In this document: piece after piece, positions 1 to 64,000 of the stretch
Layout: the number at the start of each line of letters is the position of its first letter
How positions within the stretch are numbered: the first letter of the stretch is position 1
Source of the DNA: a virus
Taxonomy: Duplodnaviria > Caudoviricetes
Length of the DNA stretch: 64,000 nt
IMG/VR virus record: IMGVR_UViG_3300032225_000329
Coordinates: 342-64,341 of that record
Reading direction: 5' to 3' (one strand)
Program-made: the position numbers and the translations under genes
The notes under the pieces: model-generated
Databases searched by the model: none
Seen by the model: only the letters and a program-made list of their open reading frames with translations
What the model was told of the DNA's origin: nothing

Positions 1-316
1 CTGTTCGTTCTTCAAGCTTCATCCCCAACAAGTCAAGACCGTCAACGTATGTTTGTATCCAATCTTTACGACTAGAGACGTCATCTTCATACGCATCAAT
101 TAACTCGCCAGCTAATAAAGATAGCTCGTTCTCCGGCATGTATTCCGCTAAGTTATCTTCAAACTCATCGTCTTCGCCGCCCGGTTCTATTTGTATTTCT
201 AAATCCCCAGCTCTAAGCGTAACCGCTTCTGGGTCTTCAATCTCAATCTCCAGATCAGGTTCTAGCCCTTGCTCTATGCCTTGTGGGGCAGCATACAAAC
301 TTTTTTCAATGCTCAT
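1..316 (-). CDS. Portal protein, N-terminal part (runs off the window start)
   Basis: Hand translation from ATG at 316: MSIEKSLYAAPQGIEQGLEPDLEIEIEDPEAV...SRKDWIQTYVDGLDLLGMKLEERT, open to position 1, GAGGA SD upstream. It lies downstream of terL and resembles the N-terminus of the portal family whose C-terminal part is at 61991-64000. Confidence 0.85.
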   Translation of the reverse strand, partial: MSIEKSLYAAPQGIEQGLEPDLEIEIEDPEAVTLRAGDLEIQIEPGGEDDEFEDNLAEYMPENELSLLAGELIDAYEDDVSSRKDWIQTYVDGLDLLGMKLEERT

Positions 317-318
317 CT

Positions 319-876
319 TTATTCCTCGTAGTATTTATATGCCCAGCACACAGCGGTATATCTAACGCCACTTGTTACCGGGGTTACACGGTGTTCAGCT
401 TTTGCGTCGAACACAACTATGTCTCCCTTGTTCTTCAGGAGGTTGTCGCTCTTGTCTTTAATCTGTAGCAGCCCGCCTTCAAACTCTAGTGGGTCGTTTA
501 ATAGCATAACTAGCGAAGCACACCGTACCATACCGTTTTCTGGTGGTAACACGTCGTTGTGCCATGTGTAGTGTCCATTTTGGGTGTATCTAACTACCTG
601 AACCACATCGAAGTTGCAAATAGACCCTGACCATTGACCCTTCACGTTGCCGTCTACTAAATAGTTCTTACACACTGACCCCAGCGGGGACATCAAATCT
701 TGCGACACGATACTTGCCCTGCGTAAGTTTTCTTTTAACTCATCACCGGTGTCTTTAAATATAGTGCCTGATTCTGCTACTGACCAATCTATAGAATCCA
801 AGACGTAGTTACAAAAAGCCTTTGGCATTGCTTTCTCGTAATACATACAAGTAAAGTTGCTCATATTAGTTTCCAA
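319..876 (-). CDS. 2OG-Fe(II) oxygenase (prolyl-hydroxylase/PKHD-like)
   Basis: HxD motif (YTWHND), FEGGLL strand, distal His and Arg in AEHRVTPVTSGVRYTAVCW. Confidence 0.85.
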   Translation of the reverse strand: METNMSNFTCMYYEKAMPKAFCNYVLDSIDWSVAESGTIFKDTGDELKENLRRASIVSQDLMSPLGSVCKNYLVDGNVKGQWSGSICNFDVVQVVRYTQNGHYTWHNDVLPPENGMVRCASLVMLLNDPLEFEGGLLQIKDKSDNLLKNKGDIVVFDAKAEHRVTPVTSGVRYTAVCWAYKYYEE

Positions 877-1529
877 TTACCTTCGGTATATTCTTGCGGC
901 ATTTGCACAGAATTAGCACTTGCTAATACAGGAGCGCCCTCTTCTTCCGCGCTTAGTTTGTTTTTAATAAAGTTATAAATAGGTTTATTCTTCGGGTGTT
1001 CTAAAACTTTTTCAGCTTGTTTAACAGTACTAGCGTAATCGCCGCCTGTTTTATCCCATATGGATTTACCCGTGCCATTCCACGCGGTTTCAAATGGAAT
1101 CTTTAATCGGTGAGCAACCTCATTCTTATCCAACACAGCAGCGGCAAACCCCGCTGAATTTCTATCTGCGCCTTGATCTACTAAAGTATCAAATAACTTT
1201 TTAGCCCTTGGGTTGTTATAGTTATATATCCCGTTATATCCAAAATCTTCCCGACCTTCTACAAGAGCCATACTAGCTAGTTTTTCTGCTGGTATAGCTG
1301 GCGCGCCGTACTGTTGTGCTTTCTTATATGTATCAAGAAACTTACCCATATCACCTGCGTGATAGTGCGTAGGCATTGACTCAACGCCTTCTTTTGTTTT
1401 GTGTGTAGGTCTATGTGCAGCTATATAGTCGTTGGGGTACTGCCGCATGTGTTCTTCTTTGCGCTTTTTAATGTCGGCTTCCATCACTAGCGCGGCCTGT
1501 CTTGCGGCTTGTTTCTGTATTTTGTCCAT
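861..1529 (-). CDS. Hypothetical protein, possible remote lysozyme/lytic transglycosylase-like fold
   Basis: IPAEKLASMALVEG, FETAWNG and DYASTV occur in the order of SLT motifs; no clear GLMQ motif. Confidence 0.6.
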   Translation of the reverse strand: MDKIQKQAARQAALVMEADIKKRKEEHMRQYPNDYIAAHRPTHKTKEGVESMPTHYHAGDMGKFLDTYKKAQQYGAPAIPAEKLASMALVEGREDFGYNGIYNYNNPRAKKLFDTLVDQGADRNSAGFAAAVLDKNEVAHRLKIPFETAWNGTGKSIWDKTGGDYASTVKQAEKVLEHPKNKPIYNFIKNKLSAEEEGAPVLASANSVQMPQEYTEGNWKLI

Positions 1530-1536
1530 AATCTAC

Positions 1537-3072
1537 CTAGTAGTAAGCCGCAGTCCAGCGGCGTCTAAATAACTTAATCTCTTCTGGCTCGTCACTTGGC
1601 AGCTTAATAAAGCCCCCCTGCCTAAAGCGCAGTAACGCTAGGGTTGTCGAGTCAACCAAGTCATCGTTCATACCCGACGGAAAGTCATTGCACTCCTCAA
1701 CAACCTCCAACGCCCAACGCTTGTATGGTGCCCACACAATGCCCGAACGGAACAAGTCAGACACCGCGTTAACTCGGCTCACCTTATCTTGCCCTTTGCC
1801 CGGAGTAAACTCCGAGACAGGTATACCCATCCGCCTAAACTCTTGGAACAGCACCGATCCGCTAGACTTTTTCTCAACGATAAACGCGTCAGGTTGCCAC
1901 TCTTTATATTCTTCTAATACTAACTCTTTTAGGTCAGGATACTCTAGTCGTTTCTTAATACTATTTAATAGGATGATAGCGTGGTTTTTAGTCTCCTCGT
2001 TATAGAAGACGCCCCATGTTGTCAACGCATTAAAGTCGGCTCGGTTATTAGCTTCTTGTGCGGCATCTAATGCCATAATGATAAAGTCGCAGTGCGGTGG
2101 GTCATCCTCTTCCCAGACTTTCCACCACTCTTTCTTAATTAGCGCTCCCTCTTCCGACGTTGGCTCTTGCATGTACTGTGCATTCCAGTATCGAATATCC
2201 AGTGATGCCTTTTTCGCCAGCAGCTCTTCAATCGACCAAAATTCGGGCCAGAGAGGTTGTTCTTCTTCGGTAATGGCAGGGAACTGTACGACTTCCCACT
2301 CATCCACTCCCTCAATACGCTCCATTTGCGTAACAATTTGTCCAGTGAGATCAAGTTTGCTCCACCGTGTCATTACTACAATAATTGCGCCGCCCGGCAT
2401 GAGACGTTGGATAGGCCCGCTCTGAAACCATTCCCATGCTGGTAGAAACACTTCAGCTCTTCCGAGCTTGGCATCTTGTTCAGAATGCGGATCGTCAATG
2501 ATGAAAAGGTCAGCGCCGCGACCAGCCAAAGCACCACCCACACCGATGGCGAAATACTCTCCACCAAAGTTAGTACCCCACCTTTGCGCGGATTTTGAGT
2601 CCGCTTGAAGCTCAATCTGCGGAAAAATGTCACGATATGCCTCCGATCCAACTAAATTTCGCACCCTACGACCGAACTGAATAGCCAAATCCGCCGTGTG
2701 CGAAGCCATAATTACCTTCTTATTAGGGTATTTCCCTAAAAACCATGAAGGCGCTAGATAAGATATAAGTTCAGACTTGCCATGACGCGGGGCGATGTTC
2801 ACAATCACCCGTTTTTTCTTGCCCGCAGCTATCTCTTCAAAGATTCTTGCTAACTTATAGTGGTGTGGCCCTACTTTATACCCCGGATATACGTGTTTTA
2901 CAAAGTCTAGGAACGATTCTCGCCCCATTTTCTGCGCTACATCGGACTGATATCGCTTTAAAAGCTCTGCAACACGCCGTTTTTGCTTGTCAGGCATGTT
3001 AGGAAGCGCTTCTTTTAGCTTAAAAATGTCTTCCGAAGTTAAATTACTCACTCTTTGACTCTCTAAACTCAA
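1537..3072 (-). CDS. terL: Terminase large subunit
   Basis: Walker A-like NIAPRHGKS, GRGADLFIIDDPH Walker B region, VVMTRW coupling motif, RNase H-like nuclease (ALDAA...NDDLVDSTT). Confidence 0.96.
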   Translation of the reverse strand: MSLESQRVSNLTSEDIFKLKEALPNMPDKQKRRVAELLKRYQSDVAQKMGRESFLDFVKHVYPGYKVGPHHYKLARIFEEIAAGKKKRVIVNIAPRHGKSELISYLAPSWFLGKYPNKKVIMASHTADLAIQFGRRVRNLVGSEAYRDIFPQIELQADSKSAQRWGTNFGGEYFAIGVGGALAGRGADLFIIDDPHSEQDAKLGRAEVFLPAWEWFQSGPIQRLMPGGAIIVVMTRWSKLDLTGQIVTQMERIEGVDEWEVVQFPAITEEEQPLWPEFWSIEELLAKKASLDIRYWNAQYMQEPTSEEGALIKKEWWKVWEEDDPPHCDFIIMALDAAQEANNRADFNALTTWGVFYNEETKNHAIILLNSIKKRLEYPDLKELVLEEYKEWQPDAFIVEKKSSGSVLFQEFRRMGIPVSEFTPGKGQDKVSRVNAVSDLFRSGIVWAPYKRWALEVVEECNDFPSGMNDDLVDSTTLALLRFRQGGFIKLPSDEPEEIKLFRRRWTAAYY

Positions 3073-3598
3073 CTTCTAGCACTTGTTCTTGTAAAACTTC
3101 TAGGGTTTGTAGCAATTCTTTCTCAACTTCCTCAATAGGTTGCACTTTTACAGTCATTTCTGTACGTTTCTTAAATGCGTCAACGCCATCTACCTCACCT
3201 AATTTAGATATAGCGGCAATCCTTGCCTTGGCGTCTTTAGCGTTTTCTATCTCAGATACCAATTTGTTAACTACGTACAGTTTTAAATCAGATAACTCTT
3301 CTACGATCATGCAGTTCGATTGCGCAACCATGCCTGCTAGATAAGCCATTACCTCATTAGGGTATTTCGCAAACTCCGGGCGGTGTGCCGGGTTCATCAT
3401 CATCTCTTTTGCCACTTGTCGGGCAGTCTCCATGTGTTCTGGAGTTGGTTCTATTGGAATATCGTTTAGGTCAGCCACTAACTTAATAGTGCGCGCCCGC
3501 ATTTCTAGTTCTTCATGCGGCGATAGGTGGGGCATCGCTTCAAAAGCTGAAGCTGGTAGGGGAATATCTTCATCGATGTTTGGGACAATCACATTCAT
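3044..3598 (-). CDS. Putative terminase small subunit
   Basis: 184-aa helical ORF directly upstream of and overlapping terL; first gene after a minus-strand promoter; assignment is positional. Confidence 0.55.
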   Translation of the reverse strand: MNVIVPNIDEDIPLPASAFEAMPHLSPHEELEMRARTIKLVADLNDIPIEPTPEHMETARQVAKEMMMNPAHRPEFAKYPNEVMAYLAGMVAQSNCMIVEELSDLKLYVVNKLVSEIENAKDAKARIAAISKLGEVDGVDAFKKRTEMTVKVQPIEEVEKELLQTLEVLQEQVLEVEFRESKSE

Positions 3599-3629
3599 AT
3601 AAGCGTTCTGTGGCCTATGGAATTTGCCA

Positions 3630-3657
3630 ACTATAACATGAAATATTTATTTTGCAA
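3630..3657 (-). promoter_or_regulatory. Minus-strand (late-type) promoter TTGCAA-N12-ATGTTATAGT
   Basis: -35 TTGCAA, extended -10 TG-T-TATAGT; same architecture recurs at 57324-57351. Confidence 0.65.
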
Positions 3658-3659
3658 TA

Positions 3660-3939
3660 GGGGGTGGTAAGGAAAAAGTAAGGAATCCTACCCGGGGGGT
3701 GTTTGTCCGAAATGTGTATACGTTGTACGGACACAAATTGATAGGGGGGTGGGGTATGAATATATTTAATGATAATGATGTTAAGGTTGAAGGCTAAGTT
3801 TTGTGGAGTTTATACGAGGACAAATAATAATAAATGTAGTCTGGATTTTGGAAAATGGTGGAGTCGTTTGTGCATCTCTTGGGGTAGGGGGCGGGCGATG
3901 GTACCTAATGCCAAAAGGGGGGGTTGGGGGGTCGGGGGG
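3660..3939 (+). other. Non-coding G-tract region between divergent arms
   Basis: Ten runs of 3-7 G on the + strand, e.g. G7-TT-G6-TC-G6 at 3917-3939. Confidence 0.7.
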
Positions 3940-3952
3940 TGCTACCCAAAAC

Positions 3953-3982
3953 TTGATTTTTCTATGGATTATCCGCTATAAC
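3953..3982 (+). promoter_or_regulatory. Early promoter TTGATT-N18-TATAAC
   Basis: Near-duplicate of the promoter at 4890-4919; followed by AAGGAG SD and gene 4035. Confidence 0.7.
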
Positions 3983-4034
3983 ATAATCACTCGATGCAAT
4001 TGTGCACGAGTAAACCTAGAGTAAGGAGTTCGTA

Positions 4035-4505
4035 ATGAACATCAAATCGACCGCCGATATTATCGGCTCTGCTGTTGCTTCACTTGATTCATCTATCCGC
4101 GACGCTAAGGCTAGACGCGCAGCACTTAAGTCTGGTAAGAGTCGTGCCATGTTAGAGAAACTGTTAACGCCACTGCTGTATATCTTAGGCGACTTAGGCA
4201 GTATTCGCATCGACTCTTACCGCACGAGTCCTAGCATCTACATCACCATGTTTGACTTGGACAGTTTGAAACAACGCGAGTTAGTTACTATCCTTGCATA
4301 CCTGCAAGACGAGACTGATAAGCTGAATGGCAAGACGACCAGTGAAGATTGGGCAGCAGCAGTTAACCGAGACTTTAGGTTTGCGACTGACAAGTGGGAA
4401 GTCTCTGTTAGTGCCTATGTTAAGGACAACAGTCCAACGTGCCGCAGAGTAGTAGTTGGTACGAAGATGGTAGAACAAGTGCAGTACGAGATAGCCTGCG
4501 ACTAA
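4035..4505 (+). CDS. Hypothetical early protein
   Basis: 156-aa ORF with AAGGAG SD, first gene after the early promoter. Confidence 0.8.
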   Translation: MNIKSTADIIGSAVASLDSSIRDAKARRAALKSGKSRAMLEKLLTPLLYILGDLGSIRIDSYRTSPSIYITMFDLDSLKQRELVTILAYLQDETDKLNGKTTSEDWAAAVNRDFRFATDKWEVSVSAYVKDNSPTCRRVVVGTKMVEQVQYEIACD

Positions 4506-4510
4506 ACCAA

Positions 4511-4532
4511 ACAGGGAGCTTCGGCTCCCTGT
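4511..4532. other. Intergenic hairpin ACAGGGAGC-TTCG-GCTCCCTGT
   Basis: Perfect 9-bp stem with UUCG loop; no U-tract on the + strand. Confidence 0.7.
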
Positions 4533-4548
4533 CATCAAGGAGAATATT

Positions 4549-4770
4549 ATGCAACAACTAGAACTGTTTGATTCGCCAGTAGTATTTGCAATCCACCATG
4601 ACAGAGATGAGTTAAAAAGATTACGCGAAACTAATTGGTCAGCGTATGAAAGACTGATAAAAGTAAGAAACATAATAAACCGCATGGCATGGTTAGGTAA
4701 GCACGAGGATTTTAGGGCTATGAATCGTTTAAACCATGACCTAGACAAGATGTTAGCCAAACTAAGTTAA
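4549..4770 (+). CDS. Hypothetical early protein
   Basis: 73-aa ORF with AAGGAG SD, followed by a terminator. Confidence 0.75.
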   Translation: MQQLELFDSPVVFAIHHDRDELKRLRETNWSAYERLIKVRNIINRMAWLGKHEDFRAMNRLNHDLDKMLAKLS

Positions 4771-4772
4771 CC

Positions 4773-4796
4773 AAGGAGGCTTCGGCCTCCTTTTTT
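4773..4796 (+). terminator. Intrinsic terminator
   Basis: AAGGAGGC-TTCG-GCCTCC followed by T6. Confidence 0.9.
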
Positions 4797-4886
4797 GTGC
4801 CTATGCGTTTGAAACCAGTTATGTCGTCGCGCGTGCATGGGCGCGCATGGTCAAGCGCGCTGATTAGCGATTCACGTATACGTGAA
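4797..4886 (+). repeat. Conserved post-terminator cassette, copy 1
   Basis: GCCTA, TTTGAAACCAGTT, TGTCnTCGCGCG, AGCGCG and TTCACGTATACGTGAA in the same order as at 5664-5746. Confidence 0.8.
4871..4886. promoter_or_regulatory. 16-bp perfect palindrome TTCACGTATACGTGAA (operator-like)
   Basis: Perfect dyad immediately upstream of the -35 at 4890; recurs at 5731, 6354 and degenerately at 7491. Confidence 0.75.
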
Positions 4887-4889
4887 AAC

Positions 4890-4919
4890 TTGATTTATTG
4901 GCGGATAATCAGCTATAAC
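4890..4919 (+). promoter_or_regulatory. Early promoter TTGATT-N18-TATAAC
   Basis: Shares AAAACTTGATTT-N6-GGATWATCMGCTATAAC with 3949-3982. Confidence 0.7.
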
Positions 4920-4959
4920 TATTCTATCGGATAGATACCGATCTCTTTATTAATTCCAT

Positions 4960-5625
4960 TTGAGGATGACTATCATGTCAAAAGCAAAATCTCTTGCAGT
5001 AGAAATACAGTCCTATAAATCATTATCGGACTTTGGTTATAACGTAGCAAAACGCGCTGATGCTATTCGTGCTGATGGTGCATGGGCATTAGATAATATT
5101 TCAGGCTTTCCAGAGGATATATCCTCAGAATCGCGGGTTGAATTGAATGAGGGTTTTCGTCAACGTGCTAGTGAGTTACCTAAGTACGCCGAGGTTGTTT
5201 ACGGCGTGGTTGACGGTAATGTTATTCCATTGTCGCAGTTATCAGGTGACGCGCCAAAAGAGCAGTTTAAGGTAAATGTTGCAATGGCGTTTTCATACAG
5301 TCAGCAACAAATTGGCGCGATGAAAAGCGAAGACCCTGCTAAGTATAGGGTTATTTATGATCTACGTGATCGCGTCAATAAATACTGTTCTAATCGATTA
5401 GCTGATCTGAAAACAGCAGCTAAGAAAGTATTAAAAGAACGTGATCCAGATTCACAAACCCGCGCAGCTACATTGTCGTTTGGTGAATTCGTAGAGAAAA
5501 CCCTCGATACACTCAAAACCCGATGCAAGTCTGCAGAAGCAAGAGGGAATGACCCAACTGCTAACAGCAAAGCATTAGACGCTGCAATCATAGCCTTCAA
5601 GGTAAAACTTGAAGTAACTAAGTAA
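4960..5625 (+). CDS. Hypothetical early protein (start may be 4975)
   Basis: 221-aa ORF between a promoter and a terminator; GAGGA SD favours ATG at 4975. Confidence 0.8.
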   Translation: MRMTIMSKAKSLAVEIQSYKSLSDFGYNVAKRADAIRADGAWALDNISGFPEDISSESRVELNEGFRQRASELPKYAEVVYGVVDGNVIPLSQLSGDAPKEQFKVNVAMAFSYSQQQIGAMKSEDPAKYRVIYDLRDRVNKYCSNRLADLKTAAKKVLKERDPDSQTRAATLSFGEFVEKTLDTLKTRCKSAEARGNDPTANSKALDAAIIAFKVKLEVTK

Positions 5626-5631
5626 TACCTC

Positions 5632-5663
5632 AAGCCTGACCCGAAAGGGTCAGGCTTTTTTTT
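5632..5663 (+). terminator. Intrinsic terminator
   Basis: AAGCCTGACCC-GAAA-GGGTCAGGC followed by T8. Confidence 0.92.
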
Positions 5664-5746
5664 CGCCTACCGTTTTGAAACCAGTTGTTTGTCCTCGCGC
5701 GCGAGCCAGACCTAGCGCGTTAAATAAGACTTCACGTATGCGTGAA
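5664..5746 (+). repeat. Conserved post-terminator cassette, copy 2
   Basis: Same blocks as 4797-4886, ending in TTCACGTATGCGTGAA at 5731-5746. Confidence 0.8.
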
Positions 5747-5846
5747 TTAACCCATAAATGACAGCCAACGCTGTGCCCAGCCCCGGACTAATTTAATCTG
5801 CCGCATCATCTACCGTTTGTGTAAATGACGTAATTGGGGTAAAAAC

Positions 5847-6242
5847 TGTTCTGGCAACTTTGTTGTTGTTCTGGCTACGGAACAGGAATTTGCCTTTTAA
5901 ATCAACGACTTACAAGTTTGTTCCGGTGTTCTGGTGATTTTAGGGGGTATGGTCAGGAACTACGTTTTTTGCAGGTAGATCGTCTGTCGCGGCAAGTGCA
6001 TCAAAAAACACTCTCAACCAGCCATACCCTTTTTCACTACCAGAACAGAACACTATATATAGTATATAGTTATATAAATAAAAGAAGAAAACCTAGTGTT
6101 TACGCGGCATCTCAGCCATTTCTTATTGTTCCGGCAACATTTAAAAACCAGAACAAACAGCCCCAAACCTACTACATCTAGTAAAAACTTGTTCCGGTTT
6201 TACCCACATCACCAGAACAAAACCATCACCTACCCCAGAACA
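5847..6242. repeat. Iteron-like TGTTCYGG repeats around an AT-rich core (candidate replication origin)
   Basis: TGTTCYGG at 5847, 5867, 5919, 5927, 6127, 6190; reverse complement CCAGAACA at 6040, 6148, 6212, 6235; AT-rich stretch at about 6053-6090. Confidence 0.65.
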
Positions 6243-6261
6243 AAAAAGTCAGATAAAGTGC

Positions 6262-6290
6262 TTGATTAGTATGTCAATTTATAGTATAAT
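6262..6290 (+). promoter_or_regulatory. Sigma70-type promoter TTGATT-N17-TATAAT
   Basis: Consensus -10, 17-nt spacer, upstream of the small-gene operon. Confidence 0.8.
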
Positions 6291-6353
6291 TATAGTGTCG
6301 GTAAGCAATGTATCAAGCCTAACCGACAGATCAGCAAGAAAGTTATTTAACAG

Positions 6354-6369
6354 TTCACGTATACGTGAA
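6354..6369. promoter_or_regulatory. Palindrome TTCACGTATACGTGAA, copy 3
   Basis: Identical to 4871-4886; located in the 5' leader of gene 6392. Confidence 0.75.
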
Positions 6370-6370
6370 T

Positions 6371-6597
6371 CACACAGAAAGGTAGGCAGTCATGAATCAA
6401 GAAAAAATGCAGCAACTACACGAAACCATCGCTAACTTAGTGGCACATCATGGCAGCGGGATTATCACAGACTTAGAGTTCGCCAATGCAGTAAGCGATG
6501 CAGCAAAACCATTGCACAACACAGACTTAACTGGGTTGATCGACGTCAATACCGGATTACGTTATTAAATAACACACCACACAGAAAGGTAGGCAGT
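6371..6597 (+). repeat. 20-nt direct repeat CACACAGAAAGGTAGGCAGT (6371-6390, 6578-6597)
   Basis: Exact repeat, each copy 1-2 nt before an ATG; partial third copy at 9013-9027. Confidence 0.85.
6392..6568 (+). CDS. Small hypothetical protein (58 aa)
   Basis: Hand translated MNQEKMQQLHETIANL...TGLRY, preceded by the repeated leader. Confidence 0.65.
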   Translation: MNQEKMQQLHETIANLVAHHGSGIITDLEFANAVSDAAKPLHNTDLTGLIDVNTGLRY

Positions 6598-6599
6598 AC

Positions 6600-6770
6600 A
6601 TGAAAAACACATACTTGTTCGACACAGGCAGCGCAACGCCTGAATGGAGAAAGCCGAGCAGTTTAGATACGGCTTCAGCGTTGCGTGAATTAAGAAACAT
6701 AGCAACACACAACAAGCGCAGCTTTTCGATGACCAAACTAGAGGAGGTAGTTAAATCATGGGCAAACTAA
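6600..6770 (+). CDS. Small hypothetical protein (56 aa)
   Basis: Hand translated MKNTYLFDTGSATPEW...KSWAN, preceded by the repeated leader. Confidence 0.6.
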   Translation: MKNTYLFDTGSATPEWRKPSSLDTASALRELRNIATHNKRSFSMTKLEEVVKSWAN

Positions 6771-7069
6771 AACAAGCAATGATCGAGGCACAGGAACAGT
6801 TCTTTAGTTTCAATGAGCCACCAAACCTATCAATGGATGAACTAATTAAAGAGGATGTGTTCTTCCGGTATGGCGTAGACATAGACGTGGCACAGCGCGT
6901 TATGACAATGCTAAGAGCATTCCCGCCACCAGAACATTTATACGTGACGCACCCAGAGTTACACGTTGTATGGCTAGATGAGTACATAGAGGATATGGAG
7001 AACAAGCATTGCAGTAAACAGCTTGAGCTTTTCAACGAGGGCAATTCGCCTTGGGTATGGGAGAGATGA
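6758..7069 (+). CDS. Hypothetical protein
   Basis: 103-aa ORF with GAGGAGG SD, coupled to its neighbours. Confidence 0.7.
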   Translation: MGKLKQAMIEAQEQFFSFNEPPNLSMDELIKEDVFFRYGVDIDVAQRVMTMLRAFPPPEHLYVTHPELHVVWLDEYIEDMENKHCSKQLELFNEGNSPWVWER

Positions 7070-7070
7070 C

Positions 7071-7487
7071 ATGGGCTACAGATCGAATGTTACTTGCATC
7101 ATGTACGCGACCAAGCTGAAAGACGAGGCAGATACCGTAGCGGGACAAGCGATAGTAAATGCGTGGGTTAAACAACGCATACCTGACTTCAAAGAACTAA
7201 CTGGATTGGACTTGCACGCTTACTTTGAGTTCGAGGAAGACAAAGCGTTGTTCAACGTCGAAGGTTGGAAATGGTATCCAGACTATCCAGAGGTCAAAGC
7301 GTTGGAGAATATCTTTAAAGAGTTCAGCGAGACGTTTTGCGCGGAACCCGCTTCGGGAAAACAATATGATTGTGCTTATGCCATTGAGTTCATGCGGTTT
7401 GGTGAAGACTACACAGACATTGAGATAAAGATGAATGGCAACGCGCAGTACAGACTAGAGTTATACCGAAACATTACCCTTGATTAG
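7071..7487 (+). CDS. Hypothetical phage protein (MGYRSNV... start)
   Basis: ORF track 7023-7487; ATG at 7071 follows the stop of the upstream gene. Confidence 0.75.
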   Translation: MGYRSNVTCIMYATKLKDEADTVAGQAIVNAWVKQRIPDFKELTGLDLHAYFEFEEDKALFNVEGWKWYPDYPEVKALENIFKEFSETFCAEPASGKQYDCAYAIEFMRFGEDYTDIEIKMNGNAQYRLELYRNITLD

Positions 7488-7497
7488 GAGTTCACGT

Positions 7498-7716
7498 ATG
7501 GCTGAAGAGAATCATAGCAGACCTTGCATTATATGTGGCTCACCGGTAGCTCACGCACGTTGGGCTATAGGCTACAAGACTTGTATGCCATGCGGGGACA
7601 GCGCAGCGTTAAGCATCAAGCGGTGCGTTGTGCCAATGCACAAGAGTAACTACGTGATGGTGACAGACATCACAGACTTACAAGGCATCAACAACAAGGG
7701 AGGGTTAGTTAAATAA
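7498..7716 (+). CDS. DksA/TraR-like C4 zinc-finger protein
   Basis: CIICGSPVAHARWAIGYKTCMPC fits CxxCG..I...R......C..C; AGGAG SD. Confidence 0.6.
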   Translation: MAEENHSRPCIICGSPVAHARWAIGYKTCMPCGDSAALSIKRCVVPMHKSNYVMVTDITDLQGINNKGGLVK

Positions 7717-7799
7717 TGGACATCGATGATGTGGTAGGACTCTTATGTGGCTTAGTGTTGGCTGCATTGTTAGTAATGTTATATGCGGGGAAGATATGA
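7716..7799 (+). CDS. Putative 27-aa membrane peptide
   Basis: MDIDDVVGLLCGLVLAALLVMLYAGKI; TAATG and ATGA overlaps with both neighbours. Confidence 0.45.
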   Translation: MDIDDVVGLLCGLVLAALLVMLYAGKI

Positions 7800-7978
7800 G
7801 TAAAGCAAGTGAAGCAACGCAAGAGAAGCGTCAGAGGCGTGACGTTGGGTATAAAAACTTTAACCGGATGTTGGATTTAATACTACAGGAAGGGGTGAAT
7901 CGCTATGTTAATGCTAAAAATCAATTGGAACTACCAGAAGGGCGAGGGGACTGTCACAGTAACACCAGACTTTCGTAA
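7796..7978 (+). CDS. Small hypothetical protein
   Basis: MSKASEATQEKR..., ATGA-coupled to the upstream peptide; overlaps the next ORF. Confidence 0.4.
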   Translation: MSKASEATQEKRQRRDVGYKNFNRMLDLILQEGVNRYVNAKNQLELPEGRGDCHSNTRLS

Positions 7979-8093
7979 GGCAGATTGGATAACCAAGGCA
8001 GACGTACTACAGGATGCCATGTATGAATTAGAGGAGATGTACAACCTGACATTGAAAGAATACGGAAGGAAAGATGATGCAAGTAAGGAATAA
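7905..8093 (+). CDS. Small hypothetical protein
   Basis: 62-aa ORF with GGAAGGGGTG upstream. Confidence 0.55.
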   Translation: MLMLKINWNYQKGEGTVTVTPDFRKADWITKADVLQDAMYELEEMYNLTLKEYGRKDDASKE

Positions 8094-8223
8094 CAAGCAG
8101 TCAATTAAACAAACCATACGTGACGTTAAACGTATCTTGAGGAGGCAAAAAGGTACCGTTTGGGAGCGTGAGTATTTATTCGCACACATAAACAAAGTTA
8201 AAGGAAGGATGGGATGGCTATGA
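8074..8223 (+). CDS. Small basic hypothetical protein (49 aa)
   Basis: Hand translated MMQVRNNKQSIKQTIRDVKRILRRQKG...GWL; fills the gap and ends in an ATGA overlap. Confidence 0.45.
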   Translation: MMQVRNNKQSIKQTIRDVKRILRRQKGTVWEREYLFAHINKVKGRMGWL

Positions 8224-8588
8224 ATAGCTTTGAACTAAGTAGCAAGGAAGGTACAGACTTATACGTGCCAGTAGATGCACGACCACTAGAGAGCGGCGCA
8301 ATACAAAAGATATACCGCTTTGCCAATGGGTACGGAGCGTCAGTCGTTAAGGGTGAGCATACCTACGGAGGGGACGAGGGACTCTGGGAGTTGGCTGTAA
8401 TTATCTTTGGCAAGGGTACGGACAACAACTACACCTACGAGTTGGTCTATGACACTCCTATCACACAGGACGTAGAGGGCAATCTCAATGATGATGAAGT
8501 GGAGAAGTTACTCGACCAGATTTTCGTGCTGCCTATGCGCGGTGATGATGAGATGCGTCAACAAGGCAATGAAAGGCAACACGCATGA
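8220..8588 (+). CDS. Conserved hypothetical phage protein
   Basis: YRFANGYGASVV...GLWELAV...YDTPITQDVEG pattern, recognised as a recurrent uncharacterised phage family. Confidence 0.75.
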   Translation: MNSFELSSKEGTDLYVPVDARPLESGAIQKIYRFANGYGASVVKGEHTYGGDEGLWELAVIIFGKGTDNNYTYELVYDTPITQDVEGNLNDDEVEKLLDQIFVLPMRGDDEMRQQGNERQHA

Positions 8589-8806
8589 GTACATTATATG
8601 AGGTGGCAACCGTTGTACTGGGGGTTTGGGTGTTAGTGCTTCACGTACGCCTGAACCGTAAGACTACATTCTTGAACAAACTGAGTGTATCACTTGATCG
8701 CATCGCTGATGGTACGTGGGAGGTTAGATCAATTGATGAGGGCTTCGAGGTGTACGACAAGTCAGACAACGAGCGGATGATGTCGGTGAGAAGGGTCAAG
8801 GCATGA
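8585..8806 (+). CDS. Hypothetical protein with N-terminal TM segment
   Basis: 73 aa, VATVVLGVWVLVL, ATGA-coupled. Confidence 0.6.
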   Translation: MSTLYEVATVVLGVWVLVLHVRLNRKTTFLNKLSVSLDRIADGTWEVRSIDEGFEVYDKSDNERMMSVRRVKA

Positions 8807-8979
8807 ACAACTGGCTTCGTATTATCTGCGCGCTTGTGCTGATTTCGATCAGCTTGATGTCATTGGGAGCTTTCTTAGCCCATAGGTACATATATAAAAA
8901 TGGAGTAATTCGCTTGTATAATATGTCTAGTTATGATATACTTATAAATGGTGGACAAGGTTTCCTGATCGGGAAATGA
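8803..8979 (+). CDS. Possible small membrane protein (58 aa)
   Basis: MNNWLRIICALVLISISLMSLGAFLA...; the 3' half overlaps a promoter. Confidence 0.4.
   Translation: MNNWLRIICALVLISISLMSLGAFLAHRYIYKNGVIRLYNMSSYDILINGGQGFLIGK
8914..8942 (+). promoter_or_regulatory. Promoter TTGTAT-N17-TATACT with extended -10 TG
   Basis: Directly upstream of the DUF3150-like/AAA/vWA operon. Confidence 0.65.
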
Positions 8980-9034
8980 ATTAAGAGTTCAGCGTTACAT
9001 GAAGTTTTATTTAATCACACAGAAAGGCAATGAA

Positions 9035-9946
9035 ATGGAAATCTCTTTAAATAAACCTAAACACATTACGTCACTTGCTACGGCGGGTCTATTAGTATCA
9101 GTCGAGGTCAACGTCTGGTCAGCAACTAAGCAGGATAGGGGCATCAGCAATGAGGTTACTACCGCAAAGAAAGCTGATGTTAACGCAGGCAGGTTCGTAA
9201 AAAATCTATTGGCAAACAACATAGATCACAAGAATCTACTGAACTATCGTCAGACTATCTATAACTGGATGCAGAGGACAACTTACCCGTGGAATAAAGC
9301 GCAGGACTATCTGCCGCACGTATCTCTACCCAAGTTCATGCAGGAGTTCCACGATCACAAGGCAGAGTTCGAGCGTCTGTTAGATACATTCTGTAACAAC
9401 TATGCGACTACCGTATCCAACATGGCGTTCGCACAAGGTCAGATGTTCAACCGCAACGACTACCCAGATGTGTCAGAGGTACGCAATAAGTTTTGTATCA
9501 CTCTGTATACAAGCGAGATTCCGGTGGGCGACTATCGCTGCGCGATAGCACAAGACTTGGCTGATGATCTTAACAATCATTACAACCAACAAGCGGAGAC
9601 AATAGTTCAGGGCATCCTGAATGACCAGATAGATAGATTGGTTGAAGTTATGGAGAGTTTATCTCATTGCTGTGATGTAGATGAGTACATGGGCAAAGAT
9701 GGTGAGATGAAACAAAAGAAACGCAAGATATACGAAGGCACGGTGGCGAAAGCAAAAGAGTATTGCCATGTGTACAAAGACTTTAATCTGACAGGTGATG
9801 ATAGGTTAGCTAATGTCATTGCTCAGTTGGATATAGCGTTGCGAGGCGTTGATGCTGATATGTTGCGTGAGTCAGACGCAGCGCGTTCGCAAGTAAAAGA
9901 TGAGGTGGACGATATTCTGTCCAAGTTCATGCCACGTAGTATTTAA
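9035..9946 (+). CDS. DUF3150-like protein
   Basis: SLATAGLLVSVEVNVWSATKQD N-terminus and overall pattern; sits upstream of an AAA ATPase and a vWA protein. Start placed at 9035 after the repeated leader. Confidence 0.65.
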   Translation: MEISLNKPKHITSLATAGLLVSVEVNVWSATKQDRGISNEVTTAKKADVNAGRFVKNLLANNIDHKNLLNYRQTIYNWMQRTTYPWNKAQDYLPHVSLPKFMQEFHDHKAEFERLLDTFCNNYATTVSNMAFAQGQMFNRNDYPDVSEVRNKFCITLYTSEIPVGDYRCAIAQDLADDLNNHYNQQAETIVQGILNDQIDRLVEVMESLSHCCDVDEYMGKDGEMKQKKRKIYEGTVAKAKEYCHVYKDFNLTGDDRLANVIAQLDIALRGVDADMLRESDAARSQVKDEVDDILSKFMPRSI

Positions 9947-9981
9947 TTAACGATTCACCCAACCCTGAAAGGTAAGACATC

Positions 9982-11082
9982 ATGTCAAAAATAAACTTTG
10001 CTCAAACAATTACTATCGACCAAGCGGCGACAGTTATCCCAATTCTATCGCAGACAGTTGAGGGAGAAGATTCTCACATTACACCAATCATAGTGAGCGA
10101 ACCCGGTGTTGGCAAGACTTCTATTCTCAAAAATATGCGCGCAGCGATGGGTGACAAGTACGACTATATATACGTTGACTGTCCGGCAAAAGATTATATG
10201 GACATCGCAGCCACTATCCCAAATCACGATACAAAGGCACTTGAGCAGTACGTTGGTTCGTTGTTCAAGTTGAACAGCAACAAGCCCAAGGTCATCATGC
10301 TTGACGAGGCGTTCAAGGTTCCCAAGATGATGGGTGTGTTGTTTACCCGACTAATGCTAGAGCGTATGGTTGGTGACACGGAGTTGCCGCTTGGGTCTAT
10401 CGTGTTTGGAACAAGTAACAATGGAAGCGATGGCGTAGGCGATTTCGTACAAGCACACCAAGGCAATCGTATTTGTCTGGTACGTATGGAAAAACCCGAT
10501 GCGCGGCGTTGGAATATCTGGGCGGGTGAGAATGGCGTGTCAGTTACCTTGCGCTCATTCGTTGCTATGAATCCACGTTGCTTGGCGTCTTACATGGATG
10601 GTGGTCAGGAGAACAATGAGTTTATATTTAATCCAACCAAGGCAGGGCAGGGTGTGTCGTTCGTATCTCCACGTTCATTGTACAAAGCGAATCGTATCGT
10701 AACTAACCGCGAAGTTTTGGGTTCACAGGTGGCTGACGTGTTACTTGCAGGTACGATTGGTTTAGCGGCGGCGAAAGCGTTGTCTGTCTTTATGGAGATG
10801 GAGTCGCAGGTTATTAAAACTAAGGACGTGATTGCTAACCCAGAGGGTGTACCCATGCCGAGTGATATGGCTGCGCTTTGCATGATGATGTTCAATGCGG
10901 TGGATGACTTGCAAACACAGGACGAGCTTAGTCAGTACATGAAGTTCGTCAAGCGTATGAATCAGAGTGAGTTGCAGTCGGTGTTCTTCACTATGTTGAT
11001 GGGTAATAAACGCACTACTAAACTTGCCGCTAACAATGATGACGTTAAGGCATGGACTAAAGACAACTACAAGTATCTATAA
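9982..11082 (+). CDS. MoxR-like AAA+ ATPase
   Basis: Walker A SEPGVGKTS, Walker B VIMLDE, sensor-1 GTSN, Arg finger GNR. Confidence 0.88.
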   Translation: MSKINFAQTITIDQAATVIPILSQTVEGEDSHITPIIVSEPGVGKTSILKNMRAAMGDKYDYIYVDCPAKDYMDIAATIPNHDTKALEQYVGSLFKLNSNKPKVIMLDEAFKVPKMMGVLFTRLMLERMVGDTELPLGSIVFGTSNNGSDGVGDFVQAHQGNRICLVRMEKPDARRWNIWAGENGVSVTLRSFVAMNPRCLASYMDGGQENNEFIFNPTKAGQGVSFVSPRSLYKANRIVTNREVLGSQVADVLLAGTIGLAAAKALSVFMEMESQVIKTKDVIANPEGVPMPSDMAALCMMMFNAVDDLQTQDELSQYMKFVKRMNQSELQSVFFTMLMGNKRTTKLAANNDDVKAWTKDNYKYL

Positions 11083-11096
11083 CCTAGGAGAATAAT

Positions 11097-12365
11097 ATGT
11101 CATATCTATCAGACGAAGAAAGACTAAAGAAGAATCACATCATCATGATGCGTCATCCAGAGACAGCGTTGTACGGTAGCGTGATGTTGATGGGTGAGAG
11201 TGAGGTCAGGGAAGGTATACCTACCGCATACACCGATGGTGAGAACAAGCGTTACGGCAAGGAGTTCATGGCTAAGTTGTCTGACGAGGAGGCGAGGGCG
11301 GTGGTGCTGCATGAGAATCTCCATGTAGCGTTACTTCATATCCACAGACATAAAGACTTGATGAAAGAGGATCACGTTCTAGCTAACGTGTCGATGGATA
11401 TAGTCGTTAACAACATCATCGATAACATCAAAGGCAAGCATCAAGCACAACCATTGTGCAAGCTGCCTGATAGCGCGATCTTAGATCACAAGTTCGATGG
11501 GTGGTCGGTACGTGAGATATACAACGAACTAAAGAAGCAAAACCCACAGCGTAAGAAGAAGTGTAGTGGTGGCGGAGGTGGGAGCTGTGAGTCTGACGAT
11601 GGTGATGAGACTAACAGTTCAGGTCAGGGTGAAGTGATAAACATCAATGGCAAACAAGTCACCGTTCAGGACAGCGATGAGCATGACATCAGCGGAGCCG
11701 AGGGTAAGGATGTCAAAGAGTTGAAGGAGTACGAGGAGAAGGTAGGTCGTGCGTTGCGTGAGGGTGGTATGTTGGCGGGTCGTCTCGGAGCTAACATCCC
11801 GCGTGAGATAAGTCAGTCATTGGAGATACCGATCAATTGGAAGGACGAGTTCCGTGACTTTGTGTCTAACAACGTGCGAGGTAAGGACGAGCTTACATGG
11901 CGTAGGTTCAACCGCAATCTCTTGGCTAATGACATTTACGCACCAAGCGAGGACACAGAGACATTGACTGAGGTATGCGTGTCTATCGATACGTCTGGGT
12001 CTATCGGCACAGAGGAGCTTGGTTCGTTCGCTTATCAGTTGCAGGTGATCTGTGATGTATGTAAGCCTGATACGGTGAGAATACTCTGGTGGGATACAGA
12101 GGTGCATGGTGAGCAGGTGTTCGCAGGTGACTCACCTAACATCAAAGACATTCTTAAACCATTGGGTGGTGGTGGCACTATGGTGTCGTGCGTCTCGGAC
12201 TACCTGAAGGATAAGAAGTACACACCGGATTGTCTGGTGGTCTTTACTGATGGCTACGTGGAAGAGACACCAAGGTGGGAAACTGGCGTCGATACTCTAT
12301 GGTTGGTGACGGAAAATCGCCGCTTCAAACCGCCGAAGGGCAAGTTGGTTAAATTTAATAAATAA
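11097..12365 (+). CDS. HEXXH metallopeptidase-like + vWA protein (DUF2201-like)
   Basis: PTAYTDG, VLHENLHVALLH zincin motif, MIDAS IDTSGS, GGGGT, VFTDG. Confidence 0.88.
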   Translation: MSYLSDEERLKKNHIIMMRHPETALYGSVMLMGESEVREGIPTAYTDGENKRYGKEFMAKLSDEEARAVVLHENLHVALLHIHRHKDLMKEDHVLANVSMDIVVNNIIDNIKGKHQAQPLCKLPDSAILDHKFDGWSVREIYNELKKQNPQRKKKCSGGGGGSCESDDGDETNSSGQGEVININGKQVTVQDSDEHDISGAEGKDVKELKEYEEKVGRALREGGMLAGRLGANIPREISQSLEIPINWKDEFRDFVSNNVRGKDELTWRRFNRNLLANDIYAPSEDTETLTEVCVSIDTSGSIGTEELGSFAYQLQVICDVCKPDTVRILWWDTEVHGEQVFAGDSPNIKDILKPLGGGGTMVSCVSDYLKDKKYTPDCLVVFTDGYVEETPRWETGVDTLWLVTENRRFKPPKGKLVKFNK

Positions 12366-12393
12366 CGATTCACCCTAACATGAAAGGTTAAAC

Positions 12394-13404
12394 ATGAAAA
12401 TCATACATACACACGCCGCTTATAGGATGAGTGAGCATGGAGAAGAAAAGTTTCCGCTCACAGCCGATGAAGCATATCGAATAACAGATAACAAAGCGTT
12501 CCCGCTTGTGCGGGAGTTGGCGCACAAATACGACCTTCAGGTGTTAGCCATCGCAGGAGAAACTATTGAGGGAGCTAACATCTATCTGTCGCGTGCGGAT
12601 GGCATCCCTGTATGCAGAGTGTATTGGATGAAGAACAAAGAAGCGTATGCGATTCGTAATGTGATGGAGGTTAAAGATCGTGGGCGTGACTACGAGGACA
12701 AGCTAATTTTTTTTGGTAAGAAGGTAAATTTTTTAATGAAGGTTATTGAAGAAAAGAAATTGATACCCAAAACTACAGAGGATATGTTCAGGTGTGTTTT
12801 CGGTTCAGATATTTACAATATGTTGCAGATGTTTTCAAACACATTGGGCGAGGTACGTAAGTACAACACATTATCGGGCGATGAAGTTCACAGATTGTTA
12901 ATGATAGTTTTAAACAATCAAAGTAAGGATACCCTATCAAAAGATACAATGAATAAAGTTCTAGTTGCGCTTGACAAATACGGCGAGATTGATAGTATGA
13001 GAGCCAAGCGCATAGAAGAAATGCGAGAGATTTTTAACAAGCCTTTGCGTGTTGTGGGTAACGATGCGTTAGGGTCTTTCATGGCAGGTAAGGTAGCGTT
13101 GCAACCTACATGGGGGGACAATGATTCTATGGGGGAGTTGCAGAGCTACAGGTTAGAAATAACGGAGCCATTCAAGCGCGTCAATGATGTGATGGAAGTG
13201 GATGATGCTATTACTACTATGGCGATGCTGAAAACACACTTGCAACAGTTATATCCCAACATGACTTTCAAAGGTGAGAGCGGGTTCTATCCTGAATCAT
13301 TTAAGGGAATCATTAAAGAACTAAACGTAATGGCATTCAACAAGAGAGATTCTTGGGGTAACACATCGTTACTTAAACCATCATTTATATTTATGCCGAC
13401 ATGA
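12394..13404 (+). CDS. Hypothetical protein
   Basis: 336-aa ORF with AAAGGT SD. Confidence 0.8.
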   Translation: MKIIHTHAAYRMSEHGEEKFPLTADEAYRITDNKAFPLVRELAHKYDLQVLAIAGETIEGANIYLSRADGIPVCRVYWMKNKEAYAIRNVMEVKDRGRDYEDKLIFFGKKVNFLMKVIEEKKLIPKTTEDMFRCVFGSDIYNMLQMFSNTLGEVRKYNTLSGDEVHRLLMIVLNNQSKDTLSKDTMNKVLVALDKYGEIDSMRAKRIEEMREIFNKPLRVVGNDALGSFMAGKVALQPTWGDNDSMGELQSYRLEITEPFKRVNDVMEVDDAITTMAMLKTHLQQLYPNMTFKGESGFYPESFKGIIKELNVMAFNKRDSWGNTSLLKPSFIFMPT

Positions 13405-13796
13405 ATGTAGATACATCAGATACACCAATGGAGTGGAATGATTTTATATTTGAGCGTAACTATATAAACATTGCACCGATTGGCGGCGAGTTTGGGGAGG
13501 GGGTATATCGTGTGCCAGTACGCATTGAAGGCGCAAAACATACGATATTTGTTGGGGACGAACATCTACGGATATTTGACTACGACACCCTTCCCGCTTT
13601 TATTAAACACAAGCTGTCGATGATTATCGTTTCATCTAACCCTGAAGTCTTAACTACGGATACAAGACTATCCAGATTAGATTTGTTTAAGACACAAGGC
13701 GATACGCCTACGGTTGGCTGGCGCGCATCAAATACGATGTATATAGTAATCATGACTGATGCAGAGCTTGAATCTTTGAAAGGGTATAGAGAGTGA
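13401..13796 (+). CDS. Hypothetical protein
   Basis: 131-aa ORF, ATGA-coupled. Confidence 0.75.
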   Translation: MNVDTSDTPMEWNDFIFERNYINIAPIGGEFGEGVYRVPVRIEGAKHTIFVGDEHLRIFDYDTLPAFIKHKLSMIIVSSNPEVLTTDTRLSRLDLFKTQGDTPTVGWRASNTMYIVIMTDAELESLKGYRE

Positions 13797-14092
13797 AACC
13801 CGAAGCGAAGGTAAAGAAGAAAGTCAAAGCAACGCTTGATAAGTTAGGAGCTTATTACTTCATGCCCTTCATGGGCGGCTACGGTACAGCAGGAGTGCCA
13901 GATATAGTCGCGTGTTACAAGGGCAGGTTTATAGGCATCGAGTGTAAGGCAGGGGGCAATCGTACTACCGCGCTTCAGGTAAAAAACTTAAACGAGATAG
14001 GTAAGTGTGGCGGCATTCCGCTTGTAGTAAATGAAGAAAACGTAGACCAACTTGAGGAGGTGTTAAATGATGAAGTTCAAAATTGTAGGTGA
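13793..14092 (+). CDS. VRR-NUC family PD-(D/E)xK nuclease
   Basis: EAKVK...GVPDIVACYKGRFIGIECK...TALQ. Confidence 0.9.
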   Translation: MKPEAKVKKKVKATLDKLGAYYFMPFMGGYGTAGVPDIVACYKGRFIGIECKAGGNRTTALQVKNLNEIGKCGGIPLVVNEENVDQLEEVLNDEVQNCR

Positions 14093-14270
14093 AGAGAATC
14101 TTATATCGCCTGACGTTTACCAAGGCAATAGGCAACATATAGATGCGCTAGACAACTTTAAATGGACAGCAGGCGCAAACGTGCAGGCTAAGTGGCGCAA
14201 ACATGGATGGGTTCCTCCTTCAGAGGTTCGCAACGACTATCTGTTTCAGCGTAACAGAGACGGCAAGTAA
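14067..14270 (+). CDS. Small hypothetical protein
   Basis: 67-aa ORF with GAGGAGG SD, followed by a terminator. Confidence 0.7.
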   Translation: MMKFKIVGEENLISPDVYQGNRQHIDALDNFKWTAGANVQAKWRKHGWVPPSEVRNDYLFQRNRDGK

Positions 14271-14278
14271 TACTTTAT

Positions 14279-14314
14279 ATAGCGGTTCAGGGTCGCCTGA
14301 ATCGCTATTTTTTT
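14279..14314 (+). terminator. Intrinsic terminator
   Basis: ATAGCGGTTCAGG-GTCG-CCTGAATCGCTAT, 13-bp stem with one G.U pair, followed by a T-run. Confidence 0.85.
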
Positions 14315-14337
14315 CTCTACCCAAGGTGAATATCTAA

Positions 14338-14619
14338 ATGTTATGCCCGCACTGCGATGGGAAATCTACCGTCGCCACAAGTATAAAACTATACGATGGC
14401 GTTAAGCGTTACCGTAAGTGCGTTGATTGTAAGAGACAGTTTCAGACGATGGAATCAATCATGACCAACGCCCCTATTTTGAAACCAGTTGTTGAAAAGA
14501 AGGAGTTGTTTACCGCAAAAGAAGTTAGCACAGCAAAGATGAAAAAGGTTAACACGCGAAGAGCTAATGAAGATCGCGTGTCTAGTTACTATATTGAGGA
14601 TGACTACGATGACTACTGA
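14338..14619 (+). CDS. NrdR-like N-terminal zinc-ribbon protein
   Basis: MLCPHC...STVATS...KRYRKCVDCKRQFQTME parallels the NrdR Zn ribbon; no ATP-cone. Confidence 0.65.
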   Translation: MLCPHCDGKSTVATSIKLYDGVKRYRKCVDCKRQFQTMESIMTNAPILKPVVEKKELFTAKEVSTAKMKKVNTRRANEDRVSSYYIEDDYDDY

Positions 14620-14827
14620 TGTAATAGCAGAAAGAGAAATGCAAAAAGTTTATTGGCTGAATGGAATACTGCATTTGCCGCACTATCAAAGCAGTAAGAA
14701 GAATATTTTTGTGTCACCCGCTTACGGACAAACGCATTGGACAGAATACTCTGAGATGGAATTAGTCTGTTTGGGCGCAACGCGTGGTGAAGAATACTTA
14801 TTGATTAGACGAAAAGGAGATAACTAA
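14609..14827 (+). CDS. Small hypothetical protein
   Basis: ORF track 14567-14827; GAGGA SD favours ATG at 14609. Confidence 0.6.
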   Translation: MTTDVIAEREMQKVYWLNGILHLPHYQSSKKNIFVSPAYGQTHWTEYSEMELVCLGATRGEEYLLIRRKGDN

Positions 14828-14828
14828 C

Positions 14829-15032
14829 ATGTCAGAGATACTACCGCACCGCGAGTACATCGCTAAGTTTTTAGCACAGCAAGAGCCATTGATTGGCAAG
14901 ATCGAAGCCATCATGACTAACGAAGGCAAGCACATTGATCTTACTAACATGAACGACGAAGAGGCGAAGATCGCCGCTGAGTATTTTATGTTGTTAGGCG
15001 TACCTACATTTACAGGCAAGGCGGGAAAATGA
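14829..15032 (+). CDS. Small hypothetical protein
   Basis: 67 aa, AAGGAG SD. Confidence 0.7.
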   Translation: MSEILPHREYIAKFLAQQEPLIGKIEAIMTNEGKHIDLTNMNDEEAKIAAEYFMLLGVPTFTGKAGK

Positions 15033-15232
15033 TCGTTGAAACTATAGATTATAAGAAAGTATTCGCTTGGATAAACAATGTCTGGGCGAGATCACTAGCG
15101 GCATTCATTATGTTCTTTGTCGGGCTGTACATGGGGCAAGTACAAACAGAGAGCCGAGTGATTGGTGACTGCAAATACGCAGGAGCCTTTCGTGTAGAAC
15201 AACAAGCATTCATGTGTCAGAGGAGAATCTAA
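15029..15232 (+). CDS. Small protein with one TM helix
   Basis: SLAAFIMFFVGLYMG segment; ATGA-coupled. Confidence 0.65.
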   Translation: MIVETIDYKKVFAWINNVWARSLAAFIMFFVGLYMGQVQTESRVIGDCKYAGAFRVEQQAFMCQRRI

Positions 15233-15471
15233 TGGATGAGTTTATTAAGCATTACCCTTTCATTAAAGACATGGCAGAGACAGAAAGAGTTGAAGGCATA
15301 ACAGCAGATTACGTTTGGTATCAATCAAAACTTCTTGCCAACAAGATGAGCGAATGGCAGTTAGAGTTTGACAAGGTAGTAGGCGTAATGGAAGCGCGTC
15401 ACAAAGAACACTTAAAGATCATAGGCGAGTTACTTGACGAGATTAAAGAATTGAAGAAGGAGAAAGAATGA
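15232..15471 (+). CDS. Small hypothetical protein
   Basis: MDEFIKHY..., TAATG overlap and AGGAG SD. Confidence 0.65.
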   Translation: MDEFIKHYPFIKDMAETERVEGITADYVWYQSKLLANKMSEWQLEFDKVVGVMEARHKEHLKIIGELLDEIKELKKEKE

Positions 15472-15647
15472 AAGCATTTCCAAACAATAGAAGTGAAGGC
15501 ATGGAGTTGCGGGATTACTTTGCTGCACAGGCTATGGTTACACTAATAGATGTGTTTAAAGATCATCCAACAAGCATGGAAACAGTAGCTCAAGCTGCTT
15601 ATCGTATGGCAGAAGAAATGATGGAAGCACGAAAGGATAGAGAATGA
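15468..15647 (+). CDS. Conserved small phage protein (GMxLRDYFAA family)
   Basis: Hand translated MKAFP...GMELRDYFAAQAM...AQAAYRMAEEMMEAR. Confidence 0.8.
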   Translation: MKAFPNNRSEGMELRDYFAAQAMVTLIDVFKDHPTSMETVAQAAYRMAEEMMEARKDRE

Positions 15648-16054
15648 TTACTTTCACACGCGATGAAGCACAGAAACTTTTAGACACGTTAGTCGAAGCA
15701 ACAGACGCGCAGCAATGGGAACTTGATACTCACATAAAAACTCATGGTGAATGGTTTAGACCCGCGCGCGTTGAGTACATGAGAGACGTATTGAATAGCA
15801 CACTTAGAATGATTGAAATGCTTAACCACAAATTAAATTCCGAGCCGTGGGTTAAAACATATTCAGGTGGCAAGCCGAATTACACGCAGCCCGAGCCTAC
15901 GGTAGATGGATGGCCTTTGTATTCGGGACTACCGGAGCCTAAATGGGTTGGACTATCTGACGCAGAGATCGGCGAGATATACAGAGCAGGTTGGTCAAAC
16001 AACATGGACTTTGCGCGCGCGCTTGAAGCTAAGTTGAAGGAGAAGAACACATGA
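15644..16054 (+). CDS. Hypothetical phage protein
   Basis: C-terminal WVGLSDAEI...FARALEAKLKEKNT, a recurrent phage motif. Confidence 0.75.
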   Translation: MITFTRDEAQKLLDTLVEATDAQQWELDTHIKTHGEWFRPARVEYMRDVLNSTLRMIEMLNHKLNSEPWVKTYSGGKPNYTQPEPTVDGWPLYSGLPEPKWVGLSDAEIGEIYRAGWSNNMDFARALEAKLKEKNT

Positions 16055-16254
16055 AAAGCGACATCGTTGATATATTAAATAACCCAGAAGAGTATTACCC
16101 CGACAACTTTAATACAGCTATGAGGGCAAATGCTTTTTTACTAGGGCTATGTCAGGAAGCGGCGGAGGAGATTCAAAGATTACGCAACACAAAACAAGCT
16201 ATACATACTGGCAGCTTACCCGCTATTAAAGTTCAGGACTTAGGGAATATATGA
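16051..16254 (+). CDS. Small hypothetical protein
   Basis: 67 aa, ATGA-coupled, AGGAG SD. Confidence 0.65.
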   Translation: MKSDIVDILNNPEEYYPDNFNTAMRANAFLLGLCQEAAEEIQRLRNTKQAIHTGSLPAIKVQDLGNI

Positions 16255-16406
16255 GACAAGCAGCCCGATCACAAGCAAACGCGCGATTAGCCAAGTCTGT
16301 GGCGGTGAGCAACATTAAATTTAAGAGGGACATGAAAGAACATTTATTAAAATACAGTAGGCTGCGCGCCGAAGAAGTTCATCAAGCACAAGGAAAAGAT
16401 AAGTGA
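16251..16406 (+). CDS. Small basic hypothetical protein (51 aa)
   Basis: Hand translated MRQAARSQANARL...GKDK; overlaps both neighbours by 4 nt. Confidence 0.5.
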   Translation: MRQAARSQANARLAKSVAVSNIKFKRDMKEHLLKYSRLRAEEVHQAQGKDK

Positions 16407-18280
16407 GTTTAATCACACTAGATTTTGAAACATACTACTCAAACGACTTTGGGTTTAGAACGCTGACGACTGAAGAATACATTCGTGGAAAAGAATTTCA
16501 GGAGATAGGTGTAGGCATCAAGATCGATGATGCACCGGCATATTGGCTTTCAGGTACACATGAAGAGTTAAAGAAACATCTGACCGAGCTTACTGATTGG
16601 ACGGACTCGGCTTTGCTATGCCACAACACTATCTTTGATGGTGCGATTCTTGGTTGGCGGTTCGGGGTGTACCCCGCCTTCTTCTTGGACACACTGTGCA
16701 TGGCACGCGCGCTCCACGGCGTTGATGCAGGAGGTTCTTTGAAGGCGTTGGCTGAACGCTATGAGATAGGTAAGAAAGGAACAGAGGTTGATGATGCCAA
16801 GGGCAAGCGACTCGAAGACTTCACGGCGGCTGACCTTAAACAGTACGGTGAGTATTGCAAGAATGATGTTGAGCTGACACACAAGTTGTTCAGTGTCATG
16901 GTGTCCGAGTTCCCCGAGGATGAGGCAAAACTTATTGATATGACGGTAAGGATGTTCATAATCCCGGGATTTGAGGTAGACGACGCATTGCTAGTACAAC
17001 GCTTAGAAGACTTGAAGAAAGAGAAGAATGATCTCCTAGCTACCCTAAAAGAAAGGTTGAAATGTGATGATGAAGAAGCTGTTAGGAAAAAGCTTGCAAG
17101 CAATAAGCAATTCGCTGAGCTTCTTAGACTTTTTGAACCCCCTGTTGAACCCCCACTCAAAATTAGTCCGGTTACAGGAAGAGAAACATTTGCTTTGGCA
17201 AAAAACGACGAAGGATTTATCGCACTGTCGGAACATGAAAATGCACTCGTTCAGCAGCTCTGCGCAGTCAGACTTGGCACTAAGTCAACTTTGGAAGAGT
17301 CTCGCATATCAAGGTTTATCGACATCGGAAAGCGAAATAGAGGATTACTACCCATCCCCCTTAAATATTACGGTGCACATACAGGCCGATGGAGCGGTAG
17401 TGACAAGGTTAATTTCCAAAACCTTCCTAGCCGAGATAAAAAGAAGAAGACACTTAAAAATGCCCTCCTCGCTCCAAGGGGAAGCGTTGTTATTAACTGT
17501 GATTCCTCCCAGATTGAGGCAAGGGTGTTGGCTTGGTTGGCCGGACAAGACGATGTGGTACGACAATTCGCTTCAGGCGAAGATGTTTATTCAATCTTTG
17601 CTTCCAAAGTCTACAACCGGACAATAACTAAGGCTGACCCTGTTGAGAGATTTGTTGGCAAGACGTGCGTGCTGGGGTTAGGGTATGGCACTGGCTGGAG
17701 AAAATTACAGCACACGCTAAAGACACAGCCCCCCGGGGCAGTTATCGACGATGAAGAATGTCAGAACATAGTAAAACTTTATCGAGATGTTAACAGCGAT
17801 ATTATTGATCTATGGAAAGACTCTGACAATATGTTAGAGGCCATGTGCAATTGGGACAGCAAGAGTAAAGAGTATTACTTGGGTCAGCACAAAGTGTTGC
17901 GGGTTAAGAAGGAAGGTATCGAGCTTCCCAATGGTCTAATGATTCGTTACCCCAATTTACGGTATGACACAGAAGGCGAGAAGTCTCAGTACAAGTACAA
18001 GTCTAGGCGTGGTGAGATAAGTATCTGGGGCGGGGCGGTGGTGGAGAACGTAGTCCAAGCGTTGGCTAGAATTGTTGTAGGTGAACAGATGTTGGCTATC
18101 AACCAGAAGTATAGGGTTGTCCTGACTGTGCATGATGCGGCGGTGATTATCGTCCCAGAGGTTGAGCGCGAGCGCGCTATGGAATTCATCATTGAGAAGA
18201 TGTCTACACCACCGGATTGGGCTAAAACTTTACCTGTTGCATGTGAAGCAAAATGGGGGCATAGTTACGGAGAATGTTAA
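16403..18280 (+). CDS. polA: Family A DNA polymerase with 3'-5' exonuclease
   Basis: Exo motifs TLDFET, HNTIFD, YCKND; HTGRWSG; motif A DSSQIEARV; motif B RFVGKTCVLGLGYG; motif C TVHDA; GTG start. Confidence 0.95.
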   Translation: MSLITLDFETYYSNDFGFRTLTTEEYIRGKEFQEIGVGIKIDDAPAYWLSGTHEELKKHLTELTDWTDSALLCHNTIFDGAILGWRFGVYPAFFLDTLCMARALHGVDAGGSLKALAERYEIGKKGTEVDDAKGKRLEDFTAADLKQYGEYCKNDVELTHKLFSVMVSEFPEDEAKLIDMTVRMFIIPGFEVDDALLVQRLEDLKKEKNDLLATLKERLKCDDEEAVRKKLASNKQFAELLRLFEPPVEPPLKISPVTGRETFALAKNDEGFIALSEHENALVQQLCAVRLGTKSTLEESRISRFIDIGKRNRGLLPIPLKYYGAHTGRWSGSDKVNFQNLPSRDKKKKTLKNALLAPRGSVVINCDSSQIEARVLAWLAGQDDVVRQFASGEDVYSIFASKVYNRTITKADPVERFVGKTCVLGLGYGTGWRKLQHTLKTQPPGAVIDDEECQNIVKLYRDVNSDIIDLWKDSDNMLEAMCNWDSKSKEYYLGQHKVLRVKKEGIELPNGLMIRYPNLRYDTEGEKSQYKYKSRRGEISIWGGAVVENVVQALARIVVGEQMLAINQKYRVVLTVHDAAVIIVPEVERERAMEFIIEKMSTPPDWAKTLPVACEAKWGHSYGEC

Positions 18281-18296
18281 CTTAAAGGTGTATTAT

Positions 18297-18953
18297 ATGA
18301 ACCCCATTAAATGGTCTTTTTCAAGTCTCAAACAGTATATTAATTGCCCAAAACAGTATCATGAAGTTAAAGTCCTTAAAAAATATGAAACGATACCAAC
18401 ACAACAAATGCGCTACGGAACAGACGTCCACAGCGCGTTGGAAAACTACGCAAGAGACGGTACAGCGTTACCCCACAATTACAAGCGGTTTGCGGGCATG
18501 GTTGACCCACTGTTGGAGATCGATGGTACAAGGTATATTGAGCATCGAATGGCGTTAAACATTGACAAGCAGCCTTGCGGTTGGGGTAAAGATTATTGGG
18601 TGCGCGGTATCGTTGACTTCATGGTGATAGAAGGAGACACAGCGTTCATCGTTGACTACAAGACAGGCAGCGACAAGTACCCTGATTTAAAACAGTTACG
18701 ACTGATGGCACTGATGACGTTCGCGCACTTCCCAGAAGTTAATAAGGTTAAGGCAGGGCTGATGTTTATCTTGCATAATAACTTTATACCGGAAGAGTAT
18801 ACGAGGGAGCAGTGTGAGTCCTTATGGAATAATTTTATGCCTGATATAGAACGCCTAACAATATCGTATGAGAACGACACATGGCAGATGAACCCTACGC
18901 CGCTATGTGGATGGTGTCCGGTCAGTACATGTGAGCATTACAGAAGCCGATGA
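18297..18953 (+). CDS. PD-(D/E)xK exonuclease, Cas4/AddB-like
   Basis: WSFSSLKQYINCPKQY, RGIVD, IVDYKTG, QL..MA, C-terminal LCGWCPVSTC. Confidence 0.88.
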   Translation: MNPIKWSFSSLKQYINCPKQYHEVKVLKKYETIPTQQMRYGTDVHSALENYARDGTALPHNYKRFAGMVDPLLEIDGTRYIEHRMALNIDKQPCGWGKDYWVRGIVDFMVIEGDTAFIVDYKTGSDKYPDLKQLRLMALMTFAHFPEVNKVKAGLMFILHNNFIPEEYTREQCESLWNNFMPDIERLTISYENDTWQMNPTPLCGWCPVSTCEHYRSR

Positions 18954-19138
18954 GTATGCTTAGATTTATGCGACCAAAAACACTTAGGGCAAGTGTGCAG
19001 CTATTACCAGAAGACGCTGTCGTTCATTATAAAAATGAGTGGACTTTTGCTCACAAGAGATGCAAAGGCGTGTGGAGAACATATAGCGATCTTATTAATA
19101 ACGACGAGATACATGGAGCGAGTGATGCAACCGCGTAA
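18950..19138 (+). CDS. Small hypothetical protein
   Basis: 62 aa, ATGA-coupled. Confidence 0.55.
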   Translation: MSMLRFMRPKTLRASVQLLPEDAVVHYKNEWTFAHKRCKGVWRTYSDLINNDEIHGASDATA

Positions 19139-19349
19139 GAATGAAAAGTATACCTACGGATGGAGTGACCCACGATCGTATACACAAACGATTAAAACTC
19201 CTACAGAACCCACGCATACAAGAACGGTGTTCTTTTCAATAGCTAACGACGGTACTCCATACACAAGTAGATTCAGACAGGCGATCATACACAACGATAA
19301 TATTCACGGAGTACCTACCGAGATAGCAAATGTCTATATTAACTATTAA
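19125..19349 (+). CDS. Small hypothetical protein
   Basis: MQPRKNEKY..., GGAG SD. Confidence 0.55.
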   Translation: MQPRKNEKYTYGWSDPRSYTQTIKTPTEPTHTRTVFFSIANDGTPYTSRFRQAIIHNDNIHGVPTEIANVYINY

Positions 19350-19515
19350 AGAGATACAAGAAGAAGCACTTAAACTTTTAAACGACGCTTTCCATGACAC
19401 TTATCTGCGTCCAAAAGGACAAAACGAAGCCGTACACTGCGCCCTCCCCCTCAGAGTCAAAAAAATTGTTGAGGAAAGTTCGGAGCAACTTACAGAAGTT
19501 GCGCAGGAAGGATAA
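19330..19515 (+). CDS. Small hypothetical protein
   Basis: 61-aa ORF in the operon. Confidence 0.55.
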   Translation: MSILTIKEIQEEALKLLNDAFHDTYLRPKGQNEAVHCALPLRVKKIVEESSEQLTEVAQEG

Positions 19516-19526
19516 AGGAGTGAGCA

Positions 19527-19679
19527 ATGAAGAAATTCATAATGCCGCAAAATTATAAATACCTAGGACACAGCATACAGCATCTGTTGGATATGTATTT
19601 AAGGAAAGAAAAAGGATTAACTAATGCACGAATACATGGAGTGAAACATGGCATACACGAAGACAGCAAGACCCTATAA
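19527..19679 (+). CDS. Possible small protein (50 aa)
   Basis: Hand translated MKKFIMPQNYKYLG...SKTL with AAGGAG SD. Confidence 0.45.
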   Translation: MKKFIMPQNYKYLGHSIQHLLDMYLRKEKGLTNARIHGVKHGIHEDSKTL

Positions 19680-19902
19680 GAAAGAGTACCAACAAGAGTT
19701 GGCTCGGGGTGAACATGATGATCGCATGGAGCGCCAGCGCGCTAGGCGAGATATGGACAAGAAAGGTATTAACCGAAAGGGTAAAGACGTAGCACACGTC
19801 AAAGCGTTATCCAAAGGTGGTAGCAATGAAGACGGAGTGCGTTTAGAATCGCCGCACAAGAATCGTAGCTTCAAACGTAAGTCCGACGGTTCAATGAAGT
19901 AA
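19648..19902 (+). CDS. Small HNH-like protein
   Basis: KGKDVAHVKALSKGGSN...ESPHKNRSF resembles a minimal HNH motif (DVAH in place of DVDH). Confidence 0.65.
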   Translation: MAYTKTARPYKKEYQQELARGEHDDRMERQRARRDMDKKGINRKGKDVAHVKALSKGGSNEDGVRLESPHKNRSFKRKSDGSMK

Positions 19903-19910
19903 AGTTTTAT

Positions 19911-19939
19911 TTGACATTATTGGTGTCATGCCGTAAGGT
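19911..19939 (+). promoter_or_regulatory. Promoter TTGACA-N17-TAAGGT
   Basis: Consensus -35 and TAnnnT -10 upstream of the helicase operon. Confidence 0.65.
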
Positions 19940-19945
19940 GTGGGT

Positions 19946-20070
19946 GGGCTGGGGTTTTACTAGATTTTCCCCCTATAAACTACATCAGTTACTTAGTATC
20001 CCCTCCTTTCAGGTTCTCGCTTTATGGGTACGGATGTAACCGACTAGCCCCCGTAAGGGGCTACAGTTAA
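19946..20070 (+). ncRNA. Candidate structured 5' leader of the helicase operon
   Basis: GGGG/CCCC, TACATC/GATGTA, GTATCC/GGGTAC helices and TAGCCCC/GGGGCTA hairpin. Confidence 0.45.
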
Positions 20071-20094
20071 TTTTAAGTTTACAGTGAGGTCAAA

Positions 20095-21672
20095 GTGCAA
20101 GACATTAAGTTTACAGTCGTAGATAACGCAGCCTTACAGTTCCGAACGTCAAACACAGATGCAGACCACATACTCGCTTACGTTGAGAAGTGTGAGATTC
20201 TAGATCGAACCAATGACGAGACAGAGCTTCTTGTTTATTGGGGTCAAGACGAGACGTCATTCATAGCTGAGTCCTTCAGCTATAACAGTTTACCCTCACC
20301 CATGCTGCGCGACTACAAGTGGCCCGGTCTGTATACACCGTTCGACCACCAGAAAACTACTGCCTCATTCCTAGCTAGTAGACGACGCGCGTTCTGTTTC
20401 AACGAAGCAGGTACAGGCAAAACATCCTCTATCGTATGGGCAGCAGACTATCTAATGAGCTTGGGGTTGGTCAAACGCGTGCTTGTGATATGTCCGTTGA
20501 CGATTATGTACTCAGCATGGCAAGCAGATATATTTAAGACCGCTATGCACAGATCGGTTGGAGTGGCATACGGTTCCGCTGACAAGCGTAAAAAGATTCT
20601 TAGAGGTGAGTATGACTTCATCATCACTAACTACGATGGCGTGGGTATATTAGCTGATGATATAAGTCGCGGTGGTTTTGATCTGATAGTTGTTGATGAG
20701 GCGAACGCCTACAAGTCTACAAGCACCGTGCGTTGGAAGATACTTGCGAAGTTAATTAAGCCTGAGACACGGCTATGGATGTTAACAGGCACACCTGCAT
20801 CACAGTCGCCCCTCGATGCGTTTGGCTTAGCGCGTTTGATCTCACCAAGCAAGGTTCCTAAGTACAGCACAGCGTGGCGTGACAAGGTGATGCAGCAGGT
20901 CACACGGTTCAAGTGGCTACCCAAGCCTACATCCAAACAGATGGTATTCGATGCGTTACAGCCCGCTATAAGATTTACCAAAGCAGAGTGTCTCGATCTG
21001 CCAGAAGTTCTTTATCAGACGCGCGAGGTACCGTTGACGCAGCAAGCCGCGAAATACTATAAAAAATTAAAGGACGACATGCTTGTAGAAGCGGCGGGAG
21101 AACAAATATCAGCAGTCAATGCTGCGGCTATGTTGAGTAAGTTGTTGCAAGTATCGGGCGGCGCGGTGTATTCCGATACGAAAGAAGTAGTTGAGTTTGA
21201 TGTGTCGCCACGACTCAAAGCGTTGGAAGAAGTAATAGACCAGACTGACCAGAAGGTAATAGTGTTTGTACCGTTCACGCATACGATTGAGTTGGTTAGT
21301 AAGTTTCTTGAGGGACTCGGAGTTAGTAGCAATATTATTAACGGCGCTGTATCTGCTGGTGAACGGCAACGCATCGTCAATAAGTTTCAAACTACACAGG
21401 AACCTAGAGTGTTAGTGATTCAACCACAGGCAGCTTCACACGGCGTAACGCTAACGGCTGCTGACACTATAGTTTTTTGGTCGCCTGTTATGAGTGTAGA
21501 AACATACCTACAATGTATAGCCCGAATAGATCGCGTGGGACAGAAGAATCGTATGACAGTAGTTCATTTGCAGGGTTCAGAAGTAGAACGGAAGATGTAC
21601 AAGATGTTGCAAAATAAAGTTGATTCACACGAGAAGCTTGTTGATTTATATAAAGAGGAAATCTATGAGTGA
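20095..21672 (+). CDS. SNF2-like superfamily 2 helicase
   Basis: FNEAGTGKT, VVDEAN, MLTGTP, HGVTLTAA, QCIARIDRVGQ; GTG start. Confidence 0.93.
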   Translation: MQDIKFTVVDNAALQFRTSNTDADHILAYVEKCEILDRTNDETELLVYWGQDETSFIAESFSYNSLPSPMLRDYKWPGLYTPFDHQKTTASFLASRRRAFCFNEAGTGKTSSIVWAADYLMSLGLVKRVLVICPLTIMYSAWQADIFKTAMHRSVGVAYGSADKRKKILRGEYDFIITNYDGVGILADDISRGGFDLIVVDEANAYKSTSTVRWKILAKLIKPETRLWMLTGTPASQSPLDAFGLARLISPSKVPKYSTAWRDKVMQQVTRFKWLPKPTSKQMVFDALQPAIRFTKAECLDLPEVLYQTREVPLTQQAAKYYKKLKDDMLVEAAGEQISAVNAAAMLSKLLQVSGGAVYSDTKEVVEFDVSPRLKALEEVIDQTDQKVIVFVPFTHTIELVSKFLEGLGVSSNIINGAVSAGERQRIVNKFQTTQEPRVLVIQPQAASHGVTLTAADTIVFWSPVMSVETYLQCIARIDRVGQKNRMTVVHLQGSEVERKMYKMLQNKVDSHEKLVDLYKEEIYE

Positions 21673-22069
21673 CATGGAAGAATTAGTTAAAACTTACTTG
21701 ACTATTCGCGGAGAGCGTGAAAAGATTGAGTCTGCTTACAAGATGCAAGACGAAGCTCTGAAGTCAGAAATGTCTTTGATAGAGCAGGAGATGTTAGCAG
21801 GGTGCAATGAGATCAAGGCAGATAGTGTTAAGACTTCTCACGGCACAGTAATAAAGAGTTTGAAAGAAAGATATACCTGTTCAGACCGCGATAACTTCAA
21901 CAAGTTTGTATTAGAAACAGGCGCTGTTGAATTGTTTGAAGCACGTCTTCATCAAGGTAATTTTAAAGAATTCATGTCCGAGCGTCATGCAGATGGTCTG
22001 CCGCCCGGTGTGAACGTGATGCGTGAATTTGGTATCACAGTGCGTAAACCTTCAGTTAAATCAAGTTAA
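21665..22069 (+). CDS. Conserved hypothetical protein of the replication module
   Basis: MSDMEELVKTYLTIR..., GAGGA SD; coiled-coil N-terminus. Confidence 0.75.
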   Translation: MSDMEELVKTYLTIRGEREKIESAYKMQDEALKSEMSLIEQEMLAGCNEIKADSVKTSHGTVIKSLKERYTCSDRDNFNKFVLETGAVELFEARLHQGNFKEFMSERHADGLPPGVNVMREFGITVRKPSVKSS

Positions 22070-22083
22070 AGGAACTACCTATT

Positions 22084-22917
22084 ATGAGTACAGAACTCGC
22101 AACCCTATTAGCCAACAACCCTTTGATGATTCAGTCCGGTGTCGATGAAGACACGGCGGCGGTTGCTGGTGGTAATGCAAATCAAACTAAGCGTCTATCT
22201 ATTAAAGGCGGTGTGTTCCGCAAGATGGTAGGCGGTAAAGAAGTAGGCAGTATTGAAGATCGCCACATGAATGTTATTTTTGTTCGTATGGCGCATAGCG
22301 CATCACGTCAATGCTATGAGGGTACGTATGAAGAAGGAAAAACCGTCTCTCCAATCTGTTGGTCAAACGACTCCGTTAAGCCTGACGATGATGTTGAACA
22401 CCCCTGTGCGCCAACATGCGACGTATGCCCAAACTCAGCCAAAGGCTCCAATGATTCTGGGGTTGGTGCGAAATGCAAGTTGTCATGGCGTACCGCTGTC
22501 GTCCTGCCACAAGACCCAAGCGGTGATGTATTGGAATTTGTTGTTCCCGCAGCTTCGACTTTCGGTAAGGAAGAAAATGGTAGATGGCCTTTCAAATCCT
22601 ACATAGGAATGCTTGCAAATAACAATGTGAGTAAAGGCCGTGTGGTAACTAAGATTCAATTCGATACCAAGGTGCAGTTCCCTAAAGTATTGTTTAGTCC
22701 AGCAGGTGCAGTTGACCCTAAAGACTATGACGCTATTACCGCACAAGGCAAAACACCCGCCGCTGAATCTGCTATTAAACTTTCTATCTACAAGAAGAAA
22801 GAAACTGCCGGTGAAGATGTGTCGGTGTCAGAGCCAACCGTTAGAGAAACTGCTAAGCGCGCTCCAGCGCAAGCAACCGACGCTTCTGAAGTAGTTAAGA
22901 AGTGGACTAAGAAATAA
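22084..22917 (+). CDS. Putative ssDNA-binding/recombination protein
   Basis: Beta-rich with a Cys cluster (CWSND, CAPTCDVC, CK) between helicase and primase; function is positional inference. Confidence 0.5.
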   Translation: MSTELATLLANNPLMIQSGVDEDTAAVAGGNANQTKRLSIKGGVFRKMVGGKEVGSIEDRHMNVIFVRMAHSASRQCYEGTYEEGKTVSPICWSNDSVKPDDDVEHPCAPTCDVCPNSAKGSNDSGVGAKCKLSWRTAVVLPQDPSGDVLEFVVPAASTFGKEENGRWPFKSYIGMLANNNVSKGRVVTKIQFDTKVQFPKVLFSPAGAVDPKDYDAITAQGKTPAAESAIKLSIYKKKETAGEDVSVSEPTVRETAKRAPAQATDASEVVKKWTKK

Positions 22918-22925
22918 GGGTAACT

Positions 22926-23243
22926 ATGCCACGGCCTTACAGCACAAAGTTTTTGAGTAGATTAGACGAAGTAGTAAATGACCACTACCGCGTTGGACTT
23001 AGGTTGGCAAAGTTTTGTGTGAAAGCAAATCTCCCAGCTAAGTACGTAGCCGCTGCATTAGAAGTTTCACGCGCTACGGTTCACAATTGGTTTCGTGGCG
23101 CTATTCTACGCGGCAAAAACGAAGACATGGCTTTGGCGTTTATCAACTTGGTAGAAAAAGATTTAGCGGACGGAGTATTGCCCGCTAAATCTATAAGAGA
23201 TGCTAAAGCCTACATAGAAGACATGATAGGCAGGTCGATTTAA
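22926..23243 (+). CDS. Cro/XRE-like HTH protein
   Basis: LPAKYVAAALEVSRATVHNWFRG. Confidence 0.8.
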   Translation: MPRPYSTKFLSRLDEVVNDHYRVGLRLAKFCVKANLPAKYVAAALEVSRATVHNWFRGAILRGKNEDMALAFINLVEKDLADGVLPAKSIRDAKAYIEDMIGRSI

Positions 23244-23244
23244 C

Positions 23245-23307
23245 GGGGAAAAGCGGATGCTGTGTAGTTCCAAAAGCTACAGATCAAACAGACGTAGCGA
23301 GTACCCC
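23245..23307 (+). ncRNA. Candidate structured RNA upstream of the primase
   Basis: Nested helices GGGG/CCCC, GC/GC, TGC/GTA, TGT/ACA and a GTAGTT/AGCTAC hairpin. Confidence 0.45.
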
Positions 23308-23319
23308 ACCCATTAACAC

Positions 23320-23346
23320 AAGGCAGGAGAAATCCTGCCTTTCTTG
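23320..23346 (+). terminator. Hairpin AAGGCAGGA-GAAA-TCCTGCCTT, terminator-like
   Basis: Perfect 9-bp stem, GNRA loop, weak T-rich tail, about 12 nt before the primase start. Confidence 0.55.
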
Positions 23347-23357
23347 TCTCTGCGGAT

Positions 23358-26219
23358 ATGATAAAACAATTTTACGAGAAAGCATTGCCTTCGCAGGGCG
23401 TTTACTGTGTAGCTAAGTTGGATAAGAGGATTACACAGAAATTTGCGGAGTCTATAGATGATGTTGAAGTTATTGCAAGACAGTTTGAATTGGAAGAAGC
23501 AAATGTCTACGTGGCGCTTGCTTCCTTCGATGGTTATAGCCGCAAGGCAGAGGACGCGAAATTCTTACGTTCATTTTTCATCGATCTCGACGTTGGGGCG
23601 GGTAAGGCAGCTCTCGGGAGAGGATACGATAGTAAAGGGGATGCTCTTGTCGCATTACATGCTTTCATCCCACGAGTTGATTTACCTCCCCCCGTTATCG
23701 TCGATTCCGGTACAGGCATACACGCCTACTGGTTATTTGATCGGGACATCCCCGTTGCAGAGTGGAAGCCTTACGCTGAGAAGTTCAAAGCGCTCTGCAT
23801 TGGAAACGAGTTGTACATCGACCCTGTGGTTACTGCTGACGTTGCGCGAATCATGCGCTGTCCTGATACGTTCAACTATAAGACAACTCCACCGAGCAAA
23901 TGTGAGGTTATATCGGACGAGCTGCCAGTATATTCGTTCGATGAGTTCAAAGAGTTCTTAGGGATAATAGAAGAGTCTGCGTCTGAGTTGTTAAGCCGTC
24001 TACCCAAAGGGTTGGACGATGACACTAAAGCATTGATGAAGTTGGACAATCAGGAGACACGCTTTGAAAAAATCGCTATCAGAAGTCTTGAAGGTGATGG
24101 ATGTGGACAGATTAAGTGGGCAATTGAAAACTCCGCATCACTCCCAGAACCTATGTGGACAGCCGTCTTATCCATTGCACAGCATTGTAGCGACCGCGAT
24201 GAGGCTATCCACAAATTATCAGAAGATTATCCCGGCTACAATCCGGCAGAGACGGAACGCAAATCAACATTGCGTCAGGGAAAACCTTATTCCTGCATTA
24301 CCTTTGACAACGAAAACCCCGGAATTTGCGACACTTGTGCATACAAAGGAAAGTTTACCAACCCACTCGCTCTTGGACGAGTTATCAAAATCGCGCAAGC
24401 ACCTAAAGAGGACGCAGTTCGGGAGCAAACGAATACCGAAGGTGTTCCGTCAAACGTAATACCAGACCACCCACAGGCGTTGTACCCATACTTCAGGGGT
24501 GAAACAGGGGGTATTTATTATCAGCCGCCCCCGAAGATAGACAAGAAGGGTGAGAAGAGAGAGCAAGACCCACAGCTTATCTACCCACATGAGTTGTTTC
24601 CTATACGTAGGATGTTTAGCAAAGCTGATGGTGAAATACTAATGATGCGTCTTCTGTTGCCCAAGGATGCGCCGCGTGATTTTATGGTGACTACTAGGAG
24701 TTTGAATGCGTCTGACGAGTTTAAGAAAGTTATTGGGTTTATGGGCGTTACAGGTAACGCAGATAAATTGGTACATATCATGGGATATATCATGAAGTGG
24801 GGGCATTACTTACAGACACAGGCAGAAGCAGAGTTAATGCAGATGCAGATGGGCTGGACAGAGCCAGTAAATGATAAAGATCGGCTGGGCCGTGAGTATG
24901 TCATCGGCAATAATTTAATTAAATCAAACGGTTCGATTGTGTCTACGCCTGCCTCGCCTATGGTTAAAAGCGTAGCGAAACATTTTGAGCCGAAGGGAAG
25001 CTTTGAAGTATGGCGTGAATGCGCGCAGCAGTTGAACCGTCCTACGATGGAGATGCACGCGTTTGGTACATTGATTGGATTGGGTTCGCCGTTGATGCCG
25101 TTGACTTCTACACCGGGCGCTATCGTTAGTTATACAGGTAAATCAGGCAATGGTAAGACGGGGGCGCTGTACGCTAACTTAAGTATTTGGTGTAACCCCG
25201 TGGGCATCTCTGTTTTCGATGCGACTAACAATGGTTTGAATCAGCGGTACGTCACATTGAAGAACGCAGCGTTCGGGGTTGATGAAGCGCATACCCGCAA
25301 GATAGAAGAGCTAAGCAAGATGGTTCACGCTATCTCTCAGGGTAAAGCTAAGATCAGGATGCAGGGGTCGATTAACGCTGAGCGAGAGCATGAACTCTTA
25401 GCGTCGTCCATTGCCATGATGACTTGTAACATGCCGCTACTGGATATGATTATGTCCAACAACTCTATGGCTACAGGTGAGATGGCACGTATGATTGAGT
25501 TTCTTGTAATGAAACCACGGCTGTTGATTGACGAGCCAGACTTTGGTCCGAAGGTGTTTGATTCGTTCAAGTACAACTATGGTCATGCAGGGCGCAAGAT
25601 TATTCAGTCTTACTTCTTAAAGGGTGAAGATGCGCTGATTGATATAGTAAAAGAATGGATTGCACGGTTTAAGAAAGACTTTGGCAACGATGCTATCTAC
25701 CGTTTCTACGAGAACATTATTGGCGCGGCTATGACAGGCGGCGTGATAGGTAATGAGTTTGGCATTATTGATTATGATTTGAATCGTATCTACGACAAGG
25801 TGTGCGGTGAGATGATTAACATACGCGACAAGGTGGTTACTCTTGGCGAGACAGATCACTCAGCGTTGGTTGGTGATTTCATCAATAAATACTACACAGG
25901 CTTCTTAGGGATTAACGATGGCAAAGTTACGATGGAGCCACGCAACAGTCTTGTAGGAAGAATAGATTTAGCGACGGGGTTAGTGACTATATCTACCACT
26001 GAGTTTAAAAAGTATTTGACTGAGAAGAATGTTAGTTCACGAGAGTTTGAACAAAACATGAAAGAAAGAAATATTCTTATTGAAGTTAAGAAGTCGCGCC
26101 TCGACGCAGGATGGAAGCAAGCGTTGAGTATCCTTGATAAAAATATGAATGTGAACACCTATGTCTTTGCCACCGAAATCCCAGATACCTTCTTCAGCGG
26201 AGATGGAGAAACTGACTGA
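23358..26219 (+). CDS. Primase (AEP-like) fused to DUF927-like helicase
   Basis: FFIDLD and SGTGIHAYW AEP motifs, Cys cluster (YSC...ICDTC), Walker A GKSGNGKT, VDE Walker B. Confidence 0.85.
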   Translation: MIKQFYEKALPSQGVYCVAKLDKRITQKFAESIDDVEVIARQFELEEANVYVALASFDGYSRKAEDAKFLRSFFIDLDVGAGKAALGRGYDSKGDALVALHAFIPRVDLPPPVIVDSGTGIHAYWLFDRDIPVAEWKPYAEKFKALCIGNELYIDPVVTADVARIMRCPDTFNYKTTPPSKCEVISDELPVYSFDEFKEFLGIIEESASELLSRLPKGLDDDTKALMKLDNQETRFEKIAIRSLEGDGCGQIKWAIENSASLPEPMWTAVLSIAQHCSDRDEAIHKLSEDYPGYNPAETERKSTLRQGKPYSCITFDNENPGICDTCAYKGKFTNPLALGRVIKIAQAPKEDAVREQTNTEGVPSNVIPDHPQALYPYFRGETGGIYYQPPPKIDKKGEKREQDPQLIYPHELFPIRRMFSKADGEILMMRLLLPKDAPRDFMVTTRSLNASDEFKKVIGFMGVTGNADKLVHIMGYIMKWGHYLQTQAEAELMQMQMGWTEPVNDKDRLGREYVIGNNLIKSNGSIVSTPASPMVKSVAKHFEPKGSFEVWRECAQQLNRPTMEMHAFGTLIGLGSPLMPLTSTPGAIVSYTGKSGNGKTGALYANLSIWCNPVGISVFDATNNGLNQRYVTLKNAAFGVDEAHTRKIEELSKMVHAISQGKAKIRMQGSINAEREHELLASSIAMMTCNMPLLDMIMSNNSMATGEMARMIEFLVMKPRLLIDEPDFGPKVFDSFKYNYGHAGRKIIQSYFLKGEDALIDIVKEWIARFKKDFGNDAIYRFYENIIGAAMTGGVIGNEFGIIDYDLNRIYDKVCGEMINIRDKVVTLGETDHSALVGDFINKYYTGFLGINDGKVTMEPRNSLVGRIDLATGLVTISTTEFKKYLTEKNVSSREFEQNMKERNILIEVKKSRLDAGWKQALSILDKNMNVNTYVFATEIPDTFFSGDGETD

Positions 26220-26406
26220 AGAGCCAGAGTGGATTTTTCCGTATGACTATATGGCGGTTGGGGAGAGCTTCTTTATCCCCACACTGCGCCCTGCCCAAAT
26301 GATGTATGCGGCGGACATCGCCGCTAAAAAGTCACGCGTCAGGGTAAAGATATACACCTGTGAGAAGGAAGGACACCTAGGCATCCGCGTATGGCGGACT
26401 GCCTAG
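26203..26406 (+). CDS. Small conserved phage protein
   Basis: FPYDYMAVGESFFIP...GIRVWRTA pattern; last gene of the plus arm. Confidence 0.7.
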   Translation: MEKLTEEPEWIFPYDYMAVGESFFIPTLRPAQMMYAADIAAKKSRVRVKIYTCEKEGHLGIRVWRTA

Positions 26407-29400
26407 GGTTTGACCCCGAACGCATTATAGAGTTGTACAAGTCGGTACTTCTCAAAGTTTTGCTGCAAGACTATAGCGTCTACAATTTCTTTACGTTCTT
26501 TAGGCGATAAAACATCCATAGCGCGATACTTGTTAGCTTGTTCACGTAAGTCTTTTAAATGTCCGTTGACGTCGTGGTTGTACATGTCGGCGAGCATTTC
26601 ATCTAATGGATTTTTAGATAGATAAGCTAAATACTGATCTGGTTTATTGTTCTTTAGCATATTTATTTTTTGTTCGCGCTCTTTCAAATCGTCTTCAATA
26701 CGCTGCCATTGACGCGCATCATAGTTAGACTTAGAACCAACAAAACTATCTAAGAACATTGTGTCTGTTTTAGGATCAAAATCTTTTTTGCCAGCTAACC
26801 AAAGCGATATATTTGTACCGTTGTGCATTATCCGCGATGCGCCATCAGCGTAAGAGTTGGCAAAGAAATATAAAGAGTTAGGGCTAATGTCATTGCCAGT
26901 AGTTTCAAACCACCAACGCGCAGCGTTTTTATATAACTCAGGAATATTATCCCCACCAGTATAAGCTTCTCCAAACCGCGACTGACGGTTGTTATATATC
27001 TGGCGGCCTAGAGCGTCTACGTTCATAGCGTACTCTATGAAAGGTCTAACAATAGACGGCAATGCAGAATCTATGGCGTACTCTAATGGCTTCTCTCCTA
27101 TAGGAATACGAGAGACAGGCAACGGCAAGAAAGAGTCAAGAACAATAGGAACCATATTAGCTAAAGTTTCACCCGGCTTAACATTGCCATTAAACATAGC
27201 CCCCATTTGCGCACCCATAGCAGCAAACGCGCCAAGACCAAAACCCCAAGGTATCTGAATAGGACGCTCAATGCCGGGTATATAGAACCGTGCGAATTTA
27301 GTCCACCGAGACATATCATCAGTAGCAATCTTATTGCGGCCTAGCTCATCTTTATTGTCGTCGTCGTCCGCCATAGCGTGTGCCATTTGATAGGCTAAAT
27401 ATCCTACACCCATCAAAGCTATAACCATAACCTGCGCATTCTTTTTATTTTCAGCAAACTTAGTATCAAAATTACTTATAGCTTTTTCAGCGTCTTTTAG
27501 TTTTGCTTCCAACTTAGCACGAGTAGCCCCCGTGACCGACTTATCTTTTAACTTCTCGCGTAGGATAGTAGCTTCGGCAAACTGAGGTTGTCTCATTCTG
27601 GCTTGTTCAGCGTTCATAATCGCTGGGGCAACTGCATCTATAGCCCTTATTGCGCCTGTAGCGGACGGACGGAAGAACATAAACAGTGCGCCCATAGTTT
27701 TACCGTACTCACCAGCTTGTTCAAAGTTAGCAAGTTCTTTAGTATAGGCAGCGGCTTTAATGTTTGCAGCTTCTTCGGCTTCAGGGCCAGTTTTATTTTG
27801 GCGCTTTAGTTCAGCAAGCTCTGTTTGTTTAGCAATACGAAAAGCGGAAACACGCGACGCCATCTCAAATGATTCAATGTAGCTGTCAAAGAATTTAGGC
27901 ACGGATTTAAGAGGAACTATACCGCTCTTGCCAATTTCTTTATTTAGCTCATTGAACTGCCCTTTATTAGCAATACCTGCTAAGTAAGATACACGCCCAC
28001 CTGTTCTGGTTAAATCAAGTAAATCTTTATAGTATTGGTCTTTTGAGGCGAGAGCAGTTAACGCACCTATCTCACCTCTTGAATATAAATAATTAAATTT
28101 AACTGCTTTAAAAAGCCCGCCTGTAACTACAGATTTAGCAACAGAGCCAAGATAATTAAAAGTATTTAATGGCCCTAAGTCAGAGCCAATAGAAAACGCA
28201 TTAGTAAGAACGTCGCGGGCAAAGTTAATAGGCGCGAACGCTATGTTAAATCTAGTATGAAATTGACCGATAGTCCCAGTAGCTTTATTAAGAAACTCTA
28301 CAAAAGGATTAACTTCTCTATAAGACCTACGTATAGCTTCCAACAAATTTTTGTCTTTAATGCTTATAACCGCAACCTTACCATCCGGCATGTAGTGAAA
28401 GATTTTAGTTTCGCCACCTAACGAGTCCAAGAACTTTTGATCGCGGCGCTCTTCAAAATTTACAATCTTTACAACTTCAGCGGTAGGTAATAAACCAGAA
28501 CCATTAGGATTGTCTTTACTTTTCTTAGAAGAGTTGTAGATGGTTTCAGTAATATTTTTACGCCCAACACGCATAGACGCTAACGCAGCGTCAGCCATTA
28601 CCTGAAGAACAGGGTTGTCCGGTATTTCTTGGTTACCTTCAAAGGTATGCACCTTCTCTTGCAACTCACCTCCCAAGCGGCGACTGTCAAAATTTAGCAT
28701 GTCAGTCTCGTCTGACAAGTGCCTACCTTTAAGTGGGACGTAGTTTTCCCAACCGTAGAACTTAATCCAATTGTCAGCATAAGGCGACATGTAATTGGAC
28801 ATCTTGTTTAGCTTGAGCGTAGTCTTGTTTAATTTATCTACTATGTCAAAGATAGGTTGTACTTCCGCTTTATTTTTATTGTAAGCGTCCGTCATGGTCT
28901 TAACTTCAGCTTCGGAGAACGCGCCAGCTACGTTGTACTTGCTGCTGTTTATATTGGCTAAGTCCTTACCTTTTATATCAGGGTCAAGGAACGTCTGATT
29001 CTTATCAAACGCAATACTACGCAAAGTTTTATTAAAATATTTTATTTCAGCTTCTGTAAGATTTTTATTAGTATCAAGCTCTTTAAATATAGTATCCCGC
29101 ATTTCTGATGGGGATATGTTTTCAGTTTTACCTTGCGCGTTAGTAAATTTAATAATAGGGGAAGAACTTAGTTTTACCTCCCTCATGTACAACACTTCAC
29201 GACGTTCAGGCAAGTGACGGGCGATTGAGTACATTGCCAGCTTTTGCAAAGCTTCTTCTACAGATAACTTATTTTTATCCGCGTAAGCCGCTATCTCTTG
29301 GCGCAAACCCTCTGTGCCAGCTTGTACATACTGTGTGTATATCCAATGCGCGTTGCCAGACGACAGGACAATCTGATCGTAGATATTATTCATACCCACG

Positions 29401-32400
29401 CCATAGGCAATGACGCGCCCGGCGTCAGCCAATTGTTTTTGCCAACGCTTTATAGGGGCACGGTCATTAGCAAATTTCTTTTCAAGCCATGCGCCAGTTT
29501 TACTAGAAAGTACAGCGTCCCATATTTTTGAAGGGGCAGCAGGCTGTTTACCCGTTTTCATTTCTGACTCTAGTTCTTCTAAAGAACGGTCAGTGGTAGG
29601 CGCTGCCTTTGGCTTTCTGGCAGGTAAAGCTTCAATATCTATGCCAGCTTCAGGTGCAGCAAGTATCCCTTGGAACGCTTGAGTCACTTCAAGCAGCGCG
29701 TTGCCTTGGAAGCCAGCTTGTTTAGTTAAGCCAATCTTAGATTGTTTGTAAACGTCAGCGGCGGTTTTATCTACTTCTTCGGCAAATTTTTTATCATTAA
29801 GATATTTTGCTACAAAGTCTGCAACACCTTGGTCAGACGTATCGCTAAACGCTTCAGGATAATTTTCTTCTAGACGAGGCGCAACAGAATCACGTAAACC
29901 ATCAACTGATTCAAAAGTTAATATCGTGCCATTACTTAAGTCTGTTGTCTTTCCTTCTTTAGCTACATAATTATTAACTTCTCGTTGAACAGTCTTATCT
30001 ATTGTTAGTTTCTGTTTAGTGTATTTTTCACCACCAAACGCTTTAGCTACGTCGTCGTATAAATCAGACTTAATTTCAAAGAACCTAGTCGCCGCTTTAG
30101 TAAGTCCATACAACTTCATTAGCACTTTGGTTAAGTGCGCCCAGATACTTTGCAGTCCGGCAGTAGGGGTACTTGGCGCTAACGTATATTTAGCAAGCGA
30201 CGGCGCTTGTATGCGGGAGAGTTCTTCTTGGAAACGTGGGTCGGTCAACGCATAGCTAACAAACTCATATACGTTCTCCATCTGGTTAGGATATTTTTTC
30301 TCTAACCTTGTTTTAGCAAACTCGTATACTTTATTAATCTGTTCGGCAGCGGCACGCTGTTCTTTTGTTAAGCTGCTTGGGTTAGTTTTAAACGCGTAAA
30401 GAATCTTAATCGTACCGGCGTGTACTATCTCATGCAGGACGGTCATCTCGTCCATGCCATCTTTAGTGAAATAGAACGTATCTGTCTTTGGGTCGTAGGC
30501 CGCTAACTTACCTTCTTTTTGTAGCTGCTGGATTACTTTATTGTTTGGGTCAACAACAACTTTGGAACTAGAAAAATTAATGGTGTTAAGCACCATTGCT
30601 ATGTTTTTAAATACAGCGCGTGACAACGCACCGTAGCGTTTTTCGTAGTTGCGTATTGATTCAGAGCGTGGAGAATCTTTCTTGCCAATTCTTATACCGC
30701 CAGCTTTCTTAGCAATATACGCAAGTACGTTATTGATGCCGCCTTCACCTAGCATCATCTTAACTAATGCGGGCAGTTCTTTGCCTACTTCAACTTCTTC
30801 TTTGGCAGCAGCTTCCTCTTCTTTGGCAACGCGCTGCGCTTTGCCCTTTTCTTCTTTGGGTGCGCGCGATTCCTTCTCGGCGTTATGAATCCAGACGTCA
30901 GTAAACGCCTCATCCATTTGTTCGGTAGTTACTTCGCGCTTAGTTAAATCGCCTTTTTTATTGCGGGTAAAGCCACGCTCAATAGACTTTAAAAATACGT
31001 TGCGCGCGCTATCATCTAAGTCACCCCAACGTGGTAATTCAGAAGAGTAAGCTTGACGATTAAGTTCGTAGATAGACGCGCCTTGTGGTACCCCGCCTTC
31101 TTCTACTCCGCCTTCTTCGGTTACTTGCTCATTAGATTTTAAATAAGATTGCAAAGCTGAATAAGCTTTATCTTGTTCTTCTGCCGTATTGTTTTTAATT
31201 TGCGATAGATATATATCGCGTTCATCATCGTTAAGGTCTTCCCATCCACGTAGTCTGCCGGGGCGGTTTTCGTTGTACGAGTTAACAATCGCTTTATTTT
31301 TCTTAAGCAACGCAATAGCAGGAGATACTTGTGGTGCAGCTCCTTTAGACGGTAACATGCCTTTAGTCTTTAACGCGTCTTTTATTTCGCTCATTAACGC
31401 TTTTTTCAAATCAGGCGTTAACTCTTCCCACGCGGGTAATTCATCGCCATGCTTTTCCAGTAAAAGCGTATAGCCATCTTTAATCTGTTTAGGAGTTAAT
31501 CCTTTTTCTTTAGGCGCTTCTGTTTGCGCGCGCGCCAATTCTGCCTTAAGAGCTTCATGTGCTAATTCAGCTTCTTTTGCTAAACGCTCTTCTTCTGCTA
31601 AACGGTTTTGTTCTTCAGTTAGTGCAGCTGGCTGTGCTGCTTCTGCCACATTATTTGCTGGAGCATTCCCTCCAGCACCGCCCACTCCAGATACGATAGA
31701 TGTGTCAACTCCGGGGGTGGTTCCTTCCACTGTTGGTGCAACGCCAGCAACGCTAGGCTGATTTGCTGGGGTGTTAATTCCTGTAGATGGCTGCTCGACA
31801 TTGCTTTTCTCCTTTAGCTCTGCGAGTTTATTTTCAATATTCTCTTTGTATTTTCCGGTTACTTTTTTGCCGCCCGCTGTTTTACCTGTTGCTAACTCAG
31901 ATTCATAACGCGCTATTTGTTCTTCAGGCGTTTCGTCTTTTTTCTTAGCAATAGGTTCTGTATACGTAGGCGTAGGAGCAGTTTGATCTGTAACACTTGC
32001 TGTTACATCTTTATCTTTAGCGGCAGCGGCGGCTTCAGCGGCGGCGGCTTCATTGGGTGGCAGTACATCAAATTTAATTGACTGAGGAGGGGTTACATTT
32101 CCTTGCTCATCAGGCACGCCAACAGTAGTTATACCTTCCGCAGCAGCTTGCGCTTGTTGCGTAGCGTCAGCAGTTTTTTGCTCTTCATTTTGTATATCTT
32201 GACGGAATTGATTTTCTAATTCTTTATTGCGCTCTTCTACGCCAGCCATACCACGGGTTTTAATTGCGCCACCAGCGGATGGCACGATTGACATAGCATA
32301 AGCAGCGGCTGCGCTATCAACGTATTCTTTAATTGCTTCGGCGTCTGTTAAAGAAAGCTTTGCGCCAAAGCGTTCGGCGGCGCTTTGAATCATTTCAACA

Positions 32401-33332
32401 GGCGCTTCTTTAGTACCTGTCTCTACTAAGTTTTTACCAAAGTTTAATAAGAGATTCTTTTGGTTGAGGTCAAGCTTATTAAACGCGCCCAGACCAATCT
32501 TATCGCCGACAAACTCAGCAACACCATGCACAAGGGCTGAAGGCAATACACGTTCGAGCTCAATGTCAGTAGCTTCTTTGCCCAAGCGTTGGGCTTCTTC
32601 AACAGCACGGGATGTAGTTTCACCAGCGCCGTGGAATCCGGCTTGAGCAGCAAGCGCAGCATGGCTTGCCATATCTTTAGCTACTTCTTTAGCAGCGGCT
32701 TTAGTGCGTTCTTCAACATACTCTTTAGCCGCTTTTTCACCCTGCTCTTTAGCTATTTTTTTAGCGGTTTCTTCAACAAGTTCTTTAGCTAACTTCTTCT
32801 CTACAAGTCCCAACGCTCCGCCAGCAACCGTACCAGCACCCGGTATTACAGAGCCAGCTAATGCACCAGCACCCATAACAGCAACAGACTCAAGAAGATT
32901 AGCCGCACCAGAACCTACTTGGTAAGGTATCCATTCGGTCAATACAGTGCCAATACCTTTATCAAGCGCAGTAGTAAATGAATCAGTAGACTTAGATTTG
33001 CCGCGCAATTCTTTTTTAGCGGCCTCCATAGTTTCAATACCAGACTTCATTAAGTCTTCGGAACCAAAAACTTTACCCGCTAATACTTTTGCTGCGCCAT
33101 AAGTTTCTTTAGTTTGTGGCAAGTAGGAAGTAAAACCACGAACAAAGTTACTAGAATCTTCTTCTACTTTTGGTTCAGGTGTTTCTTCTTTACCACCAAA
33201 TTTTTTAGCTAACGCGCTTATATCATCTTCGCTAGACTGCCCGCCAAATTTCTTAGCAAGTTCGTCTAAGTTATTTTTAGGAGGGGCGGATTCAGCCCCG
33301 CCAAATTTTTTGGCAAGCGCATCATAATCCAT
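26403..33332 (-). CDS. Large ejection-type polyvalent protein with zincin (HEXXH) and LPD38-like domain
   Basis: 2309 aa; MTVLHEIVHAG; C-terminal IQIPWGFG...LPSIVRPFIEYAMNVDALGRQIY typical of LPD38; last gene of the virion operon. Confidence 0.75.
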   Translation of the reverse strand: MDYDALAKKFGGAESAPPKNNLDELAKKFGGQSSEDDISALAKKFGGKEETPEPKVEEDSSNFVRGFTSYLPQTKETYGAAKVLAGKVFGSEDLMKSGIETMEAAKKELRGKSKSTDSFTTALDKGIGTVLTEWIPYQVGSGAANLLESVAVMGAGALAGSVIPGAGTVAGGALGLVEKKLAKELVEETAKKIAKEQGEKAAKEYVEERTKAAAKEVAKDMASHAALAAQAGFHGAGETTSRAVEEAQRLGKEATDIELERVLPSALVHGVAEFVGDKIGLGAFNKLDLNQKNLLLNFGKNLVETGTKEAPVEMIQSAAERFGAKLSLTDAEAIKEYVDSAAAAYAMSIVPSAGGAIKTRGMAGVEERNKELENQFRQDIQNEEQKTADATQQAQAAAEGITTVGVPDEQGNVTPPQSIKFDVLPPNEAAAAEAAAAAKDKDVTASVTDQTAPTPTYTEPIAKKKDETPEEQIARYESELATGKTAGGKKVTGKYKENIENKLAELKEKSNVEQPSTGINTPANQPSVAGVAPTVEGTTPGVDTSIVSGVGGAGGNAPANNVAEAAQPAALTEEQNRLAEEERLAKEAELAHEALKAELARAQTEAPKEKGLTPKQIKDGYTLLLEKHGDELPAWEELTPDLKKALMSEIKDALKTKGMLPSKGAAPQVSPAIALLKKNKAIVNSYNENRPGRLRGWEDLNDDERDIYLSQIKNNTAEEQDKAYSALQSYLKSNEQVTEEGGVEEGGVPQGASIYELNRQAYSSELPRWGDLDDSARNVFLKSIERGFTRNKKGDLTKREVTTEQMDEAFTDVWIHNAEKESRAPKEEKGKAQRVAKEEEAAAKEEVEVGKELPALVKMMLGEGGINNVLAYIAKKAGGIRIGKKDSPRSESIRNYEKRYGALSRAVFKNIAMVLNTINFSSSKVVVDPNNKVIQQLQKEGKLAAYDPKTDTFYFTKDGMDEMTVLHEIVHAGTIKILYAFKTNPSSLTKEQRAAAEQINKVYEFAKTRLEKKYPNQMENVYEFVSYALTDPRFQEELSRIQAPSLAKYTLAPSTPTAGLQSIWAHLTKVLMKLYGLTKAATRFFEIKSDLYDDVAKAFGGEKYTKQKLTIDKTVQREVNNYVAKEGKTTDLSNGTILTFESVDGLRDSVAPRLEENYPEAFSDTSDQGVADFVAKYLNDKKFAEEVDKTAADVYKQSKIGLTKQAGFQGNALLEVTQAFQGILAAPEAGIDIEALPARKPKAAPTTDRSLEELESEMKTGKQPAAPSKIWDAVLSSKTGAWLEKKFANDRAPIKRWQKQLADAGRVIAYGVGMNNIYDQIVLSSGNAHWIYTQYVQAGTEGLRQEIAAYADKNKLSVEEALQKLAMYSIARHLPERREVLYMREVKLSSSPIIKFTNAQGKTENISPSEMRDTIFKELDTNKNLTEAEIKYFNKTLRSIAFDKNQTFLDPDIKGKDLANINSSKYNVAGAFSEAEVKTMTDAYNKNKAEVQPIFDIVDKLNKTTLKLNKMSNYMSPYADNWIKFYGWENYVPLKGRHLSDETDMLNFDSRRLGGELQEKVHTFEGNQEIPDNPVLQVMADAALASMRVGRKNITETIYNSSKKSKDNPNGSGLLPTAEVVKIVNFEERRDQKFLDSLGGETKIFHYMPDGKVAVISIKDKNLLEAIRRSYREVNPFVEFLNKATGTIGQFHTRFNIAFAPINFARDVLTNAFSIGSDLGPLNTFNYLGSVAKSVVTGGLFKAVKFNYLYSRGEIGALTALASKDQYYKDLLDLTRTGGRVSYLAGIANKGQFNELNKEIGKSGIVPLKSVPKFFDSYIESFEMASRVSAFRIAKQTELAELKRQNKTGPEAEEAANIKAAAYTKELANFEQAGEYGKTMGALFMFFRPSATGAIRAIDAVAPAIMNAEQARMRQPQFAEATILREKLKDKSVTGATRAKLEAKLKDAEKAISNFDTKFAENKKNAQVMVIALMGVGYLAYQMAHAMADDDDNKDELGRNKIATDDMSRWTKFARFYIPGIERPIQIPWGFGLGAFAAMGAQMGAMFNGNVKPGETLANMVPIVLDSFLPLPVSRIPIGEKPLEYAIDSALPSIVRPFIEYAMNVDALGRQIYNNRQSRFGEAYTGGDNIPELYKNAARWWFETTGNDISPNSLYFFANSYADGASRIMHNGTNISLWLAGKKDFDPKTDTMFLDSFVGSKSNYDARQWQRIEDDLKEREQKINMLKNNKPDQYLAYLSKNPLDEMLADMYNHDVNGHLKDLREQANKYRAMDVLSPKERKEIVDAIVLQQNFEKYRLVQLYNAFGVKP

Positions 33333-35998
33333 TATTTAATCCCGGCAGCAGTTTTAAATTTTTGAGCAGCTTCAGCATTAGGGAAAGAATATGTTTTGCC
33401 ATCAGCAGTTGTTACGCTAGTACCGCCCCCAGTTGGACTCGCCGAAGGAGTAGTATCTAAACCTTTTGCACGACTGTAAGATTCTTTTAATGCTGCCTTA
33501 AGGTCTTCTTCTTGTTTCTTTAGACGATTATAGTCTCTTTCAACAGCTTTAAACCCTTCAGGCGCAAGCGCTTTCATACTCTCATAATTAGAAAGTTTTT
33601 TACCTTCTTCAGATTTAGCAAAGTTTTCTAATGCCGCTCTAGCTAGTTGCGTTTGTTTAGTATCAAGTTTCTCTTCGTTTAAATTACTGCCCTTACCAAT
33701 CCTAGCGGCTTCTAACGTAAGTTTTCTTTCTTGTTCACGTTCTTTAGCTTTAAGTTTAGTTTCAGCCGCGCCTACTTTACGTGTGTATTCTTTTTCTTCT
33801 AAACCACGATAGTCATCTGCTATTTGATTACGTATGTTCATAACAGAGTCAAACGCTTGTCTATGGTGTTCTCTAGCTTCTTTAACCATACCAGCGCTTT
33901 CTAAGTATGAAGAACGATCTAATTCATACAAAGATTTTCTAAGCTCATTCTGCATCTTCTTGCGTTTAGATTCATCCGCAATCGTGTCGTCAATATAACC
34001 GGTAAGTGCTTGCAAACCTACTTTAAGTATAGGCCCCGGAGTAGAACCAAAGACAGCCCATGCTTGCGCTTGGCGCATTCTAGATTCGTCCTTAGACTCA
34101 TTTGCACTAGCCTTTATTTGCTCCACAAAAGAATTACGTAGGGCTTCAGTATGTTTATCATCAATGCCAAGGTCTTTATTGGTTTGACGCATTTCGGCAA
34201 CGCGTGTCGCAATACTTTTATCTGCTTCAGCTTGGAGTGCTGGTAATGCTTTTTGCCGTTCAGCTAATTGTTTTTTAGTTTCACTAAACGCACCTTCCCC
34301 CGCCGCTTTTACAGCCTCATCGTACTCTGTGTACATGTCCTTAGATTTAGGCGCGGCGTCTACAGCTTTCTTTTTAGCTTTTTCTGTAGGGGTGCCTGAC
34401 TTCTTTTCTGCGCCTATGTCTTCTCTAATAGGGTAAGAATTATCTTTAAACGGATTATCTACTTCGTCAATTGCTTTTTTACTTCCTTCAGCAAACGCAA
34501 TCATCCCGCCGCCAGCCGCAGTCACAACCCCACTACGAGTATTAGCGCGGCGTTGAGCCTCCGCTTGCATGATGCCCATAGTTGCAGGGTCGGTTTGTTG
34601 GTTAGCAAGTTTCTGTTGTAGCTGTGGGTCAGAAAGCCTTTTAGCCATGCTTGGCAGCTGGTATGGGTTAACGCCAGACTCAATACCGCCAGTAATCTGA
34701 GGCACAGCACCGCCATCAGCCATCTTAATTACGCCACCATCTTTCTTACCCACCTGACCCATGTTGTACAACGCGCCAGCCGTACCGACTAGCTGTTGAA
34801 TGCCCATAGGCTGCGCCTGATACATACTAGTGTTACCAGCTTGCATAGGCAGACCACGCAGCATATTGGACATAATGCCAAGCTGCATATACGGATACTG
34901 TTGTTGTGTAGCGTAGTTCTGAATCTGCTGATTAATAATCGCTTGTTGCTGAGCCTGTTCTTTAGCACCCAAATCTGACATGGCTTGAATAGTGCCCATG
35001 TCTTGTGCGTATTGTTGTTGACCCATGTTGCCAAGCAGTTGAGCAGCTTGCAGTGTTTGACCGTAGCCTTGAAGACCTAGGTTTGCACCAAACTGACGTG
35101 ACGCTTCTTGAGCGTTCTGCGCTTGCAACTGAGCTTGTTGGTTCTGTATTGCAGCGTTGAGGTTAGCGCCTTGGTTAGCTTGTTGTGCTTGGAGATACGC
35201 AGCTTGCTCTGCGTTAAACTGTTGTTGTCCTGCACCGTATGCTTGTTGTAACCCTTGACCCTGAATATCGCCAAGTTGTGTAGCCAAGTTACGACGACGC
35301 TCAGCTTCCATAATAGCTTGACGCGAACCACCATAAGCACCTTGACCTACTGCTTGTGCTTGCAACTGGTTTCTTTGTATCTCACCTTGACGCATCGCTT
35401 CGCGTTGCTGGGTGTTAACTACGTTCTGCATGTACGGAGACATGTATGCTTGAGACACATACGGAGCGGTAAACGAATCTGTTCGCACTTGTTGTGGAGC
35501 GCCAAGTTGAAAACGCTCAGCGCGCAGTGGAGAATAAACACCACCAAGTGCGGACTTACCTGCTACGCTGCCAGCAATCTGACTAGCAGCATCGGTTTGT
35601 TGGGGCGCTACGTATTGGTTAATCCCTGAAGTCGCAGCTTGCTGACCAAAAGACTGCGGAGCCACAGCCGCTTGCGCTTGTTGTAAAGCGTTGTTTGTAT
35701 ATACTATGTTGCCTTGCGCGTCTTTAAGTGGGTTACCTTGCGCGTCTTTTGCATAGGTAGAACCATACGGCATATAAGCGTTAAAGCCTGTAGGTTGGAA
35801 ATTCTGTCCCGACCCTGTGCCTGTAAATATTTGTTTCTGCGTAGCGCCAAGCATTTGCTCAACATAAGGCTTAGCGTACTCAGGAATGTTGGTAGTGTAT
35901 GTTGTACCAGTAGACGTAGTCTGACCGCCGCCGCCACCGCCGGGATAGAGTCTATTATTACCGTTTATATAGCCGTTAAATTTATTGCGGATAATCAT
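33332..35998 (-). CDS. Putative internal virion/ejection protein
   Basis: 888 aa; GGGGGGQTTS..TNIPEYAKPY, Q/A-rich region, coiled-coil C-terminus; position between nozzle and polyvalent protein. Confidence 0.7.
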   Translation of the reverse strand: MIIRNKFNGYINGNNRLYPGGGGGGQTTSTGTTYTTNIPEYAKPYVEQMLGATQKQIFTGTGSGQNFQPTGFNAYMPYGSTYAKDAQGNPLKDAQGNIVYTNNALQQAQAAVAPQSFGQQAATSGINQYVAPQQTDAASQIAGSVAGKSALGGVYSPLRAERFQLGAPQQVRTDSFTAPYVSQAYMSPYMQNVVNTQQREAMRQGEIQRNQLQAQAVGQGAYGGSRQAIMEAERRRNLATQLGDIQGQGLQQAYGAGQQQFNAEQAAYLQAQQANQGANLNAAIQNQQAQLQAQNAQEASRQFGANLGLQGYGQTLQAAQLLGNMGQQQYAQDMGTIQAMSDLGAKEQAQQQAIINQQIQNYATQQQYPYMQLGIMSNMLRGLPMQAGNTSMYQAQPMGIQQLVGTAGALYNMGQVGKKDGGVIKMADGGAVPQITGGIESGVNPYQLPSMAKRLSDPQLQQKLANQQTDPATMGIMQAEAQRRANTRSGVVTAAGGGMIAFAEGSKKAIDEVDNPFKDNSYPIREDIGAEKKSGTPTEKAKKKAVDAAPKSKDMYTEYDEAVKAAGEGAFSETKKQLAERQKALPALQAEADKSIATRVAEMRQTNKDLGIDDKHTEALRNSFVEQIKASANESKDESRMRQAQAWAVFGSTPGPILKVGLQALTGYIDDTIADESKRKKMQNELRKSLYELDRSSYLESAGMVKEAREHHRQAFDSVMNIRNQIADDYRGLEEKEYTRKVGAAETKLKAKEREQERKLTLEAARIGKGSNLNEEKLDTKQTQLARAALENFAKSEEGKKLSNYESMKALAPEGFKAVERDYNRLKKQEEDLKAALKESYSRAKGLDTTPSASPTGGGTSVTTADGKTYSFPNAEAAQKFKTAAGIK

Positions 35999-36402
35999 AA
36001 TTTTTCCCTCATCACCTGATGGGTGTTGGTCATGCCCATTTTTTCATACATCTGGACTAGAGTTCCTTTAGCCCAACACTGTGCAGTAGTAGCGCCCATA
36101 GAGCGCATCCAATCTTTAGCTTCATTAAACACATGGGTTCGCACTACACCTTTGCCACCCATTAAATTCACATGTGCTACGCGTTCACGCGGGTAGTCAA
36201 TAATATCTACAGTCACCGCTCCGGTTATGCCTTCTTCCGGTTCATCCCACACTAACAAAAATGTACGCCCTGTGCGTACCGCATATTCAACCTGTTCTAT
36301 AGTTATTAGATCAGGGTCAAGGTCAATCGCTCTTTGCAGCATCGGCGCGGCGACAGGCCATATTTGTGGTAGTAAGTTAGCTGGTACTTGATATAGAGCC
36401 AT
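35995..36402 (-). CDS. GNAT-fold protein (P22 gp14/T7 gp13-like position)
   Basis: GITGAVTV..., VAHVNLMGGKG, LVQMYEKMGM; alternating beta/alpha GNAT pattern. Confidence 0.55.
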   Translation of the reverse strand: MALYQVPANLLPQIWPVAAPMLQRAIDLDPDLITIEQVEYAVRTGRTFLLVWDEPEEGITGAVTVDIIDYPRERVAHVNLMGGKGVVRTHVFNEAKDWMRSMGATTAQCWAKGTLVQMYEKMGMTNTHQVMREKL

Positions 36403-36404
36403 AG

Positions 36405-37970
36405 TTATGCAGGTAAATGTTTTTTGGCTTTAGAGTCAACAGCTACCTTGCCTTTACCTACAGACTTGCGACGACCTTTTTGAATACGTTCCATCATGGC
36501 GTAGAGTTGTCTTGCTCCTGCTTCGGTTGATCCATTTCCCAACTCTGATACGATACGTGCAGGCACCACGAACTCACCATCAGCAAGACGAGCGGGCTGC
36601 TTATTACCAATAACAGCAGGAATAGAATCAGATACACCATCGCCCGGCCCTTTCAATAAACGTCCACCAGCAGCGTAATCAGAATAGCCACCTAAACCGT
36701 GCATGATACCGCCATTTGCTGCTGTGTAAGTAAAATCTTGGGGTATATTAGTTTTAGGCATTTCCGCTATTTTTACGCCCGCGCGTTTAGCCGCCCCTTT
36801 AAGCATACTCATAGCTGATTCATCTGGTCTGCCAGTTTTTTGTTCTAGAGTGTAGTCAAAAATACCGGGACCTTTAACTTTAGCGCCAGCGTGTTCCATA
36901 AGAGCTTCACCTTGGGCTTTACGGTCAGCTTCTTCTTTAGCTAATTGTCTTCTATATGCTGATATTTGTTCTTCTGCGGTACCGCCTATAGAAAACTTTT
37001 GTTCCCCAGTATATGGGTCAGTAGGTACGTCGCCACCCATAGTCATCATGTTCTGAGATATAGGACGCTGTTGCATAGGGTTTGCATAGTCCAAGCGCGG
37101 TATATTAGCCATTGGGTACATCGAGTTATTACCTATGGCATTCATATTAGACATAGCTTCTACGGGGCCTACGTTACCACCCTCTGCATAAGTCTTTGAA
37201 TAAAAGTTAGGAGCCGCTGCGTATTGATTAACAGGTGGCACGTCATTACCCGCACGGAAATTTTCATTAGTCCAGCTAGGTTTATATTTGTCTTTAGGTT
37301 TACCGCCAGCATTATCATTACCCAAAATTCCCAGTTTTTGGGCACCATACAAACCACCTACAACATCTAATGGATTATCTTTAGCATATTTCATGGCTTT
37401 ATTAAAGCCGTCACCCAAAGAATCAATTTCTCCAAGTATTCCTTTAGAAGCTGTTTCAGTAGGTATTTGCGATGTTGCGGCTTCGTTAAGATAATTTGTT
37501 GGTTGAGTACCGGCTGCTCGTATTTTTGACGCAAGGTCTGCCCCGGTAGTAGGAGGCCCGGGAGGTGCAGCAGGAGCCGCAGCAGGAGCAGGAGCCGCAG
37601 CAGGAGGTCCACTAACTGAAGGAGAGTAAGGGTTAGGGAACGCGTTTTCTGGCAATATTGGTTCGGCGGCTTCTCCTACGGTTTTTGCCATGTTTGCCGC
37701 TTGTGTAGAAGCTTCTACGGTGGGGGCTGCGCCCTGCATAATCCCTTGCGCGCCGCCTAATGTTTCAGGAAGAATCCCCGTAGCTTCAGGAAGAATACCA
37801 AGAGCAGGAGCAACAGCAGGAATTGCAGCTTCAGCAAGAAGAGGGGCAGCAGCTGCGCCAGCCATAGTTGTAGTAGTGCCAGCAGCCGCGATAGCGGAAA
37901 GCGTCGCAGGATCGTTGTATAAACGAACGCCATCACGACTATAACCATTGAATTTATTTGGGATCATCAT
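36405..37970 (-). CDS. Putative internal virion/ejection protein
   Basis: 521 aa; DPATL..A-rich N-terminus, conserved C-terminal KGPGDGVSDSIPA...LADGEFVVPA..VSELGNGSTEAG. Confidence 0.7.
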   Translation of the reverse strand: MMIPNKFNGYSRDGVRLYNDPATLSAIAAAGTTTTMAGAAAAPLLAEAAIPAVAPALGILPEATGILPETLGGAQGIMQGAAPTVEASTQAANMAKTVGEAAEPILPENAFPNPYSPSVSGPPAAAPAPAAAPAAPPGPPTTGADLASKIRAAGTQPTNYLNEAATSQIPTETASKGILGEIDSLGDGFNKAMKYAKDNPLDVVGGLYGAQKLGILGNDNAGGKPKDKYKPSWTNENFRAGNDVPPVNQYAAAPNFYSKTYAEGGNVGPVEAMSNMNAIGNNSMYPMANIPRLDYANPMQQRPISQNMMTMGGDVPTDPYTGEQKFSIGGTAEEQISAYRRQLAKEEADRKAQGEALMEHAGAKVKGPGIFDYTLEQKTGRPDESAMSMLKGAAKRAGVKIAEMPKTNIPQDFTYTAANGGIMHGLGGYSDYAAGGRLLKGPGDGVSDSIPAVIGNKQPARLADGEFVVPARIVSELGNGSTEAGARQLYAMMERIQKGRRKSVGKGKVAVDSKAKKHLPA

Positions 37971-38356
37971 AAGTAATTACTCCTGTCGCACCGTAACAGT
38001 ATTTTACCGTCATTTGTGCTTAATTTGACAAACCCTAAACGCTCGCAAAACCGCAGTCCAACTTGATTATCAGCGTTTATTTGGGTTACCGCAAAACCAT
38101 ATTTATCTATTACACCGCCAAGGATGGCCCGAATATACGCCCGAATACACCCAATTGGCTTAACCCCGTATCCTACATGAATCTCGTTATCTTTTACTAA
38201 CACACCACCTATAACGCGCCCTGATTCGGTCAGGGGTATAACAGTCCAATCTTTTACTGCTTCTATATACTCAACCAGCCCGATTGTTAAGCGATGCTTT
38301 ACAGACTCATACACCATAATTAAGGCGCGATCTTGCGGCGTCACCCAACTCTCCAA
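37967..38356 (-). CDS. GNAT-fold protein
   Basis: RVIGGVLVKDNEIHVG and NADNQVGLRFCERLGF (GNAT motif B). Confidence 0.7.
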   Translation of the reverse strand: MESWVTPQDRALIMVYESVKHRLTIGLVEYIEAVKDWTVIPLTESGRVIGGVLVKDNEIHVGYGVKPIGCIRAYIRAILGGVIDKYGFAVTQINADNQVGLRFCERLGFVKLSTNDGKILLRCDRSNYL

Positions 38357-38676
38357 TTAGTACCATCAAAGAACACAGGCACTTTACTAGCCCCGCCGCC
38401 AGCAACAATTGTATTAAATGTAGTTACAGATGAGTTAGTAACGAACGCTCTAGCACCTGTACTAACAGCCGCCGCAGGGGGCAAATCAGCCACAAGATAA
38501 ACAGAACCTAGCGCGAACTGACCTACAAAGTTATCTAGCTGTGTAAAGTACAGACGTAGGATGTTATTAAGCTGGTCGTGGTACTGCCGCGCGTATATAG
38601 ACGGAGGAACAGGCAACGGTGGCGCTTTTGTCCTTGTAAGGGTGGCGGACTCTGTAGTAACGACATTAGTGGTCAT
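38341..38676 (-). CDS. Small virion protein downstream of the nozzle
   Basis: PPLPVPPSIYARQYHDQLNNILRLYFTQLD; positional. Confidence 0.6.
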   Translation of the reverse strand: MTTNVVTTESATLTRTKAPPLPVPPSIYARQYHDQLNNILRLYFTQLDNFVGQFALGSVYLVADLPPAAAVSTGARAFVTNSSVTTFNTIVAGGGASKVPVFFDGTNWRVG

Positions 38677-40811
38677 CTGCGTCCATCCGGTCTTATATCT
38701 ATTCTAGGCGTGCCCAACTGCCACTGTGTGCCGATAGTATCTGAACTAACTTTAAACGCCATCTGACGACCACGCAGTCTTGTGTATACGATCTGGGTAA
38801 ATTCCTGCACCGTATAGTTACGCTGATTGGCATAAGACTGAGCTGACGCAACCGTAGGAGTATCCGCTGTGCCGTAAGGCGAGCCGGGGTTTTGGCGAGG
38901 GCGTACAGTAAATGTTACTTGCGGCGTATTAGGCGCGGGGGTAGTAGACCCATCGAACGTAATGTCAGGGATCATCCTCCACACAAACCCATAGTTGTGT
39001 CCGTCACCAATATCAAAGTCAGACGATTGTATGTATGAAGAGATAGGCAAAATATTACCTGTTGTGGTTATGTCATCCACACCGTTTTCATGAAACACCA
39101 CATTGTTGCTGTAGGTTGCAGCCATTGGGAAGTTACGTAGCGGACTATCTAACCATGCAGTGCGCCCTAAAGTGCCGTAGTACCATACTTGGTCAAGATA
39201 GTTATATATGACGTAGCGGTCAACCACAGTTGAGTTAGCCGAGCAGTAGTACCACCAGACCTCGCTGTAACCCTCGTTAGTGCCCGCAAAGAACTGCGAG
39301 CTTTGGGTTGTGTTTATGTCGCCATATACATACTGACGCAACGCGCAAGGCAGCGTCTCAACACGACCAGAGTAAGCGTAGAACTTATCCGCGCCCATCC
39401 AGTAAGTAATGTTGTTCGCTGTGGCTACCGCGTTAGGACTAATGATAGATATGTTGTCCGACAGAATATTAAAACCCCACACAAACGGAGGCCCTAAATA
39501 CTGCATGGAATACAACGCTCCATCTGTCCAGACAAGTATCTCTTGACGTGTTTGCTGCGCCGCAACAATATATGAACCCGAGCTAAGACGGTAACTACCG
39601 GCTTGGTTAGTAACGGCAGGAGTCCATGTTTGGTAACTTTCTTGATCCGACCAACGGATCAACATTGGGTCTTGAGTAGTCTGCCCGTAGTCATTTACAC
39701 CGAACCCAATAACAAACCGTGACGCATCGGACACAGTAATGAGTGACGCTACGCTTGGACAGTCGGCATCGGTTGCATACGCACCTGAACCCGAAGAGGA
39801 CAAAAGCTGCGCGCGGTTAGTAAAAGTTAAGTTGCCGCTGACGTTGTAGGTGGGTATCCACAAGTAAATAGGCCCGTTTGACGGGTTAATCAGCAGATAT
39901 TCACCGAAGTTAGCCTCAGACCACAGACGAATCTGTGTGTATGTAGTTGTAGATACAGATTGACCCCAGCCGGTAAAAGTCACCGCGTTGGAAACAGTAG
40001 CGCCTGTTGTATGGCTTGCCGCTATAGTGCCGTTGGTTCCGCGAGTACAACCTGTAAAATCTGTGCCTGTCTTACCTGAGTAAGTAATAAGCTCGCTATC
40101 AATCAGAATAGTGCCTGTTGCGCCGAAACCAGTGGTGGAGTTAACTACTATTGTAGTAGCCGAGCTGTTTATAGTGCCGTTAAGTAGCGTGGTAGCTGTA
40201 CCAAAAGCATAGCCGCCCCATAGACCAGCACCCCAACCGGTTTGATACGTAATAGTAGACGCACCACTATTTAGTTGGTACGCAGCCGATACCGAAGCCC
40301 CACCGCCCGTAGCAGTTGACGACGCGTTGCTTGATGCTGTTATGCGGTAGCTATTAGAGTCTATGTACGTAATCACGTACTCATTGTTTAGCGTTAGACC
40401 ACCTACCGCCGTTGCACCAGAGAACGTAACATAGTCACCATTATTAGCACCGTGACCCGGCGCGTTGACAGTCACCGTAGGCTGGTTAATCTGGGTTGTG
40501 AACGGGTTGTTAGGCAGCGTTGTGGTAACACGGATGGGCGTAATGTCGTTGTATACACCGCCGCTCTCTATGTAGTATTTGAGGTTAGTGCCTACGCCTA
40601 GGAGGTTATAACCCTTAAGCGTCACCCAATTCCAGAGCGAACGCGCTACACCTAGATACGTAGAGCTAGATAAAGGTGCCCAACCGCCTATTTTTTGTGG
40701 GTAGCCCGAACGAAATCTAATCTTGTCGCAATCAAACCAGCCGCCTTCATTGGCTAGAGTAGTAGATTCTCTATTGACGCCCGGACGGAGTTGTAATTTC
40801 TGTAATGGCAT
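38673..40811 (-). CDS. Tail nozzle/tubular protein B (P22 gp10-like)
   Basis: 712 aa beta-propeller-like, LIRWSDQE, LGTPRIDIRPDGRR C-terminus, position before the ejection genes. Confidence 0.75.
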   Translation of the reverse strand: MPLQKLQLRPGVNRESTTLANEGGWFDCDKIRFRSGYPQKIGGWAPLSSSTYLGVARSLWNWVTLKGYNLLGVGTNLKYYIESGGVYNDITPIRVTTTLPNNPFTTQINQPTVTVNAPGHGANNGDYVTFSGATAVGGLTLNNEYVITYIDSNSYRITASSNASSTATGGGASVSAAYQLNSGASTITYQTGWGAGLWGGYAFGTATTLLNGTINSSATTIVVNSTTGFGATGTILIDSELITYSGKTGTDFTGCTRGTNGTIAASHTTGATVSNAVTFTGWGQSVSTTTYTQIRLWSEANFGEYLLINPSNGPIYLWIPTYNVSGNLTFTNRAQLLSSSGSGAYATDADCPSVASLITVSDASRFVIGFGVNDYGQTTQDPMLIRWSDQESYQTWTPAVTNQAGSYRLSSGSYIVAAQQTRQEILVWTDGALYSMQYLGPPFVWGFNILSDNISIISPNAVATANNITYWMGADKFYAYSGRVETLPCALRQYVYGDINTTQSSQFFAGTNEGYSEVWWYYCSANSTVVDRYVIYNYLDQVWYYGTLGRTAWLDSPLRNFPMAATYSNNVVFHENGVDDITTTGNILPISSYIQSSDFDIGDGHNYGFVWRMIPDITFDGSTTPAPNTPQVTFTVRPRQNPGSPYGTADTPTVASAQSYANQRNYTVQEFTQIVYTRLRGRQMAFKVSSDTIGTQWQLGTPRIDIRPDGRR

Positions 40812-41291
40812 TTATCCACCCAAGTACAAAGCGCGTTCATCTTTACGTCTATTAAGCAATCCTTTAAGAACCTTACCTCCAGCAAAAGAATACTTTAATA
40901 GCTCATCAGCGGCACCGGCGTAATCGCCTCTATTGTGCTTCTGTCGCAGCGTGCTGCGTTGCAAAGTTCCTAAGCCTACATTGAAACTAAAACTGACTAG
41001 ACTGTCCAGCCAGCCTTGATTAGAGCCAGCAGTAGGACAATACTTAAGAACTCCACGTTCAAACCTCTCAAGGTCTTTTGCAAGTATGGCATCTACCTCA
41101 TCCATTGTAAATACACGGTTCCAACCTTCTGGGCAAGGCAAACTTAATCTGTCTTCAAACGGCACTCTTGCATGATTAGGGTCAATCACATGGCCTACGC
41201 CCACCGTCCAAAGTCGTGCCGGACAACGGTAAGGTTTATTCCTTACCCCTTCGTGGTGGGAGATTATCTTTAAAGCTTTGGGGCTTATCAT
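40812..41291 (-). CDS. Endolysin, GH24 phage lysozyme
   Basis: HEGVRNKPYRCPARLWTVGVGH (E/C/T triad spacing), SLVSFSFNVGLG, GLLNRRKDE. Confidence 0.93.
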   Translation of the reverse strand: MISPKALKIISHHEGVRNKPYRCPARLWTVGVGHVIDPNHARVPFEDRLSLPCPEGWNRVFTMDEVDAILAKDLERFERGVLKYCPTAGSNQGWLDSLVSFSFNVGLGTLQRSTLRQKHNRGDYAGAADELLKYSFAGGKVLKGLLNRRKDERALYLGG

Positions 41292-41803
41292 TTCCCAAAA
41301 GCCCGACCGCCAAAATGAAAGCTTATGATTGCAGCAAACAGCGCCTGAGTCTCGTCATCCCAAAGTTGTTCAGCTAACTGAACAAAATCTACCCCAGTTG
41401 TAAGTCCCTTGTAAGCAATCACTGCATCAATACCAACTAGTAAGAAAAAGAACCCGTAGGTAATCACAGGGCGCACTGAAGCGCGTAGGTCTTTCATCCA
41501 CTTGGATGTGCCTTCATTTAACGATATATCGTGCGCGTATATAGCATTCATCTCCGCTTTTTGTGCGTCGATTAGCGAGACTTTCTCCGCAGATTGTGTC
41601 TGGGTTTTGATCTCGTCTAACTTAATCTCTTCTATATGTTGCTGTGCTACGTATCCTGCGGCGGCTAACTGCAACTCGCGCTCTGTTTGCATTTGAGCTA
41701 GTTTTAGCTCATGGGACTTGTCTGCCTTGTCTTGGAAAAAATCTAGAATTTTGGGCAAGCCGCCCATCAAGAACGATACAAATGTTGAAAAGACTGTAAG
41801 CAT
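41288..41803 (-). CDS. Holin-like protein (3TM GTA-holin-like)
   Basis: LRASVRPVITYGFFFLLV and LFAAIISFHFGGRAF; adjacent to the endolysin. Confidence 0.7.
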   Translation of the reverse strand: MLTVFSTFVSFLMGGLPKILDFFQDKADKSHELKLAQMQTERELQLAAAGYVAQQHIEEIKLDEIKTQTQSAEKVSLIDAQKAEMNAIYAHDISLNEGTSKWMKDLRASVRPVITYGFFFLLVGIDAVIAYKGLTTGVDFVQLAEQLWDDETQALFAAIISFHFGGRAFGK

Positions 41804-42087
41804 TATTCCCCCAATAATATTTTTGCGCGTAGTTCACGCATTTTGCGTATTTCTTCCATCGCTGCTACTGTTGCATTATTCATATCCATATACATGATCC
41901 CCATGACGGGGAGCGCAATCACTAGCACAAAACACAGAACGATGACGGCGATGAGTAAAGACCACGGTACGTCACGCTCGTCCTTAGAAGTATCATCAGC
42001 CATAGAAACCACCCTGTTACGAACAGCACTGCGAAAATGGATGTCAGTTGACTTTGGATTTGTTTTCTTATCCTTGCCCGTCGCCAT
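41803..42087 (-). CDS. Small membrane protein (alternative start 42003)
   Basis: TM segment WSLLIAVIVLCFVLVIALPVMGIM; overlaps the upstream ORF. Confidence 0.6.
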   Translation of the reverse strand: MATGKDKKTNPKSTDIHFRSAVRNRVVSMADDTSKDERDVPWSLLIAVIVLCFVLVIALPVMGIMYMDMNNATVAAMEEIRKMRELRAKILLGE

Positions 42088-42533
42088 GCCGCTGTCTGTT
42101 GTTTTAATAACTCCTGACGCTGCACCTCGGCGCGTTCTTCCTTCACCCTGTCGCGCATTACTTCAAACTCAGACCATATAGCACCGAGTTCTTTTGGCGC
42201 TTGGTACACCATCATTTCGCGCAACTCGGTTTCCAACCGAATCATTTCTTTTACTGCCATGACCCTGTTAAATGCTTCCTGATTTACAGACAAATCAGGG
42301 TCACGCGTTTTCTTTACCTTTAACTCTTCTTCGTGTACGTGCTTCTCTAAAGACTCATGCGCTTTAAAAAAATTGCCAAGGTGCCCGCTTAAGTCAGCAA
42401 CGACATCCTTGGCTTGCCCGTACGCATCGACCAGCTCCATCCCCTGCGCTTTGTACTCTTGGTACATCTCACAGCCTTTGCGTATTGCAGCGGCTGCGGT
42501 TTTTGCTGCGGCTAGGAGGGTGAGCGGGTCAAT
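41922..42533 (-). CDS. Coiled-coil protein with C-terminal TM; probable ATT start
   Basis: Frame is open upstream of ATG 42467 to ATT at 42533, giving IDPLTLLAAAKTAAAAIRKGCEM. Confidence 0.65.
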   Translation of the reverse strand: MDPLTLLAAAKTAAAAIRKGCEMYQEYKAQGMELVDAYGQAKDVVADLSGHLGNFFKAHESLEKHVHEEELKVKKTRDPDLSVNQEAFNRVMAVKEMIRLETELREMMVYQAPKELGAIWSEFEVMRDRVKEERAEVQRQELLKQQTAAWRRARIRKQIQSQLTSIFAVLFVTGWFLWLMILLRTSVTYRGLYSSPSSFCVLC

Positions 42534-42536
42534 GGT

Positions 42537-42857
42537 TTAGATTGACTGCGAAGTTAAAGCGTTTAAGTCTGTGCTAGGTATAGCCGCCGAGTAATCAATT
42601 GGCGTCGCCGGTGTTTCAGAAACAGGAGCAACAAACACATCATTTGCCGCATCGTATGTGTCGCCTATACCAGCGTATTTGCCACGGAAGTTACCGTTGT
42701 AGCTCGTTTGTTTCCATGTGCCGCCTAGTACGCGCTCACAGAACGCAGCACCAATGTATTCTTTTTCAGTGCCATGAGCATCTGAAGTGTCTTTGTTGTC
42801 CACCACGATTACACGCAGTACAACATTGTTGCTATCTAACTCAGCAAAGTGCGCCAT
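42537..42857 (-). CDS. Small tail-fibre-associated protein
   Basis: MAHFAELDSNNVVLRVIVV...WKQTSYNGNFRGKYAGIG, typically found next to Gly-rich fibres. Confidence 0.75.
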   Translation of the reverse strand: MAHFAELDSNNVVLRVIVVDNKDTSDAHGTEKEYIGAAFCERVLGGTWKQTSYNGNFRGKYAGIGDTYDAANDVFVAPVSETPATPIDYSAAIPSTDLNALTSQSI

Positions 42858-43465
42858 TACTCTTCTCCTAAATGAAGTCCTGTCAGACTCTCGTCCGAAC
42901 CAATGTAACCTTTAACAAAGGTGTTAAACGAAATGCTAATACGTGTTCCATCGCCCTGTTTGGTCTGCACCATGTGCGTCAGATGCGACGGGAAAATAAT
43001 TAAATCGCCAGTACCTGTTTCATACCACCAGCTTTCTGAGTTGTGCGGGTTGTACTCAGCGGCAGGTATTTTGATTCTTTCGTAGCCGTCTTTGTAAAAA
43101 TAAATCTTGTCTGTTTCTCTATTTGCCTGTGGGTAAAACACACCGGAGATAATGCTGTTGGGGTGAGCATGCTTGTGATGATATTGACCCGGATCAGTAA
43201 AGTTAGCCCACGACTGCGTAATGTATGGCGTTACATCAAACTTAGGTGCATACACCGACTTAAAGTAATCCAACATAGCGTCTTCAATAAACTCACGAAT
43301 ATCTGTCATCTCAACAGACTTCAGAATCTTTCGATTCTCGCTAGTGGTATTACCTTCGTTTGGGTAACGCACTTGTTCTTTGATAAACAGCAATTCTTCT
43401 TCGGTCAGATCACGATCCAACTTAGAAAAACCAACGGCTGTGGGGAATAAGTTATGTATGTTCAT
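42857..43465 (-). CDS. Putative 2OG-Fe(II) oxygenase (TIGR02466-like)
   Basis: SWAN..PGQYHHKHAHPNSIISGVFY, LIIFPSHLTHMV, RISISFN. Confidence 0.88.
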   Translation of the reverse strand: MNIHNLFPTAVGFSKLDRDLTEEELLFIKEQVRYPNEGNTTSENRKILKSVEMTDIREFIEDAMLDYFKSVYAPKFDVTPYITQSWANFTDPGQYHHKHAHPNSIISGVFYPQANRETDKIYFYKDGYERIKIPAAEYNPHNSESWWYETGTGDLIIFPSHLTHMVQTKQGDGTRISISFNTFVKGYIGSDESLTGLHLGEE

Positions 43466-43719
43466 CCGTTCACCGCTTTGTCGTACATACGCTGTTGCCC
43501 AAGCATCTGTTCTTTTTGCTCTTCAGTCCAAATCGTATTAATACTGTCTTCAAACGCTTTTATCTTTTCCATTGTCTCTAGCACTTCTTCCATAGTCGGA
43601 CACGGACGTGGGTCTTCCCAACGTGTGAACATAGTGTTGCTTATCTCCCATTTAGCGCCGGGGCGCAGTAGGTGCATAGCTGTGTCGATACCGTAGAGTT
43701 GATAAATTTTTGTGTCCAT
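43462..43719 (-). CDS. Small tail-fibre-associated hypothetical protein
   Basis: LRPGAKWEI...W.DPRPCPTMEE pattern; position after the fibres. Confidence 0.65.
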   Translation of the reverse strand: MDTKIYQLYGIDTAMHLLRPGAKWEISNTMFTRWEDPRPCPTMEEVLETMEKIKAFEDSINTIWTEEQKEQMLGQQRMYDKAVNG

Positions 43720-43722
43720 AAA

Positions 43723-45423
43723 TTAGCTATAATTTAGTTTAAGAATAACTACGCCTGAACCGCCATTATATGCGCCTGCATATTGGCTACCACCACCGCC
43801 ACCTGTACCGGTATTAGCAGTTCCATTACTACCAACACTGCTAGGGCCACTACCACCAGCAGTTCCATTACCACCGTTAATACCTCCATTACCACCTAAA
43901 CCACGGTTGTTGTTGGAATAGCACCCACCGCCACCGCCAGAAGCATAAATTACTGACGAACCAGTAATAGAAGAAGCCATACCACTACCGCCTGCACCTG
44001 CTATTGGGCCTTGAACAACAGGAAGACCAACTGAACCGGCTCCGCCACCTCCGCCACCAGCATAATCAAAAGTGCCGCCAGAAGGGCTGTTTCCACCATC
44101 ATTTCCCTGCCCATAAGTACCTGCACCGCCAAGTGTTCCATTACCTGCACCGCCTCCAGAACCTCCAGTACCGCCATTACTTGGAGCAAGACCACTACCG
44201 TAACCACCGCCTAACGCAGTAATAGTGTAAAAACTAGAATTTGCACCGTTTGTTCCAGAAGTTCCTGTTCCAGTATTAGTACTTCCTGCACCGCCAGCGC
44301 CTACCGTGATTGTTGAACTGTTGCCAGCAGTTACAGCGTAAGCCGTTCCAGCTAAAAATCCACCGGCACCCGCACCTCCTCCGTGGCGCGAGCCGCCCCC
44401 ACCGCCACCAGCGACAACCAAGTAGTCCACGCTAACAACACCAGCAGGTATCGTATATGACTGTGTAGATGTAAAAGTAACAGAGCTAATAACAGGAGCC
44501 ACGTATCTGATGATGACTATACCGCTGCCGCCAGCCGCACCGTATGTATATGGAGCTGGGCCACTACCACCGCCACCTCCACCTCCGCCAGTATTTGCTG
44601 TGCCATTTGTAGAAGAAGGGGCGCTTGACCCATTAGAGCCAGTGCCTCCACCACCAGAACCGCCAGCGCCTCCATTACTTCCAGAGCCAGCCCAAGCTCC
44701 ACCGCCTCCACCACCTGCATAAGTTACAGATGATCCAGAAAGTGTAGAAGCAGTACCAGCGCCCCCAGCTCCACCATTACCGCCAGCGCCACCAGTACCT
44801 GCCGAGCCAACTGCACTAGCGCCACCTCCACCTCCGCCATCACCAGCACCACCGGGGTTACTTCCAGCGCCGCCATTACTACCTTGGCTTGGCGTAACAG
44901 ATGGCGTATTACCAGTGCCTCCTGTTGCACTACCACCAGAAGCTCCGCCTCCTGAACCGCCGCTAACACCAGCAAAAGCTGGGCCACCTCCACCTCCACC
45001 GCCTCCAGCGCCACCACCTGCTGACAATATGGAACTAAACGCAGAGACTGAACCATTATTCCCGCTGATATTTGAACCTGTTTGTGCCGCCCCCCCCGCT
45101 CCAACAGTTACAGCGTATGTAGTACCCGGAACAACAGTTAATCCTGTGCCAGTGCGAAATCCTCCAGCGCCGCCTCCGCCAGCGTGGTCTGCCCCGCCGC
45201 TACCACCACCAGCCACCACTAGATAATCTACTTGTGTAACGCCAACAGGTGCAGTCCAGTAGCCAGAAGCAGTAAAGCTAGTAGAAACAGTTGAGCCGAT
45301 ACCGGGCCAAACACCGCCCCTAATGGCTTGCAAGGCTTGTTGCAACGTCCACACACCTGACGCCTGCGTGGTTGATATTGTTACCGGAGCTTTTGTGATG
45401 ATCCGACCGGGATAATTACTCAT
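43723..45423 (-). CDS. Glycine-rich domain tail fibre 2
   Basis: Two tandem units, each xFTxSx..PxGVx.VDYLVVAGGG ... GGSGxVIxxY. Confidence 0.8.
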   Translation of the reverse strand: MSNYPGRIITKAPVTISTTQASGVWTLQQALQAIRGGVWPGIGSTVSTSFTASGYWTAPVGVTQVDYLVVAGGGSGGADHAGGGGAGGFRTGTGLTVVPGTTYAVTVGAGGAAQTGSNISGNNGSVSAFSSILSAGGGAGGGGGGGGPAFAGVSGGSGGGASGGSATGGTGNTPSVTPSQGSNGGAGSNPGGAGDGGGGGGASAVGSAGTGGAGGNGGAGGAGTASTLSGSSVTYAGGGGGGAWAGSGSNGGAGGSGGGGTGSNGSSAPSSTNGTANTGGGGGGGGSGPAPYTYGAAGGSGIVIIRYVAPVISSVTFTSTQSYTIPAGVVSVDYLVVAGGGGGGSRHGGGAGAGGFLAGTAYAVTAGNSSTITVGAGGAGSTNTGTGTSGTNGANSSFYTITALGGGYGSGLAPSNGGTGGSGGGAGNGTLGGAGTYGQGNDGGNSPSGGTFDYAGGGGGGAGSVGLPVVQGPIAGAGGSGMASSITGSSVIYASGGGGGCYSNNNRGLGGNGGINGGNGTAGGSGPSSVGSNGTANTGTGGGGGSQYAGAYNGGSGVVILKLNYS

Positions 45424-45431
45424 CGTTCACC

Positions 45432-47147
45432 CTATGCATTTAATTTAATGATGACAATACCGGAACCTCCGTTACCGCCACCTTCACCGTTATTACCGGG
45501 GCCTGTACCACCGCCACCACCACCGCCGGTTGCTGCAACACCGGGAAAGCCTTCGGCATCAGAAGTATTTAAACCCCCTGCACCGCCGCCGCCTAAACCT
45601 CCGGGGGAACCAGCACCACCAAAACCACCACCACCGCCTCCGCCAGCGTAGTAACGGCTTGTACCTAACATGTTATACGCAGTTCCATCGGCTCCAGTTC
45701 TACTTGTAGCAGCCGCAGAAGCACCACCACCACCGCCAGAAATACCGGTACCGCCTGTACCTGCGTACCCATTGTTTCCTTGCGATGGAGAAACCGACGG
45801 AGTATTGCCAGCGCCTCCGCTACCGCCCCAACCGCCTCCACCACCTGAGCCACCGGCTAATCCGGGAGTAAAGGGGCCAGCATAAGCGCCAGAACCACCC
45901 CCACCGCCTCCGGCAGAAGTTATGGTTGAAAAACCACTTCCTGCAATAGAAGAATCACCGCCATTTGTACCCTGATAACCATTGGTAGGAGAGCCTGCAG
46001 GGCCACCCGCGCCGCCGCCGCCAACAGTAATTGTGTAAGTTACCCCTGCGGTAACAGAAACACTTGTGCCACTTCTAAACCCGCCTGCTCCGCCGCCACC
46101 GGAACCTGTACCATAAGCAGCACTATTTGCTCCACCACCACCACCACCAGCAACAATCAAATAGTCAATTGATGTAACGCCTGCAGGCATTGTGTATGTT
46201 GTAGAGCTAGTGAAATATATAGGAGATGAAGCCCCACCTTTTTGCTGATATTTGAGAATAACTATGCCGGAGCCGCCAGCGCCTCCTGTAGATGGATTTG
46301 AGCCATAACCTTGACCGCCGCCACCTCCGCCGCTGTTTGGTAAACCCGCAATAGCAGGGCCAGCACTTCCTGATCCTGTAGTGCCATTACCTCCACCACC
46401 AAGACCACCGAATCCGGCTGAACCGGGAAGAGTCGCCCCGCCACCACCGCCGCCAGAATAATAAATACTAAAACCTGAAATGGACGAAGCAAGCCCATCA
46501 CCGCCATTTCCACCGGGGTAGGGTAAGTTATTTGAACCATCAGCGCCTGCTACGCCAGCTCCGCCACCGCCACCACCATTACCTACAGCAGATCCGGGAG
46601 GCCCAAATCCTCTCCCACCATTAGTTCCTTGTGCAGGACTTGTTGACGGTGTATTTCCTGTACCACCCGCAATATAACCACCACCATCTTGGTTTGCTCC
46701 ACCACCACCCGAACCACCATTACCAGCAGTAAGAGTTACTGACGCGCCAAAACCACCCCCTGTAGAGGTAATAGAAGCAGGAGAACCAAATATAGAATCA
46801 CTACCGGCAGTTCCGGGAGTATTCGGAGAAAAATAACCGCCAGCACCACCACCGCCCACGGTAATTGAATATGATGTTCCGGGCGTAACAGCTAATGCCG
46901 TACCGGTACGAAAACCTCCTGCACCGCCGCCACCTCCGCGAAATCCTCCACCGCCGCCAGCTCCGGCTACAACTAAATAATCTACAGATGTAACGCCAGC
47001 AGGGCACACCCACGTACCTGACGTGTAAAAAGTTTGCACAACTGTGTTAAAAACCGGATTAAGTCCAGTAAGTGTCCAAATAGCCGAACTAAGCGCTGTA
47101 GGCGCAGTAGCACTTATCCTTTGACCGGGATAACCATGAATTGCCAT
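45432..47147 (-). CDS. Glycine-rich domain tail fibre 1
   Basis: Same two-unit architecture; paralogue of 43723-45423. Confidence 0.8.
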   Translation of the reverse strand: MAIHGYPGQRISATAPTALSSAIWTLTGLNPVFNTVVQTFYTSGTWVCPAGVTSVDYLVVAGAGGGGGFRGGGGGAGGFRTGTALAVTPGTSYSITVGGGGAGGYFSPNTPGTAGSDSIFGSPASITSTGGGFGASVTLTAGNGGSGGGGANQDGGGYIAGGTGNTPSTSPAQGTNGGRGFGPPGSAVGNGGGGGGAGVAGADGSNNLPYPGGNGGDGLASSISGFSIYYSGGGGGGATLPGSAGFGGLGGGGNGTTGSGSAGPAIAGLPNSGGGGGGQGYGSNPSTGGAGGSGIVILKYQQKGGASSPIYFTSSTTYTMPAGVTSIDYLIVAGGGGGGANSAAYGTGSGGGGAGGFRSGTSVSVTAGVTYTITVGGGGAGGPAGSPTNGYQGTNGGDSSIAGSGFSTITSAGGGGGGSGAYAGPFTPGLAGGSGGGGGWGGSGGAGNTPSVSPSQGNNGYAGTGGTGISGGGGGASAAATSRTGADGTAYNMLGTSRYYAGGGGGGGFGGAGSPGGLGGGGAGGLNTSDAEGFPGVAATGGGGGGGTGPGNNGEGGGNGGSGIVIIKLNA

Positions 47148-47159
47148 AGCAACCCCTTA

Positions 47160-47558
47160 TTAAGACGATATTTCTTCGTAGCTTATTGAGTAGGTGATCC
47201 CACTAGCTGTACCAGATGTCACCGAAATACTCGTGCCTTCTTCTAAGTAAATCGCAGTGGTTTTATCCGTAACGATTAACGAAGCTAATGCAGGCACAGA
47301 GATTACGCTTGCGATTGGGTACGCTGTACCGCCAGCAGGAGCAGAGCCTTGAGCAACTGCGCCGTTCGTATACAGAGACACGGTAGCGTTTACAGCAGCG
47401 GAACCGTTTACGTTAGCGGCAACAATCTGGTTGATCTTTAAGACCTTGCCAGACGCAGCAGCGTTAGGTAACAGAACCACCGCAGAAGTACCGGATGGTG
47501 TGTAGTACGTTGTCTTACCATAGATGGTAGTGACGTTAACAATATTTGGGGCTGCCAT
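47160..47558 (-). CDS. Small virion/fibre-associated protein
   Basis: MAAPNIVNVTTIYGKT...IYLEEG..SYEEIS, beta-rich. Confidence 0.7.
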   Translation of the reverse strand: MAAPNIVNVTTIYGKTTYYTPSGTSAVVLLPNAAASGKVLKINQIVAANVNGSAAVNATVSLYTNGAVAQGSAPAGGTAYPIASVISVPALASLIVTDKTTAIYLEEGTSISVTSGTASGITYSISYEEISS

Positions 47559-47567
47559 GATTGCTCC

Positions 47568-48128
47568 TTAAAATCCAAAGATCATCGCCATAGCGATGGA
47601 TTTACCTGTTGTGATACCAGCAGTAGGGGTAGAGAAAGACAAAACTCCCGAACCGTTAGTAGTAAGAACTTGACCGTTTGTACCATCAGTAGTTGGTAGT
47701 TTATACGTCACTGTTGCTGATACTGGGATTGCGTTATATACCGGCACCACGTTAGTAGCGTTGTTAAACACAATTGCCGAAGAACTAGCAGGAATTACTA
47801 CGCCTGTACCAGAAGAGTTTTTAATCGTTACGGCATCAGCTAGGCCGTTGTTTACGATGTACTGTTTAGCAATCGCTGGGACGATTAAGTTACGCGCCGC
47901 GCCAGAAGTGCCGGTCAAGTTAAGACGTAGGGCACGAGCGCTCTGCGACGCATTAGTATCGGTAAGCGTTAGTGTTACATCAGCACTAGAAAACGCAACA
48001 TCCACTGTACCCGTAATAGCCTGTTGAATCGCAGTGCCGAGGTTAGTGTTAGTTGTAGCGCCCCATGTACCTGCTTGGTCACCCGTACCAATCAGTTCAA
48101 ATTTTAAATCGCTGTATGTACTTGCCAT
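47568..48128 (-). CDS. Tail fibre proximal/anchor protein
   Basis: MASTYS...GDQAGTWGATTNTN, GQVLTTNGSGVLSF, KSIAMAMIFG. Confidence 0.75.
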   Translation of the reverse strand: MASTYSDLKFELIGTGDQAGTWGATTNTNLGTAIQQAITGTVDVAFSSADVTLTLTDTNASQSARALRLNLTGTSGAARNLIVPAIAKQYIVNNGLADAVTIKNSSGTGVVIPASSSAIVFNNATNVVPVYNAIPVSATVTYKLPTTDGTNGQVLTTNGSGVLSFSTPTAGITTGKSIAMAMIFGF

Positions 48129-48137
48129 GATTCTTCC

Positions 48138-48923
48138 TTACTGATTAGTGTTTATGAGTGTCCAATTACCACTAACGTCTGTATTAATCGGTTCCCACAA
48201 TAGCCTTCTATTTACAACGTCCTGCGCACGAGCTGTTTCACTAGCATTTGCAAAAACCTGAGTCCTTGTATTGTCTTGCTCTGACGCGTTGCTTGTTTCT
48301 GATACTCTAACCGCAAAATTTGCTTTACCTGAAACAGTTTCCGACCCCGCTGCGTTTTCTATTACTGCCCCAAACGTGTTACGCACACCAACAACCGTAT
48401 TTGAAGCATTTACTGTCTCACTAACACGCGCTGTAATAGCAATGACACTAGAAGCGGTAGAAGACGCTTGCGTTGTCTCACTTACATTACTCTTAAACGT
48501 AGGTACAGCAGAAACAGTATTACTTACATTTGTTGTTTCAATTACTGAGCGGCTGTATTGCCTCCACCCAAGAACTGTCTCTGAAGCATTTACAGTATCA
48601 GTAATAGCGCCTTTAAACGTCGCTTTGCTACTAACAATACTACTTGCCGTTACGCCTTCTGAAATACTTGGCGAAAGATACAACGAACTATAAAAAGTAT
48701 CGCTGGCTCTCGCCGTTTCAGAAACAGAAACTCGAGTTGTACCTACTGCTGAAACAACATCAGAGGCTCTGACTAGCCCATCATTACCTAAGCCCCAACC
48801 ATCAGAACCCCATGCACCTATACCCCAACCAGCGTTGGTGACGAGCGGGTAGTAAACAGAGCAACCCCATGCCGCAGGAGTGCCCCAGCTTCCGCTACTA
48901 AATCCGCCATCGACGACAGCCAC
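48138..48923 (-). CDS. Virion protein with short S/E/T-rich repeats
   Basis: Recurrent (V/I)SETxxAS motifs; W/G-rich N-terminus; GTG start. Confidence 0.65.
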   Translation of the reverse strand: MAVVDGGFSSGSWGTPAAWGCSVYYPLVTNAGWGIGAWGSDGWGLGNDGLVRASDVVSAVGTTRVSVSETARASDTFYSSLYLSPSISEGVTASSIVSSKATFKGAITDTVNASETVLGWRQYSRSVIETTNVSNTVSAVPTFKSNVSETTQASSTASSVIAITARVSETVNASNTVVGVRNTFGAVIENAAGSETVSGKANFAVRVSETSNASEQDNTRTQVFANASETARAQDVVNRRLLWEPINTDVSGNWTLINTNQ

Positions 48924-48934
48924 TTAGTTTCCTA

Positions 48935-49525
48935 TTAGACCGCGTCAAGGTTAAACGTATAAGTAACAACCAAAACGTCGCCGCTCACAACAGCACGATC
49001 ACCGGGGGACTGAAAGTCCGAAGCCGAAAACAATATGCCTGAAGTACCCGACGCTACCGAGCAAAGGAAAGCGCCAGCAATCGTAGTAGTTGCATTCATA
49101 GTAAATGAAGCTGTATTCAACGAGTTAGTGATAACCGATGGGTCAGCCGTAGTAGCTGTACCAAACGTACAAGCTTTACGAGTACCAGCATAGTTAGTAT
49201 CTTCAGTCCAACCACCAGAACCTGTAGCGCCATGAGAAGTCAACGTATCACCGGCAGAGAATGTAGTACCCGAAGCTGGGCCAGTAATCAAACCTAAATA
49301 CCAAGCAGCGGTATACGATGTACCAACAAAATACTTGGCGTTCATGTCCTGCAAACCCTGATTAACCACTAGGTTAGGGCTTACTTCTTCCCATTTCAGG
49401 TTGCCATCTTTGTCGCGGCAGGTAACAGTAAAGACACCGCCAGCGGATGCGCCATGAACAAAATCAGACTTACGGATAACAGCGCCCGAAACCGAGTCGC
49501 TTGTTTTTGATATTTCAGTAGACAT
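48935..49525 (-). CDS. Virion structural protein
   Basis: NLVVNQG, WYLGL, SGILFSAS, GDVLVVTY; structural cluster. Confidence 0.7.
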   Translation of the reverse strand: MSTEISKTSDSVSGAVIRKSDFVHGASAGGVFTVTCRDKDGNLKWEEVSPNLVVNQGLQDMNAKYFVGTSYTAAWYLGLITGPASGTTFSAGDTLTSHGATGSGGWTEDTNYAGTRKACTFGTATTADPSVITNSLNTASFTMNATTTIAGAFLCSVASGTSGILFSASDFQSPGDRAVVSGDVLVVTYTFNLDAV

Positions 49526-49534
49526 GGTTACTCC

Positions 49535-49957
49535 TCAAGGAAAACGAATTAAAGCCGTCGTCGCCGAATTAGTTGGCATAGTAACGGTAAAAGTTTGATT
49601 AATACATGTTTTATCTGCACCAAAATCCAACACAGCTACAGAAGCATTGCTTTGCGATGCGTTATAAATCAGCGCCCCGCGTGTAGTAAAAGACGCATTC
49701 GTCCACACCGCATTACTAAAATTTATATACACAACCCCATCTGCGCTAGTGCTTATGGTCACACCAGATAAAGTTTTTCCACCTGCTGTATACCCTGTAC
49801 CTGTTATTTCATTTGTTGTCGCATACGCGGTTGTATTTGGGCCTAACGTGGCAAAACCTGTATACAACGCAATCTTCAAAGTATCCGACGACAAGTTCTG
49901 CTGGCCTTGAACCATTTGCTGTTTGAAGCTTGTCGTTAAACCCTGTGTAAAAGACAT
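49535..49957 (-). CDS. Virion structural protein
   Basis: TSFKQ...DTLKIALYT...GYTAGG...RGALIYN...VLDFGADK. Confidence 0.75.
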   Translation of the reverse strand: MSFTQGLTTSFKQQMVQGQQNLSSDTLKIALYTGFATLGPNTTAYATTNEITGTGYTAGGKTLSGVTISTSADGVVYINFSNAVWTNASFTTRGALIYNASQSNASVAVLDFGADKTCINQTFTVTMPTNSATTALIRFP

Positions 49958-50631
49958 TACGGATTAACCTTAATCTTTGCCTGACCGTCACGGTATGCAT
50001 CACCACGCTCAAGACCTGTACCCAGACGATTCAACTGCATCAACGAGTCATCAAATTTCTTCTGGTAATACAACATCATATCCTGCTCACCCTTCATATA
50101 GGTGTAGGCTTCTACCAACGCGCCGTATAACAAGACAGGATCGTAGTTATCACCCAACCATGTACGACCATCAGCAGCCACAGTAATTGACTCTGGGTAG
50201 TAATAATAGTGCAATTCAACGTCGTACTGCGCATCAGGCGTAGGAGCAACCATAAAGCTCAACTCATCTGAAACTACACCGCCAGCTACCGTTGGGCCAA
50301 ACAACGCATAATACTGTGGCACCCCTGTAGTAGTTGGGGTCGGGTACGCGGCGCGCAAAAAATTAACATCTTTGTTAAGTAAGTATTCAAATCGCCCAGT
50401 AGCATCTATCACTGCAAAAGAAAAGACCGATAGAAAATCAAGTGGGCAAGACAAATACTTATTGTTATTACTTACAATACCTGTGACGTTCTTACGCAGT
50501 GGAGGTATCTGCACTGAGTTGTATATACGAGTTTCAGCCTGAGTTACAAAGACAGGGATGTTGGTTATAAACTCCGTCTCGTAGTTCTCTGTGTACGACT
50601 TAATAGCTGCAACTAACTGTGTATACGTCAC
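49957..50631 (-). CDS. Putative head-tail adaptor/tail protein
   Basis: MTYTQLVAAIKSYTEN, LLNKDVNFLR, LLYGALVEA; positional. Confidence 0.6.
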   Translation of the reverse strand: MTYTQLVAAIKSYTENYETEFITNIPVFVTQAETRIYNSVQIPPLRKNVTGIVSNNNKYLSCPLDFLSVFSFAVIDATGRFEYLLNKDVNFLRAAYPTPTTTGVPQYYALFGPTVAGGVVSDELSFMVAPTPDAQYDVELHYYYYPESITVAADGRTWLGDNYDPVLLYGALVEAYTYMKGEQDMMLYYQKKFDDSLMQLNRLGTGLERGDAYRDGQAKIKVNP

Positions 50632-50641
50632 TACTATTCCT

Positions 50642-50905
50642 TTAAGCCATAGGGCCGCGAGCCATCAAACCTTTAGTAGCTGCACCGGTACCACGAATCT
50701 TAATGCCGTCAGTTTTAACAGGCTTAGTATTACCTTTACTGATGCCACCAATAGAAATATTAGCTACATCCATAGCTTTAGCGCCAGTAGTATAAGCAGA
50801 GTCAGCCTGAATGCTAGACGCTTTGCCCTTCATATCGTGAGGAGCTGCGTACGTAGGAGCTTGACCTACTTCTTTACCGCCACGCTTTTGGGAGAACTTA
50901 GCCAT
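50642..50905 (-). CDS. Small basic protein
   Basis: KTDGIKIRGTGAATKG C-terminus. Confidence 0.75.
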   Translation of the reverse strand: MAKFSQKRGGKEVGQAPTYAAPHDMKGKASSIQADSAYTTGAKAMDVANISIGGISKGNTKPVKTDGIKIRGTGAATKGLMARGPMA

Positions 50906-51057
50906 TATTTACCTCTTTGGTTCATAACGCGCGCCATATTGCGCCCAACTTTACGCATAGCTTCGCCTGTGACGCCGCCTTTTTTCATGCCATGTAAACG
51001 CTTTTCGTGGGCTTTAACTTCTTTGTCCGCGATGCGTTTGACTTGTTTAGTATCCAT
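50905..51057 (-). CDS. Small basic protein (50 aa)
   Basis: Hand translated MDTKQVKRIADKEVKAHEKRLHGMKKGGVTGEAMRKVGRNMARVMNQRGK; GGAG SD, TAATG overlap. Confidence 0.75.
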   Translation of the reverse strand: MDTKQVKRIADKEVKAHEKRLHGMKKGGVTGEAMRKVGRNMARVMNQRGK

Positions 51058-51065
51058 ATATACTC

Positions 51066-51479
51066 CTAAGTAATCGTGATAGTCACGGTTCCTACAACCC
51101 CTGCTGACGTAAGATAGTTTGGTGTAAGCCCATCATCATTTGCGCCCGCTCCGCCAATCGGTGCCCAACCCCACTGAAATACTCTACTACCGCCACCGGG
51201 GTCGCCAAAATCTGTGTTCAAAGTCAACTGCAATCCTGTATAACCAGACTGATAATAACTGGTATCTGGCCTTGGTTCCCGTAACGCTTGTGGGTCTTCT
51301 ACCGGATACATACCTAATTGTAACTGAGGCTGATCTGGTTCCCAACAAGTTGGGCATACCAATATGTTAACCTGCTTGGTCTTAATTGTCAGCTTCTTTA
51401 ATTCTTTTAGCTTGTAGCGAAACCCGCACCGATCACACTCGGATATAGCATTTTTACCACTAGCAAACTTATTACCCAT
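51066..51479 (-). CDS. Conserved C4 zinc-binding protein of the head-tail module
   Basis: ECDRCGFRY...LVCPTCWEPDQPQ. Confidence 0.75.
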   Translation of the reverse strand: MGNKFASGKNAISECDRCGFRYKLKELKKLTIKTKQVNILVCPTCWEPDQPQLQLGMYPVEDPQALREPRPDTSYYQSGYTGLQLTLNTDFGDPGGGSRVFQWGWAPIGGAGANDDGLTPNYLTSAGVVGTVTITIT

Positions 51480-51481
51480 AG

Positions 51482-52222
51482 TTAAATAAACGCCTGACGA
51501 GGAACAAACCTATCAGAAGCCTTTTCTCTATCTTCGCCCGCCGCTAATTCCCAAGCTTCGTCATACATAAGCTTTAACGCTTGGACCCGCATAGGCTCAA
51601 CTTCAGGGCGCTTAACCGCCATCATATAAGCCAACCCAGCGGTCATGCAATTTAAAAAACGGAACGGTATGTCAACTACGTTAGTGCCATCACCAGCATC
51701 AAAAATCCTACGCATCCGCCAATAATAAAATATGTAATACGGAGTCTGCGCTGTGCCTTGGTCTGGTGCAGGCCATACATTAATCTGCGGAGTAGCAACT
51801 GTTGCCGCTTCAGAACCACTTTTCTGGCCTGATTGTCTATTTACCCATACTTGAATTGGACGCCCTTGTGTCAGTTTATTAGGGATAGTCGAGTATGTAG
51901 ATACAGAAATACGGGTAATAGTAAGGTCAGTTTGGTTCGCGCTTTGTCCAGAATTTGTACGAATTACATGTTCAATTAAATCAACAGTATCAACAGGCAA
52001 GTCATACGTGGTAGTGCCTTGAACCAGATTAATAGAACCCTGCTCAATAGTCCACAGGTTAACCCCACGGTTAGCCCACTCAGCCAACATGAAGTTTAAG
52101 CTACGACGAATGGTACGAAAATCATAACCCGTGCGCAGTTCCAAGCCGCAACGCTCAAACGCCTCTTCGAATACTTCGTTGAGGTTAGGGTTAAAAGTGT
52201 TCGTATCTGTTGTGTAGGCCAT
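51482..52222 (-). CDS. Putative adaptor/tail tubular protein A
   Basis: EEAFERCG..RTGYD, NRGVNLWT, GRPIQVW, LAYMMAVKR; positional. Confidence 0.65.
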   Translation of the reverse strand: MAYTTDTNTFNPNLNEVFEEAFERCGLELRTGYDFRTIRRSLNFMLAEWANRGVNLWTIEQGSINLVQGTTTYDLPVDTVDLIEHVIRTNSGQSANQTDLTITRISVSTYSTIPNKLTQGRPIQVWVNRQSGQKSGSEAATVATPQINVWPAPDQGTAQTPYYIFYYWRMRRIFDAGDGTNVVDIPFRFLNCMTAGLAYMMAVKRPEVEPMRVQALKLMYDEAWELAAGEDREKASDRFVPRQAFI

Positions 52223-52623
52223 TACTTCTTCCTAGCTGCCCGCATGTTATCAACCAAATTTGGATATGGACGCCCCGCCGCTTTAGCCATAGCTTTAGCT
52301 GATGATTTTTTAGCAGGCGACATCTTCTTAGGCTTACCTAATCCAGCAGGACGTGGTTTATCCCACACCTCTCCGCCCTTTTTCTTGCCCGGCACCTTCG
52401 GCCCTAGCTCAATTTCTTTTTCTTTAGCCGCTTCTTTTTTATAGTGGGCTTCAGCATGCTCACGATTAACAATATTGTGGGTTGCCTTTGCTGCTTCTTT
52501 CCCAAAAGTTGTTAACCCGCCTTCAGCATACTGAGTAAAATCAGTATCATCCCGACGGGCGGTCTTCTTACCCTTTGGCATTTTGGAGGGGTTAATATCT
52601 CCCATACCGCGTGACGGCATCAT
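52222..52623 (-). CDS. Small basic protein with GG motifs
   Basis: MMPSRGMGDINPSK, YAEGG, KKKGG, RPYPNLVDNM. Confidence 0.75.
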   Translation of the reverse strand: MMPSRGMGDINPSKMPKGKKTARRDDTDFTQYAEGGLTTFGKEAAKATHNIVNREHAEAHYKKEAAKEKEIELGPKVPGKKKGGEVWDKPRPAGLGKPKKMSPAKKSSAKAMAKAAGRPYPNLVDNMRAARKK

Positions 52624-53054
52624 TAGCAGGCCCGTCCGCCTTTGTTCATCTTCTTAGGCATACCACCTTTTTTCAGGTCGTTGCTATTGCCAGCCATCTT
52701 AATCATGGTGCCTTTGGTTTTGCCTTTAGAAGCAACACCGTCACGGCTAGGGGCAGCGGTCTTAACAGCGCCCATCTTAGATGCAGTCATACCACCTTTT
52801 GCGTATTTCATCTCTTTTTCCTCATGTTTAATCATAGATTTAGGAGCGCCTTTGGCTTTCATAAAAGACACTTCTTTCTTAACCATACCCTTTGATTCTT
52901 CTTTCATTTCACCGCCTCCACTAAACTTTTTACCTTTGTCCGCTTTAGCGAACTCTTTACCTACAGACTGCTTAATGCCAACTTTCTTAGCAAAAGAAGG
53001 GTTATGAGCAATTGCTTCCATAAAATTGTGTTGCTTTTTAGATACGCTAGGCAT
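52623..53054 (-). CDS. Small basic protein with GG motifs
   Basis: MPSVSKKQHNFMEAIAHNP, YAKGG, SRDGVASKGKTKG, KKGG, NKGG. Confidence 0.8.
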   Translation of the reverse strand: MPSVSKKQHNFMEAIAHNPSFAKKVGIKQSVGKEFAKADKGKKFSGGGEMKEESKGMVKKEVSFMKAKGAPKSMIKHEEKEMKYAKGGMTASKMGAVKTAAPSRDGVASKGKTKGTMIKMAGNSNDLKKGGMPKKMNKGGRAC

Positions 53055-54547
53055 TATTTGTATCCTTTCATTATTCCACCACGCTTAGCTGGAGTAGGAG
53101 TTTGTTGTAACGCTGCTATTTGGTTTTGTTTTTCAAGACCTATGCCGCGTTGTGCTTCTATCTGTTGAGGCGATAACTGAAACGGTTGTTGTACTGGCGG
53201 CATCTGAAAAGGCTGTTGTGGTGGCATTTGTTGGTACATATTAGGATACATCTCTTGCGCCGCTCTAAACTGCCCCTGCATAGCTGCTATTTGCCCCGGT
53301 GACATCTGGGGTTGTTGCATACCAAGAATGCCGTTCTGCCCACCGCTTGCGTCAATCATAGTCGTTTGTGATTCTTGACTAGTTGGCGACTGATACATAC
53401 CAGCAGGAGGGGGCATGTTCTGCCCTAATAAATCGTACACCTGATTATAAGTCTGTTGCTGACGCATTTTAGCTAGATTGCCCATCTGCGTACGCATCTC
53501 AGCAAGTCTAGCCTGTTCTTCTTGTTTGGCTTGTAACGCCGCTTGCTGCTGCGCCATCTGCTGGTCATACGCTTGTTGCTGAGCTTCAGCGCGCTGCTGC
53601 GCTTCTTGTAAAGCCTGTTGAATTATTGGCGCTTGCTGTTCTTGCTGTTGTTTACCAAGAGCGCCTTGTCCTACACCTGTTAATTTTTCTAACGCGGCTT
53701 TAGCTTCGTTTCTTTTTGCCTCGTTTACGTCATACCCACCTAGACCCGATAATCCGTTTTTACCTTGTATGTTTACAGGTAAGTTAGCCTGTTTCTGTAA
53801 CGCGTCATACTGCGCTTGCTGAGCTGGTGTAAAGCCACGGTCGTTAATCTGGTTAGCAGCTTTTTCTTTAGCGGCTTTATCTGATTCGGCTTTTTCCGCA
53901 GCAACACGTTTAGCTTCGTCAGCCGCGCGCGCACTTTCCTCGGCGATGGACTTATTTATATCTGTACTAGTATTCTTTTTAGACGCGTCAATCTCTTTTA
54001 GCTGATTAGCTATATCCGCCATCTGATTGTCGTAGTCTTTTTTATACTGCGCAATCTCGTTATTACGATCTGCTATGTTATTTTTCTGGTTGTTAGCGTT
54101 GTCGTTCTTGGCGTTGTTCCAATCGTTTTGTATATTCTTAAGAGTTTCTGCGCGGCTTTGTTTCCACTCATTTAGTTCTCGTGTTCTGTCCGCTTTCCAC
54201 TCATTCAACTCGCGCTGTTTGTTAGCTTTTTCTTCTTTGTCTTGAGTAGAATTAATGTCGCGCTGACGTTCGTTTGTTTCGTTCGTTATGTCTTTCTGAC
54301 GCTGCGCTAACTCATTATTAGTATCTTTATTGTGGTCAGAAATTTTACTAGTGTACTCAGCATTGAGGTTCTTTAGATCATTTGCAAAGTTTTTATTGGC
54401 TTCGTCGATGTCTTTTTTACGGTCAGCATTCCACTGGTTAAATTCTTTTAACCTGCCTGCTTTACCGGAATTCAGCTCTTTGATTTTGTTTTCAAAATCG
54501 GCAAGCTGATCCTTAAGCTGCTGTTTAAGTTCGTCGACCGAAGCCAT
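53054..54547 (-). CDS. Coiled-coil/low-complexity protein ending in a GG motif
   Basis: Start placed at MASVDEL (54547); 11-residue repeats, Q/M/P-rich tail, C-terminal AKRGGIMKGYK. Confidence 0.75.
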   Translation of the reverse strand: MASVDELKQQLKDQLADFENKIKELNSGKAGRLKEFNQWNADRKKDIDEANKNFANDLKNLNAEYTSKISDHNKDTNNELAQRQKDITNETNERQRDINSTQDKEEKANKQRELNEWKADRTRELNEWKQSRAETLKNIQNDWNNAKNDNANNQKNNIADRNNEIAQYKKDYDNQMADIANQLKEIDASKKNTSTDINKSIAEESARAADEAKRVAAEKAESDKAAKEKAANQINDRGFTPAQQAQYDALQKQANLPVNIQGKNGLSGLGGYDVNEAKRNEAKAALEKLTGVGQGALGKQQQEQQAPIIQQALQEAQQRAEAQQQAYDQQMAQQQAALQAKQEEQARLAEMRTQMGNLAKMRQQQTYNQVYDLLGQNMPPPAGMYQSPTSQESQTTMIDASGGQNGILGMQQPQMSPGQIAAMQGQFRAAQEMYPNMYQQMPPQQPFQMPPVQQPFQLSPQQIEAQRGIGLEKQNQIAALQQTPTPAKRGGIMKGYK

Positions 54548-54549
54548 TC

Positions 54550-54846
54550 TTATGCCCTTGTTTTGCCACGAATGCAACAGCCATCAGCGCGAGCTGAAGC
54601 TGATTTAATTGAACCGCCTTTAGCTTTCTTTTTTGCGGGCTGACCCGGCTGACCCGGTTGTGCGGAACCCATGTCATCATTAACAGGCGGTTTTACACCT
54701 TCTCTAAAAACTTCAAGTAGTCTTCTACCTTTGTCGTTGCGTGGGGGCGCAACTATTTCTTTCGCCATTTCATCGCGTCTTTTACGCATGTCTTCGCGTT
54801 CTTCTGGCGTTAAAACTGATTCAACTGAATCTTTCTTAGTAGCCAT
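54550..54846 (-). CDS. Small protein with C-terminal RADG..RGKT motif
   Basis: AKGGSIKSASARADGCCIRGKTRA. Confidence 0.8.
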   Translation of the reverse strand: MATKKDSVESVLTPEEREDMRKRRDEMAKEIVAPPRNDKGRRLLEVFREGVKPPVNDDMGSAQPGQPGQPAKKKAKGGSIKSASARADGCCIRGKTRA

Positions 54847-55805
54847 TAGTAAATCTTCCCTTTAGTCTTACCACGCATAGCAATACCATCCGCACGTTTA
54901 GACGCTGAAGAGACGGAACCGCCTTTTTTCATGCCGTATTTTTTCTGATTTTCACGCGCAGATTTTTCTTCATCTCGACGTTGCGCGGGGGATTTAATAT
55001 TTTTTGAAAGAAATTCTCCTACAGATTTAGCGCCTTCAGAAATAGTTTCGCCTAAGTCTTTTAACGGACGGCGGTCATCTGGGGTTTTTTCTTTTATCTT
55101 ACCGCTAAAATCGCGGTAATACTCTTTCTTCTTGGCGGCAGGTGCTGAAGTCTTAGCCTCTTCTTTATTCTTCTTTAACTGCGCAGCGGCTTCTTCTTCC
55201 ATACGCTTACCACGGTCAGCTTCAGCTTTTTCTTCGTCGCTAATTTTCCTAGGAGCAGAATAAGGTGTTGGTTTTGATTTACGCTCAGATTTGCCCGGCA
55301 AAGGTTTAGGTTCTTCTTTTTTAACAGAAGGTTTAGCGGGCGCTGGTTTTACGTCTTCGCCAATATCTTTCTTAGGAAGAGTAGACTCCGGCTGAGTTTT
55401 TCTTTTGTCATTTGGGCCGGGGTAAACATTTTCTTCTTTGCGTTTTTCTTTTTTAGGTAGCGTAGTCTTCTCTACTTTGTAAGGAGCGTCTTCTTCGCTT
55501 ACAGTAGTTGTACCTTTGTTGGTGCTGTAATCAGAAATTTTACGGCGTGGTTCTTCTGCGGCGGCTTTAGGTGTGGCTACACGCTCAACATCTGAATCGT
55601 AGTCGTAAGCTTCTTCATCTTTAGCTTTTGGCTTACCGCCAAACAAACCAGACAGCTTGTCTTTAACTTCGTCAAACGTATATTCTTTTGTTTTAGGCAT
55701 GTAACGACCATACCCAGCTTTATTATCTGCCGCAATTTCGTCGTCACTGCGCGTACGTACTACGCTGCCTTCATCACCGGCAAATTTTCTAATTTTACGC
55801 TTCAT
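54846..55805 (-). CDS. Charged low-complexity protein with C-terminal RADG..RGKT motif
   Basis: MKKGGSVSSASKRADGIAMRGKTKGKIY. Confidence 0.8.
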   Translation of the reverse strand: MKRKIRKFAGDEGSVVRTRSDDEIAADNKAGYGRYMPKTKEYTFDEVKDKLSGLFGGKPKAKDEEAYDYDSDVERVATPKAAAEEPRRKISDYSTNKGTTTVSEEDAPYKVEKTTLPKKEKRKEENVYPGPNDKRKTQPESTLPKKDIGEDVKPAPAKPSVKKEEPKPLPGKSERKSKPTPYSAPRKISDEEKAEADRGKRMEEEAAAQLKKNKEEAKTSAPAAKKKEYYRDFSGKIKEKTPDDRRPLKDLGETISEGAKSVGEFLSKNIKSPAQRRDEEKSARENQKKYGMKKGGSVSSASKRADGIAMRGKTKGKIY

Positions 55806-55993
55806 GGTTTGTCCTTAAAGAGTTTGATCGCTGCCTTGACAGTATCAGTCTCAAAAATGCGTATGCTCAACCAAACTATAGTAAGCAAGCCGCCAACTAA
55901 AGCAACAATAGGGGGGAACCATGACATGAAGCCACTCACCCCTACAACGACAGCCGCGCCGTCAGTCATTACTTTGATGTCGTGATTATTCAT
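55802..55993 (-). CDS. Small membrane protein, holin-like
   Basis: Two hydrophobic segments followed by IRIFETDTVK. Confidence 0.6.
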   Translation of the reverse strand: MNNHDIKVMTDGAAVVVGVSGFMSWFPPIVALVGGLLTIVWLSIRIFETDTVKAAIKLFKDKP

Positions 55994-55994
55994 G

Positions 55995-56249
55995 TCAACA
56001 CTTCCATGCTCTAAGAGATTTGTTAATACGACTGTTCGGGTCGTTCGCTGTCTTTGGAGAAGTCAGCTTCTTCTTCATGCCTGTCATGCGCGCGCAGAAG
56101 GAATCCTTGCGGGAGCCGCCCTCTGGTTGTGGAGCTTTCAACCCCGGTTTCCCGGGGTTTGCCTTGTTGTAGGAGGCTCGGCCTTTGGCGTTCAAACCGC
56201 CCTTCTCGGATTTGCCTTCCTTGCGTTGCCATGCTGGTGACTTAGCCAT
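55995..56249 (-). CDS. Small basic conserved protein (DUF6321-like)
   Basis: MAKSPAWQRKEGK..GGLNAKGRASY...RKDSFCARM...SRINKSLRAWKC. Confidence 0.75.
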   Translation of the reverse strand: MAKSPAWQRKEGKSEKGGLNAKGRASYNKANPGKPGLKAPQPEGGSRKDSFCARMTGMKKKLTSPKTANDPNSRINKSLRAWKC

Positions 56250-56763
56250 AGAACACTGTTGCAACTGTAATGTTAGTCATATAGGCGTACGTAGTTAATG
56301 CGCTACGAATACCTTCGCCGGGTAACAAAAAGTAGTTCTGGTACGTGTCCCCAGCAACAGTCTCAAACGTAACAAGCCAAGAAGCCAAATTACCACTTAC
56401 ATAAGCACAAGCTGGGGTGCCCGTAATAGTAAGAGAGTTTGGGCTAGTCACAGTAAAAGTATTGTCGGTTAACTTAGTAATTATGTAATTACCGGGAAAA
56501 CCAGCGCCGCCCGTACCGTCAGTAAAAGTAATGCCAACTCTATCACCTGTACTTAACCCGTGAGAGGATTTTGTAACAGTAATAGTTGTCCCAGATTGCG
56601 CATAAGTCCCCGTTACGGGGGCAGTTGTCGTGCTAAAAAAATCAATCTGCCCCGCAGAAGCACCGCCCCTAATAGAAATGGATTTAATCCGCGACGGAGA
56701 CTGTGGAACAATAAAGCCACTTTGATGTAAATGACCGCTTAGAACGTCTGTTTGCATGGTCAT
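56242..56763 (-). CDS. Virion structural protein
   Basis: MTMQTDV, TITVTKSSHGLSTGD beta insert, LLPGEGI, TVFYG. Confidence 0.75.
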   Translation of the reverse strand: MTMQTDVLSGHLHQSGFIVPQSPSRIKSISIRGGASAGQIDFFSTTTAPVTGTYAQSGTTITVTKSSHGLSTGDRVGITFTDGTGGAGFPGNYIITKLTDNTFTVTSPNSLTITGTPACAYVSGNLASWLVTFETVAGDTYQNYFLLPGEGIRSALTTYAYMTNITVATVFYG

Positions 56764-56775
56764 AACGACCTCCTA

Positions 56776-57231
56776 TTAGACGTTTTGCTGACCGTACAAC
56801 GGATCGACGACGAAGTAAGTGAGGTAGCCACCAACAGTGCCAGCGCCAGAAGTATCAATAGTCACAGTTACGTAGCTTAATTCGCTAATAGCTGTGAGTG
56901 TCAGACCGCTAGTAATAACGCCAAGCGAAGATACAGTTAAGTTATTAGCAATAGACGCGCCAGTAGCTGTACCAGAAACTACGCCTAAAGTGCCAAGGTC
57001 GATAGAACCTGTACCTGCATCGTTAATAACTACGCCGGTAACAACAGCACCTGCTGGGAGAACTAAATAAGTAGTGAGTAGTGTTGAGTCAACAGCTACT
57101 TTAGTGGCGGTAGCAACGGATGCATCAGCGATATAAAACTCTGCTGCCATCATGCCTGAACCGCAATACGACGTACGAGTTTGATCGCCGCCGCCAGAAC
57201 GCCAAATACTTTGGGTGGTAGAAACTGCCAT
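56776..57231 (-). CDS. Putative capsid decoration/cement protein
   Basis: 151 aa beta-rich, LPAGAVV; first gene of the second late operon. Confidence 0.6.
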   Translation of the reverse strand: MAVSTTQSIWRSGGGDQTRTSYCGSGMMAAEFYIADASVATATKVAVDSTLLTTYLVLPAGAVVTGVVINDAGTGSIDLGTLGVVSGTATGASIANNLTVSSLGVITSGLTLTAISELSYVTVTIDTSGAGTVGGYLTYFVVDPLYGQQNV

Positions 57232-57240
57232 GATAAATTG

Positions 57241-57317
57241 TCCTCACATGCGAGTTAAGTGCGACGATATGCATGTAACAGGCCGGGGCCATTCGTACGC
57301 ACCGGATTTCCCGGAAT
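57241..57317 (-). ncRNA. Candidate double-pseudoknot cis-regulatory leader
   Basis: Three crossing helices (order A-B-A'-C-B'-C'); the last abuts the GAGGA SD. Confidence 0.55.
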
Positions 57318-57323
57318 ATTAGT

Positions 57324-57351
57324 GTTATAACATAACCGTAAAAAAATGCAA
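57324..57351 (-). promoter_or_regulatory. Minus-strand promoter TTGCAT-N12-ATGTTATAAC
   Basis: Same architecture as 3630-3657. Confidence 0.7.
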
Positions 57352-57367
57352 GTATACTCTTAGCATT

Positions 57368-57769
57368 ATGCCAGCTAAAGACAAAGAACGCCGAAATGCT
57401 ATAAATCGGGCGTCCTATACTCGAAATAAAGAGCATCGGCAAAAAAAGGGTCGAGAGAGTAAAGCATTAGCTAAAGAAAAATGGAAAGCATTTAAAAGTA
57501 CATTATCGTGTGTACAGTGTGGACAAAGCCATCCCGCTACTCTAGACTTCCATCATATTGAAAGGCACCCTTCCAACCGTAAAGTTAATAAGTTATTAAC
57601 TAATAAAGCTTATCTACAAGCAATGGAAGAAACAAAAAGATGTATGGTTTTATGTAGTAATTGCCACCGAATACATCATCACAATGAGCGCCAAGAAAAA
57701 AAGAAAAAGGAGGCCGAAGCCTCCTTAAATCATACTACTTCAACCCACTCATCTGACTCTTCGTCGTAG
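57368..57769 (+). CDS. HNH endonuclease
   Basis: CVQCG...LDFHH...CMVLCSNCHRIHH; opposite strand to its neighbours. Confidence 0.88.
   Translation: MPAKDKERRNAINRASYTRNKEHRQKKGRESKALAKEKWKAFKSTLSCVQCGQSHPATLDFHHIERHPSNRKVNKLLTNKAYLQAMEETKRCMVLCSNCHRIHHHNERQEKKKKEAEASLNHTTSTHSSDSSS
57698..57726 (-). terminator. Intrinsic terminator (minus strand)
   Basis: AAGGAGGC-TTCG-GCCTCC-TTTTTCTTTTTTT, just after the stop of the acidic gene. Confidence 0.88.
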
Positions 57770-58020
57770 TAGTAAACGACTTCATCTTCGTCAACATACC
57801 AAACAGTGCCGTCTTCAGTAACTTCAGCCCAATCACCCAAGTCGTCATCAAAGTAATAGTCAACGTCTTCTTCTTCGTCGTAAAACCAAATAACGCCATC
57901 TTCGTCGATATCAAGTTCTAAATCATATTCTTCGTCTAACTCTTCGTCTTCAACCAATTCTAAGTCCAACGAATCCAACAAATCATCAAGGTCAAACGCC
58001 ATAGTAACAGTTACAATCAT
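57730..58020 (-). CDS. Extremely acidic small protein with aromatic repeats
   Basis: GGAG SD before ATG 58020; 42 of the last 90 residues are D/E, with no K/R/H. Confidence 0.75.
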   Translation of the reverse strand: MIVTVTMAFDLDDLLDSLDLELVEDEELDEEYDLELDIDEDGVIWFYDEEEDVDYYFDDDLGDWAEVTEDGTVWYVDEDEVVYYYDEESDEWVEVV

Positions 58021-58102
58021 GATAATCTCCGTAGTCAAATTAGCAACCTCGCCCGGCTGCAAAAACTATCCTACACCACGATTATGACAAATCAAAAACG
58101 AG

Positions 58103-58324
58103 TCACATGCGCTCAAATGACTCATAAATGAGCAATTGGCGTTTTAATTTTTGTATTTCTTCGTCGCGCTCGTTTAATTTTTTTTGCAGATGTTCACTTA
58201 AGGCGTAAGCTTCTGCAATTTTTTCAAACCGTTGTTTATGATCGGAGAGCATCATGTTGTACAAACGCTCTGAAGCCTCAATTTGTTTCTGCATAAAATC
58301 GTGCATAGACACTTTCAATTGCAT
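58103..58324 (-). CDS. Small coiled-coil hypothetical protein
   Basis: 73 aa, heptad-like C-terminus. Confidence 0.6.
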   Translation of the reverse strand: MQLKVSMHDFMQKQIEASERLYNMMLSDHKQRFEKIAEAYALSEHLQKKLNERDEEIQKLKRQLLIYESFERM

Positions 58325-58353
58325 AAAAATAATATTGATTGCATAAAAACGAT

Positions 58354-58379
58354 AAAAAAGGGGGCCAAAGCCCCCTTTT
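58354..58379. terminator. Terminator after the major capsid gene (probably bidirectional)
   Basis: Minus strand AAAAGGGGGC-TTTG-GCCCCCTTTTTT. Confidence 0.88.
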
Positions 58380-58381
58380 AT

Positions 58382-59290
58382 TTAAGCACCAGCCGAGCCG
58401 TACATGCCCAGTGGATCAGACCAACCGAACGAATAACGCTCACGAGCCTTGTAACGTACGTTACCGGTATCGAAGTCGCCGTCCATCGAGTTAGCCAAAG
58501 GCGAACGAACAAAGTGCTTCATGCCGTTTGGAACGTCAGTGGTCAAGAACCATGCGTTTGTGTCGGTCAAGAAGTGATTGATCGTATAGCCTTCAGGGAT
58601 CGAACCGTTGTTCTTCAATGCGTTGATGTCGTTATCGTTAGTGCCGACGCGGAGTTCGGTTTCCAACAAGCGAGTAGCAACGAACTGGAGAGCTGGTGGA
58701 ACAATCAGCTTTTTAGGTTTAGCAGCGATCAACAGACCACGTTCATCTGTCCAAGCAGCGATTTGAATTACAGCGTTTTCCAACGAAGTTTCATTCAAGT
58801 CAGCGGCAGTTGTAGGGATGTTGCTGTTGAAACCACCAGAAACAAGCGGATGCGAAGCCGAGAACAGAGCTACGTTATCGCCACCCGGATAGGATGAGGA
58901 GAAGCCGTTGTTCAAGACGTTTGCAGCTTTAACTTGTTTAGTGTACGACATAGCACGAGCCAAAGCTTTGGTGTAACGAGCAGACAAACTGTCGTACAAG
59001 TTGTCTTCGATGGCCTCTTCGGTCAGCGAGAAACCCAAAGCAATAGTTTCGTGGTTGTATCGTGCTGTCCAAGCTTCTTGTGCGTTGTCGTAACGAATTG
59101 CACTACCTTCGTTTTTGACAGGCGCAGCGCTGAAACCTGAAAGTTTAGTTTCTTCTTCAAAAGAACGCTCAGAGGTTTCAGTTTCGTAAATCTCTTTGTG
59201 TTCTTCACCGTAACGAGCGTACTCCATACCAAACAATGCGTTCAGTCCGGGGAGCAGCTCTTTCAGTAGTTGTGCGCGTGAAATAGCCAT
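58382..59290 (-). CDS. Major capsid protein
   Basis: MAISRAQLLKELLPGLNALFG, FEEETKLSGF, KPKKLIVPP, RERYSFGWSDP; follows the scaffold, ends in a strong terminator. Confidence 0.88.
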   Translation of the reverse strand: MAISRAQLLKELLPGLNALFGMEYARYGEEHKEIYETETSERSFEEETKLSGFSAAPVKNEGSAIRYDNAQEAWTARYNHETIALGFSLTEEAIEDNLYDSLSARYTKALARAMSYTKQVKAANVLNNGFSSSYPGGDNVALFSASHPLVSGGFNSNIPTTAADLNETSLENAVIQIAAWTDERGLLIAAKPKKLIVPPALQFVATRLLETELRVGTNDNDINALKNNGSIPEGYTINHFLTDTNAWFLTTDVPNGMKHFVRSPLANSMDGDFDTGNVRYKARERYSFGWSDPLGMYGSAGA

Positions 59291-59301
59291 TTAAATGCTC
59301 C

Positions 59302-59994
59302 TTATACGCCGGTTGGGTTGAGGTACTGGTGACCGCCTGTCATTACAGTTGTTACTGTAACTGGAGGGCCAGCGCTATATGTCGAAACCGCATACGGGGC
59401 GTTGAATTTGCAAATAAACTCGCAGAAATTACCCGAAGTATTAGCAGTTTCAGTCACTACGTCAACGATGCGAATAGGCAACGAAGCTGTAGTTGTACCA
59501 CCAGCGGCGCTATAAATAGCCACTTTTGAGTCGCCAGATAAAGTTGAGCCAGCGTTCTGAACGAGTTCAGCGTTGGAACCAACCATTGTTTGACCCAAGA
59601 AAGCTACTGTCAAACCGTTGCCGTCTTCGGTGTTACCCGCAGCCAGAACAGCTTTAAACAGAACGTCAGGATCATCAGCGACGTAAGCGTAAATATCAGT
59701 AGCCGAAACGCTTGCAGGCCAGTATTGGCTCCAAGTTTTTTGACTATTGGTTGGGTTTGTGTAAACGCAACCGAGGAAAATACCAACAGGTGTAGCTGTC
59801 GTTTCGCCAACGTCTTTCTCAACAGTACCAGCAGCTACAAGCTTAACTACGTCGCCGTAGAAAATGTTTGTGCCATAGCTATTAGTTACTTTGAGTAGAC
59901 GAGTCGAACCGGCAAACACCTGACCACCGATCAAATTGATCGGACGTAGCCCGTAAGGGGCAGCTACTGTCGGGAAGGGACTAGTCTGTGCCAT
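59302..59994 (-). CDS. Capsid-associated/decoration protein
   Basis: APYGLRPINLIGG, IFYGDVVKL, VADDPDVLF; directly upstream of the MCP. Confidence 0.65.
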   Translation of the reverse strand: MAQTSPFPTVAAPYGLRPINLIGGQVFAGSTRLLKVTNSYGTNIFYGDVVKLVAAGTVEKDVGETTATPVGIFLGCVYTNPTNSQKTWSQYWPASVSATDIYAYVADDPDVLFKAVLAAGNTEDGNGLTVAFLGQTMVGSNAELVQNAGSTLSGDSKVAIYSAAGGTTTASLPIRIVDVVTETANTSGNFCEFICKFNAPYAVSTYSAGPPVTVTTVMTGGHQYLNPTGV

Positions 59995-60015
59995 GATTAA
60001 ACTCCAAAGTTAAAA

Positions 60016-60462
60016 TTATCCTTTACCAAACGACGTTTTAGATTGTCTCTCAGAAAATAGAGGCATCCTAGGGTCGTTCTCTCTCATAAAACTATTGTCG
60101 ATTGCAAGGGTCTGCGCCTGAGTCTGGTTGTTGTAGTAGTCACTTCGCTGCTCAACAAATTCCGAGGGCGTCTTACAAAGCAATAATCCACCGATCTCGA
60201 TATTGTCCTTAAAGCGACTAGCCGGATCGATTAGCAGTTGAAATTTAGGTTGTTCCGATACTTTTACTGGTTCCCAACCTTCACGAAGCTTGCCTGACAA
60301 GTTACGGGGGTCGGCTTGATTCAAAGTCGAAACACGAATCCACCTATACGCAAAACCCGGTTGTTTATCCGGTTCTGGAAGCGTTTCCGCTGGTGCCCAC
60401 TGCTTGGGGCGCTCCAACTGCGCACGGGTTTCTAATTCACGAGTTAGTCTATTATCAGCCAT
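60016..60462 (-). CDS. Conserved head-module protein
   Basis: PGFAYRWIRVS...KLREGWEPV...GGLLLCK. Confidence 0.75.
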   Translation of the reverse strand: MADNRLTRELETRAQLERPKQWAPAETLPEPDKQPGFAYRWIRVSTLNQADPRNLSGKLREGWEPVKVSEQPKFQLLIDPASRFKDNIEIGGLLLCKTPSEFVEQRSDYYNNQTQAQTLAIDNSFMRENDPRMPLFSERQSKTSFGKG

Positions 60463-61406
60463 TATCTGTTCTCCAATTTGAGGACTTCACGAGCATACTG
60501 CTCCGGGGTGAGTTTAAATTTCTTTGCCAACGCTGCTTGTGTCGCGGTCAATTTAATACTCTTAGGAGCCGTGCTACGCTTGGCTGATGCCACTACTACA
60601 CTCGGCTTTTTTTGAGTTCTTTGTGACTCAACGGGCACTTCTATTTCTTCATTAAAGACTTCTGGAAACCGCTTGCGGATTGTTTTGTCAATCGTCGCAT
60701 AATAATCATCAGTACCAATATATTCGGAGCCGTACTGTCGATACAGTTTCTGGTGTAAGCCTTTTGCCGCTTCGGTCATCTCCTCGTCTTTGTTGAACCA
60801 ATTCGAGTTCCGACGCTGCCAATCTGTAAACTTAGGATCAGGTGCCGTGTTGTCAGCTTGTGATCTTTGCGGCAGTTTTACATCATTTTCTGACGTTTGT
60901 AAAGTGGGTTTAAAGTTTTTTGCACGATCCAACTTTAAAGTAGCCGCCGTTAAGCTCTTTTGAGCTTGGACTAGCCTCTCAGAATCTCCAGTATCGTATG
61001 CCTCACGGTAGTCTTTCTCAGCCATACTAAGTTCAGTTTCGGCTGCTTCTTGTACAGTTGACATATAGGCTTGTTCCCCAGACATCAGGGTAGACTTAAG
61101 CCGCTGGTTATCCTCAAGGATAGACTGAGCTATCCGTAAAGCTTCATCTTGCTCACGCAGGGCTTTCTCTTTCTCCCGACGCTCATCGTGCCATGCCTTC
61201 TTATACTGCTTAAACTTAGTAACTACCTCGTCGGAATACTCACCGCCTTCTTCTGGTGTTTCCAAAGAGTTAATAATATCTACGGGTAATGGGTCTTTGC
61301 CACGATCCGCTGTGGGCGTATCGTCTTCAATTTCGACCTGTATATCGTCTTCAGACGAATCTACTTCATCTGGAAACTTGTATTCATCTTTCTGAAAATT
61401 AGCCAT
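60462..61406 (-). CDS. Putative scaffolding protein
   Basis: Acidic N-terminus, long coiled coil, C-terminal LTATQAALAKKFKLTPEQYARE. Confidence 0.7.
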   Translation of the reverse strand: MANFQKDEYKFPDEVDSSEDDIQVEIEDDTPTADRGKDPLPVDIINSLETPEEGGEYSDEVVTKFKQYKKAWHDERREKEKALREQDEALRIAQSILEDNQRLKSTLMSGEQAYMSTVQEAAETELSMAEKDYREAYDTGDSERLVQAQKSLTAATLKLDRAKNFKPTLQTSENDVKLPQRSQADNTAPDPKFTDWQRRNSNWFNKDEEMTEAAKGLHQKLYRQYGSEYIGTDDYYATIDKTIRKRFPEVFNEEIEVPVESQRTQKKPSVVVASAKRSTAPKSIKLTATQAALAKKFKLTPEQYAREVLKLENR

Positions 61407-61414
61407 GTGGCCTC

Positions 61415-61804
61415 CTATGCTCGTGAAATACCGCGTGGGTCTTGAACAACCGCTTCGACAGAATCATCATTAATAAGACGGAATTCCCGCCCATGAATCT
61501 TCAAACGAGTGCCGCTGTTCGGGCGCGCGAGGACAAAATCCCCTTCTTTGCACCACGGACCGGTTTTAAACCTATCGCCTTTATAAGCGTCAGGGCCTAT
61601 TTTCACGACAAAAAAGACCGTGCTAAGAACTTCTTCGTAATGCATTGTTGAGCCAGCTTTCGCTAAGCCGCTGTCGTATGTGTCGTCAATTTCAGGTATG
61701 GCTACTAATATGTGGTAGCCCGAAGGTTCTGGCAGTTGTTTTGCCTTATCTTCTGCGTCCTGCGGAACTTCACCGCTTTCTGTAGCGATTACTATGTCAG
61801 TCAT
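61415..61804 (-). CDS. groES: GroES-like co-chaperonin
   Basis: PSGYHILVA, SGL, VVKIGP, CKEGDFVL, EFRLINDDSVEAVV. Confidence 0.82.
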   Translation of the reverse strand: MTDIVIATESGEVPQDAEDKAKQLPEPSGYHILVAIPEIDDTYDSGLAKAGSTMHYEEVLSTVFFVVKIGPDAYKGDRFKTGPWCKEGDFVLARPNSGTRLKIHGREFRLINDDSVEAVVQDPRGISRA

Positions 61805-61994
61805 CGTCGTCTTGCTCCAATTTTTTAGCGAGGTGTTTAAGGTACATCTCTACAACAGCAAGACCTCGAAGCTCGCCGCATAGTCTTTGATACTCTGCAT
61901 AATCTTTAGCAACCCCATCGCCAAGCGCTTGTTGTATTGGCTCGCGTCTTTCGTTTATAAACGTAAGAGTTACATCAATGATTTTTGTGTTCAT
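61797..61994 (-). CDS. Small helical protein after the portal
   Basis: LGDGVAKDYAEYQRLCGELRGL. Confidence 0.75.
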   Translation of the reverse strand: MNTKIIDVTLTFINERREPIQQALGDGVAKDYAEYQRLCGELRGLAVVEMYLKHLAKKLEQDDDD

Positions 61995-64000
61995 TGTTTA
62001 TCCTTGCTAGGTTTCTCTTGCGGTTGGGCTTTTTCTTTCTGCCTAGACTGCATAGAGTTTTGATATGAGTTATGAAAATGCTGTTGGTGACTCTGTTTAT
62101 TCTGCTGTTCGTGTGCAGCTTTTAACTTCACCAAATCCATGCCTTGACGGAAGCCTTCCATCTTTTCATCTTTAGCGTCTCTACGTGAATCCGCTACGTG
62201 TTTCATAGCCATATTTGCCCCTGCAATTTCTTTCTGGGCGTCAATACGTGCCATTTCAACCTGCATCTGTTTATCTTTAGCTGCTGCGTCTGCTTGATCT
62301 TTAGCGATCTTGCGTTGTACTTCAGCCTGTTTAATCTGCAACTCTTGCATTTGCATCTGAATAATTGGGTCTTGCATCTGCTGTTGAGCCTGTTGTTGTT
62401 GGGCTTCCATTTGATGCTGTTGCAATAATTGTTGTGATGCTTGTGCTGCTCGTTGAGCAATTTGTGTTTCCATATCTTCCGGTATGGTTTGCTCATCTTC
62501 GTAATCAGGAATTTGTATCCCGATCTGTGCTTCAATTTGTTTTTTGTACTCGTAGCCCAAGTGTTCGTTTATATGAGCCATCATTGCTGCTTGCATCTGT
62601 GGTGCATTGGGGTTTTGTTGTAGTAGCCCCATAACTTTCGGGTCTTGCATAGCCATCTGATGTACTTGTATATGCGCCTGATGATCTTGGTACATAAACG
62701 CTTTAACAGGCTTGCCCTTTAGGATGTCCATGTTTTCTGTAACAGGGTCGCGTGGGCGCTGATCGTCTTGCATCGGTACCAATTTCGCTGCGTTCTTAAT
62801 GCCTAACACGTCAAGCATCTGACGATGTAATAGTGGTAGGTCATACAACTGAGGAGCGCCAGCGGCTAGTTGCAATACAGCTTGATACTGCACAACCTTT
62901 TGCGCCATTGTTGAAGCGTTTGGATCAGATACTGGCAGTACATCTACTTGGTCGTAGTCAGACTGTTTAACTGCTGGGTCGCCATCTTCTGGTACGTAGC
63001 TATAGTCTGCTGGCATGAAATCACGAATAATGTCTTTTAACAGACGGAATTCTTCATGCATTGAGTAGTGAATACGCGCTTGAATCGCACTCATCACCTT
63101 CAAAGTCCGCTCTAAAATAGCCAGAGTAGTCCCAACTGGGGACTCGGACGACATATCAGATACTTTTAAGTTAGCTGAGTTTGCAAAATTACGGCCTTCT
63201 TCGATGATCTGATTCATCAACGCCGCTAGGACTTGTGAAGGTTCCTTATAGGGGAGGGGCAGGATGTTATCCCTAATGCTTCCACTCGGGACATCGACAT
63301 CTCTAAATTCGCCCGGACTGATTGGGGTGTCATCTCCTTTAACTCGCAAGCCTCTAGATTTAAGCCCGCCCGGAAGGTTCGAGAGGGTTCCTGCATCAAC
63401 CAATTGACGCAGAATGGATGTGCCTGACTTTGCAAAAGCTCCGATAAGATGAATGAGGCCGAAGTAGTAGAACCCGAAGCCCGGAATGTAGCCATAGTGT
63501 ACGAAGTGATTGCGTTTAAGTTTTAGCTTGTCGTCTGGACGCCAATTACGGCGGATCGATAAAATTGTTTGCGTGTTCTTCTCAATTGTAATGATGTACG
63601 GAAGCGCAATGCCTGTCTCATCTCCATCCTCATCAACGTCTTCGTAACCGGGTAGGTCGATATCAACATGCATCTCAAGAATACGAAATCGGTCATCGGA
63701 CGTCGCCCTAAAGCCAAGTTTCTCCGCAATCTTTTTCTCAATCTCTTCGATAGTATTAACCGGATCGCCGAGGTCAACATCTCTGTAAAAGCCAGCAACT
63801 TGTAATTTCCGTAGTTCATTCTCTGTCTTCCTCATAACGTGTGTTACACGTTCTGCTGTCTTTAAACTAGACGCGCCATAAGGTACTACTACATCTTCTG
63901 CTGGAACAAATATAGACGTTTGCCGACCCATCGATGGGTCGTAGTACACCTTTTTAAACGCATTACCTGACAGACCCAAGCCCCACAACATGCGCTCATG
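61991..64000 (-). CDS. Portal protein (5' part outside this end of the window)
   Basis: Frame open to 64000 (HERMLWGLGLSGNAFKKVYYDP), QLVDAGTLSNLPGG, LPLPYKEPSQ, VGTTLAILE, Q-rich coiled-coil tail. Confidence 0.88.
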   Translation of the reverse strand, partial: HERMLWGLGLSGNAFKKVYYDPSMGRQTSIFVPAEDVVVPYGASSLKTAERVTHVMRKTENELRKLQVAGFYRDVDLGDPVNTIEEIEKKIAEKLGFRATSDDRFRILEMHVDIDLPGYEDVDEDGDETGIALPYIITIEKNTQTILSIRRNWRPDDKLKLKRNHFVHYGYIPGFGFYYFGLIHLIGAFAKSGTSILRQLVDAGTLSNLPGGLKSRGLRVKGDDTPISPGEFRDVDVPSGSIRDNILPLPYKEPSQVLAALMNQIIEEGRNFANSANLKVSDMSSESPVGTTLAILERTLKVMSAIQARIHYSMHEEFRLLKDIIRDFMPADYSYVPEDGDPAVKQSDYDQVDVLPVSDPNASTMAQKVVQYQAVLQLAAGAPQLYDLPLLHRQMLDVLGIKNAAKLVPMQDDQRPRDPVTENMDILKGKPVKAFMYQDHQAHIQVHQMAMQDPKVMGLLQQNPNAPQMQAAMMAHINEHLGYEYKKQIEAQIGIQIPDYEDEQTIPEDMETQIAQRAAQASQQLLQQHQMEAQQQQAQQQMQDPIIQMQMQELQIKQAEVQRKIAKDQADAAAKDKQMQVEMARIDAQKEIAGANMAMKHVADSRRDAKDEKMEGFRQGMDLVKLKAAHEQQNKQSHQQHFHNSYQNSMQSRQKEKAQPQEKPSKDKQ

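Follow-up and report, generated by a model that had tools for sequence, protein, structure and literature searches.

The internal virion protein (IVP) operon of T7, P22 and epsilon15 opens with IVP-A, a non-structural, acetyltransferase-like gene (PMC4819975) that is replaceable by unrelated small genes (PMC4819975, Hardies et al.). In P22, gene 14 holds this position and precedes gene 7, an order that the initial annotation of the present DNA had cited as a precedent. The precedent holds: gp7 has a 20-aa leader that is removed by the host OpdA (annotation; PMC8402733), at a glycine-rich junction between ...SYPE and KGGKG (PMC8402733). Upon deletion of the leader ~60% of the burst remains, and gp7 is incorporated without it, binding to the procapsid via residues 21-154 (PMC8402733). 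For T4, a capsid-targeting sequence is described as sufficient for loading and as removed after assembly, in the summary that PMC8402733 gives in citing Black and colleagues; in IpIII the ten N-terminal residues are enough for loading (PMC8402733). For phage DEV, the Pa223 preprint cites a tunnel protein whose N-termini are inserted into the N-termini of the outer-membrane protein.

The window analysed here, a stretch of 64,000 nucleotides, represents a complete 64.3-kb phage genome. Gene order together with the annotation of relatives identifies the region under study as the operon for the internal virion (ejection) proteins. The phage is an uncultured podophage with a tail that resembles those of P22 and LUZ24. 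The operon runs from the tail hub through a needle-position protein, GNAT-1, protein A, GNAT-2 and protein B to a giant protein (Table 1), and its genes are coupled throughout by stop/start overlaps. The four ORFs from GNAT-1 to protein B are present on the minus strand where the initial annotation had placed them, as are the ATGA overlaps that join GNAT-1 to A (37967-37970) and GNAT-2 to B (35995-35998). A Shine-Dalgarno-like GGAG/GAGG sequence sits 8-9 nt 5' of the starts of both A and B. The tail hub gave tblastn matches to DSL-LC04, HTVC023P and Bruynogheviruses, some of which are labelled stabilization protein, and the next protein, of family S3, is a putative needle by virtue of its position. 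A DNA search of cultured phages yielded no match to the region; the comparison set comprised ~180 related loci.

Table 1. Features of the ejection operon (positions in the window)
Feature	Coordinates	Strand	Remark
Tail hub ("stabilization protein", P22 gp10 / Pa223 gp59 position), 712 aa	38673..40811	-	phrog_3287, E 3e-65
111-aa protein, tail-needle position (family S3)	38341..38676	-	adjoins hub in nearly all loci
GNAT-1 (family S2), IVP-A position, 125 aa from GTG	37967..38344	-	ORF reaches TTG 38356
18-residue tag of protein A (MMIPNKFNGYSRDGVRLY)	37917..37970	-	
Protein A, 521 aa, first ejection protein (IVP-B / gp7 position)	36405..37970	-	
C-terminal domain of A, residues ~421-521, ends KHLPA	36408..36710	-	
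GNAT-2 (family S1), 135 aa, between first and second ejection proteins	35995..36402	-	
18-residue tag of protein B (MIIRNKFNGYINGNNRLY)	35945..35998	-	
Pro-Gly6 hinge, joins tag to B body	35924..35944	-	
Protein B, 888 aa, putative second ejection protein (periplasmic-tunnel position)	33332..35998	-	
Giant 2309-aa ejection protein (IVP-D / gp16 position), without tag	26403..33332	-	
HEIVH (HExxH) motif in giant protein	30420..30434	-	candidate packaged zinc metallopeptidase

The first of the two small genes had been annotated as 37967-38356. Its stop codon and ORF stand, and its start is to be moved: GNAT-1 most likely begins at GTG 38344, where it overlaps the upstream ORF by GTGA and where orthologues have an ATG at the matching position, whereas TTG 38356 is the less likely start. 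The AF2 models of GNAT-1 and GNAT-2 have a pLDDT of 90.5 and 90.6, respectively. Structural similarity search using Foldseek against the PDB revealed more than 100 matches at E<=0.001; the matches listed are all acyl- or acetyltransferases, nearly all of them GNATs, with a TM of 0.56-0.72. The top matches of GNAT-1 are all GNATs, among them Ard1, NatE and RimI, and so are the matches of GNAT-2, with a TM of 0.65-0.72. With pLDDT values of ~90 and GNATs at the top of the PDB matches, the assignment of both upstream ORFs to the GNAT fold is supported. Their description as a duplicated module is not: the two proteins belong to distinct families that lack detectable paralogy (BLASTP E 1.6; hhalign probability 0.3%), and what recurs in the module is its arrangement of genes, without duplicated sequence.

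At the sequence level, GNAT-1 and GNAT-2 of the window match no Pfam or NCBIfam model even at E up to 1, PF00583 included, and a regular-expression scan for the acetyl-CoA motif Q/R-x-x-G-x-G/A found it in 0 of 17 S2 sequences and in one of 30 S1 sequences, at an unrelated position. GNAT-1 has 365 homologous clusters, none with a Pfam domain, and no PHROG match; GNAT-2 has weak PHROG matches (E 8e-4 to 9e-3), including the acetyltransferase phrog_1249. Neither is a member of PF11039, which the P22 gp14 control matches at E 6e-53, and hhalign of S1 or S2 against P22 gp14 gave a probability of <1%. P22 gp14 itself found a weak glyoxalase match alone in the PDB (phmmer), and literature searches turned up no usable function for P22 gp14 or DUF2824. 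In BFVD, GNAT-1 matches models named "Internal virion protein A", "DUF2824 family protein" and "Protein inside capsid A" with a TM of 0.62-0.69, scores no better than those of generic GNATs. GNAT-1 lies between the hub/needle and the first ejection protein, where T7 has gp13 and P22 has gp14 as the non-structural assembly factor IVP-A; this slot is kept in relatives, and the arrangement has already been described in podoviruses. GNAT-2, by its family S1, precedes the second ejection protein in 28 surveyed loci.

Protein A consists of the tag, a DPAT hinge, an Ala/Gly-rich hydrophobic region and a conserved C-terminal domain. The last of these is common to A-like proteins of very different N-termini and lengths; it retains 70-90% identity in loci where the protein is otherwise different, with a conservation of 0.6-0.76, and it alone matched in a tblastn search with A. 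Protein A has no match in Pfam, including PF25688, PHROGs or NCBIfam. Protein B likewise matches nothing in Pfam, PHROGs, NCBIfam or by tblastn, and its position suggests that it is the second ejection protein, like Pa223 gp54 and P22 gp20. The giant protein contains Pfam LPD38 at residues 2005-2179 and matches the "internal virion protein" 9sfn_G in the PDB (E 6e-6). Its HExxH motif stands in a conserved (V/I)LHE context and recurs in nearly all orthologous giant proteins; no Pfam or other family model fits this region (a domain of roughly residues 900-1100), which from the motif may be a packaged zinc metallopeptidase. PHROGs, Pfam and NCBIfam detected no prohead protease family among the ORFs of the head module. 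A candidate scaffold gene lies at 59302-59994.

The similarity between A and B is confined to residues 1-18, 11 of which are identical (BLASTP E 0.002 for that single comparison). A six-frame scan found the NKFNGY motif exactly twice in the window, at the N-termini of A and B. The tag, with the consensus M-x-I-x-NKFNGY-x5-R-x-Y, is joined to the body by a flexible hinge, which is Pro-Gly(n) in B and DP(A/V)T in A. Six of the 11 shared residues are encoded by different synonymous codons in A and B, and the invariant positions use 2-5 codons each across relatives, in a tally that took in motif-matching leaders only and hence documents codon variation, not invariance. Since the conserved positions vary freely in synonymous codons, selection acts on the tag peptide, which is what had been claimed from the 11/18 identity and the mostly synonymous differences. 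The same variation led us to reject an RNA-level or translational-coupling cause of the conservation. On account of the six codon differences we also rejected the idea that A and B had recently acquired the segment by duplication of DNA or shared it by gene conversion. With neither a hydrophobic core nor a Cys, the tag was likewise rejected as a Sec, Tat or lipoprotein signal. No other 20-residue block of A is conserved as well as the tag (0.84 vs 0.13-0.44 in mid-protein), which forms a portable N-terminal module under strong purifying selection.

In B, the tag forms a ~20-residue extension of the gp7 type that ends at P-G6, and this boundary is marked by leaderless homologues, which start at the Gly run (MSGGGSS, MGKGGGGG). 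The leaderless homologues of A start with an Ala-rich segment, not with DPxT. The proposal that the sequence after RLY resembles the usual N-termini of ejection proteins thus applies to B and fails for A.

The initial annotation further proposed a RiPP-like logic, in which the shared leader is recognised by a cognate GNAT. Comparison of the relatives does not support it. The tag is found on at least four body types, with one to three tagged ejection proteins per phage, and in 16 of the 69 non-redundant cases it lacks an upstream small ORF or follows a non-GNAT gene; six times the needle-position gene is the sole gene upstream of the tagged protein. Three operons (L105, L077 and L114) contain up to three tagged proteins, just one of which follows a GNAT. 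Two complete genomes (the records of L020 and L077) have tagged proteins and no S2, in searches run with a positive control, and a third (the record of L033) has a tagged B and no S1, S2 or PF00583 match in sequence searches. Conversely, S1 precedes B homologues with the NKFNGY leader at ~12 loci, with other leaders at ~11 and with none at 5. Behind S1, B may carry in place of the tag any of three other leaders (of the FNPxWFTF, RFNDRAMALAGIPDLP and NYSRRALEAFGEP types) or none at all, and the leader types of A and B occur in all combinations, including a tag on one and none on the other.

The small genes themselves are also exchanged: the place of S2 can be taken by S4 or a cupin, and that of S1 by S5 or S6. 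S6, which takes the same slot in relatives, is a canonical Pfam GNAT (PF00583, 36-47 bits); for S5 (phrog_21390), nothing explanatory was found in Pfam or the protein atlas. By its distribution, the tag assorts independently of the small gene upstream (S1, S5 or S6). The one close association is that of S2 with the tag on A. S2 and a tagged A-type protein are encoded together, by adjacent genes, in every locus found with S2 itself, and the tag diverges in step with S2 (MLIGTKHSGY..., MFSRYRQKALGDARLM-DPAT...); behind distant S2 homologues lie true gp7 homologues, whose leader has diverged. The association is perfect yet confounded by adjacency and the 4-nt overlap, and a functional link between S2 and the tag on A may exist.

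As the tag is distributed independently of the enzymes, it is better explained as a portable loading signal or pro-sequence than as a leader that they recognise. We give an even chance to an ejection operon whose shared tag would serve as a portable N-terminal address tag and/or pro-sequence, not as a GNAT-recognition leader. Such a tag would direct or hold the channel-forming ejection proteins during procapsid loading and would probably be removed at the hinge, by analogy with the P22 gp7 leader and the T4 capsid-targeting sequences; candidate proteases are a host oligopeptidase and the giant protein, which would be packaged along with A and B and has the conserved HExxH domain. On this reading the operon would use its GNAT-fold proteins as assembly factors of the IVP-A type, and recognising the tag would not be their task. 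A simple loading role is disfavoured since the P22 gp7 leader, the closest precedent, is dispensable for incorporation. That no prohead protease family was detected in the head module also counts against this reading. That cleaved leader also speaks for a tag without any loading role, a pure pro-sequence or safety catch that, in the producing cell, would hold ejection proteins that act on membranes or oligomerise in a soluble, inactive state and would be removed on or after packaging. The hinge exactly at the start of the conserved body, the existence of leaderless homologues and a possible processing enzyme in the HExxH domain agree with it as well; however, eight invariant residues are kept while the bodies diverged to ~20-40% identity, which is unexpected for a dispensable inhibitor, and we regard this explanation as unlikely. 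Eight residues that stay invariant across such diverged bodies point instead to a specific partner of the tag. Alternatively, the tag may act after ejection, as the N-terminal interaction of DEV gp72/gp73 cited in the Pa223 preprint, the presence of the same tag on up to three channel components and the hydrophobic Ala/Gly-rich segment directly after the tag of A would suggest. Yet the tag types of A and B assort freely, which makes a required A-B pairing unlikely, and several lineages have a B without any leader; a role after ejection is likewise improbable.

In a third alternative, the tag would be a recognition leader bound by the adjacent GNAT, with cleavage near RLY and acylation of the new N-terminus, or of a tag residue such as Lys6, by the cognate GNAT; in a weaker form, GNAT-1 would bind the tag as a non-catalytic escort. 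The constant succession of S2 and a tagged A-type protein with a tag that diverges alongside, the translational coupling of GNAT and ejection genes, the N-terminal acetyltransferases Ard1, NatE and RimI among the fold matches of GNAT-1, the JGI label of RimJ/RimL family on two GNAT-1 homologues and the canonical GNAT S6 in the same slot of relatives are all in line with it. The Gly-rich neo-N-termini that cleavage would create may resemble substrates of N-myristoyltransferases, which we count on the same side. These points are outweighed in our judgement, and we consider the explanation quite unlikely: the tag occurs without an upstream GNAT in the cases and complete genomes described above, B follows S1 as often with another leader or none as with the tag, neither S1 nor S2 has the Q/R-x-x-G-x-G/A motif or matches a GNAT HMM, and the association of S2 with the tag is inseparable from their physical linkage. 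Moreover, T7 gp13 and P22 gp14 are recognised assembly factors for which PMC4819975 reports no catalytic activity. The most far-reaching version of the explanation, in which IVP-A-type GNAT-fold proteins are leader-dependent enzymes or escorts and GNAT-1 binds the first ejection protein at its NKFNGY...RLY-DPAT N-terminus and acylates this end or its Gly/Ala-rich neo-N-terminus, seems very unlikely.

The locus touches on how podophage ejection proteins are recruited to the procapsid, kept inactive and released in order, and on the role of the GNAT-like IVP-A gene. The clade supplies a short, sharply defined, portable tag with natural swaps (three alternative leaders and leaderless forms) as well as natural combinations of the tag with and without each GNAT family, and both questions are thereby open to simple experiments. 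If the tag is sufficient for loading, it could also be used to bring foreign cargo into the capsids of podophages; if GNAT-1 acylates or escorts the tag, the T7 gp13 / P22 gp14 class would gain a biochemical function and a defined substrate motif.

Among the known systems, the gp56-gp55-gp54-gp53 region of Pa223 (Bruynoghevirus) has a homologous hub followed by a needle, a small membrane protein, a small ORF, the tunnel protein and a large inner-membrane protein. The intervening ORF, however, encodes a 55-residue helix, not a GNAT, and the preprint reports no shared leader and no cleavage. The T4 capsid-targeting sequence of IpI-III and Alt is, like the NKFNGY tag, a short common N-terminal peptide on unrelated internal or ejected proteins, but it belongs to a myovirus virion, has no sequence similarity to this tag and is served by the dedicated prohead protease gp21, none being detected here in the head module. 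In the IVP operon of T7, a small acetyltransferase-like gene, gp13, also opens the operon, and the occupants of the slot are replaceable, as are S2/S4/cupin and S1/S5/S6 here; T7 has one such gene and no leader common to gp14-gp16, whereas here two GNAT-fold genes of different families are present. P22 differs in that GNAT-1 and GNAT-2 have no sequence match to gp14 and A has none to PF25688. Here, moreover, the second ejection protein shares the leader, as does a third in relatives, and has a GNAT-fold gene of its own in front of it; cleavage of the leader, known in P22, is putative. The order is nevertheless common to both phages: a hub (gp10 in P22), the needle position (gp26), a small GNAT-fold gene of presumably non-structural role, and then an ejection protein whose leader is basic/aromatic, ~20 residues long and bounded by a Gly-rich junction; GNAT-1 structurally matches a DUF2824 model, and its distant homologues precede true gp7 homologues.

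The 64,341-bp virus record carries direct terminal repeats, indicating a complete phage genome, of which the window covers nearly all. A single late operon on the minus strand, running from ~64 kb down to 26 kb, comprises the portal, capsid and tail genes, the lysis genes and the ejection region. The gene order of the latter is hub, 111-aa protein, small ORF, A, small ORF, B and 2309-aa protein, and all junctions of the ejection operon are 4-nt or 1-nt overlaps or 2-nt gaps. Homologues of the 712-aa hub protein are found in phage DSL-LC04, pelagiphage HTVC023P, roseophages CRP-901 and CRP-902, and Pseudomonas Bruynogheviruses, several of them annotated as "stabilization protein" (P22 gp10 / tail-hub class). 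In the Bruynoghevirus Pa223, hub gp59 is followed by needle gp58 and ejection proteins gp56, gp54 and gp53, with the small ORF gp55 in between (Pa223 preprint); from the hub to the large ejection protein this is the same order as in the window. The late structural operon also includes a 2OG-Fe(II) oxygenase gene, and the tail modules of DSL-LC04 and HTVC023P have one to three such genes each; its product is conceivably a modifier of virion proteins.

Features of the late operon and ejection region (window coordinates)
Feature	Coordinates	Strand	Remarks
129-aa ORF	61415-61804	minus	adjoins portal gene; weak GroES/Cpn10-like match (Pfam E 6e-4, just under cut-off)
2OG-Fe(II) oxygenase	42857-43465	minus	PF13759, phrog_81
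Tail hub, virion structural protein	38673-40811		712 aa; phrog_3287 match
GNAT-1 (family S2)	37967-38344	minus	from the probable GTG start
Protein A, first ejection protein	36405-37970	minus	521 aa
C-terminal 100 residues of A	36408-36710	minus	domain ending KHLPA
GNAT-2 (family S1)	35995-36402	minus
Protein B, second ejection protein	33332-35998	minus	888 aa
Giant protein	26403-33332	minus	2309 aa
First 55 residues of giant protein	~33170-33332	minus	tandem repeats
HExxH motif of giant protein	30420-30434	minus	residues 967-971

Proteins A and B resemble each other only over residues 1-18, of which 11 are identical, and a six-frame scan located this tag nowhere else in the window. The coordinates of the initial annotation are all correct, as are the ATGA overlaps it described between GNAT-1 and A and between GNAT-2 and B. 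The start of GNAT-1 is more probably the GTG at 38344, where orthologues begin with ATG; from there it overlaps the preceding gene by GTGA. The claim that selection acts on the peptide is borne out by the codons: 6 of the 11 identical residues are encoded differently in A and B, and conserved tag positions in relatives use 2-5 synonymous codons, as tallied from motif-matching leaders only.

Related loci were collected via protein A (54 loci), via a degenerate DNA pattern for I-x-NKFNGY (80) and via the GNAT-1 family (51). The 80-locus set is motif-biased by construction; the B genes of the 54-locus set and the A genes of the 51-locus set are free of this bias. Throughout the related loci, the tag follows the consensus M-x-I-x-NKFNGY-x5-R-x-Y and always sits at the extreme N-terminus. 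In A, no 20-residue block is better conserved than the tag, with an identity of 0.84 to the window protein versus 0.13-0.44 through the middle; in B, the tag ranks among the best-conserved blocks (0.72). At least four types of protein body bear it: an A-type with DP(A/V)T, an Ala-rich region and a C-terminal domain that closes with KHLPA; a shorter, A-like one containing a Gly-zipper segment; a B-type with a Gly run followed by NIPEYAxPYVE; and a poly-Gly protein ending GIASLMDD. Three tagged proteins stand in a row in some operons (loci L105, L077 and L114). The C-terminal domain of A, GPGDGVSDSIPA...LADGEFVVPA...KHLPA, is 70-90% conserved and recurs in A-like proteins 250-1350 aa long, some of which start MSLHTLAxxLQxxGRGxDxxLVHMTPxEV; its annotation in cultured phages varies between calcium-binding protein and tape measure protein.

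The two small-ORF families were modelled by AlphaFold2 from alignments of related loci (A1, 26 sequences; A2, 12 sequences), with pLDDT values of 90.6 and 90.5. Foldseek searches against the PDB revealed that every leading match of both small ORFs is a GNAT acyltransferase (TM 0.56-0.72); these confident models agree with the initial annotation in predicting GNAT folds for both. Against predicted viral structures, GNAT-1 best matches uncharacterised phage proteins, with further matches to "Internal virion protein A", "DUF2824 family protein", the family of P22 gp14, and "Protein inside capsid A". A sequence-level search found the Q/R-x-x-G-x-G/A motif in neither family, and profile searches returned no GNAT profile match for either; we regard both as putative enzymes at most. 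The proposed duplicated GNAT module holds as a repeated architecture but not as a shared sequence history, for GNAT-1 and GNAT-2 show no sequence similarity to each other.

Clustering of the small genes directly 5' of A- and B-type genes placed S2 (the GNAT-1 family), S4 (102 aa, no known function) and a cupin before A, and S1 (the GNAT-2 family), S5 (phrog_21390, no known function) and S6 (a Pfam-significant GNAT) before B. S1 precedes an NKFNGY-tagged B in ~12 distinct loci, a leaderless B beginning at the Gly run in 5, and a B with one of three other leaders in ~11: M-N-I-F-K-W-L-F-N-P-D-W-F-T-F, M-R-F-N-D-R-A-M-A-L-A-G-I-P-D-L-P...K-I-K-L-H and, in a single case (locus L027), the MNLISTIKSLFNYLTLYM form. 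A further leader of B, M-N-Y-S-R-R-A-L-E-A-F-G-E-P...G-R-I-Y, follows S6 in the clustering set and, in remoter relatives, a GNAT of the S1 family. All pairings of A and B leader types are represented (tag/tag, tag/other, none/tag, none/other). At loci L092 (2444-3315), L006, L014 and L033, S5 (148-169 aa, no known fold) replaces the GNAT before B or, as in L092, stands beside it; the S4 family and the cupin replace GNAT-1 before leaderless A proteins.

Among 69 non-redundant tagged genes with a visible upstream region, the upstream gene belongs to S1 in 28 cases, to S2 in 25 and to S5 in 10; the other 6 have no such gene. S2 was not found anywhere in the complete genomes of the L020 and L077 records despite their tagged proteins, with a positive control run, and the complete genome of L033 encodes a tagged B, yet sequence searches yielded no S1, S2 or PF00583 match. 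Judged from these gene arrangements, tag and GNAT assort independently, except for S2 with the tag on A. A general dependence of the motif on a GNAT gene thus fails, and with it the general form of the proposal that the leader is read by its cognate GNAT; what survives is the narrow form, in which GNAT-1 acts on the tag of A. This is the sole tight association: an A-type protein bearing the tag or a diverged form of it comes after every S2 homologue down to ~45% identity. However, the two genes are adjacent with a 4-nt overlap, and the pairing of S4 with a leaderless A resembles an exchange of the entire block, so that linkage accounts for the pattern no less well than function; we consider an action of GNAT-1 on the tag improbable.

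We instead propose that the tag is a portable N-terminal module that would act on its own protein and could be lost or replaced by another module. It may be an address tag and/or a pro-sequence of ejection proteins, probably removed at the hinge (the Gly run of B, DPAT of A) by a host oligopeptidase or a phage enzyme; loading, cleavage and the identity of the protease are all three elements that we infer. A candidate phage enzyme would be the HExxH domain of the giant protein downstream of B. Its motif (TVLHEIVHAG), with the (V/I)LHE context, is found again in nearly every giant-protein orthologue of the related loci and is suggestive of a packaged zincin-like metallopeptidase domain. Searches against Pfam matched no model to this region; just downstream there is a match to the PDB "internal virion protein" 9sfn_G (E 6e-6), and a Pfam LPD38 domain is also present in the giant protein. 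Its N-terminus contains three tandem copies of (D/E)xLAKKFGG, and orthologues have 2-3 copies of other short aromatic/acidic motifs in the same place (APWERxW, PVDYDPFAK, NPFDQFD, KFVPxEE, FDPxTA); these repeats could be docking motifs.

In the literature searched, we found no description of a sharply conserved tag common to several ejection proteins, of alternative leader types that replace one another on the second ejection protein, or of a second GNAT-fold gene of a different family before it; all three appear to be undescribed. The analogy with P22 gene 14 drawn in the initial annotation is sound. IVP-A (T7 gp13), a non-structural gene resembling acetyltransferases, opens the internal-virion-protein operon, and some phages have an unrelated small gene in its slot (Hardies et al., PMC4819975); a GNAT followed by the first ejection protein is therefore an arrangement already known, as are IVP-A-type GNAT genes and a cleaved leader on that protein. 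Downstream of the remotest S2 homologues lie homologues of mature P22 gp7 (pairwise E 7e-9 and 7e-6): that of locus L220 has a diverged leader ending ...RLM-DPAT before the gp7-homologous region, and that of L226 starts without a recognisable leader. In P22 gp7, residues 21-154 mediate procapsid binding, and leader deletion leaves ~60% of the burst (PMC8402733); the dispensability of this leader for incorporation cautions against a pure loading role of the tag. The gp7 leader is a basic/aromatic stretch of 20 residues ending SYPE, and its removal by host OpdA exposes KGGKG (PMC8402733), a junction mirrored by the tag of B, which ends RLYP right before the Gly run.

Follow-up and report, generated by a model that had tools for sequence, protein, structure and literature searches.

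A covarying double-pseudoknot leader RNA precedes a probable capsid cement gene in lake and ocean phages

A short leader RNA with a predicted double-pseudoknot fold lies directly upstream of a late gene in the 64,000-nucleotide stretch of phage DNA analysed here (the window), and comparison of homologous sequences confirms it as a real, evolutionarily conserved RNA knot. Members of its family occur in hundreds of phages from lakes and oceans, cultured SAR11 phages among them. The 151-aa product of the gene behind it is a probable capsid cement protein, and we therefore refer to the RNA as the cement leader. It is probably a cis-acting translation-initiation and 5’-end element, forming a conserved 5’-leader family of HTVC023P-type and related aquatic phages.

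All six strands that a sequence-only reading of the window had proposed on the minus strand are present, as are the Shine-Dalgarno (SD) sequence and the ATG (Table 1). Helix C can be extended to 8 bp (57278-57271 with 57251-57244), taking in the first two SD bases. Taken in isolation, helices A, B and C (8 bp) have energies of -8.2, -11.1 and -8.6 kcal/mol. The nested minimum free energy of the window’s leader is unremarkable (-19.8 kcal/mol, z = +0.59 versus shuffles), while a score for three interleaved helices gave 48 compared with 37.6 +/- 3.7, within the top 0.9% of 1000 dinucleotide shuffles. The window copy by itself is modestly unusual (p≈0.01 versus shuffles); the decisive argument that the predicted fold is more than chance is comparative and comes from homologous leaders.

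Table 1. Features of the cement leader and its surroundings in the window (positions count from the first letter of the window).
Feature	Position	Strand	Detail	Basis
Intrinsic terminator	57707..57726	-	closes upstream head-gene transcript
HNH endonuclease gene	57368..57769	+	divergent; upstream of leader promoter	phrog_3106, E=4e-20
-35-like hexamer	57346..57351	-	TTGCAT; 16-bp spacer to -10	sequence
Extended -10	57324..57332	-	TGT-TATAAC: TG 57332-57331, TATAAC 57329-57324	sequence
Whole leader RNA	57237..57317	-	covariance-model R1 match	46.3 bits, E=1e-10
Helix A, 5’ strand	57310..57314	-	CCGGG	sequence; covariation
Element 2	57302..57305	-	CCGG; possible partner of A or A’; its last G belongs to helix B
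Helix B, 5’ strand	57293..57302	-	GUGCG-U-ACGA; bulged U at 57297	sequence; covariation
Junction J2	57288..57292	-	AUGGC in the window	alignment
Helix A, 3’ strand (A’)	57283..57287	-	CCCGG	sequence; covariation
Helix C, 5’ strand	57271..57276	-	ACAUGC; extendable to 57278	covariation
Junction J4	57268..57270	-	AUA, 3 nt	alignment
Helix B, 3’ strand (B’), DNA letters	57259..57267	-	TCGTCGCAC	sequence
Helix B, 3’ strand (B’), as listed among RNA parts	57259..57267	-	UCGUCGCAC	covariation
Junction J5	57252..57258	-	UUAACUC; last 3 nt CUC are the 5’ strand of candidate pairing D
Helix C, 3’ strand (C’)	57246..57251	-	GCAUGU	covariation
Shine-Dalgarno (SD)	57241..57245	-	GAGGA; first 2-3 nt pair in C extension or pairing D
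Start codon of 151-aa gene	57229..57231	-	ATG	sequence
151-aa gene	56776..57231	-	probable jellyroll capsid cement (decoration) protein	AF2 model, PDB matches

Relatives of the 151-aa protein number about 476 in IMG/VR, and those among 1.8 billion proteins gave 50 representative clusters. At every homologue locus with enough upstream sequence (more than 90 IMG/VR and metagenome loci, with protein identity down to ~37%), the leader lies directly before the gene. An alignment-free search for three interleaved stems yielded the order A-B-A’-C-B’-C’ in 56/56 distinct leaders. A covariance model holding helices A and C only (R1) found exactly one match per locus, that in the window being the sole one in 64 kb. 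When 30 diverse members were aligned by R1 with filters off (the A4 alignment), 95.6% of cells were paired in the three-helix structure, compared with 27-40% when the partners were slid, and 17 of 20 pairs showed double-sided (compensatory) changes; the covariation score was 0.577 against 0.188 in shuffles and was reached by 0/500 of them. Helix B, which had been left out of R1, was 91.3% paired on A4, with compensatory changes in seven of its nine pairs. A second model, R2, held only helix B and a short further pairing, D (see below). On the R2 alignment A and C together were 98.8% paired with 10/11 pairs compensatory: 98.7% and 4/5 pairs for helix A, 98.9% and 6/6 pairs for helix C. Because B was tested on R1 (A and C) and A and C were tested on R2 (B and D), each helix is backed by an alignment that was not fitted to it. 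The strand pairs are diverse as well, with 35 distinct variants of helix B and 12 distinct pairs for helix C. Covariation upstream of homologues of 56776-57231, which had been suggested as a check, is thus seen for all three helices, and it bears out the claimed double-pseudoknot topology with its three helices in the order A-B-A’-C-B’-C’. We consider this comparative support exceptionally clean.

The helices were scored on Infernal alignments. MAFFT alone misaligned helix C’ and the L057 group. With default filters R1 missed loci L057 and L059; the leaders of HTVC027P, 023Pt_psg01 and L168 were missed by R1 even with filters off and were parsed by hand. The motif is kept where the downstream protein is 37-58% identical (L161, L163, L165-L168, L171). 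In L166, helix A has 6 bp with two A-U pairs. The most remote motif carrier, L168 (1160-1259; 37% protein identity), keeps the bulge in B and has an extra 6-bp hairpin (CGGAUG/CAUCCG) that holds A’ in its loop, so that helix A becomes a loop-to-5’-end pairing.

Cultured phages carrying the motif were reached via the capsid protein. DSL-LC04 and the Pelagibacter phage HTVC023P were matched by both R1 and R2 (22-44 bits), the match lying behind the capsid gene and before the gene that follows. In HTVC027P and 023Pt_psg01 the architecture is retained and all the helices differ in sequence (A ACUGUA/UACAGU, B UUUACAUAG/CUAUGUAGA, C CCUAG/CUAGG); these two were recognisable by hand parse only. One copy was found in each of five complete genomes searched, and one in the window. 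The leaders of DSL-LC04 (L174 2554-2631) and metagenomic L161 (68-148) are near-identical, with the same A, C and junctions; the cement proteins behind them are too divergent for tblastn at 1e-3. Judging from such comparisons, the leader RNA travels with the head module and not with the protein behind it.

Three further leaders were seen without the full motif. Those of the Planktothrix phage Pag-Yong1 (L173 2504-2607) and the Roseobacter phage CRP-901 (L178 1804-1943) each have a hairpin with the loop GACUGAC(G/A), resembling J2 plus A’, and may be reduced descendants of the full knot. CRP-901 also has two copies of GACAG, the second next to the SD, and a single CUGUC able to pair with one or the other. 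The third, at L170 (1-126), precedes a 32%-identical homologue and is too short for B’ and C’; it has GC-rich hairpins and a UUCG tetraloop followed by GGCAGAC, and would represent either a different solution or a leader that is not homologous.

The junctions are conserved too. J2 is 4-7 nt long and reads ACUGA or ACAGN in most members, its first A and fourth G being invariant among 31 aligned sequences; the fourth position is C (ACGCG) in the hand-parsed HTVC027P and 023Pt_psg01. J4 has 3 nt, the last of which is an invariant A, and the B’-to-C’ linker has 6-9 nt. The freshwater L016-type phages and marine HTVC023P have J2 ACUGA, J3 GCAGAC and J4 NGA in common, with helices that show no likeness. 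Such junction conservation between very distant members is likewise characteristic of RNAs that bind a ligand or catalyse a reaction. In most freshwater members A or A’ could pair instead with element 2, which L161, L163, L171 and the cultured phages lack. We rejected element 2 as a universal switch partner: it fits A and A’ equally, shows one independent double change and is absent in several lineages. Among the leaders examined we found no family-wide conserved alternative (switch) structure, neither element 2 nor pairing D being universal.

At its 5’ side the leader is preceded by a predicted sigma70-type promoter. In 57 of 67 distinct upstream regions of the leader family, the -10 hexamer ends 8-10 nt before helix A. 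What lies further upstream in these 67 regions varies between a terminator, an HNH gene, a GIY-YIG gene and small ORFs; where a terminator precedes the leader, its loop gives a -35-like TTGTGC or TTTACG at 17-bp spacing. In L016, L019, L026 and most of their relatives the capsid-gene terminator overlaps the leader promoter, ~45 nt upstream of helix A, and one hairpin appears to double there as terminator and -35 element. A simple promoter scan did not list the window’s promoter, owing to its weak -35. Given the conserved promoter geometry, +1 is placed 0-4 nt before helix A, and the primary 5’ end is likely to lie there (3-6 nt before A in the window).

At the other side, all lineages have the end of helix C between -3 and +3 nt from the SD core. 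Pairing can reach the initial SD bases by extension of helix C (GA in the window, GAGG in the L022 type) or by overlap with helix C, as in HTVC027P (CUAGGAG). A third route is pairing D, which joins 3-5 bp between the end of the B’-to-C’ linker and bases after C’. This pairing was 81% paired, compared with 39-68% when slid, and has three covarying pairs, giving moderate support for a short fourth pairing that involves the SD; it is weak or absent in the marine phages HTVC023P and HTVC027P. Masking of the SD varies by lineage from 0 to 4 nt. Within the coding sequence we detected no RNA constraint: synonymous sites in codons 2-45 vary freely. From this we conclude that the RNA element stops at the start codon, discarding an extension into the gene, and that the strong conservation of the N-terminus is at the protein level. 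Both boundaries given by the sequence-only reading therefore hold, the predicted start just after the promoter through promoter geometry conserved across the family, and the end at the SD through the position of helix C.

The window spans almost the whole of a complete phage genome of 64.3 kb that has terminal repeats; the plus strand carries the replication genes and the minus strand the late genes. Read along the minus strand, the portal gene, a scaffold-like gene and the gene for the major capsid protein (58382-59290) are followed by a strong terminator, two small ORFs, a second terminator, the leader and the 151-aa gene, from which tail and ejection genes run on without a break in a late operon of ~31 kb. 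The leader had been proposed to head a late transcription unit, and this is where it lies. One of the small ORFs between the capsid gene and the leader region (57730-58062, minus strand) has its own terminator. Most relatives lack this ORF, and there the leader follows the capsid terminator directly. The end of the ORF and its terminator are overlapped by the 3’ end of the window’s HNH gene. Homing endonuclease genes were observed at one shared spot, from the capsid-gene terminator to the leader promoter: HNH in the window, and GIY-YIG with NUMOD3 in L171/L172 (L171 681-1400). Where a homing endonuclease has been inserted, the leader promoter shows a recognisable -35 (TTGCAT or TTGACA).

The 151-aa protein had no family in PHROGs or Pfam, and neither blastn of the region nor tblastn of the protein gave matches in 50,697 phage records. 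Its AF2 model is all-beta (pLDDT 85), with the cement proteins of cyanophage Pam1 and Ralstonia phage GP4 as best PDB matches and the KHP30/40 and BPP-1 cement proteins as weaker structural matches. The positional counterpart in DSL-LC04 is annotated ‘cement protein’. By its modelled fold, the product is a probable jellyroll capsid cement protein. Its first ~26 residues (57154-57231) are the most conserved part, in homologues down to 30% identity, with R11, S12, G14, G15 and D16 invariant; the same residues are modelled as disordered (pLDDT 44-53), and the jellyroll body diverges quickly. This has the look of a conserved arm for capsid anchoring, joined to an exposed domain that is variable.

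Transcriptomes of HTVC027P class the gene behind the motif (gp62) as ‘Late’ (PMC12753301 supplementary file 3). In the same data gp59 to gp63 have TPM values of ~75,000, 12,000, 36,000, 28,500 and 9,400, so that abundance falls behind the capsid gene and goes up again locally at gp61-gp62 (PMC12753301 supplementary file 3). This profile is compatible with a separate, abundant transcript.

We propose that transcription would begin at a host sigma70-type promoter, with its predicted start a few bases before helix A. In the emerging RNA, A (5 bp) would close first, then B (9 bp, bulged) across A, and then C (6-8 bp) across B, giving a compact double pseudoknot of three helices in which the final strand stops precisely at the SD. 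This fold would set the access of the 30S subunit to the SD, which would either lie flush against the knot or have its first 2-4 bases paired via the C extension or pairing D; it would also leave almost no free 5’ end for RNase E or RppH. Effects on translation and mRNA stability would follow, exerted constitutively or in response to a factor. We regard a role in translation initiation as the most likely one because helix C ends so close to the SD core and pairing often takes in the start of the SD. The fixed SD contact, the partly paired SD and a 5’ end that is hardly free point to this role, combined with shielding of that end.

A rival reading is a sensor. In such a scheme, a new riboswitch class or protein-binding operator, a small molecule or a phage or host protein would stabilise or open the knot and so switch cement translation. 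Its chance of being right is modest. The T4 gene 32 leader, the rpsO/S15 and alpha-operon/S4 pseudoknots and the autoregulation of P22 scaffolding protein are established precedents, and the scheme would fit covarying helices with junction nucleotides conserved across very distant phages, SD bases paired in most lineages, and element 2 as an alternative partner for A or A’ in most freshwater members. However, no alternative structure is conserved in the family as a whole, and as neither element 2 nor pairing D is universal (each is missing in several lineages) a classical two-state riboswitch is disfavoured. Nor does any ligand have a metabolic connection with the regulated gene. Similarity between leaders is moreover uncoupled from the cement protein: DSL-LC04 and L161 combine similar leaders with dissimilar proteins, and CRP-901 has a DSL-LC04-like cement protein behind a different leader. 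Since leader similarity does not track cement-protein similarity, autoregulation by the cement protein is disfavoured too. We think it unlikely that the knot is a new class of sensing or catalytic RNA, whether a riboswitch that senses an ion or small molecule or an RNA that processes itself. If it were, it would control the timing or the amount of capsid cement made in the most abundant known SAR11 phage group and its freshwater relatives.

It is improbable that the leader only stabilises the mRNA from its 5’ end or caps it against nucleases, taking no direct part in translation initiation. Stabilisers of the ompA type have pairing within about 0-4 nt of the 5’ end, and helix A begins a few nucleotides from the predicted +1 in nearly all members (~0-4 nt; 3-6 nt in the window). 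The fold is also compact and stable by its helix energies, and the gp62 transcript is locally elevated in HTVC027P. What a cap would leave unexplained is that the fold is locked to within 3 nt of the SD in every lineage and that the SD bases take part in covarying pairing. Known stabilisers, furthermore, manage with simple hairpins; since a plain 5’ hairpin would suffice for stabilisation, the elaborate fold hints at a more specific role, as do the junction nucleotides common to freshwater and marine members.

A direct test of the leader’s function is feasible, as there are cultured carriers (HTVC023P, HTVC027P and DSL-LC04) and an existing HTVC027P infection RNA-seq. At ~80 nt the leader is small enough for structure determination, and it may show how phages match the supply of cement protein to capsid assembly.

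Double pseudoknots are typical of small ribozymes, and the pistol ribozyme has the strand order P1-PK-P1’-P2-PK’-P2’, which equals A, B, A’, C, B’, C’ in the cement leader; a leader at the very start of a long operon could also be a put-like RNA that makes polymerase termination-resistant over ~31 kb. We nevertheless consider a self-cleaving ribozyme, a processing signal or a put-like function extremely unlikely, given that no Rfam ribozyme matched (thresholds below), that the pistol P3 and the HDV P3 and P4 hairpins are absent, that the well-conserved promoter accounts for the 5’ boundary, that no strong intrinsic terminators downstream need to be overridden and that put RNAs are two plain stem-loops. 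More specifically, pistol was rejected because its P3 hairpin and conserved core nucleotides are absent, helix B has 9 bp and not 6, and RF02679 gave no match; for an HDV-like ribozyme J2 is too short to hold P3/L3, a P4 hairpin is missing from the A’-to-B’ stretch, and no Rfam HDV family matched. An antiterminator of the put type (HK022) was set aside because the leader is a pseudoknot. Terminator-like sites downstream of the leader were not enriched over shuffles, and strong intrinsic terminators were not found among them.

The leader was compared with known RNA families by cmscan against Rfam 15, a check that the sequence-only reading had put forward. No family matched the leader at E<=10 within 56500-58000 of the window, and no match at E<=1 overlapped the leader loci of DSL-LC04, HTVC023P, HTVC027P or 023Pt_psg01. 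Mu-gpT-DE (RF03012) is a phage RNA motif named for its site downstream of Mu-gpT-like major capsid genes. The cement leader sits downstream of the major capsid gene; the capsid protein of L167 has only a faint PF10124 match, and the record of a distant relative notes ‘Mu, GpT’. RF03012 was rejected: in five genomes (the window’s, two from IMG/VR, DSL-LC04 and HTVC023P) its best score was 16.2 bits against a cut-off of 49, at unrelated positions only and none at the leader. Screening of IMG/VR intergenic regions by Fremin, Bhatt and Kyrpides (2023) gave thousands of covarying candidates upstream of genes (PMC10690425). The main text of that paper describes nothing like the cement leader, which may be among its unnamed ‘DNAVirus_X’ candidates. 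A search of the literature for a described motif of this kind found nothing relevant. On these sequence and model searches, the cement leader is a separate family without a match in Rfam.

In its layout it resembles two groups of leaders. The riboswitches preQ1-II, SAM-II and SAM-V are likewise compact, leader-terminal pseudoknots in which the final strand contains or adjoins the SD. The cement leader differs from these in having no Rfam match, two linked pseudoknots instead of one, and an SD that adjoins the last strand or is included in it only in part; it also lacks a ligand-related gene neighbourhood and a conserved switch helix. The E. coli rpsO/S15, alpha-operon/S4 and T4 gene 32 leaders likewise place a 5’-leader pseudoknot next to the ribosome-binding site; of these, the alpha-operon element shares the double-pseudoknot form, and that of T4 gene 32 the location in a phage leader at an mRNA 5’ end. 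These three show no sequence or model similarity to the cement leader, their strand order differs and, unlike in those operators, the protein encoded downstream is an unlikely repressor. Altogether, pseudoknotted leaders that govern translation are known, and the cement leader stands apart from them as a separate family of unusual topology, in which a central 9-bp helix is crossed on both sides.
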